Positions 1-32,000 of a stretch of DNA of 32,000 nucleotides are shown here, piece by piece. The translations under genes were made by a program, and so were the position numbers. The notes beneath the pieces were generated by a model. It was given only the letters and a program-made list of their open reading frames with translations. It was not told the DNA's origin and did no database searches. Source of the DNA: Ammonifex degensii KC4 (GTDB lineage Bacteria > Bacillota > Desulfotomaculia > Desulfotomaculales > Ammonificaceae); assembly GCF_000024605.1 (NCBI RefSeq), contig NC_013385.1, forward strand, positions 1,408,175 through 1,440,174, written 5' to 3'. How positions within the stretch are numbered: position 1 is the stretch's first letter; each line of letters opens with the position of its first letter.

Positions 1-233
1 GACTCCAGGATGCAGCGCCACACGCGGCTGGGGACGTAGACGTCCTGCGGGCGGGAAAGCTTTGTGTCTAAAAGCTTCCACGCCTTGCCGGGGGAAGAGG
101 CCACGGCTTCCAGACCTTCAGGCGACCAGTACATCACCAACACCCGCTCCTGGACTCTGAGTCCCAGGGCGGTGAGGTTCTTCAAGGGCTCAACCAGCTC
201 ATCAGGGAGTCTCAGGCCGGTTGTCAGTATCAA
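1..233 (-). CDS. hypothetical protein, partial (runs off the window start)
   Basis: The minus-strand frame is open from TTG 233..231 to the window edge (ILTTGLRLPDELVEPLKNLTALGLRVQERVLVMYWSPEGLEAVASSPGKAWKLL...). The TTG overlaps the TGA of the upstream 31-aa ORF (cTTGAt). No family recognised. Confidence 0.3.
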   Translation of the reverse strand, partial: MILTTGLRLPDELVEPLKNLTALGLRVQERVLVMYWSPEGLEAVASSPGKAWKLLDTKLSRPQDVYVPSRVWRCILE

Positions 234-325
234 GGCGGGAGAGTGCCCCCCTTCACCTCATTCTTGAGCTTTTCCACCTCTGCTTTGGCAATCCGGTACA
301 TGCGCTTCTTGTGGTACTTCGACAT
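230..325 (-). CDS. possible 31-aa basic peptide (MSKYHKKRMYRIAKAEVEKLKNEVKGGTLPP)
   Basis: ATG 325..323 to TGA 232..230, with only a weak SD (GGTGA about 12 nt upstream). Its stop overlaps the start of the next ORF. Too short to be in the ORF track and very uncertain. Confidence 0.15.
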   Translation of the reverse strand: MSKYHKKRMYRIAKAEVEKLKNEVKGGTLPP

Positions 326-344
326 TTCCAGCAATCACCAAGGA

Positions 345-600
345 TAGTGCAGCAAACCGATTAGCTGTTAGCAACCCTCTAAAGAGAGTTCCCCCAAGTG
401 ACTTCCTCCCTACCCCTTAACGGGTAGGGCTTCCTAGCGGCACGTTCCCCTTTGCGGGTACTGATGCCGGGTTACACCGGTACAAGCGGCCCTTTTTGAC
501 CCGTCGCCGGAGGGCCTCCCGGAGGGGACCGTCACTACCGTCCCGACTACTCCAGGCGCCGCTTAAGCGGCCCTTGGAGATACTTGCACAAACCGGTTGT
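345..600 (-). ncRNA. candidate omega-RNA (reRNA) scaffold of the TnpB element
   Basis: Overlaps and follows the tnpB 3' end, where TnpB guide RNAs are normally encoded. Stems are dense: palindrome GCCGCTTAAGCGGC at the stop codon (~558-571), GACGG..CCTCCGGGAGG..CCGGCGACGGGTC, and the 408-429 hairpin. The exact ends and the guide could not be determined. Confidence 0.4.
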
Positions 601-1870
601 GCCTCCCGTCCCAGCGCCAGACCCGTACTTCCTTGAAGGTAAAAGGCTCGGCTCGGCCGGTGCAGCTGCCGAAGAGGTACTGCTTTAAGAGGTTGGCCGC
701 GCCGTTGAGGTCGGCTTGCAGGACCAGCCCGCACCTCCCGCACACCCATAAGCCCCGGTATCTCCGCCAGGCAGGGTTGCGGGCGCCGCAAAGGCAGCAC
801 GTGGAGGACGTGTTCTTCTCCGTCCAGGTGTCGGTCTCAATGTCCCGCATGAGGTTCTTGTAGCGCTGCTCCCTAGCCAACCGGTCGTAGGCCATATGGT
901 TGATCTTCTGACTGGCCTTCTTACCCTTCATTCCGGTACGGGCGGAGCAGCGCAGGCCCCTTAAGTTTCCTACCACCGCAAAGGCTACATCCTCTGCTCC
1001 GTCCAGTCCCGCGAAGGACTTTGTTAAAGTATGCTCCATCTGCCTTATGCAACGGTCGAGTCTCTTCAACACACGTACCTTCGCGGAAAGACACCTCTTC
1101 CACCTGCGGGAGCCTTCCTTTAGGCGGCCCATCTTTTCCTGGAACCCCGCTATGATTTTGTTCCTGTACTGCACCAGGGAAAGGAGCTCCCGGCATACAA
1201 ACAGGTCGAGTCGGCCATTGGATACAGCGCGGGCCACCAGAGCGGAGTTGTAGTCGTAGGCCGAGACGGCACCCGCACGGTGAACAGGCATCACTCCCAG
1301 GTCGAGGGTCACGTGGAGCACCAGGTTTTCCACGTTGCGGCGGACAACCGCCTTCACCTTGACCTCGACCGGGACGCCCTTCACCTCCGTGCCGTCCGGC
1401 AGGACGACCACGTCCCAGCCTTCGGGCAGCACGACCTTGACAGGCTCCTTCCCGCGTGAGAGCTTCAACACGAGGGTGTTGCCTTCAACGTCGAAGCCCT
1501 GCCTCTTCCAGGTGACGGTGCGGAGGTGGTCCTTCGGTTTGAAGCCCGGCGGGTTCATTTCCAGGTGGCCGTTTTCCCTGTGCTTCCGGTAGGCAGACAC
1601 GGCCTCGAAGTACTCTTCTACCACCGCCTGGGCCGACTGGGAGTGAAGTTCGCACCACGCGGCGAAGGATTTAGACTTTGTCTTGAGCTCTGCCTCCGTC
1701 GGCCAGCGGTTCTCCTGCCTGAAGGTCTCCCGGCTGTGCCAGACGCAGGAGTTCCAGATGCGGTTGACCGCCCGCATGACGGGCCGGAAGACCGGCACTA
1801 CTTCCAGGCCCAGCGGGAACTGTTTGGTCAAAAGGAGCCGGTGGGGGTGTGACTTATCGCTCCAGGCCAC
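563..1870 (-). CDS. tnpB: TnpB-like RNA-guided endonuclease (IS605 OrfB family)
   Basis: RuvC-I-like TLDLGV; Zn ribbon CCLCG...CGRCG; Ruv[15 protein letters not shown]. Start moved to the in-frame GTG at 1870, 8 nt after AAGGAGG, because the ORF-track GTG at 1879 overlaps the SD. Confidence 0.9.
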
Positions 1871-2306
1871 ACTTTTCACCTCCTTTCCCTTGGAAATCTG
1901 GCACTCGGGTTAATTGTAGCACAAAAACCTGGCCGCCGTGGCCGATCCGCCCGCCTTTATGGAGGCAGGTCTTCCCGCGGCGGGTTTTATAAACAAAGCG
2001 CCGGGCATTTTCCACCGGCACCTGCTCCGTGGCAGCAAGTATACCTACTGCCAGCGCCAAGTCGTAGGAAGGACCTTCCTTGCGCAAGTCGGCCGGCGCC
2101 AGGTTGGCGGTTATGCGCCTGGCCGGAAAATCAAAGCCCGAGTTGCGAATGGCTGCCCTTACTCTCTCCCGCGCCTCCCGCACCGCGGTGTCGGGCAAGC
2201 CCACAATTTCGAAAGCAGGTAGCCCGGGGGAAATATCCACCTCTACCTGCACCAAATATCCTTGTAACCCGTAAAGAGCCATGCTTTTGAGTACCGCCAA
2301 AGCCAA
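1854..2306 (-). pseudogene. comM: comM/yifB (Mg-chelatase-like competence protein) N-terminal fragment, truncated by the tnpB element
   Basis: The first ~105 aa match the ComM N-terminus ([76 protein letters not shown]). The expected GELSLDG and AAA+ domains are absent. The last ~45 codons read into the IS left end. Confidence 0.8.
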
Positions 2307-2322
2307 AGGCTTTTACCCCCAC

Positions 2323-2667
2323 CTACAGGACATTCCGTAAATGCCGCAGGCTCTTTATCTCCCCCGTGGCCGCGTCCCACGCCACGGCTATGACGTCGAA
2401 GCGGCAGGGGAGCTCGCGTCCGAGCCGCGCAAGAAAATAGCGAGCTACTTTCCGGAGTTTTTCCTGCTTGCGCCTGCCGATACTCTCCTCCGGCAAACCG
2501 AAGGCCAGATTGCTTCTGCTTCTGACTTCCACAAAGACTATCGTTTCCCCTTCACGGGCGATGAGGTCGATTTCTCCCCAGCGGCAGCGGTAGTTTCTTT
2601 CTATTATCTCCCAGCCGGCTTTCCGGAGATAGACGGCCGCCACCTCCTCGGCCCTCTTCCCACGCAA
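2323..2667 (-). CDS. yraN: YraN family (UPF0102) endonuclease-like protein
   Basis: 114 aa with GEIDLIA...IVFVEVRSR...FDVIAV, the typical YraN pattern. It sits in the conserved position after rnhB. Confidence 0.85.
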   Translation of the reverse strand: MRGKRAEEVAAVYLRKAGWEIIERNYRCRWGEIDLIAREGETIVFVEVRSRSNLAFGLPEESIGRRKQEKLRKVARYFLARLGRELPCRFDVIAVAWDAATGEIKSLRHLRNVL

Positions 2668-2674
2668 GCCCCTT

Positions 2675-3289
2675 TCATCCGTTTTTCTTATCCTCCCAAA
2701 AATGGCGCACCGGGGCGAAAGTGCGCCGGTGTAGAGAAACGGGGCCGTAGCGAGCCAGCAATTCTTTATGCTCCTTGGTAGGGTAACCCTTGTGCCGCTT
2801 GAAGTTGTACTGCGGAAAAAGCGGGTGTAGATCCTCCATCAACCTGTCCCGCGTTACCTTGGCCAGAATGGAAGCCGCGGCCACCGAGGCCACGCGGCTG
2901 TCCCCTTTGACTATGGTCAGGTGGGGCCAGGGCAGCGGGGGGGAAGAGTTGCCGTCAATCAGGACCATGTCAGGAGGGAGGCGGAGGGAGCACAAGGCAC
3001 GGTACATGGCCCGGAAGGTGGCCTCCCTTATTCCCAGGAGGTCGATCTCCGCCACCGACCCTATCCCTATGGCCCAGTCCTCAGCCAGCTCCACTATGCG
3101 ACAGGCCAGCTCCCAGCGCTTCTTGGGAGATAAAAGCTTTGAGTCTTTGAGTAAAGGCAGATCAAGTGAGGGAGGAAAGATTACTGCTGCGGCCACTACG
3201 GGGCCTGCTAGGGGGCCCCGGCCCGCTTCGTCAACCCCAGCTACGCGCCTGAAACCCTGCTCCCAGAACTTTTCCTCCCAGCGCTCCAT
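2675..3289 (-). CDS. rnhB: ribonuclease HII
   Basis: VAGVDEAGRGPLAGPVVAAAV, DSKLLS and GDSRVASVAAASILAKVTRD motifs. Confidence 0.95.
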   Translation of the reverse strand: MERWEEKFWEQGFRRVAGVDEAGRGPLAGPVVAAAVIFPPSLDLPLLKDSKLLSPKKRWELACRIVELAEDWAIGIGSVAEIDLLGIREATFRAMYRALCSLRLPPDMVLIDGNSSPPLPWPHLTIVKGDSRVASVAAASILAKVTRDRLMEDLHPLFPQYNFKRHKGYPTKEHKELLARYGPVSLHRRTFAPVRHFWEDKKNG

Positions 3290-3339
3290 ACTTCCATGGT
3301 AGGATAGCCACCCGGGGGAGTCAAGAAAATTAGAAACCT

Positions 3340-4623
3340 TTAGGCCATTCCGGGCTCCCGCTTGCGCCCTATGTTGGGATAGCGAACGATCTTATTCTCC
3401 CAGGTGCGCAGCACGACATGGTCTTCGTCAATGGCCAAGAGGTATTGAGGAAGGATGGGAATCTTCCCCAGACCCTGAGGAGCATTGATTATGTAAGTCG
3501 GTACGGCCAGGCCGGAAGTGTAGCCGCGCAGGTACTCCATGATCTCTATCCCTTCTTCGATCGGAGTCACGAAATGAGTGGTCCCCTTGACCAGCTTGGC
3601 CTGGAACAGGTAGTAAGGGCGCACCCGGATCTTTAAAAGTTCCTGGTTGAGCTTGCGCATGATAAAGGGATGGTTGTTCACCCCTCTCAGCAGAACCGCC
3701 TGGTTGCCTAGGACCACCCCAGCCTCGGCTAAACGGTCGCAAGCAGCCTTGGCTTCTTTAGTGATCTCTCGCGGGTGGTTGAACTGGGTATTGAGGTAAA
3801 TGGGCGGGTGCTTGGCCAGGATGCGGCACAAATTATCGGTTATTCGCTGGGGAAGCGTGACAGGCACCCTGGTTCCTATGCGCTTTATCTCCACGTGCGG
3901 TATCCGGTCAAGTTCGGTCAAAAGCCAGTCGAGCACCGAGTCGCTCAAAAGCAGAGCGTCCCCTCCGGTAAGCAGTACGTCCCGGATCTCCTTGTTCTGG
4001 CGGATGTACTCCAGGGCCTCCTCTAGTTCCCAGCGGGTGCGATCCCGGTCCACTTCCCCGATGTTGCGCCGCCGCTGGCAGTGGCGGCAGTACATGGCGC
4101 ACCGGTTGGTAACATTGATGATCAGGCGATCGGGGTAACGGCGGGTGATTCCTGGAGCAGGCGAGGTCCACTCCTCAGCCATGGGATCAAGTGAGCCTAC
4201 TTCGTCCTCCAGCTCGGCAGCGCTCGGCAGGGCTTGGCGACGAATGGGACAGGAAGGATCCTCTCCCATCAAGGAAAGATAATAGGGAGATACGGCCCAG
4301 CGGTAAACGCGCTCCACTTGCCGGATGGCCTCTTTTTCTTCTTGGGTTAGAGGTATAAGCTTCTCCAGCACCTCCACCGAAGTGATCCGGTTTTTGAGGT
4401 GCCAGCGCCAATCAGCCCATTCCGACTCGCCGATGCCGAAGTAGGCCATTATCCGCCGGCGGTTGCCCTCAATCTTTTCTGCCATCTCCAGGCCGCTGGG
4501 GATGGAAGCCTTAGCCTCCAGGTAATCTTTTATGCGCTCTTTGAGTTCTGCCGCCCTAGCCAGGGCAGCTTCTCTCTTTAACTTTTCTTCTTCCAGCTTC
4601 TCCTGGATGAGAAAAAGCCCCAT
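3340..4623 (-). CDS. kamA: lysine 2,3-aminomutase (radical SAM, KamA/AblA family)
   Basis: CAMYCRHCQRRR radical-SAM motif, WADWRWHLKNRI, SPYYLSL, LTGGDALL, and collinear similarity to clostridial KamA. Start set at ATG 4623, preceded by AAGGGAGGGGGAG. The ORF-track start at 4734 would lie inside the riboswitch/terminator. Confidence 0.9.
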   Translation of the reverse strand: MGLFLIQEKLEEEKLKREAALARAAELKERIKDYLEAKASIPSGLEMAEKIEGNRRRIMAYFGIGESEWADWRWHLKNRITSVEVLEKLIPLTQEEKEAIRQVERVYRWAVSPYYLSLMGEDPSCPIRRQALPSAAELEDEVGSLDPMAEEWTSPAPGITRRYPDRLIINVTNRCAMYCRHCQRRRNIGEVDRDRTRWELEEALEYIRQNKEIRDVLLTGGDALLLSDSVLDWLLTELDRIPHVEIKRIGTRVPVTLPQRITDNLCRILAKHPPIYLNTQFNHPREITKEAKAACDRLAEAGVVLGNQAVLLRGVNNHPFIMRKLNQELLKIRVRPYYLFQAKLVKGTTHFVTPIEEGIEIMEYLRGYTSGLAVPTYIINAPQGLGKIPILPQYLLAIDEDHVVLRTWENKIVRYPNIGRKREPGMA

Positions 4624-4644
4624 GGCTACTCCCCCTCCCTTAAG

Positions 4645-4673
4645 GCAAAATAAAAACCCCCTCCCCGGGGGTG
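4645..4673 (-). terminator. intrinsic terminator forming the riboswitch expression platform
   Basis: Minus strand reads CCCCCGGGGAGGGGG followed by TTTTTATTTT, located between the aptamer and the kamA SD. Confidence 0.6.
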
Positions 4674-4717
4674 CAGACTTTGGGCGTAGAGTCAGAAAAA
4701 GGGCGCATTTTCCCCTT

Positions 4718-4856
4718 TCTCTGCGGCTTTCCACGCTTACGGGGTTAGCTGACGGGTTCGGGTCGAAAGCCTGACCCTACCCGGCTGCAAAAAGCCGGGA
4801 TTCACCCCAAAAAGGTGGGTCCCCCGCTCCCTTCCCAGGGATTCAGCGTCCAGAGA
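4718..4856 (-). promoter_or_regulatory. c-di-AMP riboswitch (ydaO/yuaA class)
   Basis: The minus strand carries the blocks I recall as conserved in this class: GGAGCGGGGGACCCA, GGGGTGAATCC, GGGTAGGG and ACCCGAACCCGTCAGCTAACCCCGTAAGCG. A closing helix is formed by TCTCTG...CAGAGA. Confidence 0.8.
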
Positions 4857-4932
4857 TATTAAATTTTATTAAACTTCTGCTTAAAGCTTAACACGAAACC
4901 TGGTATCCTGTCAAATTCCTTGTTACTCCAGA

Positions 4933-5748
4933 CTATGCAACAGGATCCAGAGTGAAACGTCCTAGCCGCCCTTCCCGGAAATCTTTGAGCAAGGCCACCG
5001 CCGCCTTAACCCGGTCTACGCAGCCCCCTTCCAAGAAAAACCCCCGATACCTGCCCAATTCCTCCAAAAATTCCTCCGGCGCTTTTCCCGCCGCAAAAGG
5101 GTAGCGCTTGGCCAAAGCATCGGGATAGTGCTCTTGCAACCAAAAAGCCAACCACAAAGCTGCCGCTTCTACATCGATTACCTCTTCCTTGAGAGCACCA
5201 GTAACAGCCAGCTTGAGCCCTACCTCCGGGTCCTCGAAACGGGGCCAGAGCACACCGGGAGTATCTAGAAGCTCAAAGTTCGGGGTTACTTTAATCCACT
5301 GCTTCCCCTTCGTGACGCCGGGCTTGGCTCCCACCGCCGCTGCCCGCCCCCGAACCAGGCGGTTAATGAAACTTGACTTGCCCACGTTGGGAATCCCCAC
5401 TACCATGCCCCGTAAGATTCCTGTACGGCCGGGCTTGGCCACCCTCCGCAGGGCCTCTTCCAGCTTATTCAGTCCCTTCCCGGTGAGAGAGTTAACTGCC
5501 AAGGCGGGATGCCCTTCTCGCTCTAAGTAGGCAAGCCAAGCTCGGGTGGCCTGGGGGTCGGCCAAGTCCTCCTTGTTGAGCACTACCACCCGGGGTTTGC
5601 CCGCCAGAAGCTCGGCGATGTCGGGATTGCGGCTGGAGTAAGGTATGCGGGCGTCCAGAAGCTCAAAAACTACCTGTACTAAAGGTAAATGGGCCCGGAG
5701 CAGACGCCGGGCCTTAACCATGTGTCCGGGATACCAGTGCAGGGACAC
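4933..5748 (-). CDS. rbgA: ribosome biogenesis GTPase A (YlqF/RbgA)
   Basis: VSLHWYPGHMVKARR N-terminus, circularly permuted GTPase motifs (NKEDL ... GIPNVGKSSFINRL ... DTPG). Start set at GTG 5748, just after the lepB stop. The ORF-track start at 5886 overlaps lepB. Confidence 0.9.
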   Translation of the reverse strand: MSLHWYPGHMVKARRLLRAHLPLVQVVFELLDARIPYSSRNPDIAELLAGKPRVVVLNKEDLADPQATRAWLAYLEREGHPALAVNSLTGKGLNKLEEALRRVAKPGRTGILRGMVVGIPNVGKSSFINRLVRGRAAAVGAKPGVTKGKQWIKVTPNFELLDTPGVLWPRFEDPEVGLKLAVTGALKEEVIDVEAAALWLAFWLQEHYPDALAKRYPFAAGKAPEEFLEELGRYRGFFLEGGCVDRVKAAVALLKDFREGRLGRFTLDPVA

Positions 5749-5750
5749 CT

Positions 5751-6287
5751 TCAGTTGAGCACCCCTATGCGGTCGAGTGGCCAGTAGCGGAAGACGGCTT
5801 TTCCGATAATGTAGCGTCTCTCCAGCATGCCCCACACGCGACTGTCCTCGCTGTTCATCCGGTTGTCCCCCAGGACGAAATAGCATCCCGGCGGCACTTT
5901 AACCGGACCGTAGTCGGGGAAAACCGTGCCCGGCGGCAAGTAGGGCTCAGGAGTGAGGTGGCCGTTAATGTACAGGTGATTGTTGCGGAGCTCTACCACA
6001 TCTCCCCCTACTCCGATGATCCGCTTTATGTAGTCCTTCTTGGGGTTCAAGGGGTAGTGGAAGACGATGATGTCACCCCGCTGGGGGTCCTTGAACCAGT
6101 AGGCAAACTTGGCCACCAGTATACGATCCCCCTGCAGGAGCGTCGGGATCATGGAGCCCGAAGGAATGTAGAAAGGCTGAAGAAAGAAAGCCCGAATGAC
6201 AACTGCCAGGATGACCGCGATGACCAGGGACTCAATTATCTCCTGCCAATAACTCTTTTGCCCCTCGGCCAAGGCTCTCCCCAGCAC
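5751..6287 (-). CDS. lepB: signal peptidase I
   Basis: SGSMIPTL, KRIIGVGGD and GDNRMNSEDSR motifs, plus an N-terminal TM segment. Confidence 0.95.
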   Translation of the reverse strand: MLGRALAEGQKSYWQEIIESLVIAVILAVVIRAFFLQPFYIPSGSMIPTLLQGDRILVAKFAYWFKDPQRGDIIVFHYPLNPKKDYIKRIIGVGGDVVELRNNHLYINGHLTPEPYLPPGTVFPDYGPVKVPPGCYFVLGDNRMNSEDSRVWGMLERRYIIGKAVFRYWPLDRIGVLN

Positions 6288-6289
6288 CT

Positions 6290-6637
6290 TTATCTTCTCT
6301 CTTCGATGCGGGCAGCCTTACCCTTTAGCTCGCGAAGATAGTAAAGGCGCGCCCGCCGTACCCGGCCCCGCCGCACTACTTCTATCTTTTCCAGCCGGGG
6401 CGAGTAGAGCGGGAATATGCGTTCCACACCTACACCGTAGGACACCCGCCGTACAGTAAAGGTCTCATCGAGACCCCCGCCCCGGCGCCGGATCACCACA
6501 CCCTCGAAGACTTGGGTGCGCTCCCGGCCTCCTTCCACTACCTTGAAGTGCACCCGCACTGTATCTCCGGGACGGAAGTCGGGGATTTCCTTTTGCAGGT
6601 GCTCCTCATCAGCAAATACCTGTTTTAAATCCTGCAT
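6290..6637 (-). CDS. rplS: 50S ribosomal protein L19
   Basis: [30 protein letters not shown]...FTVRR...[14 protein letters not shown] 6637 is better spaced from the SD GAAGGTGG than GTG 6649. Confidence 0.95.
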
Positions 6638-6691
6638 CTCGCTTCCCACCTTCCCTGTCAGATGAACCCTCTCGGCAAAAAACCGAGGAAC

Positions 6692-6720
6692 ATTATAACA
6701 CGCCGCGCATACCCTGACAA
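6692..6720 (-). promoter_or_regulatory. sigma-70/SigA-type promoter for rplS
   Basis: Minus strand reads TTGTCA-17 nt-TATAAT, in the gap between the trmD stop and rplS. Confidence 0.55.
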
Positions 6721-6726
6721 GAAGCT

Positions 6727-7485
6727 TTACACACCCAAGACTTCGATCCGTTGCTTAAGCTCCCTTAAAAACTTCCGATCTTCCTCGGTGAGCTCCGCCA
6801 GGCTCAGGAGGTCGGGGCGCCTCACCAGCGTCCGTAAGATAGACTCCTCCCGGCGCCAGCGGGCAATGCGGGCGTGATGCCCACTTGTGAGCACCTCGGG
6901 GACTTCTTCCCCCCGAAATACGCGGGGGCGGGTGTAATGCGGATGCTCCAGTAACCCTCCGGCAAAAGAGTCGGCCGCTGGTGCCCGCTCATCCCCTAGA
7001 ACCCCGGGCAGAAGACGAGCCACCGCATCGACTACCACCATGGCCGCCAGCTCCCCCCCGGTGAGTACAAAGTCCCCTATCGATATCTCGCCCGTGGCCA
7101 AGTGGCGGACGCGCTCGTCCACCCCTTCGTAGTGGCCACAGATCAGCACCAGGTGCTCCTCTCGCGCCAGCTCCCAAGCCAGGCGCTGGGAAAACTTCTC
7201 TCCCTGGGGGCAGAGCAGGATCACCGGGCCCAGCTTTCCTCCCCGCCGCTCCCTTATTGCCTCCAGCGCCAGGTAGATGGGCTCGGGGCGGAGGATCATG
7301 CCCCCTCCGCCGCCGAAAGGCGCGTCGTCTACCTCGCGGTGCTTAAAAGGAGAATAGTCCCGGATGTTCACTAGGTTGATCTCTAGAAGCCCTCTTTCCC
7401 GCGCCCGCTTGATTTGGCTCACGGAGAAGGGGCCTTGGAACATTTCCGGAAAAAGGGTGAGAATGTCGAAGACCAAAGGCATCAC
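6727..7485 (-). CDS. trmD: tRNA (guanine37-N1)-methyltransferase
   Basis: [33 protein letters not shown] and [11 protein letters not shown] motifs. Confidence 0.95.
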
Positions 7486-7995
7486 CTACAAAAGTCCTTC
7501 TGGGAGCTTTACCGTCATCTTCCGGCCGGGCACGTCCACCGAACATACAACCGTCTTAAGGGCGGGGATGAGAATTTCCTTCCCCTCCGGGGAGCGGACG
7601 CTAAAGACGTCGTTGGCCCGCGTGCTCAGCACCGCCTCTATCTTCCCCAGGAAGGCTCCTTCTTCGGTGAAGACCTCCATGCCGATCAGGTCGAAGATAT
7701 AGTAGTGCCCAGGGGGGAGAGGGTATACTTCCTCCCTGGGCACCTGCACCAGCCCCCCACGCAGAGCCTCTGCTTCCTCCATTCTTTCCACCCCGACCAG
7801 CTCCAGCAGGACGAACTTCCCGTGCAGCCGCGCCCTCTTTACCGTGTAGGTGGTGCGCCGGCCTTTAAGCAAGACCATGGCTTCTTTCATTCCCAAAAAG
7901 CGCTCCGGAAAGTCGGTCAGGGGTAAGACTTTGAGGGCCCCCCGGTAACCATGCGGGGCCACGATCTCCCCTACGGTTATAAAATCCGGCCGCAT
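7486..7995 (-). CDS. rimM: 16S rRNA processing protein RimM
   Basis: ITVGEIVAPHGYRGALKV N-terminus, a PRC-barrel-like C-terminus, and the conserved position upstream of trmD. Confidence 0.9.
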   Translation of the reverse strand: MRPDFITVGEIVAPHGYRGALKVLPLTDFPERFLGMKEAMVLLKGRRTTYTVKRARLHGKFVLLELVGVERMEEAEALRGGLVQVPREEVYPLPPGHYYIFDLIGMEVFTEEGAFLGKIEAVLSTRANDVFSVRSPEGKEILIPALKTVVCSVDVPGRKMTVKLPEGLL

Positions 7996-8005
7996 AAAGC
8001 CTCAC

Positions 8006-8416
8006 TCAGAGCCCCTGTTCCCTCACCGCCACTATTTTTCCTTCCTCTATCACTATCTCCACCGGCCCCAGACGGCTGGCCTCGTCCCCGACCCCCACCT
8101 CTACCAGGCTTTCTGTGCGCCCCTGCACCAACTCTGTGCCCAAAGGAAGGTTTTTAACCGATTCGTACTGCTGGCGCAGGCGGTCGCGCGCCGCCGCTTT
8201 TTCCCGCCGCAGATTCTCCAGGGCCTCCGCTAAGGTTACCGCGTTTCCTTTGATCCGCAGCCGGCCCAGCTCCGCTTCCACCCGCTTAAGCTCCCGCTCG
8301 GCCAGCTCCAGAGCGTGGGCAAGGCGCGCCAGCAGCATTTCCCGGTAGCGGGGGGTAAGCTTCACTTTAATCACCACGGGCCGGGTAACAACAATCTTCT
8401 CCACTAATCTCACCAA
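8006..8416 (-). CDS. ylqD: YlqD family protein
   Basis: 136-aa coiled-coil-rich protein in the ylqC-ylqD-rimM position typical of Firmicutes. The call rests mainly on synteny. Confidence 0.6.
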   Translation of the reverse strand: MVRLVEKIVVTRPVVIKVKLTPRYREMLLARLAHALELAERELKRVEAELGRLRIKGNAVTLAEALENLRREKAAARDRLRQQYESVKNLPLGTELVQGRTESLVEVGVGDEASRLGPVEIVIEEGKIVAVREQGL

Positions 8417-8419
8417 GTC

Positions 8420-8647
8420 TTAAAGTATCTCCACCACTACCTTCTTTCCCGAACGGGCTGCCGCCGCCTTGACCACCTGGCGGAAGGCGCGGGCCACCCG
8501 TCCCTGCTTGCCGATCACCTTACCCACATCCTCGGGAGCTACCCGGAGCTCGATGCGCACCGATTTCTCTCGCTCCACCAGTCGCACGTCCACCGCTTCC
8601 GGGTGATCCACCAGAGCCTTGGCCAGAATTTCCACCAGCTCTTTCAT
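8420..8647 (-). CDS. KH-domain RNA-binding protein (YlqC/KhpA family)
   Basis: 75 aa with VGKVIGKQGRVARAF (GxxG KH motif), located directly after rpsP. Confidence 0.85.
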   Translation of the reverse strand: MKELVEILAKALVDHPEAVDVRLVEREKSVRIELRVAPEDVGKVIGKQGRVARAFRQVVKAAAARSGKKVVVEIL

Positions 8648-8678
8648 AGGCCCTCATCCTGCCTTCTGGAGAGTCCTC

Positions 8679-8927
8679 TTAACCGCTTATGACGCCGGCC
8701 CTCACCAGCAGGTTGCGCACAGTATCGGTGGGCTGGGCTCCTTTGGCCAGCCACTCCCTGGCCTTCTCCACGTCGATCTTCAGTTCGGCCGGGTCGGCCA
8801 CCGGATTGTAGTAGCCAATCTCCTCGATGAACCGACCGTCCCGGGGCGAACGCGAATCGGCCACTACTATGCGGTAACGAGGATTATTCTTGGCCCCGAT
8901 CCGCTTGAGCCTTATGCGCACCGCCAA
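8679..8927 (-). CDS. rpsP: 30S ribosomal protein S16
   Basis: [42 protein letters not shown]. Confidence 0.95.
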
Positions 8928-8955
8928 CCTTTCCTCACCCCCTTTCCCAGGAAAA

Positions 8956-10293
8956 TTAAAACTTAAGGTTGGGAAAGCGTTTTTTCCTCAGCTGCTTGCT
9001 CCCCATAAACTGGCGGATGAGCTTCTTGGTCTGCTCGAACTGCTTGAGCAAACGGTTCACATCCTGCACCGTAGTACCGCTTCCCCGGGCAATGCGCCGC
9101 TTGCGGCTCCCGTCGATTATCTCCGGGTGGCGCCTCTCCTCCGGGGTCATGGAGTTGATGATGGCCTCCACCCGAATGAGCTCCTTCTCGTCAAACTGCA
9201 GCTCTTCTTTAAGCTTCTTCACCCCTCCAAAACCTGGCAGGAGGGAGAGAATATGCTCTAGCGGCCCCATTTTGCGGAACTGCCGCAGGTGCTCCAGGAA
9301 GTCCTCCAGGTTGAAATCGTCGCTTAAGAGCCTCTTCTGCATGGCGGCCGCCTGCTCGGCGTCGATCGTGCTCTGGGCCTTCTCGATCAAAGTGAGCACG
9401 TCTCCCATGCCCAAGATGCGGTCCGCCATGCGGTCGGGATGGAAGGGCTCCAGCATGTCGAGTTTCTCGCCCACACCCACGAATTTGATGGGGCAGCCGG
9501 TAACGGCCCGGATGGAGAGGGCAGCGCCGCCGCGGGTATCGCCGTCGAGCTTGGTAAGCACTACTCCGTCCAGCCCCAGGCGCTGGTGGAAGGTCTCCGC
9601 CACCGTCACCGCATCCTGGCCGGTCATGGCATCCACTACCAGTAGCACCTCATGCGGCTTCACCCGCGCCTTAATTTCCTCCAGCTCCTGCATGAGTTCC
9701 TCGTTGATGTGCAGGCGCCCTGCCGTGTCGATGATCACCACATCGTAGCCTTTATGGTTAGCCTCATGCATGGCTGAAGCGGCGATTTCCACTGGGTTAC
9801 CGGGCCGGCTCCAGACAGGCACCTGGATCTGCTCCCCCAACACCTGGAGCTGCTTTACGGCCGCCGGCCGGTAGACGTCCGCGGCCACCAGCAGAGGCCT
9901 CCTCCCCTGCTTTTTTAGGCTCAAGGCGAGTTTGGCCGCTGTGGTGGTTTTGCCCGAGCCTTGCAGCCCCACCAGCATGACCACCGTGGGGGGCTTAGGG
10001 GCCAGGTTCAGCCGGGCACTCTGCCCCCCCATGAGGCTCACCAACTCGTCGCGTACGATCTTCACCACCTGGTGGGCTGGGCTTAAGCTCTGGATGACTT
10101 CCTGACCTACGGCCCGCTCCTTTATGCGGGCGATGAAGTCCTTGACCACTTTATAGTTAACGTCCGCCTCCAGAAGGGCCAGGCGAATCTCGCGCAGGGC
10201 GGCGTTGACGTCTTCCTCCGTGAGCTTCCCCTTATTCCTTAGCTTCTTGAACACTTCTTGTAACTTCTCCGTAAGACCAAAAAACAACCCCAT
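8956..10293 (-). CDS. ffh: signal recognition particle protein Ffh
   Basis: [20 protein letters not shown] and [15 protein letters not shown]-domain motifs, plus a Met-rich M domain. Confidence 0.97.
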
Positions 10294-10480
10294 TCACCAG
10301 CCTTACCTGCCGGGGCCTCGAGTTTCACCGTTGATTTTACTGAAAACTCAACAAAGGTGTCAAGCAAACTTCGTTCCAGCTCCTGACATCCTTAAAGCAT
10401 ATTTCCATGGAACTACTTCCGGAAACGATCCTTGCGATAAAATCTTTAATTAAAAGGGTTTCGGGCGCGAGGTGAAAAGC

Positions 10481-13400
10481 GTGGAGCTCTTCCTTCTAGC
10501 ACACGGCTGCCCTAACTGCAGCGGAAGCGTGACGGATGAGCGCCTAGCGGCAGGCCTTCCCTGCCCCCAGTGCCTTCCCCAAGCGGGAAACAATCTTTCC
10601 CTCGCTGCCGTTTGCTGCGCCCTGCGGAAGGAGAACAAAATAAGAGAGCTTTCCCCCTTCTGCCGGGCCGAAGAGGGGCTTAAAGAGTTCGAGCTTTTCT
10701 TCCGACAGGTCACCGGTCTTAATCTTTCTCCCTTGCAGCGGCTCTGGGCCAAGCGCTTCTTCCTGGAAGAACCCTTCGCCATCATAGCCCCTCCCGGCGT
10801 GGGGAAGACCACCTTCGGCCTGACAGTTTCTCTTTACAATCCCCAAAAATCTCTTATCCTGGTACCCACCCGCCTCCTGGTCTGGCAGGTGGCGGAAAAG
10901 CTTAGTCATTTTGCCGAAAAGGCAGGCAGCAAGAAGAAAATCCTGAGCATGACAGGCAAAGCCAAAGAGAAGAAAGAGCTTATGCAAAGCGAATACGATA
11001 TCCTGGTGGCCACCACGCAATTCTTTTACCGCCACTGGTCGGAAATCGCCTCCCACCCCATCACTCTAGTCTTTATCGACGACGTGGACGCCCTGCTCAA
11101 GAGCTCCCGCCAGGTAGACAGCCTCTTCTACTTCCTGGGCTACTCGCCGGAGGAAGTGGAAAGGGCTCTCCGCTCCCCGGAAGGGGAACCTAGAGAGGCC
11201 GGAAAGCGGCCGCAAAGGTTACTGATTCTATCTTCTGCCACCTTGAAACCCCGGACCAACCGGGTGCGCCTCTTCCAGCGGCTCATGGGCTTCTCCGTCC
11301 AGCGGGCCGTGAGCACCCAACGCCGGGTGGTGGATTGTTACGAAGAAGTGCCCGATTTCGCCCGGGCGCTGGCCCGTGCCGCCGAGCTCGTCCGGCAACT
11401 GGGACCCGGCGGGCTGGTTCTGGTAAGTCCGGAAGAAGGAAGGGAAGGGGTAAAGGAGGCAACCGCTTATCTCCAGGCCCAGGGGATAGAGGCCGAGAGT
11501 TACCTCGAACTTACTCCGGAAGAGCTGGTATCCCGGCTTGCGGAAGGCTCGCTTGAAGTGGCGGTAGGGCTGGCCCACCCCACCAACCCGCTGGTGAGGG
11601 GATTAGACCTGCCCCACGTCCTAAAGTACGTGATCTTTGTGGGAGCTCCCTCCCATTTCTTCCCGCTGGACCTCTCCCCAGCTCCCGGCGCTTTACATGG
11701 GCTGGGTCTGGCCCTCTTCCCCCTCTTCACGCCGGAAGAGCAGCGTCAGGTCCTGCGGGAGCTCAGGTATCTGCGCCCTTACCTTAACTTGCCCGCCGAT
11801 GCGGTATCCCGCTATCCCGCCCTGGAGAAACGGGTGCAAGCTTTCGCCTCTTTTCTCAAAGAAAAGCTCAAAGACCCCTCCTTCTGGGAAAAAATAAGGG
11901 CGGCCGAAGACCTAAACCTAAGAGAAGAAGAGGGAAAGCTTTATCTGGTCCTGGGAGACGCCACTACCTACCTGCAGGCTTCCGGGCGGGTCTCGCGCCT
12001 CACCGCCGCTGGTCTTACGCGCGGGCTGGCCATAACCCTGTGCACCGAGCGCCGGGTGCTCTTGAGTCTCAAGAAGCGGCTACGCGCTCTCACTCCAGCC
12101 GAGATAGAATTTATCCCCTTGCAGGAAGTTGACCTGGCCGGGGTCATGCGGGGTATCGAAGAAGATCGACGACGGATCAAAGCGGGGGAACTGGCGGATA
12201 AAGAAGGCCCCCGCACAGCGCTGGTGGTAGTGGAGTCTCCCCACAAGGCCCGCACCATTGCTTCTTTCTGGGGAAAGCCCGGAATTCGCCGGGTAAAAGG
12301 AGTGCTCGCTTATGAGATACCGGCAGATGAGCGGCACCTCATAATCACTGCTTCCCTGGGGCACGTCTTTAACCTCAGCCGGCAGCAGGGCTTCTTCGGC
12401 GTCCTCACCTTCAACCATCACTTCCTGCCCGTCTTCGACACCATAAAGATCTACCGGGAGACGGGCGAGGAGTTGGTGGACCCAGAGGAAGTGGCCCGCT
12501 ACCCGGAAGGAACGGTGTGGGACAAACAGGAAATCCTAAGGGGGTTGCAGCACCTGGCCTTCGAGGTGGACGAGGTTTACATAGCCAGCGACCCCGACGC
12601 GGAAGGAGAAAAGATCGCCTACGACCTTTACCTCTCTTTACGCCCCTTCAACCCCCACATCTACCGGCTGGAGTTCCACGAGGTTACCCCCTCCGCCTTC
12701 CGCCGGGCCCTAGAAAACCCAGGACAAGTGAATCTTTACCGCGTGCAGGCCCAGCTCACTCGGCGGGTGCTCGACCGCTGGGTAGGTTTCTGTCTCTCCC
12801 GCCGCCTTTGGCAAAAGTTCGGCAACCGCCACCTTTCCGCCGGAAGGGTTCAGACCCCGGTACTGGGGTGGGTAGTGGCCCGCGCCGAAGAAGGAAGGCA
12901 AAGAAAGGCGCGCCTGACCTTCTCCTTGGGAGAGGCTACGTTCACCTTGGAAGTGCCCGACCGAGAGCTGGGCCAGAAGATCTTCGGAGAACTGGAAAAG
13001 CTATCGTGGGAAATACTAGAGATAAGTGAGGAGGAACGGTCTCCTCTTCCTCCCTTCACCACGGACACCATACTAACCGAGGCGGCCCACCGACTGAGGC
13101 TTTCTGCGCCGGTTACCATGAAGCTCCTCCAGGAGCTTTTCGAACTGGGGTTTATCACCTACCACCGCACCGACTCCACCCGCGTCTCCGAAACGGGCCG
13201 CTTCCTCGTAGCCAAGCCCTTCATCCTCCAACACTACGGCGAGGAGCTCTTTCACCCACGCAGCTGGGGAGAAGGAGGGGCGCACGAAGCCATAAGGCCC
13301 ACCCGCCCTATGACCGAAGCCGAGCTTCGCTGGATGGTGGGAGCAGGGTTGGTAGACTTGAGCCAGGAAAGGGCACTAGAGCTTTACGGCCTCATCTTCC

Positions 13401-13912
13401 GGCGCTTCATGGCCTCGCAGATGGCTCCGGCCCGCGTGCGCAAGGCCAAGGTTCGCTTTCGGGTACCCAGCTACGCCTGGGAAACCGAGGTGGTGGTCGA
13501 GCAAATAGCGCCGGGCTTTGCCCTCCTGTGGCCTAACTTCTCCGTGACCGAGCTTCGTCCCGAGGCCCGGTTGACCGGCAAGGAGTACCGCGAACTCCCT
13601 CTGGCCGAACCTTACACCGAAGGCACCCTGGTTCAGGAAATGAAGCGGCAAGGCATAGGCCGCCCTTCTACCTACGCGGAAATCGTGGCCACCCTGCTTA
13701 ATCGCGGCTACCTGGTGGTCCGGGGAGGACGCCTTTACCCCACCCGCCTGGGCTTCAAAGTGTACCGCTACCTGAAAGAAAACTTTCCCGAGTACGCCGA
13801 CACCGCCTTAACCCGGGAGATAGAAGCGGCCATGGACCTCATCGCCGAGGGGAAGGAGGACTACCAGGAAGTGCTGCAGAAGCTGTATAAGGTCAGAGAA
13901 ATCCTCGCCTGA
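10481..13912 (+). CDS. rgy: reverse gyrase (helicase-like domain fused to topoisomerase IA)
   Basis: N-terminal Zn finger CPNCSG...CPQC; Walker A PPGVGKTT; DDVD; SSAT. Toprim motifs VVESPHKARTI and ASDPDAEGEKIA, and catalytic-Tyr motif ITYHRTDS. Start set at GTG 10481 (SD GAGGTG 6 nt upstream); GTG 10472 is the alternative. Confidence 0.95.
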   Translation: MELFLLAHGCPNCSGSVTDERLAAGLPCPQCLPQAGNNLSLAAVCCALRKENKIRELSPFCRAEEGLKEFELFFRQVTGLNLSPLQRLWAKRFFLEEPFAIIAPPGVGKTTFGLTVSLYNPQKSLILVPTRLLVWQVAEKLSHFAEKAGSKKKILSMTGKAKEKKELMQSEYDILVATTQFFYRHWSEIASHPITLVFIDDVDALLKSSRQVDSLFYFLGYSPEEVERALRSPEGEPREAGKRPQRLLILSSATLKPRTNRVRLFQRLMGFSVQRAVSTQRRVVDCYEEVPDFARALARAAELVRQLGPGGLVLVSPEEGREGVKEATAYLQAQGIEAESYLELTPEELVSRLAEGSLEVAVGLAHPTNPLVRGLDLPHVLKYVIFVGAPSHFFPLDLSPAPGALHGLGLALFPLFTPEEQRQVLRELRYLRPYLNLPADAVSRYPALEKRVQAFASFLKEKLKDPSFWEKIRAAEDLNLREEEGKLYLVLGDATTYLQASGRVSRLTAAGLTRGLAITLCTERRVLLSLKKRLRALTPAEIEFIPLQEVDLAGVMRGIEEDRRRIKAGELADKEGPRTALVVVESPHKARTIASFWGKPGIRRVKGVLAYEIPADERHLIITASLGHVFNLSRQQGFFGVLTFNHHFLPVFDTIKIYRETGEELVDPEEVARYPEGTVWDKQEILRGLQHLAFEVDEVYIASDPDAEGEKIAYDLYLSLRPFNPHIYRLEFHEVTPSAFRRALENPGQVNLYRVQAQLTRRVLDRWVGFCLSRRLWQKFGNRHLSAGRVQTPVLGWVVARAEEGRQRKARLTFSLGEATFTLEVPDRELGQKIFGELEKLSWEILEISEEERSPLPPFTTDTILTEAAHRLRLSAPVTMKLLQELFELGFITYHRTDSTRVSETGRFLVAKPFILQHYGEELFHPRSWGEGGAHEAIRPTRPMTEAELRWMVGAGLVDLSQERALELYGLIFRRFMASQMAPARVRKAKVRFRVPSYAWETEVVVEQIAPGFALLWPNFSVTELRPEARLTGKEYRELPLAEPYTEGTLVQEMKRQGIGRPSTYAEIVATLLNRGYLVVRGGRLYPTRLGFKVYRYLKENFPEYADTALTREIEAAMDLIAEGKEDYQEVLQKLYKVREILA

Positions 13913-13926
13913 AGGGAGTTTTGCAC

Positions 13927-15309
13927 GTGGAAAAGCTCATCGGGGTAAAAGAAGCCCTGGAACTCAGCCGGGAAAAAGTGCGGGAGCTTCACCGAGAGTA
14001 CCTCAACGCCGGGCTCTGCCAACTTCTGCGCCTGCTCGACTTCGACAAGCGCTTCGTGAAGGCTGAGGGGGCTAAACTCTGGGACGAAGAAGGAAAAATG
14101 TATTGGGATTTCCTGGGCTCTTTCGGGGCCATGAACATAGGACACAACCACCCTAAAGTCCTGGCCGCCCTGGATCTGGTACGGGGCTTCCCCACCATGG
14201 TACAGACCACCCTCTCTCCCTTAGCCGGGGCCTTGGCCCGCAACCTCTGCCGGCTGGCGCCGGGAGGAATGAAACGTGCTTTCTTCTGCAACAGCGGGGC
14301 GGAAGCGGTGGAGGGGGCGCTTAAACTGGCCCGAGCCGCCACCGGACGCCCAGGCTTTATCTATTGCCACAACTCCTTCCACGGCAAAACTTTCGGTGCC
14401 CTCTCGGTCACCGGCCGGAAGAAGTACCAGGAGCCCTTTCTCCCCCTCCTCCCCAACTGCCAGGCCATTCCCTACGACGACCTGGCAGCGCTCGAGGAAG
14501 CTCTGCACAAAAAAGAAGCCGCCGCCTTTATAGTGGAGCCCATTCAGGGAGAGGGGGGAATTATCGTCCCCTCCCCCGGCTACCTGCGGGAGGCCAAGCG
14601 TCTTTGCAGCCGATACGGGACTCTGCTCATAGTTGATGAGATCCAGACGGGCTTAGGGAGAACGGGTAAGCTTTTCGCCTGCGAGCACGACGGGGTGGAG
14701 CCGGACATCATCTGCTTGGCCAAATCTCTGGGAGGCGGGGTCATACCCATAGGCGCCTTTCTCACCACCGACGCCATCTGGAACAAAGCCTATGGCAGCC
14801 CCGACCGGGCCCAGCTACATACCTCCACCTTCGGCGGCAATGCCTGGGCCTGCGCCGCCGCCCTAGCTACCCTGGAAGTGATCTTAGAGGAAGACCTCCC
14901 CCGCCAGGCCGCCCGCAAAGGAGAATTCTTTCTCGCCCGGCTCCGGGAGCTCCAAGCGCGCTATCCCCACCTCATAAAGGAGGTCAGGGGCAAGGGGTTG
15001 TTGGTAGGGGTGGAGTTCGCCGAGAAGCAGAAAGGGGTTCTCTCGCGCCTGACTTTCGGCTGGGTCGACCGGCTGGCGGAAGAGTTCCTGGGTAGCCTGG
15101 TGGCCGGGCAGCTTTTAAATCGCTTCCGCATCCTCACCGCCTACACCCTGAACAATCCCAACGTCATCCGCCTCGAGCCCCCGCTGGTGGTGGAAGAGGA
15201 GGGGCTTCTGCAGGTGGCAGAAGCCCTGGAGAAAATCTTGAAGGAGAACCGTTCCTTCTTGGGCTTGGCCGCCAAAACCTTCTTAACCAAAGGAGGAAAG
15301 GAGGAGTAA
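13927..15309 (+). CDS. class-III PLP aminotransferase (putrescine/ornithine aminotransferase-like)
   Basis: DEIQTGLGRTGKLFACEH, with the PLP lysine in ICLAKSLGGG, and NSGAEAVEGALKLAR. The substrate cannot be inferred. GTG 13927 is better spaced from GAAGGGAG than TTG 13921. Confidence 0.85.
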   Translation: MEKLIGVKEALELSREKVRELHREYLNAGLCQLLRLLDFDKRFVKAEGAKLWDEEGKMYWDFLGSFGAMNIGHNHPKVLAALDLVRGFPTMVQTTLSPLAGALARNLCRLAPGGMKRAFFCNSGAEAVEGALKLARAATGRPGFIYCHNSFHGKTFGALSVTGRKKYQEPFLPLLPNCQAIPYDDLAALEEALHKKEAAAFIVEPIQGEGGIIVPSPGYLREAKRLCSRYGTLLIVDEIQTGLGRTGKLFACEHDGVEPDIICLAKSLGGGVIPIGAFLTTDAIWNKAYGSPDRAQLHTSTFGGNAWACAAALATLEVILEEDLPRQAARKGEFFLARLRELQARYPHLIKEVRGKGLLVGVEFAEKQKGVLSRLTFGWVDRLAEEFLGSLVAGQLLNRFRILTAYTLNNPNVIRLEPPLVVEEEGLLQVAEALEKILKENRSFLGLAAKTFLTKGGKEE

Positions 15310-15316
15310 ACGTTTC

Positions 15317-15862
15317 ATGCGCCTGGGACTGGTGAGCGACTCGCACGGGGAACTGGAAAATTTGCGCGAGGCCTTGCGGCAACTAAAGGAAAAATGGCGG
15401 GTGGAAATAGTGGCCCACCTAGGAGACGCCTGGGAGGACACGGTTGTCTTTGAGGAGTTCTCCGAACTTTCTTACTTGAGAGTGCCGGGCGTTTACTGCC
15501 CTCCTTACCGCGACCCGGCCGTCCCCAACCGCCTCGCCAAAGAAATCGCCGGCTACCGCCTGCTCTTCACCCATACCCCCACCGCTCATTCCCACGACCT
15601 CGAAGGAGATCCCGATCCCCAACTTTTGGCCCAGGCTGGAAAAGTAGATATCATCGCCTTCGGGCATACCCATATACCGGAGATCCGCCGGGAAGGGAAA
15701 GTTCTATGGGTGAACCCGGGCCACCTCAAAAGCCAAGACAAAAAAGGGCACTCCCCCTCCTACGCCGTTCTGGAGCTGGAGAAAAAGGCCGTCAAGGTCT
15801 GGCTGGTAGACCTTTTAAGCAGCGTGCCCTTCGCCGAGGAAATCTTCCAGCGGGAAGGCTAG
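15317..15862 (+). CDS. metallophosphoesterase (YfcE/MJ0936-like)
   Basis: LVSDSHG, HLGD and AFGHTHIPE motifs. Confidence 0.8.
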   Translation: MRLGLVSDSHGELENLREALRQLKEKWRVEIVAHLGDAWEDTVVFEEFSELSYLRVPGVYCPPYRDPAVPNRLAKEIAGYRLLFTHTPTAHSHDLEGDPDPQLLAQAGKVDIIAFGHTHIPEIRREGKVLWVNPGHLKSQDKKGHSPSYAVLELEKKAVKVWLVDLLSSVPFAEEIFQREG

Positions 15863-17247
15863 CCTTCACTGTGGATGCGCCCCCGGGCCAGGGAGGCAAA
15901 GATCCCGGCAAAGCAAAGACAGGCGAAGCACAGAAAAGCCACCCGCGCCGCCTGGACAAACGGCCAAGAAAGATGGGTGCCCAAAGAGACCTTTCCCACG
16001 AAAAGCCCCAGTATCAGCATGGCGATCCCCATGCTGAAAGTCTGCCCCACTAGGCGCATGATGGCCAAAACAGCTGAGGCCACGGCCCGGAAGCGGGGAG
16101 TTACCGAACTCATGACGGCGTTGGTGTTCGGGGAGGCAAAAAGAGCAAACCCCAGCCCCAAAAGCAAAAGAATCCCTATGATATGCAAGATAGGGGTCTG
16201 CAGACTAAGTCCAAAGGCCAGAAAGAAAAGGCCCAACGTGGTTAAGGTCATTCCTAAAGAAGCGATTATCCGAGGTTCAACGCGGTCGGACAGCCAGCCG
16301 GCTATTGGGGAACCTAGGGTCATCACCGCCGGCTGAGAAAGGAGAATAAAGCCAGCGTGCTGGGGAGAAAGGCCCCGCACTTCCTGCAGGTAAAGGCTCA
16401 AGAAGAAGGTTACCGCATATGTGGCACTGTAGTTTATGAGGACCGCCAAGTTAGAAAAGGCAAAGGTCAAACTCTGGCGAAAGAGCCTAAGATTCAGCAC
16501 CGGTGCCGGCGTCCTGCTCTCCCAGATAACAAACCCCAACCCTATGCTCAAGCCGGCAGCCAGAAGATAACCGCCCAAGCTATGGGGAAGTTCAGAGAAG
16601 CCGTACATCAGAGCGAAAAGCGAAAGTCCGGAAAGCAGAGAACCCAGGTAATCAAACTTTTCCTTTTCTGCTTCTGCCCATTCACCTTCCACCTTGGTAA
16701 GCAAAAGCAAAATTATCAGACCCAAGGGCACGTTTATCCAGAAGACGCTCCGCCAACCTAAGTACTGCACCAGCACCCCTCCCAGGAAGGGGCCGGTAGC
16801 CAGGCCCAGGTAAACGGCCGCAGCATTGAAGCCTAGCGCCTTACCCCGTTCGTTAGGGGGAAAGACGGAAGTCAAAATGGCAGCCGCCGTGCCGAAGATC
16901 ATGGCTCCCCCTACTCCCTGCAGAGCGCGGAAAACGTAAAGCCAGAAAGGACTAGGGGACAAGGCCGAGAGCAGGGAAAAGATAGTGTACACTATCACAC
17001 CGATGGTAAATACTTTCTTCCGGCCGTACATGTCGGCCAGTCTCCCTAAAGGCAAAAGCACCATAGCCGCCGCCAACAAAAAGATAGAGGCCACCCACCC
17101 TAGACTTATCACTCCCAAGCCCCACTCCCTGCCTATATCAGGAAGGGCCAGGTTCACCGCCGCCCCTATAAAGGGGGTAAGGAAGGAGCCCAGGGCGGTG
17201 GCCAGCAGGGCCATGCGGCGGGAAAGCACTACGTCTTTTCCGTTCAT
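15859..17247 (-). CDS. MFS transporter (DHA2/EmrB-like, ~14 TM)
   Basis: Hydrophobic throughout. Contains LGRLADMYGRKKVF (MFS motif A) and numerous TM segments. Confidence 0.85.
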   Translation of the reverse strand: MNGKDVVLSRRMALLATALGSFLTPFIGAAVNLALPDIGREWGLGVISLGWVASIFLLAAAMVLLPLGRLADMYGRKKVFTIGVIVYTIFSLLSALSPSPFWLYVFRALQGVGGAMIFGTAAAILTSVFPPNERGKALGFNAAAVYLGLATGPFLGGVLVQYLGWRSVFWINVPLGLIILLLLTKVEGEWAEAEKEKFDYLGSLLSGLSLFALMYGFSELPHSLGGYLLAAGLSIGLGFVIWESRTPAPVLNLRLFRQSLTFAFSNLAVLINYSATYAVTFFLSLYLQEVRGLSPQHAGFILLSQPAVMTLGSPIAGWLSDRVEPRIIASLGMTLTTLGLFFLAFGLSLQTPILHIIGILLLLGLGFALFASPNTNAVMSSVTPRFRAVASAVLAIMRLVGQTFSMGIAMLILGLFVGKVSLGTHLSWPFVQAARVAFLCFACLCFAGIFASLARGRIHSEG

Positions 17248-17285
17248 AAGAAGAGAAGCCCCCTTCGTGGAGGAAATTAAAAGAC

Positions 17286-18110
17286 TTAATTTTCAAAGTA
17301 ATTTAACCGCTCGTCCCCGATATTTGTCAAGTTTCTTCTAGGGCGAAGGGGGCTGCCGTAGCAGTAGAGGCAACCGGCCGGGCACTTCATGGTATACCAT
17401 CCCAGGTCCACCGAATGGGTGCACCCGCATAGCTCACGCTGCCCCACCGCTTCATTGGTGCGGCACGGCTCTTTGCGCGGGTGTAAGAGCGTCAACAAGT
17501 AACCGTCGATACAGCGGGACTTGGGAAGGCCAGGGACACAGCAGGCGAAAAGCTTGGCTCCCGACTCCTGTGCCACTTTTTCTAGGTGCCTCCATATGTA
17601 CTGCTTCTCCTCTTCCCCGAGCGCGATGAAGGAAAAGCCTTCCCGCTTAAGGCGCTCCTCCACCTTGGGGTACAGGGTCATGAAGGAAGAAGAAAAGCTT
17701 TTTACCCCTAGAGAGGCTGCCTTCCTTATGATTTCCGGCACCAGGTGAAGATTGGAGTAAACCTCCCTGCCCCGGCGGAAAGTAGCCAGGGGATCGGGGC
17801 GCAACCGCAATCGGCGCGGATCGCCTAAGAAAGAGATGAGTTCGGGAATAGAGCCCAGTACTTTCTCCGCCGGTGGCACTCCGGGCTCTACCACCGTCCC
17901 GCCAAAGCCGGTAACGGTGAGGTGCAGGTAAACCTGGTCGTACTGGCTGAGTACCCGGTGCAACTTCGACAAAACCGTGGCCGGGAATTTGGTCCAGACC
18001 ACCACCGTGTGTACCCGCTCAGGAGGATAGCGGCGGAGGAGTAGCTCGGCCAATTTTTCGGCATGAAAGTAAGGTTCGGTGCGTCTCGACAAACTGACTA
18101 CCACCCGCAT
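17286..18110 (-). CDS. DUF1848 family protein (Cys-rich C-terminus)
   Basis: N-terminal VSLSRRTEPYF and VVWTKFP, and C-terminal QRELCGCTHSVDLGWYTMKCPAGCLYCYG. These match my recollection of DUF1848 (SRRTD..., FWTKNP, CGC..S.D.G.Y.TC..GC.YCYA). Confidence 0.65.
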   Translation of the reverse strand: MRVVVSLSRRTEPYFHAEKLAELLLRRYPPERVHTVVVWTKFPATVLSKLHRVLSQYDQVYLHLTVTGFGGTVVEPGVPPAEKVLGSIPELISFLGDPRRLRLRPDPLATFRRGREVYSNLHLVPEIIRKAASLGVKSFSSSFMTLYPKVEERLKREGFSFIALGEEEKQYIWRHLEKVAQESGAKLFACCVPGLPKSRCIDGYLLTLLHPRKEPCRTNEAVGQRELCGCTHSVDLGWYTMKCPAGCLYCYGSPLRPRRNLTNIGDERLNYFEN

Positions 18111-18134
18111 AAAAACTCCCTTTCCCTGGCGCCG

Positions 18135-18163
18135 TTGACTCCTTCGCTCTCCCTAGCTAAACT
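18135..18163 (+). promoter_or_regulatory. candidate promoter for the small ORF at 18211
   Basis: TTGACT-17 nt-TAAACT. Confidence 0.4.
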
Positions 18164-18210
18164 TTGGTCTAGAGAAAGAGTATAAAAGGTAGTAGAAGGG
18201 GGTGGGAAGC

Positions 18211-18426
18211 ATGCGGCGCGAAGCACCTATCCTACACGTGGACGTAAAAACGGGCGAAATCTTAATAAACCGGCTGGATGAGTTGGGCCTGGTGACCTCG
18301 GGCGAGGAAAGGATCGACCGCACGGTGCCTCCCGATGTCTCCCATCCCGAACTCGATCGCTGGCTTATGCGCGAACGTCCCAAGCGCCAGATAACTGCCG
18401 TGCTCCGCTCGGTGTTGGCTTCTTAA
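18211..18426 (+). CDS. hypothetical 71-aa protein
   Basis: ATG 18211 is preceded by GAAGGGGGTGGGAAGC, with a candidate promoter upstream and a hairpin downstream. No family recognised. Confidence 0.35.
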   Translation: MRREAPILHVDVKTGEILINRLDELGLVTSGEERIDRTVPPDVSHPELDRWLMRERPKRQITAVLRSVLAS

Positions 18427-18436
18427 AAGATTTCAA

Positions 18437-18462
18437 AAGGGGAGCCCGTAAAAGCTCCCCTT
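18437..18462 (-). terminator. intrinsic terminator between convergent genes
   Basis: AAGGGGAGC-8 nt loop-GCTCCCCTT. A T-rich run (TTTTGAAATCTTTT) follows on the minus strand, downstream of the 18465 gene. Confidence 0.5.
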
Positions 18463-18464
18463 AG

Positions 18465-18794
18465 TTAATTTAGGTTGAGCTCCAGCATAAGGTCAACTAT
18501 CTTTCCCGCCACTCTTCCCGCGCCACACTTAGCCGAGGTACATAAAAGTCGGCTCAGCATCTGCAAAAGTTCCCGGTCTTCCGGCGAAAGTTCTTCTTTT
18601 TCTAGAAGTGAGCTTAAGGCAGCGGTCCCCATGTGTCCTACCGCACACTCGCCACAGCACTCCTGGGAAGCAAAATGCAAAAACTGCACGAGCACTTCTT
18701 TGAGCGGCGTCTCCTTGGTTACCGGAGGCCCGCTGCTTATCCCCATCACGCCCACCAGTCGTGCTATCTCGCCGGGATCAAGCCTTACTGTCAT
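18465..18794 (-). CDS. stand-alone NuoF-type 4Fe-4S-binding domain protein (variant Cys motif)
   Basis: ASQECCGECAVGHMG aligns with NuoF ESCGKCTPCREG, and the distal SAKCGAG aligns with S.CALG. 109 aa; SD AAAGGAGG upstream. Confidence 0.6.
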   Translation of the reverse strand: MTVRLDPGEIARLVGVMGISSGPPVTKETPLKEVLVQFLHFASQECCGECAVGHMGTAALSSLLEKEELSPEDRELLQMLSRLLCTSAKCGAGRVAGKIVDLMLELNLN

Positions 18795-18809
18795 CGTGCC
18801 AGTCCTCCT

Positions 18810-21242
18810 TTACCTGCCGGACTTCATCTCTTTAAGCCGCTTGTGCATATCGTTGACCGCGTCCACCCAGGCCCCGCCCGCCATCGATCCTATCTCCAGG
18901 AAGGCGAAACGGCGCGGGTCTATCCCCATGAGGGGTAGGAACTTCTCCCATATGGCCATGCGCCTGGCGACATGGACGTTGCCGTCGTGGTGATGGCAGT
19001 TGTATGGCGGACAGTAGCCCACGATGACCCCGTCGGCGCCATGAGCGAAGGCCTGAACCACGTACTGGGGGCTGACGCTGCCGCCACAGCGCACCCTGAT
19101 GATGCGCGTCCCTACCGGGTAGGAAAGCCGGGCCACACCTGCCATATCGGCCCCGGAATAGGCACACCAGTAGCAGAGGAAACCAACTATCCTGGGCTCG
19201 TCCGGCGGGACGTGTTTGAAGGCCACAGCGAGCTCCTTCTCCACCGACTCCTCGTTGAAGTTAGTTATCCTTATGGCACCCGTAGGACAGGCCGTGGTGC
19301 ATAGCCCGCAACCCTGGCAGAAAGCGGGGCTGGTGTAGTAGGTGCCGTCTTCCCGCCGCTGGATCACGCCGTGGGGACAGACTTTGGCGCAAAAACCGCA
19401 GCCACTGCACTTCTGAGGATCGACCTCGGCATAGTAGTCGAGCACCTCCACCTTCCCCTGCCGGTGATAAGGGAGGGCCCGTGCCACTGCCGCACTGGCT
19501 TCGGCGACACTGGGACTTACGGAGTTAAGGCCGGCTGCCGCTCCGACCACATAGAGCCGATGCACCGTTGATTCCGTGGGGCGGAAGACCCGGCAGCCCG
19601 GCGTATCGCCGTAAGGACCCTGGTTTATAGCGGGCAAACCCCACATGTCAAGCTTAAAGCCGAAAAGTTCAGCCAGGTTCGGTATATCCTTCCGGCTGCC
19701 CAGGGCAGTCGCTAGGACCAGGAGATCGGTCCGGAGCTTGAAGCCAGTGCCGGCAGCCCCCTCTAGGAACTCCACGTGAACCTCCAGAGTTTCCTCTTCT
19801 GCTGCCCGGGAAAGAGCAGTAACCCGGCCGCGTATTAGGTTTACCCCCGGCTGGTCCTTGATCCGACGGAAGAACTCCTCTGCCATTGGTCCGTTAGCCC
19901 GAATGTGAGAATAGATCAAGTTTATCTCCAGCTTGGGATTGAAGCGCTTGAGCAGGAAGATTTGCTTGAGGGTGTAAGCACAACAAATTTTGGAGCAGTA
20001 GGCTTTGGGCCCCTCCAGGGGCTGGAAGGGGAAACAGCCGTACTCACAGCGAGGATCGATCTCTCCCGTCTTCTCCCGCGACCCGCAGCAGAGCACGAAG
20101 GTAACGCTGCGGGGCTTGAAAGGCAACCGCTGGAGTTGAAAGCCGTATCTTTCCAGTTTAAGCGAGGTTATAATGCGCGAATCCCAGACCTCTTCCAAAA
20201 AGTCCAGCTTGACAGCAGGTATGGGGAGTTCCTCAAAGCCGGTGGCTAGCACCACACTGCCCACCCGCAGGGTTCTTTCCTGTGGTGCCGCCTGGAGATC
20301 TATGGCTTGAGCCGGACAGGCTCCGACGCAAGCCCCGCAGCGGGTGCAGGAATTGGGATCGATGGTGTAGCCCGGGGGTAGGGCCATGGGATGGGGCTTG
20401 TAGGCGGCCTTGCGGCGGCTAATTCCCATATCGAAATCGTTTTCCACTTCCACCGGACAGATTGCCGCGCAGCGCCCGCACTCCACGCACTTCTGGGAAT
20501 TGACAAACTGCGGCTCCTGCCAGAGGGTAACCAGGAAATTACCCCCGTCCTTTTTTACCTCCTTTACCCAGGTTCTGGTGAGCACCGTTATGTTGGGGTG
20601 GAGGTTGACGAGCTTCCCGATGTTGGGCATGATGCAGGAAGTAGCGCAGGAGGAAGGCCAGCTTTCATTCTGGTAAAGCATCTCCAACCGGGCCATCTGT
20701 CCACCGAGGTGCGACTCCTTCTCCACCAGCGTCACCTTTATGCCATTTCTGGCGTAGTCCAGCGCCGCCTGCATACCCGCCGGCCCTCCACCTATCACCA
20801 AAGCCTCATCGGCGATTTTGTAAGAGGCCGGATTACGCGGGCGGTTGTAAAGGACTCGCGCATGAGCCATGGCCACCAGGTCCACGGCCTTACCGGTGGC
20901 CAGCTCCTTTTGGCCGGGGTGGATCCAGGCACACTGCTCCCTTATGTTGGCTATTTCTAAAGCCGTTGTATCGCGCCCCACCTCGCGCAGCGCCCGCTTG
21001 AAGCGGAGTTCCGGAGCTGCCAGGCTGGAGCGTGGGGAACAGCCCGCCACCACCACGCGGTCAAGCTCCAGCTCCTGCACCATCTTCTGGAATAAGGCCA
21101 CACCCTCCTCCTGGCAAAGAAGAGAGTGGCGCTTGACGGTCACCACGCCGGGAAGCCGGCCACACTCCTCCACCAGGCGGTCAAAGTCCAGGTCCTGCGC
21201 CAAAGTGCCTTGGCAGTCGCAAACGAAGATCCCTACGCGCAA
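18810..21242 (-). CDS. hdrA: HdrA-like FAD/FeS oxidoreductase fused to a C-terminal MvhD (FlpD) domain
   Basis: FAD fold VIGGGPAGMQAALDYARNGIKVTLVEKESHLGGQ. HdrA Cys signature CCGSRE...YCSKICC. Ferredoxin motifs CVECGRCAAICP, CTRCGACVGACP, CSGCGFCAKVCP and CQGCGLCTTACP. MvhD-like FLCYWCAYSGADMAG...RVRCGGSVSPQYVVQAFAHGADGVIVGYC. TTG start 21242 with AGGGAGG upstream. Confidence 0.9.
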   Translation of the reverse strand: MRVGIFVCDCQGTLAQDLDFDRLVEECGRLPGVVTVKRHSLLCQEEGVALFQKMVQELELDRVVVAGCSPRSSLAAPELRFKRALREVGRDTTALEIANIREQCAWIHPGQKELATGKAVDLVAMAHARVLYNRPRNPASYKIADEALVIGGGPAGMQAALDYARNGIKVTLVEKESHLGGQMARLEMLYQNESWPSSCATSCIMPNIGKLVNLHPNITVLTRTWVKEVKKDGGNFLVTLWQEPQFVNSQKCVECGRCAAICPVEVENDFDMGISRRKAAYKPHPMALPPGYTIDPNSCTRCGACVGACPAQAIDLQAAPQERTLRVGSVVLATGFEELPIPAVKLDFLEEVWDSRIITSLKLERYGFQLQRLPFKPRSVTFVLCCGSREKTGEIDPRCEYGCFPFQPLEGPKAYCSKICCAYTLKQIFLLKRFNPKLEINLIYSHIRANGPMAEEFFRRIKDQPGVNLIRGRVTALSRAAEEETLEVHVEFLEGAAGTGFKLRTDLLVLATALGSRKDIPNLAELFGFKLDMWGLPAINQGPYGDTPGCRVFRPTESTVHRLYVVGAAAGLNSVSPSVAEASAAVARALPYHRQGKVEVLDYYAEVDPQKCSGCGFCAKVCPHGVIQRREDGTYYTSPAFCQGCGLCTTACPTGAIRITNFNEESVEKELAVAFKHVPPDEPRIVGFLCYWCAYSGADMAGVARLSYPVGTRIIRVRCGGSVSPQYVVQAFAHGADGVIVGYCPPYNCHHHDGNVHVARRMAIWEKFLPLMGIDPRRFAFLEIGSMAGGAWVDAVNDMHKRLKEMKSGR

Positions 21243-21289
21243 GAAAGCATTCCTCCCTTCGTGAGCTCTACCTCCGGGAGTATCTTGCT

Positions 21290-21976
21290 CTAAAGTCTAA
21301 CACTTCCTACCTGCCTCGACAAGCTTTTTTCACCAAAGGAAAGAGCCTGGCGGGGGCAGGCCGCCACGCAGGAGCCGCATTTCAGGCAGTCGCCGTCCCC
21401 CATTACTCCTTGCTGGCGGAAAAAGTGGGGCTGGAGCTTGAGGGGGCAGAAGCGGGAGCACACCCCACAACCCACGCAGGAGGGGGCCACCAGAAGCGGC
21501 TTCTTCCCGCGACCGAATAAGTTCGCCAAGGTGCCCATAGGACAGATCAGGCACCAGGCACGCGGGTGGAAAATGAGCCCCAGCAAAACGCCCACCAGGG
21601 TGGTCACGGTTAAAACCTTAACCAGCGCCAACCCCATGGCGGGAATATTCCCCCAGTTAAGGTACCACTGGACGCCTATGACGGCAAAAATCAGGATCAA
21701 AAAGAAGATCCTCACAGGCCAACTCCTGAAGAAAGCAGGGGTGGAGCGCTTGGCCGAGAGAGAGGACAAAAACAGATCGAAAAAGGCACCGCGGGGACAC
21801 ATCCAGTCGCACCAGGCCCGCCCCCGCGAAAAGGAAAGACCCACCGCCCCCAGCATGCATCCCAGCAGCAGGAAGCCCAGCCACGGATAAAACCACCCCC
21901 CTACCGCTACCAAGGGAAGCCCGATCCAGGTGTAGAGCTGGCGCTTCCTTCTCTCAAGAAGCTTTTCCCGCAGCAA
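21290..21976 (-). CDS. NapH/MauN-like integral-membrane polyferredoxin
   Basis: TM helices with CDWMCPRG and CLICPMG motifs, plus C-terminal CVGCGVCSRFCP and CLKCGSCVAACP. Start set at TTG 21976 (GGAGGAGG 7 nt upstream). The ORF-track start at 22042 lies inside the promoter. Confidence 0.75.
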   Translation of the reverse strand: MLREKLLERRKRQLYTWIGLPLVAVGGWFYPWLGFLLLGCMLGAVGLSFSRGRAWCDWMCPRGAFFDLFLSSLSAKRSTPAFFRSWPVRIFFLILIFAVIGVQWYLNWGNIPAMGLALVKVLTVTTLVGVLLGLIFHPRAWCLICPMGTLANLFGRGKKPLLVAPSCVGCGVCSRFCPLKLQPHFFRQQGVMGDGDCLKCGSCVAACPRQALSFGEKSLSRQVGSVRL

Positions 21977-22019
21977 ACTCTCGCCTCCTCCGATATACCC
22001 TATGGGGTATCTAGAAGCA

Positions 22020-22049
22020 ATTATAGAAGCCTCCCCTCCCACCTGTCAA
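22020..22049 (-). promoter_or_regulatory. near-consensus sigma-70-type promoter upstream of the NapH-like gene
   Basis: Minus strand reads TTGACA (22049..22044)-18 nt-TATAAT (22025..22020). Confidence 0.55.
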
Positions 22050-22084
22050 CTGGTGGAAGCGGGAGGCTCCAAATTTTCAACGCG

Positions 22085-24631
22085 CTAGCTCTGGGTTGCG
22101 TTCTCCCCGGTTTCCTGTTCTTCTAGAGCTTTAACCTTTTCCTCGTACCACACCGGATGGTGAACCTTGGCCCACTCGGGCGAGACCTTGCCTGTCACCA
22201 GCAGGCGCCAGGTACCGGGGTTGGCCAGCGTGCCCAGGTAGGCGTGGCCCAGCACCGCCAGGATCAAGATCAGCGCTGAGATACCGTGCAGTGGCACCAT
22301 CCAGTGCCAGAGGGCCGGACTTACCTTCTGGCCGAAGATCATTACCACGCCGCTTATGCCGATAGCCAGGGTGAGGAAGGTGGTCAGCCAGTAGAAAAGC
22401 TTCTGTCCGGCGTTGAACTTGCCTGCCGGGGCATGCACCTCCCGGCGGCTGAAGTAGCCGCCCATGACCCGCAGCCACTCCCGGTCGTAGGAAGCGAAGC
22501 GAGCGTCCTTCCACCACCGTACGATGGCCCACAGGGAGCTCAACCCGAAAACCAAACCCATCGACCAGTGCCACACTCGCGCCGTCTCGTAGCTGCCGAA
22601 GAGAAACTCTATTGCTCCCACACGGTGGAAGGCGAAGAGCAGACCGGTAACCGCCAGGAAGATGAAGCTCAGCATCCTCACCAAGTGAACCACACGCTCA
22701 TCCAGGGAGAAGAGTTCTAGCCCAGCTGGGCACTGGGTGAGGCAAGTTCCCCGCGGCCCGATGACCACGTAGTGCAGGGAGAAAGCCAGGAGCAAGCCCG
22801 CCAGCAGCAGGGCGAAAAGCGGCGAGAGAAGGGTCAGGTACAGGTTGGTGAAGGAGAAGCTGAGCGGCGTCCAGCCCAGAAGCCAGGCCTGCTTGATCGT
22901 GACCGGCTTCCCGTCAGGGCCGTAGGGATCGACCACTATATCCTGGTAAAGCTTTCCCTGCTTGCTGTGGCAATCGGAGCAACCCTTGGCACCCAGAGCC
23001 ATCCCCGTCGGCGACACGTTGTGGTTGATGCAGAAAGTAGGCTCCTCCAGACTCGGATCCTCAGTCGCCTTCAGATTGCCGTTTCGGTCAAGCTCCCAGA
23101 CCTTCCCGCCCTTGTAATAGACAGGCGAGATCTGCTTGAAACGGCCGGGATTCTTTGCAAGCACCTGCCGGCAGGTGGTAAGCAGGAGTTTGATCTCCTC
23201 CGGCGTGTTTACCTCGGGCACGCCGTCGCCGTTATCGTCGCGGATCTTGCCCTTCAGCCGCTCCCAGACGGGCTTGATCTCCTTGAAGAAGAGCGGATAG
23301 ATTATCCCGTCCGCGTCGCGGTTACCCACCCACACTGCATGGATGACGTTTACCGGCTGGATCAAGCCCTTACGGGGATGCCTTAGCCACTGCGGCTGCC
23401 AAACGGCGGCGTCTCCTATCTTCTTACCCACCAGCGGCACGTCCACCATGGTTCCGGTGACCACATCGGCCGCCAGATCAGGGGCCCGGCCGATCTGGGG
23501 GATGTGGCAGGCCTCGCATGCCAGGCGCTTCAGGTGGCTGGGCGGGATTTTCTCATGCTTGGGCCGCGGTGCACCCATGATCCCCTTTTCGTGGCACTCC
23601 CGGCAGGAGTAGACGGTGTTCCGGAGCTCTGACGCAACAGTCTCCCCTAGATCGTCCCCCATGGCTATCTGGTGGTTGATGGTAGCGATCCCCTTAGCCT
23701 GATCGTTCACGAGAAAGTGGCAGGTAGTGCACTTGAGCCCGCGCTGCTGGTGAAGATCGGGATTCAGCCGATCGCCCCAGCTGAAACCACGCTTCTTCTG
23801 GTCGGAGATACCGTGGCAGAAAAGGCAGTTTCTAGGCTCCGGACTGGTTACGAAGGCAGCGTGGCTTATGGTGCCGTCGGGGTTAAACTTCTTGAGATCG
23901 TACTTCACCTTGGGCGTTTCCCCTTGGGCCACCGCTCCGGTCACCTGCCCCAAGCCCGCTCCCACGGTGGCCGCCCACTTATAGTTGCGCAACTTCAGTT
24001 GTTTGGTCCGCGCTTGCCAGTCATAACCGGGATAGTGGCAGAGCAGGCAGTCAGCCTCCACCACTCCGCTCTTGTCCCATGCGCTCTGGAAGTAATCCCC
24101 ATCCAAAGTGGTGCGCAGCTCCGGATTGGCCTTCAAACGCAGATCGTAGCGCTGGCCCTCCCGGTCGTACTCCATTCCTCCTCCGCCGGGGTGGCAGGAA
24201 CCGCAGGTAGGCTTCGGATCGGCAGGATTGCCAAATCCTATGAAGTCATAAGGAGTAAGGTCGATGGCTGCAGCGTTAGAGTTCTGCTTGGCCGCCAACT
24301 GGCGGTAGGAAGGTGGTCACCACTTCCCCATCATCCCGTTAGACAGGACCCAGGGCTTTTCCTTGCTGTAGCCGTCTTTGATGACATCCCAGCCCTGCTG
24401 AAAGTGGTAACCTTTGGTGATAGCCTCGTAATCGTGGCAGGCGCCGCAGGTCTGGCGGGGACTGTAGGGTTGATCGGCGTTCTCTCCCGTTACGGGGTTA
24501 ATGATGGCTCCCGTCTCGGTACGCAGGTAAAAGAACGGAGCCTTACCTGCTCCCCGCACCGCGGCCGGGAACGAGATCAACCCCACAAGCAGCAGCACAG
24601 TCAGGAAAGGTACCCCCTTCCGGTAGCGCAT
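22085..24631 (-). CDS. octaheme cytochrome c fused to an FdnI/PhsC-type cytochrome b; contains an in-frame TGA at 24319..24317 (candidate Sec/read-through, or a nonsense mutation)
   Basis: Signal peptide MRYRKGVPFLTVLLLVGLISFPAAVRGAG. Eight CxxCH motifs: CGACH | CGSCH, CLLCH, CLFCH, CTTCH, CRECH, CEACH, CSDCH. One linker TM and four cytochrome-b-like TMs (HLVRMLSFIFLAVTG, GKFNAGQKLFYW, HGISALILILAVLGHAYLG). The two track ORFs (24317..24631 and 22085..24298) share one frame. Confidence 0.75.
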
Positions 24632-24681
24632 TCTCCTCCCTCCCTTCGGCGAAAATTTTTAATATAACCCTTTGGTGTATG

Positions 24682-24711
24682 AGTATATACCCTGGGGTGT
24701 AAAGTAGTCAA
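24682..24711 (-). promoter_or_regulatory. candidate promoter of the cytochrome gene
   Basis: Minus strand reads TTGACT (24711..24706)-18 nt-TATACT (24687..24682). The imperfect palindrome TACACCC-CA-GGGTATA overlaps the spacer and -10 box. Confidence 0.35.
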
Positions 24712-24882
24712 AGCGCGCCCAAAGGAGAAAATAAGGAAGGAAATTTAGAACAAGAAAGCTGGCGCTGGAACTTGCCCCAATACTTCTCCCCAGGCTACCA
24801 ACCGCAAATTGCCTCCGCATTTCGGAGGAATGATAAGATTGAGAAAGGAACTCCTTCCACTCTGAAGTCGAGGAGGGAAAAA

Positions 24883-26244
24883 GTGAAGGTTAATTATGAT
24901 GTGGTGGTAATAGGTGGAGGAACAGCAGGAGTGACCGCCGCCACTACGGCGCGGCGCCACTACCCGGATAAAAAGGTTTTGCTTATCCGGCGGGAGGAAA
25001 AGACCCTTATCCCCTGCGGCATCCCCTACATGTTTGGAGTCTTAGACGATCCCTGCAAAAATGTAAATCCAGACTATATCCTGAGCATCCGGGGAATCGA
25101 AGTCAAAGTGGGAGAAGTAAAGGAGATCGTGCGGCAGGATAAAAAGCTGGTGATGACCTCAGGGGAGGAAATCGGTTATGACCGCCTAGTCCTGGCTACC
25201 GGTTCCCGCCCCGCCTTGCCCGCCATACCTGGCATCGACCAGGAAAACGTTTTTTGGATAAAGAAGGAGCTGCCCTATCTCCAGAAAGTGCTTGCCGCCC
25301 TGGCCGAAGCCCGCCGGGTAGTGATAATCGGCGGGGGATTCGTAGGAGTGGAACTGGCAGAGCAAATCAGAAAATACCGGCAACTGGAGGTCACCATAGT
25401 AGAAATTCTGCCTTATTGTCTCTACACTTCCTTCGACGAAGAGTTCTGCTTCGAAGCCGAGCGAGAACTCCAGGCCCTAGGGGTGGACATACTCACCGAA
25501 AAGAAAGTGGCGGAACTGGCCGGCAATGGCAAAGTAAAAGAGGTAAGGCTGGAAGACGGCACCGTGCTGCCCGCCGACGTGGTCATAATAACCACGGGGG
25601 TGCGGCCGGTGACCGAGCTGGCCGAGGCTGCCGGGCTTTCTCTGGGTCCCACCGGGGGAATCCTGGTGGACCGAACTATGGCCACCTCCGATCCTAACAT
25701 CTTCGCCTGCGGCGACTGCGCCGAAAAGTTCTCCTTCTTCGGCGGTAACCCGGTGCGTATACGCTTAGCCTCGGTGGCCGCCATGGAGGCGCGGGTAGCC
25801 GGCGCCAACCTCTTCGCCCGCCGCCGGGAGAACCCCGGTACGGTAGGGGTCTTCTCCACCAGGATCGGCGATAAGGCCTTCGGCGCCGCCGGGCTCATCG
25901 AGCGGATAGCCGAGGAGGAAGGATACGACGTGCTGCTGGGGGAGGCTTCTGCCCCCAACCGCCACCCTAGCGCCCTTCCCGGAACCTTCGACACCAAGGT
26001 GAAACTGGTGTTTGACCGCTACACCGGCATCCTGCTGGGAGGGCAAGCGGTAGGCAGCGAAAGCGTGGGCGAGCTCGTGAATCTCTTGAGCGCTTGTCTG
26101 CTGCACCGCATGACGGCCGTGGAAATGGCCGCCTTCCAGATGGGGACTCACCCCCTCCTCACCCCCTCCCCGCCGGCCTACCCGCTAGTAGTGGCGGCAG
26201 AGGAGGCAGCGGTGGCCAAGCTGGAGAAGAAACGGGAAGAGTAA
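24883..26244 (+). CDS. FAD-dependent pyridine nucleotide-disulfide oxidoreductase (NADH oxidase / CoA-disulfide reductase family)
   Basis: YDVVVIGGGTAGV, a single redox Cys in LIPCGIPYMF, a second dinucleotide fold VVIIGGGFVGVELAE, and ACGDCA. Start set at GTG 24883 (AGGAGGG 5 nt upstream). The ORF-track start at 24772 adds 37 unsupported residues. Confidence 0.85.
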   Translation: MKVNYDVVVIGGGTAGVTAATTARRHYPDKKVLLIRREEKTLIPCGIPYMFGVLDDPCKNVNPDYILSIRGIEVKVGEVKEIVRQDKKLVMTSGEEIGYDRLVLATGSRPALPAIPGIDQENVFWIKKELPYLQKVLAALAEARRVVIIGGGFVGVELAEQIRKYRQLEVTIVEILPYCLYTSFDEEFCFEAERELQALGVDILTEKKVAELAGNGKVKEVRLEDGTVLPADVVIITTGVRPVTELAEAAGLSLGPTGGILVDRTMATSDPNIFACGDCAEKFSFFGGNPVRIRLASVAAMEARVAGANLFARRRENPGTVGVFSTRIGDKAFGAAGLIERIAEEEGYDVLLGEASAPNRHPSALPGTFDTKVKLVFDRYTGILLGGQAVGSESVGELVNLLSACLLHRMTAVEMAAFQMGTHPLLTPSPPAYPLVVAAEEAAVAKLEKKREE

Positions 26245-26247
26245 AAA

Positions 26248-26284
26248 TTTAAGGGGCCTCAGTCAAGGCCCCTTAAAGTTCTTT
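26248..26284 (+). terminator. intrinsic terminator
   Basis: TTTAAGGGGCC-TCAGTCAA-GGCCCCTTAAA followed by GTTCTTTT. Confidence 0.6.
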
Positions 26285-26372
26285 TGGTGCCGGAGGGGGG
26301 ACTCGAACCCCCACGGGGGTGAACCCCATACGCCCCTCAAACGCACGCGTCTGCCAATTCCGCCACTCCGGC
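26285..26372 (-). tRNA. tRNA-Leu (anticodon GAG)
   Basis: Hand-folded cloverleaf. Acceptor GCCGGAG/CTCCGGC, anticodon stem TGCGT/GCGTA, loop TTGAGGG, long variable arm TGGGGTTCACCCCCGT, T-arm GGGGG-TTCGAGT-CCCCC, and an encoded CCA. Confidence 0.93.
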
Positions 26373-26431
26373 AAAAGGCTATATCCTCTTTGCAGACTTA
26401 ATTATAACTCCGTTGGCGACTTTCCGCAAGG

Positions 26432-27199
26432 CTATTTCTCGGTCACTGCCTGACCAGGTTCCAACGGCACAAGCCTCGCCTTGCCCCAGACTCCCAGGTG
26501 CTTCCCGATGATGACCACCGCTCCTAGAACTCCGGGAATTTTCTGGATAAAAGAAAGGGCTTCTTCTATATCTTCAGGCGTCTGGACCCGGTTGCCCAAG
26601 GCAGTAGCCGCCGCGTCGGCGAGGGTAGCGGTAGAGGCCAGCACCACCGCCGCGTCGGCCTTTCCAAAGCTTAAGGAGTGTCCCACCGTGCCTGAAGAGG
26701 TACAAATTCCCAGAGGAGTAAGATTGGCCGGAATAGCTAGCGCCACCCGGGAGGAGAGGGGAGAATTGCCAGCATAGATGCCCACCGTCCTCTGGCGCGT
26801 GCTCTTAAGGTAAATGTCCCCGCCGTTTTCCACCACTACCTCCCGGGAAAAACGGCCCAGATACTTGCCTACCAGATCGGCGAAGGCCCCAGCCACCGCC
26901 GCCATCGGTCCTACCCCGACAAGCCTCGCCGCCTCCGCCATGGCCCAAGCTATCGGTGGAGCATCAGGAAGGACCTGGTGAGGCGTGAGCGCAGTGGCAA
27001 AAGCGGGATCGCGCCTCAAGTATTCTTCCAAAAGCTGCCGCTGCTCCCGCACCAATTTCTCCACTTTCCAGACCAAGGAGGGGGAGAAACGCTCACGCCG
27101 GACCCCCAGCAAAAGATCGGTTTCCTTGACCTTTACCTCGAAAAAGGTAAGATCCTCTTGCCTTAGCCAAGCCCGGTAAACCCGGCGCTTTTCCGGCAC
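26432..27199 (-). CDS. UPF0280 / COG2122 ApbE-like protein
   Basis: 255 aa, directly downstream of the COG1900 and NIL-ferredoxin genes, the genomic association known for this family. The sequence pattern (GGDIY..., ICTSSGTVGHSLSFGKADA) is consistent from memory. Confidence 0.7.
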   Translation of the reverse strand: MPEKRRVYRAWLRQEDLTFFEVKVKETDLLLGVRRERFSPSLVWKVEKLVREQRQLLEEYLRRDPAFATALTPHQVLPDAPPIAWAMAEAARLVGVGPMAAVAGAFADLVGKYLGRFSREVVVENGGDIYLKSTRQRTVGIYAGNSPLSSRVALAIPANLTPLGICTSSGTVGHSLSFGKADAAVVLASTATLADAAATALGNRVQTPEDIEEALSFIQKIPGVLGAVVIIGKHLGVWGKARLVPLEPGQAVTEK

Positions 27200-27200
27200 C

Positions 27201-27602
27201 CTAGAAGCGTACCTCCATGGCCCTCATGGGGCAAGCCCGGACGCAGAGCTGACAGACCACGCAGGCCTCCCCATCAAAACGAACCAGCATGGAAGGGCGC
27301 TCAAAGTGAAGCGCTCCTGTAGGGCAGATGGCCGTGCAGGCTCCGCAATGGGTACAGCGCTCCTCGTTCCGGATGATCTCTTCCGTGAGAGGCTGCACCG
27401 CTACCCCCTGGCGGTGCAAATAGTCAAGCCCCTCTTTTACCCTTTCGCCGGTGACCTCCAGCACCATCATCCCTTCCTTGTGAGGGTTGATGTTGGCCTT
27501 GAGGATGTTGATCATCAGGTCGTAATCCTTTACCAGACGATAAATTATCGGCTTGTCCGCTATGGCGGCAGGGAAGCGCAGCACTACCTTGCTGGGGGGC
27601 AT
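27201..27602 (-). CDS. NIL domain + 2x[4Fe-4S] ferredoxin protein
   Basis: N-terminal NIL-like domain (KPIIYRLVKDYDLMINILKANI) followed by CTHCGACTAICP and CVVCQLCVRACP. Confidence 0.85.
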   Translation of the reverse strand: MPPSKVVLRFPAAIADKPIIYRLVKDYDLMINILKANINPHKEGMMVLEVTGERVKEGLDYLHRQGVAVQPLTEEIIRNEERCTHCGACTAICPTGALHFERPSMLVRFDGEACVVCQLCVRACPMRAMEVRF

Positions 27603-28822
27603 TACCCTCTACCCTCCTTCACGCCTCTTATCTCCAGGGTCTTGGGGACAATACCGGCTTCAGGCCCCGGTAGCGGAGCTACCGGCTCCGTCAGCAAGAA
27701 CTTCCCTTCTTGTATCCACTCCTTCAGAATCTGACAAATCTCCCGCGCCCGCGCATAACTCGACAAGGAAGCGGTGGGAACTTCTTTGCCGTTAATGGTT
27801 ATCTTGCCCGAGCGCAGCTCGGCGTAGCTCACCCAACCTAGATTCCCCGGCCGTCTCTGGGGGTAGGCCTCAGCGTAGTCCACGATGGGCGCGTAAAGCT
27901 CCCGGTCGGGACGGGAAGCGTAGTAGCAGACCTCTTCGTCTAGGATGGGTATGGCCACTCCTATTCCCACCGATAGAGAAACCCCGTAACCCAACATGCT
28001 TGTTCCCCTCAACCAGCGGGGGCTCATCTGTTTGAGGTCGCCCATCACCGCCAGCGTGCCGCCGGAGGGTATGCGTACCGCTCCGGCGGGGAGATCGGGG
28101 ATGGAGGGGAAGTGCTGGGTGCCGTGGTTCACCACGTAGCCTATCCCGCCTCCCAGGAATATCCTGGTGCCTATGCCTATAGTGCGGAAGAAGGGATCCT
28201 TGAGCAAGGGGCTGAGCTGCCCAGAAGTAGAGTAGTGGGCGTTGCCCAGCCGCGGCTTCAGAACCCCCATGTAGGTGTAAAGGGTGCGGTCACCCGTGTT
28301 AACCGCGCAAGCGTAGTTCTGGTAGGCGTTGCGCGGGTTGAAAAGGAAAGCCTCGTTAATATCATCCAGGGTGATGACCGTCTCTATCTCCCGGCGGGGA
28401 TAGCAGTCCGTGCCGTAACCTATAGCCCTTAGCTTTACCGGACGGCGTGCCACCAGGTCTTCAATCACGTGCCCGCCGCCGTAGCGAAATTCACCCGGCG
28501 GATCGGTGTTAAGCGGATCTCCTTCCCGCACTGCCGTAGCCCCCAGGAAGGCATCCACCGCGGCCAAACCGGCGTAGGCAGGAACGTCGTTGAGCCAGAC
28601 CCGGAAAAACTTGATCCGAGGGGCACCATGTCCAAAGTTGAAAAAGGCCCCGGAAGAACACATGGGAGCGAAAGTGCCCGTGGTGACCACGTCCACCTCC
28701 CGGGCCACCTGTTTTACCCCTTTCTCTTCTACCAGCGACACCAGCTCTTCCGCGGTCACCACCACTACTTTGCCAGCCTTAATCTTTTCGTTGATTTCGG
28801 CAAAAGTCCTGTAGGCACCCAT
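27602..28822 (-). CDS. homocysteine biosynthesis protein (DUF39 / COG1900)
   Basis: N-terminus KTFAEINEKIKAGKVVVVTAEE...DVVTTGTFAPMCSSGAFFNFGH is typical of COG1900. The gene is preceded by a SAM riboswitch. Confidence 0.85.
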   Translation of the reverse strand: MGAYRTFAEINEKIKAGKVVVVTAEELVSLVEEKGVKQVAREVDVVTTGTFAPMCSSGAFFNFGHGAPRIKFFRVWLNDVPAYAGLAAVDAFLGATAVREGDPLNTDPPGEFRYGGGHVIEDLVARRPVKLRAIGYGTDCYPRREIETVITLDDINEAFLFNPRNAYQNYACAVNTGDRTLYTYMGVLKPRLGNAHYSTSGQLSPLLKDPFFRTIGIGTRIFLGGGIGYVVNHGTQHFPSIPDLPAGAVRIPSGGTLAVMGDLKQMSPRWLRGTSMLGYGVSLSVGIGVAIPILDEEVCYYASRPDRELYAPIVDYAEAYPQRRPGNLGWVSYAELRSGKITINGKEVPTASLSSYARAREICQILKEWIQEGKFLLTEPVAPLPGPEAGIVPKTLEIRGVKEGRG

Positions 28823-28856
28823 CTTTCCCCATCCCTCCCTGCGTTCAAATAAATTT

Positions 28857-28894
28857 AAAGGCCTCCCCCAGTAGGCAAGAGGCCGTGAACCACG
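28857..28894 (-). terminator. SAM riboswitch terminator
   Basis: GGCCTC...GAGGCC hairpin plus TTTAAATTTATTT. A competing antiterminator (AAGAGCGCCGTG-GTT-CACGGCCTCTT) uses the 3' strand of P1. Confidence 0.75.
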
Positions 28895-28907
28895 GCGCTC
28901 TTATCCA

Positions 28908-29038
28908 CCAGGTGAGAATGCCTTTTCGGCTCTTCTCCCTGCAGGGATTGGCACCTGGCCTGCCTCTTAAGGACAGGCTGGTTGCCGGGCTTCATCGGGC
29001 CTGTTCCCTCCGCCACTCTCGATAAGAGCCCGTCCAAA
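28908..29038 (-). promoter_or_regulatory. SAM-I (S-box) riboswitch
   Basis: Minus strand reads CTCTTATCGAGAGTGGCGGAGGGAACAGGCCCGATGAAGCCCGGCAACC...GGTGCCAATCCCTGCAG...GGATAAGAG, a textbook S-box core. Confidence 0.93.
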
Positions 29039-29075
29039 GTACCCTATATCGAATTATGCCCTCCTAGTATAGCAA

Positions 29076-29104
29076 GCCACACGCAAAAAGTCAATTACCA
29101 CTCG
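29076..29104 (-). promoter_or_regulatory. promoter of the S-box operon
   Basis: Minus strand reads TTGACT (29104..29099)-17 nt-TATACT (29081..29076), about 38 nt upstream of the riboswitch P1. Confidence 0.6.
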
Positions 29105-29108
29105 GTAA

Positions 29109-29123
29109 AGCCATGTAGAAGGG
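29109..29123. repeat. 15-bp target-site duplication, left copy (CACTCGGTAAAGCCA)
   Basis: Identical to 30381..30395 and directly abuts the IS terminal TGTA. Confidence 0.8.
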
Positions 29124-30380
29124 CCAGAGTTTCGTTCACAGAGGTTTTTGAAGTTGAAGAGCGTATTAAAGAGGGTGGGGATCCCCTCCCTTCTACACTT
29201 CTGGCAAGTGTACCTTAAAGAAAGGAGGAACCCCACCCGATGACATTATACCAGCAACTTAAGAGGAGCGGAAACCCCCACGCAATCGCCCAAACCGTGG
29301 CCTCCCTCCTCACCACCTGTAGCCCTAAAGAGGTAGCCCGCATAATGGGCTGCTCCGTCCGCTGGATCTATAAACTGCGCAAACGCCTAAACGAATCCGG
29401 CGGAAACTTGTCCGGTTGTATCCTCCCTCGCGGCCCCAAAAAAAGAATGCCCAACCGTACCCCTCAAGAACTCGAAGCCCTAGTCGTAAAACTCGCTCAG
29501 GAAACTAACCTGGGCCCTAAACGCCTCGCCTCCCTCCTGTACCAAAGCCTTAAAATTAAGCTCTCCCCCTACACCATACGAAATATCCTCAAACGCCACC
29601 ACATCCGCTGCCGCAAACGCCAAAGCAAAACAGGCTCCCGAAAATACTGGACCGACGTGCAGGCCTTCGCACCCTTCTCCTTCTGGCAGGTCGATGTAAA
29701 ACACATAGCCGATAAGTCAGCTCTGCCGGCCCAAGCCTACTCCTCTATCCTCAAAAACCGCCTACCCCGTTACCAATTCACCGCTATCGATGTTCGAACA
29801 AGAGTGCGGTTCATAGCCTTCGCCTATTCCCTCTCCTTCGCCAACGGAATCGCTTTCCTTGTGCTCCTGGCAAACTGGCTTAAAACCTTCGGCCTTAATC
29901 AAACAATCTTTATCCAGACCGATAATGGCTCGGAGTTCGGTGGCCCTCCTAACTCGAGAAAGCGTAAACTCATGTCCCTTATCTTCTCTCGCCTTGACTG
30001 CCAGCTGCTTAACATACCCGCAGGCAGAAAAGAAGCCAACGGCTATGTAGAAAGATCACACCGCACCGACGATGAAGAGTTCTACATCCCCTACCTGGCA
30101 GGTATCAGAAGCCAGAAGGATTTCCTTATCTCTGCCCAGAGGTGGATCCTTTACTACAACTACCAGCGTCCACATCTGGGCCGGGAACTGAACGGGAAAA
30201 CTCCTATGGAAATAGCGACCTCGCTTTCCCACTACCATCCGGCTATAGGGGCTATGCCGGTGGTAGTCCTGGATCACCTGGCTCCGCACATCTTCGATGC
30301 CTACAAACTCTCTACTCTCCCGTGGGATTACCCACCCAAAAATGAAAGCCTCGCTGTGAACGAAACCCTGGCTCAATACA
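29124..30380 (+). mobile_element. IS481-family insertion sequence (1257 bp)
   Basis: About 32-bp imperfect terminal inverted repeats: TGTAGAAGGGCCAGAGTTTCGTTCACAGAGG at the left and the reverse complement of TGTATTGAGCCAGGGTTTCGTTCACAGCGAGG at the right. A single DDE transposase ORF, flanked by a 15-bp direct repeat. Confidence 0.85.
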
Positions 30381-30478
30381 CACTCGGTAAAGCCAAGGCT
30401 TCACCTATCTCGCGGAAGAGGGGAGCGGCATCTTCTCCGCCTCCTCGCCCCCCTTCCTCCATGACCACCACCACGTAG
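29240..30478 (+). CDS. IS481-family DDE transposase (HTH + rve integrase core)
   Basis: N-terminal HTH region. DDE triad context WQVDVKHI, IQTDNGSEF and NGYVERSHRT. The ORF has no stop inside the IS; its last ~33 codons (30381..30478) are read-through into flanking DNA. Confidence 0.9.
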   Translation: MTLYQQLKRSGNPHAIAQTVASLLTTCSPKEVARIMGCSVRWIYKLRKRLNESGGNLSGCILPRGPKKRMPNRTPQELEALVVKLAQETNLGPKRLASLLYQSLKIKLSPYTIRNILKRHHIRCRKRQSKTGSRKYWTDVQAFAPFSFWQVDVKHIADKSALPAQAYSSILKNRLPRYQFTAIDVRTRVRFIAFAYSLSFANGIAFLVLLANWLKTFGLNQTIFIQTDNGSEFGGPPNSRKRKLMSLIFSRLDCQLLNIPAGRKEANGYVERSHRTDDEEFYIPYLAGIRSQKDFLISAQRWILYYNYQRPHLGRELNGKTPMEIATSLSHYHPAIGAMPVVVLDHLAPHIFDAYKLSTLPWDYPPKNESLAVNETLAQYTLGKAKASPISRKRGAASSPPPRPPSSMTTTT

Positions 30479-32000
30479 CGCGGCGACTCCAAAGGAAAGA
30501 AGCCGGCAAACCAGGAACAGCGCTTTCCTCCGGGGAGCTCGGCCGTACCTGTCTTCCCCCCACTGCCAACTTCAGGAATATAACCTAGACGCGCCGTGCC
30601 TTCTTGCACGGCCAGAGCCATCATGTCACGTACTTCCCGCGCTACCGTGGGAGAGAAAATCCTTTTCCCTTTATCCGGGGGAAGCTCCGTCATCTTTCCT
30701 TGCTGGCGTATCCCTTTTACCAGCCGGGGGCGGACGTAAACCCCGTCGTTAAGCAAAGTGTTCAGCACCGACGCCACCTGAACCGGGGTGAGGAGCAGAG
30801 GACCTTGACCCACGCTCAGATTGACCAAGCTGTAGGGCTCCATTAGGTTCTTGGGGTTCTGCCAGGGATCGGCGGGCATGGGATAACCTATCACGGATCG
30901 CTCGTGCAAATAAAGCTCCCGGCAATACCGGATAAGCTTCTCTTTTCCCAGCCTCAGCCCCACCTGGGCAAAGACCGGATTGCAGGACCGGGCAAAGGCC
31001 TGACGGAAGGTGAGGTGGCCGTGCCCTTCCTTCTTCCAACAAGGGAGCAACGGGCCTTCCACTCCCCGGCAGCAAAAGCTCTCTTCCGGCCGCACTACCC
31101 CTTCTTCAAGTGCGGCCGCCGCCACCACCATCTTGAAGACCGAACCGGGAGGATAGGAAGCGAAAGCCCGGTCGAAGAAAGATACGTCCGGTCCCTGCTT
31201 TTCGGGGTGGGCCGGGTCGAAAGTGGGACGGCTGGCCACCGCTAGCAAATCTCCCTTCCCCACCTCCAGTACTACCACCGCTCCCCGAAAACGATGTTTG
31301 TCCAGAACCTCCTCCACTTTGCGTTGCAGTTCGCTATCCAGCGTAAGCTGCACTTCTCCCCGCTCCGGATCGGCAACGGTGAAAAGCTCGACTCCAGTCC
31401 TGTTTAACAACTTCCCTTGGGCATCGCGGTAAATCCCGGCGGCCAGGGAAGGAAAGCTTCCCTGTAAGACGGCGTCGTAAAAGTATTCGCACCCTTGCTT
31501 GCCCACCCATTCTCCCCGGCTGCGCCGCCTCTCTTCCGGAGAAGAAACCTTCCCTACGTAACCCACCACGTGCGCCGCCAGCGGAGGAGAACTGTAACGG
31601 GTCCAGTAGGGCAGGACGAAAAGACCCGGCAAGTTAAGGCTTTTAACCGCCGCTTCCTGCTCCGGGGTGAGAGAATAGGGGAGAACACCAGCTTCCTTCC
31701 GGAGCTCCCTCTCCAGTTCTTCCACCGGCTTCCCTAGAAGCGCACTCAGCTGCCGGGCCGCCTCTCGCCGATCGGGTAGGAGAGAGGCGAAAAAGACGAT
31801 CCGCTTCTCCTCTCTTCCCCCGGCTAGCACCCGGCCGTGACGGTCGACTATTCTTCCTCGGGGATATTCTTCTAGGGAAACAGTAAAGGTCTGCTGGCTG
31901 AAGGCCGCCCAGGCATACCGGGCGTGCTGCCGCAGCTGCAAACTTGCCAGGCGCACTGCCAGGCAGGAAAAGCCCAAAAAACTTATCAGGAGAAGCCAAA
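30373..32000 (-). CDS. class-B penicillin-binding protein (PBP2/SpoVD-like transpeptidase), 5' end beyond the window
   Basis: SxxK (PGSVFKM), SxN (RSCNP) and KTG (GKTGTAE) motifs. The frame stays open to position 32000 through a TM-like WLLLISFLGFSCLAV, so the real start is outside the window. The current stop lies inside the IS. Confidence 0.9.
   Translation of the reverse strand, partial: WLLLISFLGFSCLAVRLASLQLRQHARYAWAAFSQQTFTVSLEEYPRGRIVDRHGRVLAGGREEKRIVFFASLLPDRREAARQLSALLGKPVEELERELRKEAGVLPYSLTPEQEAAVKSLNLPGLFVLPYWTRYSSPPLAAHVVGYVGKVSSPEERRRSRGEWVGKQGCEYFYDAVLQGSFPSLAAGIYRDAQGKLLNRTGVELFTVADPERGEVQLTLDSELQRKVEEVLDKHRFRGAVVVLEVGKGDLLAVASRPTFDPAHPEKQGPDVSFFDRAFASYPPGSVFKMVVAAAALEEGVVRPEESFCCRGVEGPLLPCWKKEGHGHLTFRQAFARSCNPVFAQVGLRLGKEKLIRYCRELYLHERSVIGYPMPADPWQNPKNLMEPYSLVNLSVGQGPLLLTPVQVASVLNTLLNDGVYVRPRLVKGIRQQGKMTELPPDKGKRIFSPTVAREVRDMMALAVQEGTARLGYIPEVGSGGKTGTAELPGGKRCSWFAGFFPLESPRYVVVVMEEGGRGGGEDAAPLFREIGEALALPSVY
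30381..30395. repeat. 15-bp target-site duplication, right copy (CACTCGGTAAAGCCA)
   Basis: Identical to 29109..29123. Confidence 0.8.

Follow-up and report, generated by a model that had tools for sequence, protein, structure and literature searches.

The four redox genes lying side by side on the minus strand of Ammonifex degensii KC4 (positions 18465-24631 of the 32,000-nt stretch of DNA that was analysed, here called the window) raise the question of whether they encode one transmembrane machine or separate enzymes that have come to lie next to each other. A preliminary description had favoured a single conduit, leading from an exported octaheme reductase through the membrane to a cytoplasmic flavin module. 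The four genes and the domains it listed were recovered at the same coordinates, and the combination, which had looked unfamiliar, does not correspond to a common characterised operon; the four-gene arrangement was found only in the related genomes of A. degensii, A. thiophilus and Desulfothermobacter acidiphilus. Literature searches on Ammonifex together with multiheme cytochromes or HdrA, or together with selenocysteine, returned nothing relevant.

The three downstream genes may form a membrane-to-flavin module. Gene 2 (21290..21976, minus strand) encodes a 228-aa NapH/MauN-type membrane polyferredoxin; its TTG start at 21976 agrees with GenBank and is preceded by the ribosome binding site GGAGGAGG. 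The protein shares with NapH of the NapGH system the transmembrane segments (about four, with two Fer4_5 matches), two Cys-x(2-3)-Cys-Pro motifs and two [4Fe-4S] motifs of the form C-x2-C-x2-C-x3-CP, but scores below the NapH cutoffs of TIGR02163 and NF007013 (61.9 vs 213 and 52.3 vs 234 bits). The NapH-like assignment stands, with the correction that only one of the two supposed CxxCP motifs is CX2CP, the other being CX3CP (CDWMCP). Gene 3 (18810..21242, minus strand) encodes an 810-aa HdrA2-like flavo-iron-sulfur protein without transmembrane segment, fused to MvhD as described; it has the FAD site GGGPAG, the Cys motif CGSRE...CSKICC, ferredoxin motifs numbering four, and a FlpD match with an E value of 3e-43. 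It is collinear with the HdrA2 family NF040770 (612 bits, below the cutoff of 1100) and with the HdrA2 of Methanosarcina, itself an HdrA-MvhD fusion. The motif set of bifurcating HdrA proteins (FAD site, CxGxR[DE]...CSxxCC, two ferredoxin pairs, MvhD) is complete, the linker within the Cys motif being longer than canonical; that this HdrA module might bifurcate electrons is speculation from its motifs. Gene 4 (18465..18794, minus strand), located 15 nt from gene 3 and equipped with the ribosome binding site AGGAGG, encodes a stand-alone 109-aa NuoF/HydB C-terminal Fe-S domain protein (PF10589, E value 9e-10) which aligns to the C-terminal Fe-S domain of HydB, NfnB and NuoF. Here the domain type was correctly named, although the third canonical Cys is missing; the conserved C46, C47, C50, C90 and H54 are kept. 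As noted before, no genes for the usual partners, i.e. HdrB/HdrC (CCG), the MvhA/MvhG hydrogenase or NapG/NapA, were detected in a scan of the window's large ORFs, and we know of no characterised pairing of NapH with HdrA.

The arrangement of expression signals suggests that these three genes are set apart from gene 1. The spacing had been called tight, which holds for the 47- and 15-nt gaps within the downstream group, but 108 nt separate gene 1 from gene 2 and this gap contains a promoter-like site. The latter (P2, TTGACA-18-TATAAT, 22020..22049, minus strand) matches the sigma-70 consensus at 12/12 positions and both of its hexamers are invariant in all three cassette genomes. An operator-like palindrome, ATACCC-N4-GGGTAT (21995..22010), begins 10 nt past the -10 box of P2; 0.02 occurrences of it would be expected per window. 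An identical palindrome in identical placement precedes a NapH-like homologue at another locus, and a further locus has an exact match further upstream as well as a related TACCCCAGGGGGTA element downstream of a promoter-like site. Directly past the gene 4 stop, the minus strand has the hairpin of an intrinsic terminator, AAGGGGAGC...GCTCCCCTT and then TTTT (18437..18462), which marks the end of the unit. Since P2 and its palindrome lie between genes 1 and 2, genes 2-4 probably constitute a transcription unit of their own. Between genes 1 and 2, however, a terminator was not detected, and transcription may therefore read through all four genes.

Gene 1 is preceded by a promoter-like site as well (P1, TTGACT-18-TATACT, 24682..24711, minus strand), situated in a 140-nt divergent region common to gene 1 and a CoADR/Nox-type flavoprotein gene; A. 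thiophilus and D. acidiphilus have kept both hexamers. In these two species an exact ATACC-N4-GGTAT is present just downstream of the -10 box. The palindrome at gene 1 is degenerate in A. degensii itself, where it overlaps P1 (24687..24702) with two mismatches to ATACCC-N4-GGGTAT. We considered identical operators at P1 and P2 and rejected the idea: the half-site spacing differs (TAC-N6-GTA vs TAC-N8-GTA) and the motif is only related. The occurrence of related palindromes at both promoters nevertheless suggests that gene 1 and genes 2-4 are co-regulated. A regulator signature of the CsoR/DUF156 type was detected neither in the window nor in any of the loci.

Co-occurrence across genomes, the check that the preliminary description had itself named, went against the single conduit. 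Apart from the window and the two other cassette loci, the arrangement was absent from 15 loci, each with a homologue of gene 1, 2 or 3 at its centre. The octaheme-cytochrome b gene stands alone in many bacteria: it was without cassette neighbours in eight of the eight loci from outside the lineage (L003-L009 and L017). Of the HdrA-MvhD relatives checked, the four closest (56-58% identity) are not accompanied by cassette genes but adjoined by Crp/Fnr regulators, while a relative at 40% identity neighbours MvhG/MvhA hydrogenase genes. Likewise, NapH-like relatives at about 63% identity have no adjacent HdrA or octaheme-cytochrome b gene; one lacks any related neighbour and one lies beside a small NIR_SIR protein and DsrE. 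The link of gene 1 to HdrA-type genes was seen in three related hot-spring bacteria only and is unproven. Within these three genomes the gene order is the same and on one strand, inside a larger syntenic block. We did not accept this synteny as proof of an operon, as unrelated flanking genes are equally syntenic.

The rival idea of one transmembrane complex, in which the outer octaheme reductase would be linked to a cytoplasmic HdrA-MvhD flavin module, perhaps a bifurcating or confurcating one, by way of the NapH-like protein and the cytochrome b, has to be judged against this background. It would account for four genes kept adjacent in the same order and orientation in three species, for related palindromes at both promoters in the absence of a detectable terminator between genes 1 and 2, and for an HdrA-MvhD protein to which the window offers neither of the usual partners, HdrBC and MvhAG. 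In addition, NapH-type proteins have cytoplasmic Fe-S clusters suited to pass electrons to a soluble partner. On the other hand, each component occurs outside the lineage without the other cassette genes adjoining, and the conserved gene order says little given that synteny reaches well past the cassette. A perfect and conserved promoter splits gene 1 from genes 2-4, and gene 1 possesses its own quinone-reactive anchor and does not need a further membrane partner. We consider a single complex unlikely and, so far, unsupported. Instead we give about an even chance to a locus made of two adjacent, co-oriented and probably co-regulated units, the first being a quinol-linked selenoenzyme, rather than to a demonstrated four-subunit machine.

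What kind of enzyme the first unit would be depends on the anatomy of gene 1 (22085..24631, minus strand, 848 codons). After a signal peptide (aa 1-27), the encoded protein has an octaheme c domain located outside the cytoplasm (about aa 28-590), with CxxCH motifs at residues 62, 143, 195, 269, 301, 343, 372 and 551, then a linker transmembrane helix and, at about aa 640-835, a diheme cytochrome b of the FdnI type with four helices (PF01292/TIGR01583). The C-terminal 200 residues align end to end with FdnI (PDB 1kqf_C; TIGR01583, 136.5 vs a cutoff of 115.85 bits), and all four FdnI heme-b ligand positions are matched by histidines (H649, H688, H782 and H796). FdnG or FdnH genes were not found among the scanned window ORFs or in 10 related loci, nor FdhA or FdhB among the large window ORFs scanned. 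GenBank contains only a 696-aa piece of the protein, named "formate dehydrogenase gamma", a misleading name since the fused octaheme domain is the electron partner in every locus examined. The reading frame is interrupted by an in-frame TGA (24317-24319, minus strand) between hemes 1 and 2, predicted to encode selenocysteine (Sec) at residue 105 (...GMMGKW-U-PPSYRQLAAK...). The earlier portrayal of gene 1 as an exported octaheme c/cytochrome b fusion is thus right as to its domains but had not taken into account this interruption of the frame, and 'octaheme' and 'exported' are valid only with the codon decoded. This predicted selenocysteine codon had been overlooked, and it is the most informative feature of the gene for its chemistry.

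The c domain appears to be that of an enzyme rather than of an electron wire, in keeping with the reductase originally proposed. Its eight hemes are spread over about 560 residues (~70 per heme), and only six non-motif (distal) His are conserved for the eight hemes. Two lysines, K115 and K280, are invariant. An AlphaFold2 model (pLDDT 89 for the residues after the UGA up to the first transmembrane helix) gave a sole Foldseek match below an E value of 0.001, the octaheme tetrathionate reductase OTR of Shewanella oneidensis (PDB 1sp3; E value 1.5e-7, 21% identity over 445 columns), the TM-scores being low (0.32-0.35). The modelled fold is thus OTR-like, and the protein has eight heme motifs in an enzyme-sized domain like that of OTR. 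Consistent with this, the OTR family TIGR04315 matches residues 191-383, comprising hemes 3-7, at 3e-13, a partial match that misses the family cutoff (49.6 vs 375 bits). Searches of PDB sequences with the single protein or with the family profile returned only FdnI and, with the profile, weak NrfA heme-pair matches; OTR and MccSep, the Sec-dependent cytochrome discussed below, were absent. In contrast to the soluble OTR, the protein is fused to a membrane cytochrome b and its N-terminal part is about 120 residues longer. We consider a relationship with OTR to be supported by these comparisons; Sec-containing members of TIGR04315 are listed in a 2026 review (PMC13188914).

In overall architecture, gene 1 resembles the CbcL/MtoC/MtrH-type bc cytochromes (Geobacter GSU0274; PMC6295460, PMC9129911): both have an exported multiheme c domain at the N-terminus, joined to a HydC/FdnI-like diheme cytochrome b at the C-terminus, and for both a link to the quinone pool is presumed. 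CbcL, however, works as an electron wire, with nine bis-His hemes in 250 residues, i.e. 28 per heme (PMC9129911). With its ~70 residues per heme, six conserved distal His and a predicted Sec, gene 1 does not present such a compact, all-bis-His arrangement.

An OTR-like fold and a weak NrfA heme-pair similarity could also indicate a nitrite/hydroxylamine reductase serving nitrate ammonification, in which residue 105 would have a structural or tuning role only. Promiscuity toward nitrogen oxyanions is a feature of OTR and NrfA relatives and counts against a restriction to sulfur or selenium compounds, and A. degensii ammonifies nitrate. At L017, the closest full-length homologue of gene 1 is located a few kb from NrfH/NrfA-like and Nap-like genes. 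OTR-type enzymes have been reported to use both nitrite and a sulfur substrate, thiosulfate (PMC13510729). Yet D. acidiphilus, which has been described as respiring sulfate and thiosulfate, has kept gene 1 and its UGA just as well. The same is true of A. thiophilus, which is not known to reduce nitrate. Moreover, no nitrogen-cycle genes are present in the window, and the sole biochemically characterised multiheme selenoprotein employs its Sec for S-S/Se chemistry. A nitrite/hydroxylamine reductase with residue 105 in such a secondary role thus seems distinctly unlikely, and the substrate is probably a sulfur or selenium compound.

This argument presupposes that the TGA is read as Sec. A TGA at the identical codon was observed in five loci, namely the window, A. 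thiophilus, D. acidiphilus and two MAGs (about 50% identity), which represent two distant lineages with the coding sequence conserved on both sides of the codon. In all five, a hairpin with an AGUU loop is found 11-14 nt past the UGA (-9.6 to -12.7 kcal/mol), and its flanking pairs covary. In the window, this putative SECIS element, CCGCC-AGUU-GGCGG (24292..24305, minus strand), starts 11 nt past the UGA; no Rfam family scored above threshold at this site. The hairpin is absent from five loci of the Cys type (-2.9 to -6.7 kcal/mol), which encode the same RQLA/RQLP peptide with other codons, while L017 has kept it intact next to a GGA codon at position 105, a single step from TGA. Cys was found at position 105 in 15 of the top 120 homologues and was also checked at the DNA level, Tyr in 88, and nine gene calls start just past it; a few close homologues have Gly, Ser or Arg instead. 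A scan of a genome collection yielded seven loci, among which Cys-type matches are favoured by the query, which carried Cys at this position. By average-linkage clustering the Sec-type proteins fall into two groups outside a large Tyr/Cys cluster. When the N-terminal piece was compared with 50%-identity clusters, about 50 of the best 150 representatives ended exactly at ...GKW/GRW. The part of gene 1 downstream of the TGA retains seven c-heme motifs but would have to start at a TTG without Shine-Dalgarno sequence or signal peptide. Within the window, to which this search was limited, no Sec genes (selA, selB, selC or selD) were detected and the only tRNA is tRNA-Leu.

Taken together, the TGA shared by five loci, the hairpin specific to them, the Cys-type homologues and the N-terminal pieces that end at this codon indicate that gene 1 very probably encodes an unannotated selenoprotein. 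That the TGA is a true stop, leaving a split pair (a 104-aa monoheme cytochrome and a 737-aa protein) or a pseudogene, would agree with GenBank and PGAP annotating the downstream part only and with Tyr rather than Cys in most homologues, but is highly improbable in view of that same evidence and of a downstream part that has heme motifs but neither a signal peptide nor a ribosome binding site. A catalytic role of residue 105 can only be inferred, given that Tyr occupies the position in about three quarters of the close homologues and Gly, Ser or Arg in a few.

A precedent is MccSep/ExtKL of Geobacter (GSU2937-2936), a Sec-dependent pentaheme polysulfide reductase (PMC13510729). It is likewise an exported multiheme c protein of sulfur-reducing anaerobes whose annotation is split by an in-frame UGA with a SECIS-like hairpin and which has Cys-type homologues (PMC13510729). 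No sequence relation to gene 1 was apparent, as the family NF040886 was absent from the NCBIfam matches and the PDB sequence searches did not retrieve MccSep. The latter is a soluble, tetrameric protein of five hemes that has its Sec in a C-terminal Ig-like domain adjoining a His/Cys heme, whereas the Sec predicted here lies near the N-terminus and the protein is fused to a cytochrome b. Furthermore, we found no partner Cys conserved among the Sec-type proteins, so that the mechanism need not resemble that of MccSep.

Under the two-unit arrangement that we prefer, gene 1 alone would be a self-contained quinol-linked selenoenzyme. Its FdnI-type diheme b would exchange electrons with menaquinone and is joined by the extra transmembrane helix to the exported OTR-like octaheme c domain. 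Menaquinol would be oxidised at the b domain and the electrons would travel along the c hemes to an active site in which Sec stands where most homologues have Tyr and some have Cys. Nucleophilic S/Se chemistry on a chalcogen substrate might then take place, candidates being polysulfide, tetrathionate/thiosulfate and selenite. Genes 2-4, with their own consensus promoter, operator and terminator, would form the second unit, whose NapH-type protein could connect the quinone pool to cytoplasmic clusters feeding or draining the HdrA flavin. The two units are juxtaposed only in the Ammonifex/Desulfothermobacter lineage, and their likeliest connection would be the quinone pool together with a shared repressor. 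The sequences themselves show how the genes are built, that the UGA and its hairpin are conserved, that the ligands of the b hemes are in place, that the two units adjoin in one lineage only and that a promoter and an operator are present, and the structural comparison shows the OTR-like fold; from these we infer Sec insertion, substrate, direction of electron flow and any coupling between the units.

Geobacter cannot respire sulfur without MccSep, as reported in 2026 (PMC13510729), and multiheme cytochrome selenoproteins have thus only recently been shown to be important. Gene 1 points to a second case, unrelated in sequence, in which the predicted Sec-bearing heme enzyme carries its own quinol dehydrogenase. 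The family has been hidden in databases by truncated gene calls named "formate dehydrogenase gamma", and it is broad, as this UGA is where dozens of 50%-identity clusters end. The natural series of Sec, Cys and Tyr at one position would lend itself to dissecting the choice between sulfur, selenium and nitrogen substrates in multiheme enzymes. The juxtaposition of NapH and HdrA2 is a candidate for a new quinone-to-flavin link, suggested by adjacency alone. In its most far-reaching form, gene 1 would found a widespread, unannotated family of quinol-linked OTR-like octaheme reductases, with Sec, Cys or Tyr setting the substrate chemistry, and the Ammonifex/Desulfothermobacter enzyme would in addition be wired through the NapH-type protein to the HdrA2-type flavin module. 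We regard this combined proposal as unlikely, but if true, it would describe a new transmembrane redox complex coupling low-potential cytoplasmic electrons, the menaquinone pool and extracytoplasmic sulfur/selenium reduction. Thermophilic Gram-positive sulfate reducers have few cytochromes, and the enzyme encoded by gene 1 could explain the respiratory reduction of sulfur compounds in these organisms.

The four minus-strand redox genes reported in the preliminary description are present in the window where it placed them and with the domains it assigned, and the window's products show 100% identity with the GenBank proteins of A. degensii KC4. That description was largely right about genes and domains, but it missed a TGA stop within gene 1. 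Gene 1 (22085–24631, minus strand) carries eight CxxCH motifs and a C-terminal PF01292/TIGR01583 cytochrome b domain in which the heme-b histidines of FdnI are aligned at all four positions. Its hydropathy profile runs from a signal peptide through a single linker transmembrane helix to a four-helix b bundle, which places the heme c domain outside the membrane; the membrane topology is the same as that of FdnI. Gene 2, whose true start is the TTG at 21976 preceded by the ribosome binding site GGAGGAGG, encodes a NapH/MauN-type membrane polyferredoxin of 228 aa, equal in length to the GenBank protein, with one CX3CP, one CX2CP and two [4Fe-4S] motifs. Gene 3 (18810–21242, minus strand) is an HdrA-MvhD fusion collinear with Methanosarcina-type HdrA2 and scoring below the equivalog cutoff. 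Gene 4 (18465–18794, minus strand) aligns to the C-terminal Fe-S domain of HydB, NfnB and NuoF; its third canonical cysteine is replaced, while four cysteines and one histidine are kept across the three orthologues. A scan of the window's large ORFs bore out the reported absence of HdrB/C, MvhA/G and NapA/G partners, and did not find FdnG/H either.

Gene 1 consists of two ORFs in the same frame, split by a TGA at 24317–24319 (...GMMGKW-TGA-PPSYRQLAAK...). The signal peptide and heme 1 lie upstream of this codon, seven hemes and the cytochrome b domain downstream. The ORF following the TGA is devoid of a signal peptide and has a TTG without a preceding Shine–Dalgarno sequence, which rules it out as an independent exported cytochrome. 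Several observations speak for decoding of the TGA as selenocysteine (Sec). The identical in-frame TGA is found in A. thiophilus and Desulfothermobacter acidiphilus, and likewise in two MAG loci (L008, L009) at only ~50% protein identity. All five TGA-type loci have a hairpin on CGCCAGUUGGCG that starts 11–14 nt past the UGA, and the pairs flanking it covary, being C-G in Ammonifex and U-A runs in the MAGs. The five Cys-type homologues compared lack the hairpin and keep the RQLA or RQLP peptide by means of other codons, with folding energies of −2.9 to −6.7 kcal/mol versus −9.6 to −12.7 kcal/mol for the TGA type.

Among the best 120 homologues, the residue at the TGA position is Tyr in 88, Cys in 15, Ser in 4, Gly in 2 and Arg in 1, and 9 more gene calls start just past it. 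When the 104-aa N-terminal piece was used as a query against 1.84 billion cluster representatives, short proteins terminating exactly at ...GKW/GRW made up 50 of the 150 best, and TGA-type genes are thus numerous and diverse. Average-linkage clustering separates the Sec-type proteins into two groups that fall outside the large Tyr/Cys cluster. In the closest full-length homologue (L017, 8001–10472) a GGA, a single substitution away from TGA, occupies the site, and despite this codon its downstream hairpin is intact and identical to that of the window; either Sec was recently replaced by Gly or the assembly is in error. Near this homologue lies an AIRS-domain gene (1131–2117) resembling an N-terminally truncated SelD, followed by a TusA-DsrE fusion. 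The tRNA content of the window is limited to tRNA-Leu. Taken at the sequence level, gene 1 probably represents a new and widespread enzyme, a Sec-containing octaheme-cytochrome b protein whose database annotation is wrong.

The heme domain itself looks like an enzyme. It has ~70 residues per heme, whereas CbcL, which has the same architecture of a c domain and an FdnI-like b domain, packs nine bis-His hemes much more densely into 250 residues (PMC9129911, PMC6295460). An AlphaFold2 model of the gene 1 c domain is confident (pLDDT 89, pTM 0.85) and has an OTR-like fold: its sole significant match to a solved structure is octaheme tetrathionate reductase 1sp3 (E 1.5e-7, 21% identity, TM 0.32–0.35). 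A partial, sub-threshold match of gene 1 to TIGR04315 and weak NrfA heme-pair matches to the gene 1 family profile agree with this. Moreover, the domain has six conserved non-motif histidines for eight hemes, so that at least two hemes should be ligated in some other way or be left open; the invariant K115 and K280 are candidate ligands. On the strength of the residue spacing, the three matches and the histidine count, we take the modelled domain to be distantly related to the catalytic octaheme enzymes of the OTR/NrfA type, though enlarged, and not an electron wire. As an OTR-like reductase it lends the earlier interpretation partial support.

Multiheme selenoproteins are not without precedent. 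MccSep (GSU2937-2936), a polysulfide reductase with five hemes that depends on Sec, is essential for sulfur respiration (PMC13510729, 2026). It shares with gene 1 the annotation artefact and the logic, but a sequence relation is not detectable, and heme number, Sec position and solubility differ. The cytochrome-related entries in a 2026 review of prokaryotic selenoproteins are ExtKL, the GSU2204 family and GenBank-annotated OTR-family TIGR04315 members, with no entry for a cytochrome b fusion or a "formate dehydrogenase gamma" (PMC13188914); the deep-Sep paper does not mention cytochromes. Given the differences from MccSep and the absence from both sources, we regard the Sec-bearing octaheme-b fusion as a hitherto unrecognised form among the known kinds.

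It had been proposed that the products of genes 1–4 may make up one four-subunit transmembrane conduit. Genes 2, 3 and 4 are closely coupled: the gaps between them measure 47 and 15 nt, and their ribosome binding sites are good. An intrinsic terminator lies directly 3′ of gene 4. The 108 nt gap between genes 1 and 2 contains a perfect TTGACA-18-TATAAT promoter-like site (P2), followed by the palindrome ATACCC-N4-GGGTAT; the P2 hexamers do not vary between A. degensii, A. thiophilus and D. acidiphilus, where the palindrome is likewise conserved. Internal promoter, operator and terminator are counted here as demonstrated from sequence. P2 argues against an obligatory operon, and the most economical reading of the signals is two transcription units, gene 1 and genes 2–4. 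No terminator was found between genes 1 and 2, which favors the conduit, as does a related putative operator at both promoters. The palindrome ATACC-N4-6-GGTAT, expected 0.02 times per window, is found at 21995–22010 and 24687–24702, at the gene 2 and gene 1 promoters, although the gene 1 copy is degenerate in A. degensii and the half-site spacing at the promoter-like site upstream of gene 1 is unlike that at P2. It recurs upstream of genes 1 and 2 in A. thiophilus and D. acidiphilus (L001 1888–1901 and 4573–4588; L002 9929–9942 and 12613–12628) and upstream of NapH-like genes of other Firmicutes (L013 6904–6919; L014 6729–6744), and the two units may be co-regulated. Type-2 CsoR-family operators (ATATACCCCTNAGGGGTATAT, TAC-N9-GTA; PMC3902906) resemble the palindrome, whose spacing is shorter; a DUF156-type gene was not found near the palindromes. 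An inverted repeat read by eye just past the gene 1 stop codon (22033–22076, minus strand; GGAGCCTCCC ... GGGAGGCTTC; 10 pairs including one G-U) covers the P2 −35 box and could attenuate read-through from gene 1. Convergent with gene 4 is a 74-aa ORF of unassigned function (18202–18426, plus strand), and the hairpin at 18437–18462 appears to be a bidirectional terminator common to both.

A. degensii, A. thiophilus and D. acidiphilus share the adjacency and the order of genes 1–4, but unrelated flanks (the CoADR-like gene, DUF1848, the MFS transporter and the HcyBio operon) are syntenic in these three as well, so that the shared gene order counts for little as evidence. Beyond this lineage the association is lost, and the co-occurrence test put forward in the preliminary description fails. 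No gene is conserved next to the octaheme-b gene in any of eight other loci. The four closest HdrA-MvhD relatives checked (L010, L011, L015 and L016; 56–58% identity) are adjoined by a Crp/Fnr-type regulator and by none of the other cassette genes, with TauE-family (sulfite/anion exporter) genes nearby in L015 and L016; a 40%-identity relative is located with MvhG/MvhA hydrogenase genes. NapH-like relatives (~63% identity) in Desulfofundulus and Thermodesulfitimonas have no adjacent HdrA or octaheme-b gene. In Thermodesulfitimonas autotrophica (L013 7001–9246) the homologue is followed by a 309-aa NIR_SIR protein (small sulfite/nitrite reductase-like) and DsrE, and in Desulfofundulus it is without a related neighbour. 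Divergent from the Desulfofundulus NapH-like gene is a 94-codon gene with an in-frame TGA (L014 6427–6711, minus strand; ...VMENCGG*GSTTF...), probably a small selenoprotein. A search of these loci found no homologue of gene 4. The combination remains unusual and uncharacterised, as first described, but with the cassette genes not associated in the other loci compared and P2 in their midst, a single four-subunit conduit seems rather unlikely.

Otherwise the window carries housekeeping genes: ffh, rimM, trmD, reverse gyrase, an MFS transporter, DUF1848, a CoADR/Nox-type flavoprotein, a homocysteine-biosynthesis operon and transposases. The reverse gyrase gene (10472–13912, plus strand; helicase and topoisomerase, 1146 aa) fits a hyperthermophile. 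A c-di-AMP riboswitch (105 bits; 4719–4858, minus strand) lies immediately upstream of a lysine-2,3-aminomutase-like radical SAM gene (3340–4734, minus strand). A SAM riboswitch (28898–29028, minus strand) precedes the operon 27602–28822, 27201–27602 and 26432–27199, encoding HcyBio (homocysteine biosynthesis), a NIL-domain ferredoxin and a conserved 255-aa protein (PRK04334 family). Mobile elements, a TnpB/Cas12f-like gene (563–1879, minus strand) and an rve-type transposase gene (29240–30478, plus strand), stand at a distance on both sides of the redox region.

Sulfur chemistry of the gene 1 enzyme has circumstantial support from physiology, from the sulfur-related neighbours of homologues (TauE, DsrE and a small sulfite-reductase-like protein) and from a divergent gene in the window. 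Both Ammonifex species respire sulfate or thiosulfate with H2 or formate. The same holds for D. acidiphilus (PMC8539903). The divergent gene (24772–26244, plus strand), which is read away from gene 1 out of a 140-nt intergenic region that the two share, encodes a CoA-disulfide reductase/NADH oxidase-type flavoprotein with Pyr_redox_2 and dimerisation domains and a single-Cys motif IPCGIPY, which groups it with the NSR/Npsr sulfur reductases in one enzyme class; the gene also stands next to gene 1 in A. thiophilus and D. acidiphilus. Genes 2–4 could plausibly link the quinone pool via NapH-type Fe-S clusters to the HdrA flavin. The gene 1 product would be a self-sufficient menaquinol:acceptor oxidoreductase that in this lineage would have Sec as its active-site residue 105. 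MccSep and other Sec redox enzymes suggest by analogy a nucleophilic reaction with a sulfur or selenium compound; polysulfide, tetrathionate/thiosulfate and selenite are the candidate substrates.

Follow-up and report, generated by a model that had tools for sequence, protein, structure and literature searches.

A UGA-interrupted gene of Ammonifex degensii that probably encodes a selenocysteine-containing octaheme cytochrome fused to a cytochrome b

Two genes that the databases keep apart in Ammonifex degensii KC4 are really one if the in-frame UGA between them is read as selenocysteine, and this is how we read it. Judging from sequence comparison, we put at roughly 0.88 the probability that the UGA at 24319-24317 (minus strand) is decoded as selenocysteine, within a real selenoprotein gene that carries a bacterial SECIS element. 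The continuity of the gene, the conservation of the TGA, a hairpin specific to the TGA types, and a published listing of SelA, SelB, and SelD for the organism all bear on this reading.

The window, a stretch of 32,000 nucleotides from contig NC_013385.1 in which all positions given here are counted, contains the ORFs 24320-24631 and 22085-24316 on the minus strand, which on translation form a single 848-codon gene broken by UGA. The complete selenoprotein gene would span 22085..24631 (minus strand), with 848 sense or selenocysteine codons (104 + 1 + 743 residues) followed by TAG, as drawn from translation and from contiguous homologs. Its upstream ORF runs from an ATG at 24631 to 24320, encodes a signal peptide and the heme motif CGACH, and ends in NGMMGKW before the TGA. 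Beyond the TGA the same frame continues as PPSYRQ, then the L of a TTG at 24298, then AAK, and closes with the TAG at 22085; one CxxCH motif lies upstream of the TGA and seven lie downstream. A first-pass annotation of the window had described the upstream ORF in these terms and the downstream one as having a TTG start, no Shine-Dalgarno sequence, seven CxxCH motifs, and no signal peptide, and had joined the two into an 848-residue precursor with eight hemes; translation confirms all of this. The sole ribosome-binding site of the joined gene is GAAGGGAGGGAGGAG (24633..24647, minus strand), read from the sequence, which serves the ATG at 24631; ccaccttcctaccgccag, which precedes the TTG at 24298, contains neither a Shine-Dalgarno sequence nor any purine-rich tract. 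The signal peptide (MRYRKGVPFLTVLLLVGLISFPAAVRG, then cleavage, AG; 24551..24631, minus strand) was assigned from sequence features.

The product combines the signal peptide with an eight-heme c-type domain, five predicted transmembrane helices, and an FdnI-like di-heme cytochrome b. The c-type part holds its eight hemes within about 560 residues and includes a beta-rich insert of about 150 residues; seven candidate distal histidines are conserved in the family, only six of them in Ammonifex. An FdnI/HydC-type cytochrome b domain occupies residues ~639-834 (22130..22717, minus strand), as indicated by TIGR01583 (136.5 bits against a cut-off of 115.85), PF01292 (74.4 bits, 1.2e-20), and the structure 1kqf_C, which is matched by sequence at E = 4e-19 and by fold with a TM score of 0.84 and an rmsd of 2.1, the fold comparison having been made on a model of the closest full-length homolog, P0003 (pLDDT 87.4). 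The His columns 649, 688, 782, and 796 of this domain are conserved. When the family profile was compared with PDB sequences, nothing was found beyond FdnI and a weak match to NrfA hemes 4-5. The earlier label, octaheme cytochrome, is thus right about the eight c hemes but incomplete, given the fused FdnI-type membrane domain. In the databases the locus appears as a 104-residue hypothetical protein and a 696-residue piece beginning at an internal Met (our homolog P0001 is this same piece, 100% identical), which is called "formate dehydrogenase gamma subunit", a name that fits the anchor domain only.

Approximately 118 full-length homologs of about 850 residues are collinear with the joined protein through the junction without a break. 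The alignment called for in the first-pass annotation runs continuously across the site, where the column of the UGA (24317..24319, minus strand; proposed Sec105 in GKW-U-PPSYRQLA) is occupied by Tyr in 89 of the 118, Cys in 18, Ser in 6, Arg in 3, and Gly in 2. A TGA stands in the same column in loci L005/L001, L006, L002, L003, L004, L007, L009, L010, L013, L021, and L022, always with an intact reading frame on either side. It is common to Ammonifex thiophilus, Desulfothermobacter, and Delongbacteria and Gemmatimonadota MAGs, is found at the identical column in the Desulfothermobacter acidiphilus ortholog (79% identity), and is conserved there in at least five distantly related lineages.

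The way in which these genes were collected affects how their numbers are to be read. Because our TGA-specific DNA pattern required a TGG immediately ahead of the TGA, it picked up only the W-U subtype, which is the minority; the genome matches of the pattern were all true orthologs (5/5: A. thiophilus, Desulfothermobacter, one Delongbacteria MAG, one Gemmatimonadota MAG, and one unclassified bacterium), as were 6 of the 7 metagenome matches. A protein search with the 104-residue N-terminal ORF exposed a far larger group with Phe, Met, His, or Gln before the proposed selenocysteine. More than 120 database proteins of about 105 residues stop at the UGA column. The best 120 matches to this ORF are all 98 to 138 residues long and have their C terminus there; the two of them that were checked in DNA have a TGA beyond which the frame runs on. 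Likewise, 45 of the 148 proteins listed from a representative library stop at this column. The family is widespread in Desulfobacterota and also occurs in thermophilic Firmicutes, Gemmatimonadota, and Delongbacteria. Most of the wider family has Tyr in this column and some members have Ser, Gly, or Arg, so that a selenocysteine here is not universally essential. Two Arg-type homologs, P0090 (CGC) and P0045 (CGA), were considered as recent losses of selenocysteine and dropped; neither has the hairpin described below.

The putative SECIS core is the hairpin CCGCC-AGUU-GGCGG (24292..24305, minus strand), whose stem starts 11 nt past the UGA and whose apical loop has G-U at positions 2-3. A lower extension, CUU (24312-24310) with AAG (24289-24287) across a CCUA/CC internal loop, may enlarge it to 24287..24312 (minus strand); among orthologs the lower stem varies in form, and its pairing is inconsistent in a gapless alignment. 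The first-pass annotation had already pointed to this element, its position, and its possible extension, and had likened its spacing of about 11 nt to that of the minimal Escherichia coli fdhF element and its loop G-U to bacterial SECIS elements generally; the geometry agrees with a published summary of the fdhF element (PMC8659212).

Taken from the window alone, the evidence for this hairpin is weak: a single copy of the pattern CCGCCN4GGCGG is present where 0.16 would be expected, and at least one match arose in 16 of 100 shuffles; a minimum free energy fold of 24260-24325 did not choose the hairpin (z = -0.97), and the region pairs differently when upstream sequence is included. An Rfam scan of 23900-24700 at a permissive E-value gave no SECIS family, only noise matches. 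The upper stem is only 4 to 5 bp long and does not have the bulged U seen in E. coli. Because the single-sequence fold was not significant, we turned to comparative evidence, and significance comes from finding the same TGA and hairpin in every TGA-type ortholog and no such hairpin in the sampled Cys, Ser, and Tyr homologs.

In all 12 distinct TGA genes read in DNA, and in one variant with GGA in place of the TGA (L014), the sequence CGCCAGUUGGCG is invariant and its spacing fixed; this is an unusually invariant 12-nt core, made up of a 4-bp stem with the AGUU loop. The fifth, closing pair covaries (C-G in five cases, U-A in five, C.A in one). The residues R, Q, L, and A are each encoded by one codon in 10 TGA types and the GGA variant, whereas the neighboring conserved Gly, Pro, and Ser codons differ three to four ways in the same TGA-type set. 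Six Cys, Ser, or Tyr homologs use 3, 2, 4, and 3 codons for these four residues and do not have the hairpin. A covariance model, another of the checks proposed earlier, gave 49 bits for L021 and 43 bits for L022, both held out from its construction, and no more than 19.7 bits for homologous non-Sec sites, so that TGA types at 43 bits or above stand against other sites at 20 bits or below. Retention of the hairpin at synonymous sites in the TGA types only, together with the conserved TGA, supports the original suggestion of a recoded UGA splitting an octaheme precursor, and each of the proposed checks that was carried out spoke for it.

The machinery for selenocysteine insertion was also a point raised by the first-pass annotation, which had named selA, selB, selC, and selD. 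A. degensii KC4 is given as SelD+, SelA+, and SelB+ with three known selenoproteins (Peng et al. 2016, PMC5029168, Tables S1 and S2), and the presence of selA, selB, and selD is taken from that published table; no insertion machinery genes are encoded within the window.

Could the UGA be something other than a selenocysteine codon? A genome-wide reassignment of UGA was rejected because TGA is the terminator of three other genes in the window. If the UGA were a true stop, a secreted monoheme cytochrome (24631-24317) would be made alongside a heptaheme-cytochrome b re-initiated by translational coupling at the TTG of 24298. This is how the databases split the locus in Ammonifex, Desulfothermobacter, and Desulfobacca, and the TTG does sit only 18 nt past the stop. 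Yet that TTG is without a Shine-Dalgarno sequence and encodes the Leu of a conserved R-Q-L-A across which homologs are continuous; PPSYRQ, the six residues between TGA and TTG, is itself conserved as protein; and since the separate downstream product would be without a signal peptide, its seven hemes could not be attached. We regard this arrangement as very improbable. A nonsense mutation making a pseudogene, or an error in the A. degensii assembly, is effectively refuted by comparison: although a single substitution separates TGA from TGC/TGT (Cys), GGA (Gly), CGA (Arg), TCA (Ser), and TGG (Trp), several of which are seen in homologs, the identical TGA appears in independent assemblies from two further genera of this lineage, as well as in many lineages unrelated to it, with flanking frames always intact.

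A further alternative grants that the ribosome passes the UGA and supposes that the hairpin, independently of SelB, aids a near-cognate tRNA (Trp, Cys, Arg, or Gly), so that an ordinary residue would be incorporated by programmed read-through. In the wider family this column tolerates Cys, Ser, Gly, Arg, and Tyr, the close homolog L014 has GGA ahead of an intact hairpin, and there is no Rfam SECIS match, all of which would fit. The position of the hairpin and its loop G-U are nevertheless those of a bacterial SECIS element, SelA, SelB, and SelD are listed for the organism, and a TGA kept across phyla together with Cys homologs is the standard signature of a selenoprotein. Efficient read-through of UGA driven by a stem-loop of this kind is not known as an established bacterial mechanism. 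Generic read-through without selenocysteine thus seems much less likely than insertion of selenocysteine, and we consider it an improbable explanation of the locus.

On the selenocysteine reading, we imagine that SelB-GTP-Sec-tRNASec would bind the hairpin (CCGCC/GGCGG, loop AGUU) 11 nt past the UGA as the ribosome nears, and that selenocysteine would be inserted at the UGA and translation carry on to a single 848-residue precursor. The signal peptide would export the N-terminal ~560 residues, where the eight c-type hemes would be attached, with Sec105 placed in a loop between heme motifs 1 and 2. The five predicted helices, including the FdnI-type di-heme cytochrome b, would form the membrane anchor, and the product may be a self-contained, quinol-linked oxidoreductase facing the cell exterior. 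By analogy with MccSep, discussed below, a catalytic site might use Sec105 as its nucleophile, with polysulfide or some other sulfur or selenium compound as substrate; a catalytic role is what we infer for it.

The neighborhood offers some context. Immediately downstream lies a gene for a NapH-like membrane polyferredoxin (21290..22042, minus strand), in an order that is syntenic in Desulfothermobacter and A. thiophilus, followed by an HdrA-like flavoprotein fused to MvhD (18810..21242, minus strand; syntenic in L001) and a small NuoF-type 4Fe-4S protein (18465-18794). Divergently transcribed is a gene for a flavoprotein of the CoA-disulfide-reductase/NADH-oxidase family (24772..26244, plus strand; syntenic in L001). 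Beyond the Ammonifex/Desulfothermobacter operon, no conserved neighborhood was found, only scattered DsrE, TusA-DsrE, and rhodanese genes.

If the gene is read as proposed, a systematic mis-annotation is corrected, in which a "hypothetical protein" of ~105 residues and a truncated "formate dehydrogenase gamma subunit" stand for one protein in Ammonifex, Desulfothermobacter, Desulfobacca, and hundreds of metagenomic contigs. The family is large and is absent from the selenoprotein catalogues compared; the cytochrome selenoproteins named in a 2026 catalogue are ExtKL, the GSU2204 family, and OTR only, a short list to which it would be added. The 12-nt SECIS core CGCCAGUUGGCG can readily serve to search for further members. 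A membrane-anchored, quinol-linked octaheme enzyme in which selenocysteine is tracked by a His-to-Cys switch could show how some anaerobes respire sulfur or compounds related to it without Psr-type molybdoenzymes.

That switch concerns His31, a candidate ligand, which is otherwise invariant and is replaced by Cys in 115 of the 120 Sec-type fragments that were the best matches. Ammonifex has Ala31 instead, its clade being without the Cys31 of most Sec forms, and carries Cys534 (F-C-INHNV; 23030..23032, minus strand), a non-heme Cys found only in the Ammonifex/Desulfothermobacter clade. Cys534 is a candidate partner of Sec105.

Parts of the proposed protein and its decoding can be recognized in known systems. 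In the minimal fdhF SECIS of E. coli, the stem-loop starts 11 nt from the UGA, and a G and a U of the apical loop contact SelB (PMC8659212); the A. degensii element starts at the same distance and has G and U in its A-G-U-U loop, but its upper stem is shorter (four invariant pairs and one covarying), has no bulged U, and places the loop G-U 2 nt nearer the UGA. FdnI, the gamma subunit of E. coli formate dehydrogenase-N (1kqf_C), is homologous to the C-terminal ~200 residues, including the conserved His columns. No FdnG or FdnH genes are adjacent, the neighbors being NapH-like, HdrA-MvhD, and CoADR-like, and the A. degensii protein is not a formate dehydrogenase subunit here. CbcL (GSU0274) of Geobacter sulfurreducens, an inner-membrane quinol oxidoreductase (PMC9129911), shares the plan of a multiheme c domain, N-terminal and periplasmic, joined to a di-heme b-type membrane domain at the C terminus. 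By that published description, it differs in packing nine bis-His hemes into a compact domain of 250 residues and in having six transmembrane helices, against eight hemes in ~560 residues and five predicted helices, and no selenocysteine is reported for it.

Closer in their use of selenocysteine are two families of multiheme c-type cytochromes, to neither of which the A. degensii protein belongs by sequence. The octaheme tetrathionate reductase (OTR) family (TIGR04315) is annotated in GenBank as a selenoprotein family, some of its members with selenocysteine (PMC13188914). It is likewise octaheme and c-type and matches residues 191-383 weakly (E = 3e-13), but it has no cytochrome b fusion, and a TIGR04315 score of 49.6 bits against a cut-off of 375 places the A. 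degensii protein outside it. MccSep/ExtKL (GSU2937-2936) of G. sulfurreducens is a biochemically proven selenocysteine-containing multiheme cytochrome c polysulfide reductase (PMC13510729). The first-pass annotation had named no characterised selenocysteine in cytochromes of this kind; with MccSep/ExtKL since characterised, there is a precedent, albeit in a different family. No sequence relationship to MccSep/ExtKL was detected, and the MccSep/ExtKL profile, NF040886, is absent among the NCBIfam matches at E <= 1e-3.

The likenesses to MccSep/ExtKL are considerable. Each is an exported cytochrome with several c-type hemes, and the gene of each was annotated as two ORFs with an in-frame UGA between them, followed immediately by a SECIS-like hairpin; in both the selenocysteine is followed by Pro (DG-U-P in MccSep, KW-U-PP in A. 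degensii), and homologs of each vary between Sec and Cys. Ammonifex is a sulfur reducer, as is Geobacter. MccSep differs in being soluble, with five hemes and its Sec325 on a C-terminal Ig-like domain (D-G-U-P), whereas the A. degensii protein has eight hemes, Sec105 near the N terminus, the beta-rich insert of ~150 residues, and the fused cytochrome b anchor. In MccSep the selenocysteine acts beside a His/Cys-ligated heme (PMC13510729), to which the change of His31 to Cys that most Sec forms related to the A. degensii protein show could be a parallel. One can envision, quite tentatively, a second, independently evolved class of multiheme selenoenzymes, in which Sec105 would work together with a Cys (Cys31, or Cys534 in Ammonifex) at a c-type heme, like U325 with C239 in MccSep, at a site wired to the quinone pool through the fused cytochrome b. 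If so, a single polypeptide would make up a respiratory enzyme that reduces polysulfide, sulfur, or another chalcogen compound.

The joined gene (22085-24631, minus strand) reads as the first-pass annotation had proposed. Its upstream ORF, preceded by GAAGGGAGGGAGGAG, runs on the minus strand from an ATG at 24631 to the TGA at 24319-24317, encodes a signal peptide of typical form and one CxxCH, and ends ...SNGMMGKW-TGA; translation continues in frame as PPSYRQLAAK... for 743 codons, to a TAG at 22085. The joined product is 848 residues long and contains eight CxxCH motifs (C62, C143, C195, C269, C301, C343, C372, and C551). The downstream ORF has a TTG without a Shine-Dalgarno sequence as its sole start codon, and the hairpin CCGCC-AGUU-GGCGG lies 11 nt past the UGA (24305-24292, minus strand). 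With the ORFs, UGA, and hairpin all re-read as described, the original observation is confirmed. The octaheme product stands as well, with an addition that the annotation did not mention: an FdnI-type cytochrome b C-terminal domain (TIGR01583, 136.5 bits, cut-off 115.85; PF01292, 1.2e-20; PDB chain 1kqf_C, 4e-19). The downstream ORF is 100% identical to a database protein from the Ammonifex degensii KC4 genome; that entry (696 aa) begins at an internal Met, beyond the TTG, and therefore lacks heme motif 2.

More than 1,000 homologs matched the joined cytochrome domain. The best 118 full-length homologs are about 850 aa and 44-53% identical, align without gaps over the junction, and share the eight heme motifs and cytochrome b domain with the A. 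degensii product; on this alignment, the two ORFs read as one gene. The first-pass annotation had suggested examining homologs at the UGA column. There, these 118 have Tyr in 89 cases, Cys in 18, Ser in 6, Arg in 3, and Gly in 2; orthologs have TGA, and no gene boundary falls at the column in full-length forms.

Conservation of the UGA itself extends well beyond A. degensii. The Desulfothermobacter acidiphilus ortholog (79% identity, syntenic locus) reads ...DGMMGRW-TGA-PPSYRQLAAK at the identical column. A degenerate DNA pattern, G-x-x-G-x-W-TGA-(4 codons)-R-Q-L-A with codon third positions unconstrained, had five matches in species-representative genomes (A. thiophilus, D. acidiphilus, a Delongbacteria MAG, a Gemmatimonadota MAG, and an unclassified bacterium), all five true orthologs with the frame open on both sides of the TGA, and seven in metagenomes, six of them true orthologs and one a chance match. 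Requiring Trp before the TGA, this pattern caught a minority subtype only. When the 104-aa N-terminal ORF was the protein query, the best 120 matches were all "proteins" of 98-138 aa stopping exactly at the UGA column, with endings ...GK-F (88), -M (21), and, for the rest, -H, -Q, -W, or -L; their sources include Desulfobacca acetoxidans, Syntrophales, Desulfobacteraceae, and Thermodesulfobacteriota. Two such fragment loci read as DNA (L021 and L022) have TGA and then PPSFRQLAKK, with readthrough products of 856 and 791 aa. The fragment has 321 protein matches in a 50%-identity representative library; of 148 examined, 45 stop at the UGA column.

Taken by itself, from the window alone, the hairpin is statistically not striking: its pattern was observed once against 0.16 expected, at least one match arose in 16 of 100 shuffles, and the local fold has a z-score of -0.97. 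Across genes, CGCCAGUUGGCG, comprising a CGCC/GGCG stem and an AGUU loop, starts 12 nt after the UGA in all 12 distinct TGA-type genes read as DNA and is present also in a close Gly variant. The next outward pair is C-G in five cases, U-A in five, and C.A in one, a compensatory change. The 12 nt code for R-Q-L-A, a protein stretch conserved in the non-Sec homologs too, and so offer a natural control for RNA-level selection. Among 11 genes compared by codon (10 of TGA type plus the GGA variant), a single codon serves each of R, Q, L, and A (CGC CAG TTG GCG), as in L021 and L022; around them, the conserved residues Gly, Pro, Pro, and Ser each have three to four codon variants in the same 11 genes. 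Six Cys/Ser/Tyr-type homologs use 3, 2, 4, and 3 different codons for R, Q, L, and A, and at the DNA level the hairpin is formed in none of the six. A covariance model, another check suggested in the annotation, was built on 11 sequences; it gave two held-out TGA genes 49 and 43 bits, versus at most 19.7 bits for homologous non-Sec sites. Together, these results indicate RNA-level selection on a hairpin that is specific to TGA-type genes. No Rfam family matched the hairpin. In the minimal element of E. coli fdhF, 11 nt separate the stem-loop from the UGA, and the apical loop includes G and U (PMC8659212); the Ammonifex hairpin shares this spacing and the loop G and U, but its stem is shorter and the bulged U is absent. 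In P0003, the closest full-length homolog (L014:6298-6345, Logan SRR13298155 contig), GGA (Gly) replaces the TGA and the complete hairpin, CCGCCAGUUGGCGG, is kept; Sec seems to have given way to Gly recently, leaving a fossil SECIS behind. Also on this contig are an AIRS/AIRS_C gene, possibly SelD-like, a gene fusing TusA and DsrE, and a C_GCAxxG_C_C gene.

We consider it highly likely (probability about 0.88) that the UGA is decoded as Sec with a bona fide SECIS. No selA, selB, selC, or selD lies within the 32,000-nt window; as known here from a published table, A. degensii KC4 is SelD+, SelA+, and SelB+, with three known selenoproteins (Peng et al. 2016, PMC5029168). Readthrough without Sec, which would also yield the joined product, is considered unlikely. 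Two separate products from the locus, for which each ORF does have a start codon, are less likely still, given the weak downstream start and the gapless junction. A pseudogene or sequencing error could likewise split an ORF, and we give it almost no credence with the same TGA in so many orthologs. Genome-wide reassignment of UGA was ruled out, since TGA is the ordinary stop of three other genes in the window.

What might Sec105 do? Only the 16 cysteines of the heme motifs are universally conserved, and the c domain has seven conserved non-motif histidines for eight hemes; thus, one heme may be without a His distal ligand. At column 31, the site of one of the seven, 116 of 117 non-Sec homologs have His, and 115 of the best 120 Sec-type fragments have Cys. 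Subtypes with Trp before the TGA mostly retain His31; in the Ammonifex/Desulfothermobacter clade, position 31 is Ala or Val (Ala in A. degensii, window about 24539-24541), and a unique Cys534 is present instead, within a conserved F-x-I-N-H-N-V motif. A few residues upstream of the motif, a second Cys also occurs in most Cys-type homologs. This Sec/Cys coupling suggests that residue 105 may cooperate with a second thiol near a heme. In the first-pass annotation, such cytochromes were not known to have a characterized Sec residue; MccSep/ExtKL of Geobacter sulfurreducens, proven biochemically and structurally in 2025-26, is a precedent for a Sec-containing multiheme cytochrome, and its Sec325 works beside heme-ligating Cys239 (PMC13510729). 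One can tentatively envision, by analogy, a catalytic function for Sec at a heme site. Because A. degensii is a sulfur reducer, polysulfide or S0 is the obvious guess for a substrate, a conjecture.

A confident AlphaFold model of the homolog P0003 (pLDDT 87.4, pTM 0.82) begins with a heme domain that includes a beta-rich insert and continues with five long helices, the last four matching FdnI at TM 0.84; the predicted topology has the heme domain on the outer side of the membrane and the C terminus on the cytoplasmic side. In Ammonifex and Desulfothermobacter, genes for a NapH-like polyferredoxin, an HdrA-MvhD fusion, and a small Fe-S protein follow downstream, and a CoA-disulfide-reductase-family flavoprotein gene diverges upstream. 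This context is absent from the other lineages sampled, a few of whose loci have DsrE, TusA-DsrE, or rhodanese genes close by. On two Zixibacteria-type contigs (L016:2994-5789 and L017:31-2952), a second, distinct multiheme c/cytochrome b fusion of 931-973 aa adjoins the homolog; therefore, several such fusion families coexist. On L015 (1165-5736), the region upstream of a Cys-type homolog contains a gene for a rhodanese, small ORFs, multiheme cytochromes, and a 397-aa protein without a Pfam match, a set reminiscent of the extHIJKL (rhodanese-porin-cytochrome) cluster, home of MccSep. In a Gemmatimonadota Sec-type gene (L003:5207-6949), the post-TGA part is 580 aa, by its length apparently too short for the cytochrome b anchor, and so the Sec-bearing heme module may occur in more than one architecture. 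Several proteins of the representative library, 180-390 aa long, have longer N-terminal extensions and likewise stop at the Sec column.

Elsewhere in the window, a TnpB-family RNA-guided endonuclease gene (563-1879, minus strand) abuts an ORF (1854-2306, minus strand; region 563-2306) holding only the first ~100 residues of a YifB/Mg-chelatase-like ATPase, a gene probably truncated by the mobile element. A full-length reverse gyrase gene, the hallmark of hyperthermophiles, occupies 10472-13912 (plus strand; TIGR01054, 1172 bits). COG1900-type homocysteine-biosynthesis (HcyBio), NIL-ferredoxin, and PRK04334-family genes form a sulfur-incorporation cluster (26432-28822, minus strand) that is syntenic with Desulfothermobacter and adjoins tRNA-Leu(GAG) at 26285-26372. 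An IS481-family transposase gene (29240-30478, plus strand) overlaps the 3' end of a PBP2-like gene (30373-31977, minus strand) by ~100 nt.

A 2026 prokaryotic selenoprotein catalogue (PMC13188914) includes three cytochrome-related families: ExtKL (NF040886), a GSU2204-family CXXCH protein, and octaheme cytochromes of the tetrathionate reductase (OTR) family. None of these models matched the Ammonifex protein above threshold, no dedicated NCBIfam model exists for its heme domain, the gene is still split in the Ammonifex, Desulfothermobacter, and Desulfobacca database entries examined, and no description of an octaheme/cytochrome b selenoprotein family was found in the literature searched. We therefore rate the Ammonifex-type protein as a new, large selenoprotein family with a different architecture. 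Its c-type domain is related to known families only distantly: it scores 49.6 bits against TIGR04315 (OTR; cut-off 375), and the family profile matches NrfA weakly in the heme 4-5 region (E ~2e-3). The protein has the "multiheme c plus di-heme b" architecture in common with CbcL (PMC9129911) but differs, by description of CbcL, in the size and heme count of the c-type domain. Compared to the known cytochrome selenoproteins, the Ammonifex type is set apart by its eight hemes, N-terminal Sec, and predicted fused quinol-oxidizing anchor.

Follow-up and report, generated by a model that had tools for sequence, protein, structure and literature searches.

The window, a 32,000-nucleotide stretch of DNA from Ammonifex degensii KC4, carries on its minus strand a gene at 22085..24631 that comprises 848 codons plus a stop and contains one in-frame TGA. 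The frame starts with the ATG at 24631 and, in translation, passes the in-frame TGA at 24317-24319. Two related genomes (92% and 81% identity) retain this frame, likewise with one TGA, and the closest named relative seen is Desulfothermobacter acidiphilus, with 81% identity. The segment 22085-22840 (minus strand) corresponds to residues 598-848 and the stop of this single long ORF. The first-pass annotation had proposed that a multiheme cytochrome c and an FdnI-type cytochrome b are joined in one polypeptide, and this is borne out by the 848-residue ORF with its eight CxxCH motifs and a score of 136.5 bits against TIGR01583. The predicted protein consists of a signal peptide, an octaheme domain, one transmembrane (TM) helix and a four-helix diheme cytochrome b.

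The predicted signal peptide spans residues 1-27 (24551..24631, minus strand) and begins with MRYRK, followed by a hydrophobic core and AAVRG. Hydropathy peaks at 2.34 over residues 5-30, and the structural model shows a helix at residues 9-27. A TTG at 24298 was considered as the start of the polypeptide and rejected, as the heme domain would then be produced without a signal peptide. A signal peptide is supplied to this domain only if the TGA is read through.

The in-frame TGA codon

The TGA at codon 105 (24317..24319, minus strand), in the context GKW-U-PPS, is very probably read as selenocysteine (Sec). Its alignment column is shared with eight loci of other phyla and is occupied by Cys in four loci. 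Within the family, the codon is also kept in the same genus and a second one (two related genomes); counting genomes and loci together, 11 from several phyla carry TGA in the identical column, and others carry Cys. The alignment is strongly conserved on both sides of the TGA. Moreover, the genome encodes SelA, SelB and tRNA-Sec, so that the Sec machinery is complete.

A SECIS-like hairpin, CCGCC-AGUU-GGCGG (24292..24305, minus strand), follows the codon, with its loop beginning 16 nt past the UGA. Hairpins with an AGUU loop are present in all TGA members (9/9) and in none of the Cys members. Their covariation is modest, with compensatory changes at three pairs and 79% paired cells vs 72% in shuffles. 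When the 76 nt around the TGA were folded as a single RNA sequence, the minimum free energy was not exceptional (z -0.97) and the hairpin did not stand out; it was recognised solely by comparing the nine TGA-type loci. At the sequence level, the locus combines the hallmarks of a bacterial selenoprotein, i.e. a UGA aligned with Cys, a downstream hairpin and SelA/SelB/tRNA-Sec. It should be noted that position 105 is occupied by Tyr, Ser, Gly, Gln and other residues in many relatives; given this variability, the family as a whole cannot depend on Sec or Cys chemistry.

The exported octaheme domain

Residues 28-588 (22868..24550, minus strand) are attributed to an exported octaheme cytochrome c domain of OTR-like fold, with CxxCH motifs at C62, C143, C195, C269, C301, C343, C372 and C551. 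All eight motifs are invariant in alignments A1 and A3, and the last one reads CSDCH (residues 551-555). In the AlphaFold model (pLDDT 91.6), the nearest solved fold for the entire heme domain is OTR from Shewanella oneidensis (1SP3; Foldseek E 9.9e-8, probability 1.0). Superposition of model residues 28-598 on residues 1-437 of the 1sp3 chain gave a VIA Z of 12.9 and an rmsd of 4.4 Å over 327 residues. Both proteins hold eight c-hemes, whereas OTR is a soluble periplasmic protein of ~440 residues without a membrane part; the domain described here is ~130 residues longer, and the sequence similarity is weak. TIGR04315 (octaheme tetrathionate reductase) scores 49.6 bits, below its cut-off of 375, and matches only residues 191-383. 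A phmmer search of the heme domain against PDB sequences returned no match even at E 10, and in searches of the PDB with profiles A1 and A3 only short NrfA heme-packing matches and no OTR were retrieved. As sequence searches miss OTR, the link to this protein rests on the comparison of folds.

In the OTR family, the catalytic heme 2 is lysine-ligated. An invariant lysine, K115, is located between heme motifs 1 and 2 of the Ammonifex protein and represents a candidate for an OTR-type lysine ligand of the catalytic heme. As judged from the alignments, Lys115 and the switch position 105, which alternates between Sec, Cys and Tyr, look like parts of an active site. Six invariant distal His residues were identified for the eight hemes. 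With ~7.8 kDa per heme, the domain falls within the "peptide-replete" range that has been linked to catalytic cytochromes (PMC7096707).

The only characterised Sec multiheme cytochrome is MccSep/ExtKL (GSU2937-2936), a selenocysteine pentaheme polysulfide reductase (PMC13510729). Like the protein described here, MccSep is a multiheme cytochrome c that is exported and contains one in-frame UGA, which encodes Sec and is followed by Pro; its gene has equally been annotated, wrongly, as two, and variants with Sec or Cys are known (PMC13510729). Conversely, MccSep belongs to another family and differs in having five hemes, a soluble tetrameric form, an Ig-like domain and a heme-ligating Cys. The NF040886 model of the MccSep/ExtKL family scores 10.8 bits against a cut-off of 250 for the eight-heme protein. 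The family alignment contains no invariant Cys beyond the CxxCH motifs, hence the His/Cys heme of MccSep is without a counterpart here.

The membrane module

In the AlphaFold model, CSDCH is followed by a 35-residue helix (residues 589-623; 22763..22867, minus strand) that ends in LHYVVIGPR. Four hydrophobic helices come after it, in agreement with the five TM helices proposed previously on the basis of the sequence; the count is reproduced by both hydropathy and model. The first of these had been described as a linker. The helix is indeed present, but rather than an ad hoc adaptor it is, on profile evidence, a conserved homologue of the FdnH anchor helix, i.e. of the C-terminal TM helix of FdnH. 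Profile A5, which covers the anchor segment, found residues 251-283 of 1kqf_B as its sole PDB match among 177,635 sequences (E 1.7e-4). A linker-only HMM recovered ~22 FdnH-like C-termini in 3,471 ORFs (E 2.5e-5 to 0.06), and at locus L060 the tblastn alignment passes from an FdnH-like C-terminus directly into the FdnI gene. PF09163 (Form-deh_trans) is the only Pfam match to the window segment, at a sub-threshold 13.8 bits (E 0.052) vs a cut-off of 22.1; it reached 20.2 bits for a Desulforamulus five-helix cytochrome b, and in each of three tests it was either the sole family or the best one. The FdnH-type HY..GP motif is present at the cytoplasmic end of the anchor helix, and the invariant H620 (22772-22774, minus strand) aligns with His275 of FdnH.

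Residues 639-834 (22130..22717, minus strand) constitute an FdnI-type diheme cytochrome b with four TM helices. TIGR01583 (formate dehydrogenase gamma) is matched above its curated cut-off of 115.85 bits, PF01292 scores 74.4 bits vs 30.1 (E 1.2e-20), and E. coli FdnI (1kqf_C) aligns end to end (E 1.5e-37). The four-helix bundle fold is reproduced by the model, which superimposes on 1kqf_C with Z 22.0 and an rmsd of 2.1 Å over 208 of 216 residues. Alignment with FdnI assigns H649 (22685..22687, minus strand; FdnI H18) and H796 (22244..22246, minus strand; FdnI H169) as putative ligands of the cytoplasmic-side heme b, the latter at the quinone site, while H688 (22568..22570, minus strand; FdnI H57) and H782 (22286..22288, minus strand; FdnI H155) would ligate the outer-side heme b. 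All four residues are invariant (82/82 homologues). The GKFNAGQK pattern (22400..22423, minus strand), previously ascribed to this cytochrome b family, is part of a positively charged cytoplasmic loop with 7 K/R and aligns with G107-K114 of FdnI, the quinone-site motif; NAGQK (residues 740-744) is likewise found in 82/82 homologues. The Cys-containing loop TCLTQCPAG, also pointed out previously, does hold C630 and C634 in this protein, but the pair occurs in 2/82 sequences and was rejected as a family redox motif.

The first-pass annotation had named two observations that would speak against its proposal, a cytoplasmic heme domain and the absence of the four heme-ligating His residues. Neither was made. 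The His residues align with those of FdnI, and a predicted signal peptide, the eight c-heme motifs and cytochrome c assembly genes in the genome all point to export of the heme domain. Based on hydropathy, the positive-inside rule and homology to 1KQF, the topological argument for an N-out heme domain joined to an N-in cytochrome b holds as well.

The arrangement closely follows the E. coli Fdn-N module (FdnH anchor and FdnI, 1KQF), with five helices in the same order and orientation, the four heme-b His residues, the NAGQK quinone-site motif and the HY..GP motif of the anchor in common. In contrast to Fdn-N, the anchor and FdnI parts form one polypeptide, and an octaheme cytochrome c takes the place of both the molybdopterin subunit FdnG and the periplasmic FeS domain of FdnH. 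The homology of the anchor to the FdnH helix shows how such fusions originate: the complete Fdn-N membrane module is kept and reused, with the multiheme domain in place of the iron-sulfur subunit. As a consequence, 1KQF can serve as a structural template for the hand-over of electrons between the c and b hemes. No molybdopterin-subunit or FdnH gene was found adjoining the gene. With no formate dehydrogenase genes adjacent and a fused octaheme domain as partner, the database name "formate dehydrogenase subunit gamma" is misleading.

Distribution and proposed function

The fused architecture is widespread: hundreds of proteins from many phyla have it. Of the database relatives, at least 243 share the two-domain architecture, and with the 737-aa ORF as query the ESM Atlas contains many clusters that combine c-heme families with PF01292. 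Split two-gene forms also occur (L051-L053, L057 and L059). The expectation that a catalytic multiheme protein and its quinol-oxidising b subunit are separate polypeptides was therefore wrong, and there is published precedent for the fusion in CbcL (GSU0274) of Geobacter sulfurreducens, an inner-membrane bc-cytochrome that acts as menaquinol oxidase for low-potential acceptors (PMC6295460, PMC9129911, PMC7096707). In CbcL, a multiheme c N-terminal half and a HydC/FdnI-like diheme b C-terminal half form one polypeptide (PMC6295460). With such bc-cytochromes already known, the fusion will not surprise specialists. Compared by published description, both proteins combine N-terminal c-hemes and a C-terminal FdnI-like cytochrome b in a single chain. 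However, CbcL has six TM helices and nine CxxCH motifs with bis-His hemes, the latter in a compact domain of low secondary structure content, whereas the protein described here shows eight hemes, an OTR-like domain of ~560 residues, five helices after the signal peptide and a Sec codon. A looser parallel is found in Mco of ANME archaea, where a VhtC-type cytochrome b gene lies beside a 7-11-heme cytochrome c gene (PMC9012536). There too, a cytochrome b of the hydrogenase/Fdh type has been recruited to a multiheme cytochrome c, giving a methanophenazine:cytochrome c oxidoreductase (PMC9012536), although the genes are separate and archaeal; functionally, Mco is comparable to the split forms mentioned above.

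In 40 loci from other phyla, none of the neighbouring genes is conserved, which is counted in support of a self-sufficient enzyme. Conservation of the NapH-like, HdrA-MvhD and Nox-type neighbour genes is restricted to the family to which the window belongs. Conserved neighbours were rejected as a clue to function because their conservation stops at this family, and these genes consequently carry little information on the function of the fusion proteins.

Our preferred reading, to which we assign a probability of about 60%, is that the gene encodes one selenoprotein in which an exported OTR-like octaheme domain is mounted on a retained Fdn-N module, and that menaquinol is oxidised and a periplasmic acceptor reduced at a site including Sec105. 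The signal peptide would direct the octaheme domain to the outer face of the membrane, where it would occupy the place of the FeS subunit in formate dehydrogenase-N; the chain would then cross the membrane once via the FdnH-derived helix and continue into the four-helix diheme cytochrome b. H796 and the NAGQK loop would form the site of menaquinol oxidation on the cytoplasmic side. From there, electrons would pass from the cytoplasmic-side to the outer-side heme b and then, through the chain of c-hemes, reach a catalytic site within the octaheme domain; position 105, where relatives have Cys or Tyr instead of Sec, may be part of this site. The direction of electron flow is not readable from sequence; together with the substrate and the catalytic role of Sec105, it is what we infer beyond gene structure, domain identities, ligand conservation, topology and anchor homology. 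The protein is likely a self-contained menaquinol:periplasmic-substrate oxidoreductase operating in the reducing direction, and its acceptor is probably a low-potential sulfur or selenium compound, e.g. polysulfide or tetrathionate. With quinol oxidised on the inner side and electrons running outward, the reduction of a low-potential acceptor would be aided by the membrane potential. Membrane-potential-assisted reduction has reportedly been argued for PhsC, and such a drive matches the low-potential role of CbcL. Sulfur or selenium chemistry is suggested by analogy with MccSep, a polysulfide reductase in which Sec is followed by Pro (PMC13510729).

A non-catalytic role as a CbcL-type quinol dehydrogenase, with an octaheme domain that only passes electrons to other extracytoplasmic cytochromes or extracellular acceptors (e.g. 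metals), is in our view rather unlikely. Such a role would fit the overall design shared with CbcL, the invariant distal His residues as ligands of bis-His hemes, and the frequency of the family in phyla that include many metal reducers. Still, there are only six such residues for eight hemes, and ~560 residues of OTR-like fold throughout contrast with the nine bis-His hemes and low secondary structure content of the CbcL domain. Additionally, Lys115 and the Sec/Cys/Tyr switch resemble an active site, and no conserved partner cytochrome gene is found nearby. Operation in the Fdn-N direction appears more doubtful. In this case, a periplasmic reductant (e.g. a reduced sulfur or nitrogen compound) would be oxidised at the octaheme domain and menaquinone reduced at the cytoplasmic side, making the protein half of a proton-motive redox loop. 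Formate dehydrogenase-N, whose membrane module is used here, couples substrate oxidation to quinone reduction, and HAO-type octaheme relatives are oxidative enzymes; against this, albeit not decisively, OTR as nearest solved fold is a known reductase, CbcL with the same kind of b domain is a quinol oxidase, and the characterised Sec multiheme enzyme is a reductase. Finally, gene callers annotate the TGA as a true stop (P0003, 696 aa, and P0004, 743 aa) and the RNA fold around it is unexceptional, but a 104-residue exported monoheme protein plus a separate 737-residue product without signal peptide, or a decaying gene, with the heme domain of the fusion never exported, is highly improbable in view of the shared TGA column with Cys elsewhere, the hairpin restricted to TGA members, the complete Sec machinery, the conserved flanks and the impossibility of maturing seven CxxCH motifs in a cytoplasmic product.

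Should the octaheme domain be catalytic, as in the preferred reading of a menaquinol-oxidising selenoprotein, a complete quinol-to-substrate respiratory enzyme would be contained in one polypeptide, which would make the protein attractive for studies of how the pmf assists the reduction of low-potential sulfur or selenium compounds. Speculatively, and with considerable reservation, the family may comprise one-polypeptide respiratory enzymes with an OTR-like catalytic octaheme domain grafted onto the Fdn-N module, in which the class of substrate is determined by residue 105 (Sec, Cys, Tyr or Ser). Its Sec form would then be a membrane-bound, menaquinol-dependent reductase of sulfur/polysulfide or selenium oxyanions in the Gram-positive thermophiles of this lineage, and a second, independent case of chalcogen reduction by Sec plus heme besides MccSep. 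Irrespective of function, this large and widely distributed family is systematically mis-annotated, as its members are named after the gamma subunit of formate dehydrogenase and those of the Sec type are truncated or split at the TGA.

Gene boundaries and the in-frame TGA

A long minus-strand ORF has its C-terminal end, residues 598-848 plus stop codon, encoded at 22085-22840. In a mechanical ORF list this frame opens with a TTG at 24298, resulting in a product of 737 aa. Further upstream, the same frame crosses one TGA (24317-24319) and reaches an ATG at 24631, preceded by the Shine-Dalgarno-like sequence GGGAGGAG. The first CxxCH and a signal peptide (MRYRK, then a hydrophobic core, then AAVRG) are encoded by the 104 codons upstream of the TGA, and the read-through product of 848 residues contains eight such motifs (first Cys at C62, C143, C195, C269, C301, C343, C372 and C551). 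As a product from 24298 would carry no signal peptide, export of the heme domain requires read-through of the TGA. The fused gene is single-copy in its genome, which also encodes SelA (641.9 bits), SelB (386.9 bits) and a tRNA-Sec with the anticodon TCA.

The single TGA is retained in the genomes of two relatives, at 92% and 81% identity. Among loci from other phyla the column reads TGA in eight and TGT/TGC in four, and most Acidobacteriota-type members have Tyr there. Every TGA member carries, 16-22 nt downstream of the TGA, a hairpin whose loop is AGUU and whose stem shows compensatory changes; the Cys members have no such hairpin. A formal pair count lends the hairpin supportive but modest backing, with 79% of cells paired, none of 500 shuffles scoring as high and three pairs changed on both sides. 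The N-terminal part is missing, as in the 737-aa ORF, in 21 of 82 database homologues, which suggests that mis-calling of the gene at the TGA is widespread. These homologues, about a quarter of those sampled (among proteins P0044-P0107 of the database search), begin just after the TGA position and are probably members of the Sec type that gene callers have cut short. The 81%-identical relative is entered at NCBI as a 743-aa "formate dehydrogenase subunit gamma".

The membrane module

Against TIGR01583 (formate dehydrogenase gamma; cut-off 115.85) residues 639-834 reach 136.5 bits, and they match PF01292 with an E of 1.2e-20. The family profile aligns with residues 3 to 214 of FdnI, the gamma subunit of E. 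coli formate dehydrogenase-N (Fdn-N; 1kqf_C, E 1.5e-37), placing GKFNAGQK on FdnI 107-114 and H649, H688, H782 and H796 on FdnI H18, H57, H155 and H169, which ligate the two b-hemes in the Fdn-N structure. All 82 homologues keep the four His and the NAGQK motif unchanged. The AlphaFold model made from the family alignment (mean pLDDT 91.6, pTM 0.85) superimposes its C-terminal domain on 1kqf_C with Z 22.0 and an rmsd of 2.1 Å over 208 residues.

Topology was judged from hydropathy, c-heme maturation and the positive-inside rule. Hydropathy reveals the signal peptide and five membrane helices, and the 570-residue stretch must lie outside the cytoplasm because its eight c-heme attachment motifs have to be matured there; two cytochrome c assembly genes are present in the genome. 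Seven Lys/Arg residues fall in the NAGQK-bearing loop (710-744) and one in each of the short loops 671-686 and 769-780. This arrangement matches the known FdnI topology with both termini inside, and it upholds the earlier placement of the heme domain outside the cytoplasm, provided that read-through supplies the signal peptide. Neither outcome that the first-pass annotation had named as refuting it, a heme domain placed in the cytoplasm or a C-terminal domain lacking the four heme-ligating His, is borne out.

The first of the five helices had been described as a linker; the homology evidence argues against so minor a role. A profile of only the 46-residue segment, drawn from 20 family members, gave a sole match among 177,635 distinct PDB sequences, namely residues 251-283 of FdnH (1kqf_B, E 1.7e-4), the C-terminal membrane anchor of the iron-sulfur subunit. 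The helix ends in LHYVVIGPR, and H620 at its cytoplasmic end (22772-22774), found without exception in 82 fused proteins, aligns with FdnH His275. Searched against 3,471 ORF fragments from non-fused loci, the segment HMM retrieved about 22 FdnH-like proteins by their C-termini; all of them have two ferredoxin-type Cys motifs and finish in HY..GP(K/R). Two of these were assigned Fer4_11 and PF09163 ("Formate dehydrogenase N, transmembrane") by Pfam. PF09163 is also the sole Pfam family touched by the window's own segment, albeit below threshold. At locus L060, one tblastn alignment passes from such an anchor over the stop codon and on into the adjoining gene, which codes for FdnI. Since the helix is homologous to the FdnH anchor, the membrane part retains the whole Fdn-N membrane module, anchor helix and gamma subunit, in one chain, with the octaheme domain standing where the FeS domain sits in Fdn-N.

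The anchor-end His also occurs in the split cytochromes b of five helices and in FdnH anchors. H620 is not among the four heme ligands; candidate roles are a quinone site, a proton path or contact with a heme propionate. The Cys pair C630/C634 of the cytoplasmic loop (22739-22760, residues 624-631) is lineage-specific: of 82 sequences 2 have it, the second being the relative at 81% identity.

Fused and split forms

Among the candidates scored in a search of 5.8 billion proteins, at least 243 were relatives. The best 120 of these all carry c-heme families and nearly all PF01292 as well, a combination that recurs in many ESM Atlas clusters; many relatives bear the name "formate dehydrogenase subunit gamma". 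With each species represented by one genome, a scan confirmed 568 stretches, in Acidobacteriota, Zixibacteria, Ignavibacteria, Thermodesulfobacteriota, Hydrogenedentota and others. Moreover, covalent c/b fusion as a principle is already established by CbcL, the fused bc-cytochrome of Geobacter sulfurreducens. The observation in the first-pass annotation, a periplasmic multiheme domain and an FdnI/PhsC-type cytochrome b in one polypeptide, is correct and well above chance; its reading of the anatomy stands, but the fusion is not rare as had been thought. The present analysis adds where the gene really begins and ends, including the TGA that is read through, the FdnH-anchor origin of the fifth helix, the co-existence of fused and split forms, and an OTR-like heme domain.

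In two loci (L057, L059) the gene for a homologous seven-heme protein stands before a separate gene, of 232-236 aa, that codes for anchor helix and cytochrome b, and their relatives L039 and L054 have one gene of 1,140-1,148 aa. Desulforamulus and other Clostridia carry a six-heme cytochrome gene, then a five-helix anchor-plus-b gene. In a maximum-likelihood tree of the b domain, rooted at midpoint only, a branch with support 98/97 sets classical FdnI, with its separate FdnH anchor, apart from all else, and support of 96/83 unites all fused forms with the split forms of five helices. The b domain encoded in the window falls with the Clostridia split forms, although 92/80 is not strong support. 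Rows of under 150 aligned residues did not enter the tree, and three identical-row pairs represent the same ORF under two labels.

FdhC-like cytochromes b of 313-519 aa and about six helices (L071, L076, L079, L086-L088; Mesorhizobium, Azospirillum, Helicobacter and others) have an N-terminal extension in which one helix aligns with the anchor helix (e.g. LGHYMVIGQRK in Helicobacter), and at the main split of the tree they come out on the same side as the fused family. Tandem fused-gene paralogues adjoin in three metagenome-assembled genomes (L023:2331-7828, L029:535-6512, L038:2984-8523).

The octaheme domain and its possible function

The nearest solved structure to the octaheme domain is the octaheme tetrathionate reductase (OTR) of Shewanella (1sp3; Foldseek E 9.9e-8, probability 1.0). 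Comparison by VIA gave Z 12.9 and an rmsd of 4.4 Å over 327 aligned residues (model 28-598, chain 1-437); sequence similarity to the OTR family is weak. Apart from those in the heme motifs, the domain has only six invariant His (H76, H294, H320, H359, H366, H537), against eight hemes. Two Lys, K115 and K280, are conserved, and the domain has about 7.8 kDa per heme, within the range tied to catalytic cytochromes (PMC7096707). The OTR fold, the shortage of distal His, the conserved Lys and the mass per heme together favour a catalytic domain, albeit without proving it. A non-catalytic role like that of CbcL, which serves low-potential acceptors (PMC6295460, PMC9129911, PMC7096707), is a live alternative against which these features weigh, and operation in the reverse, oxidative direction is live as well. 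We consider the protein most likely to be a reductase that oxidises menaquinol and, with help from the pmf, reduces a low-potential sulfur or selenium compound. A 2026 study characterised a Sec-containing multiheme cytochrome, MccSep, as a polysulfide reductase (PMC13510729); unlike the present octaheme fusion, it is a soluble pentaheme protein of a different family. A full-text literature search found no paper on the octaheme/cytochrome b family, which is not proof of absence.

The fused gene is followed by genes for a NapH-like membrane polyferredoxin, an HdrA-MvhD fusion and a NuoF Fe-S domain protein (18465-22042), and preceded by a divergent gene for a Nox/CoADR-type flavoprotein (24772-26244). 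This flanking arrangement is retained in two related genomes, where the NapH-like, HdrA-MvhD and Nox proteins are 86-94% identical, and is not found beside the family in other phyla.

In Chthonomonadales (L033:1178-5033, L034:3797-7593, L035:4077-8309) the octaheme domain occurs without the membrane part. Clustered with its gene are those for an ArsR-family regulator, an ArsP_1 permease, a Thioredoxin_3 protein, a DGC-domain protein and a nitroreductase-family protein, a setting of the metalloid/chalcogen-detoxification type. The Chthonomonadales octaheme proteins have Gln at position 105, that of the in-frame TGA.
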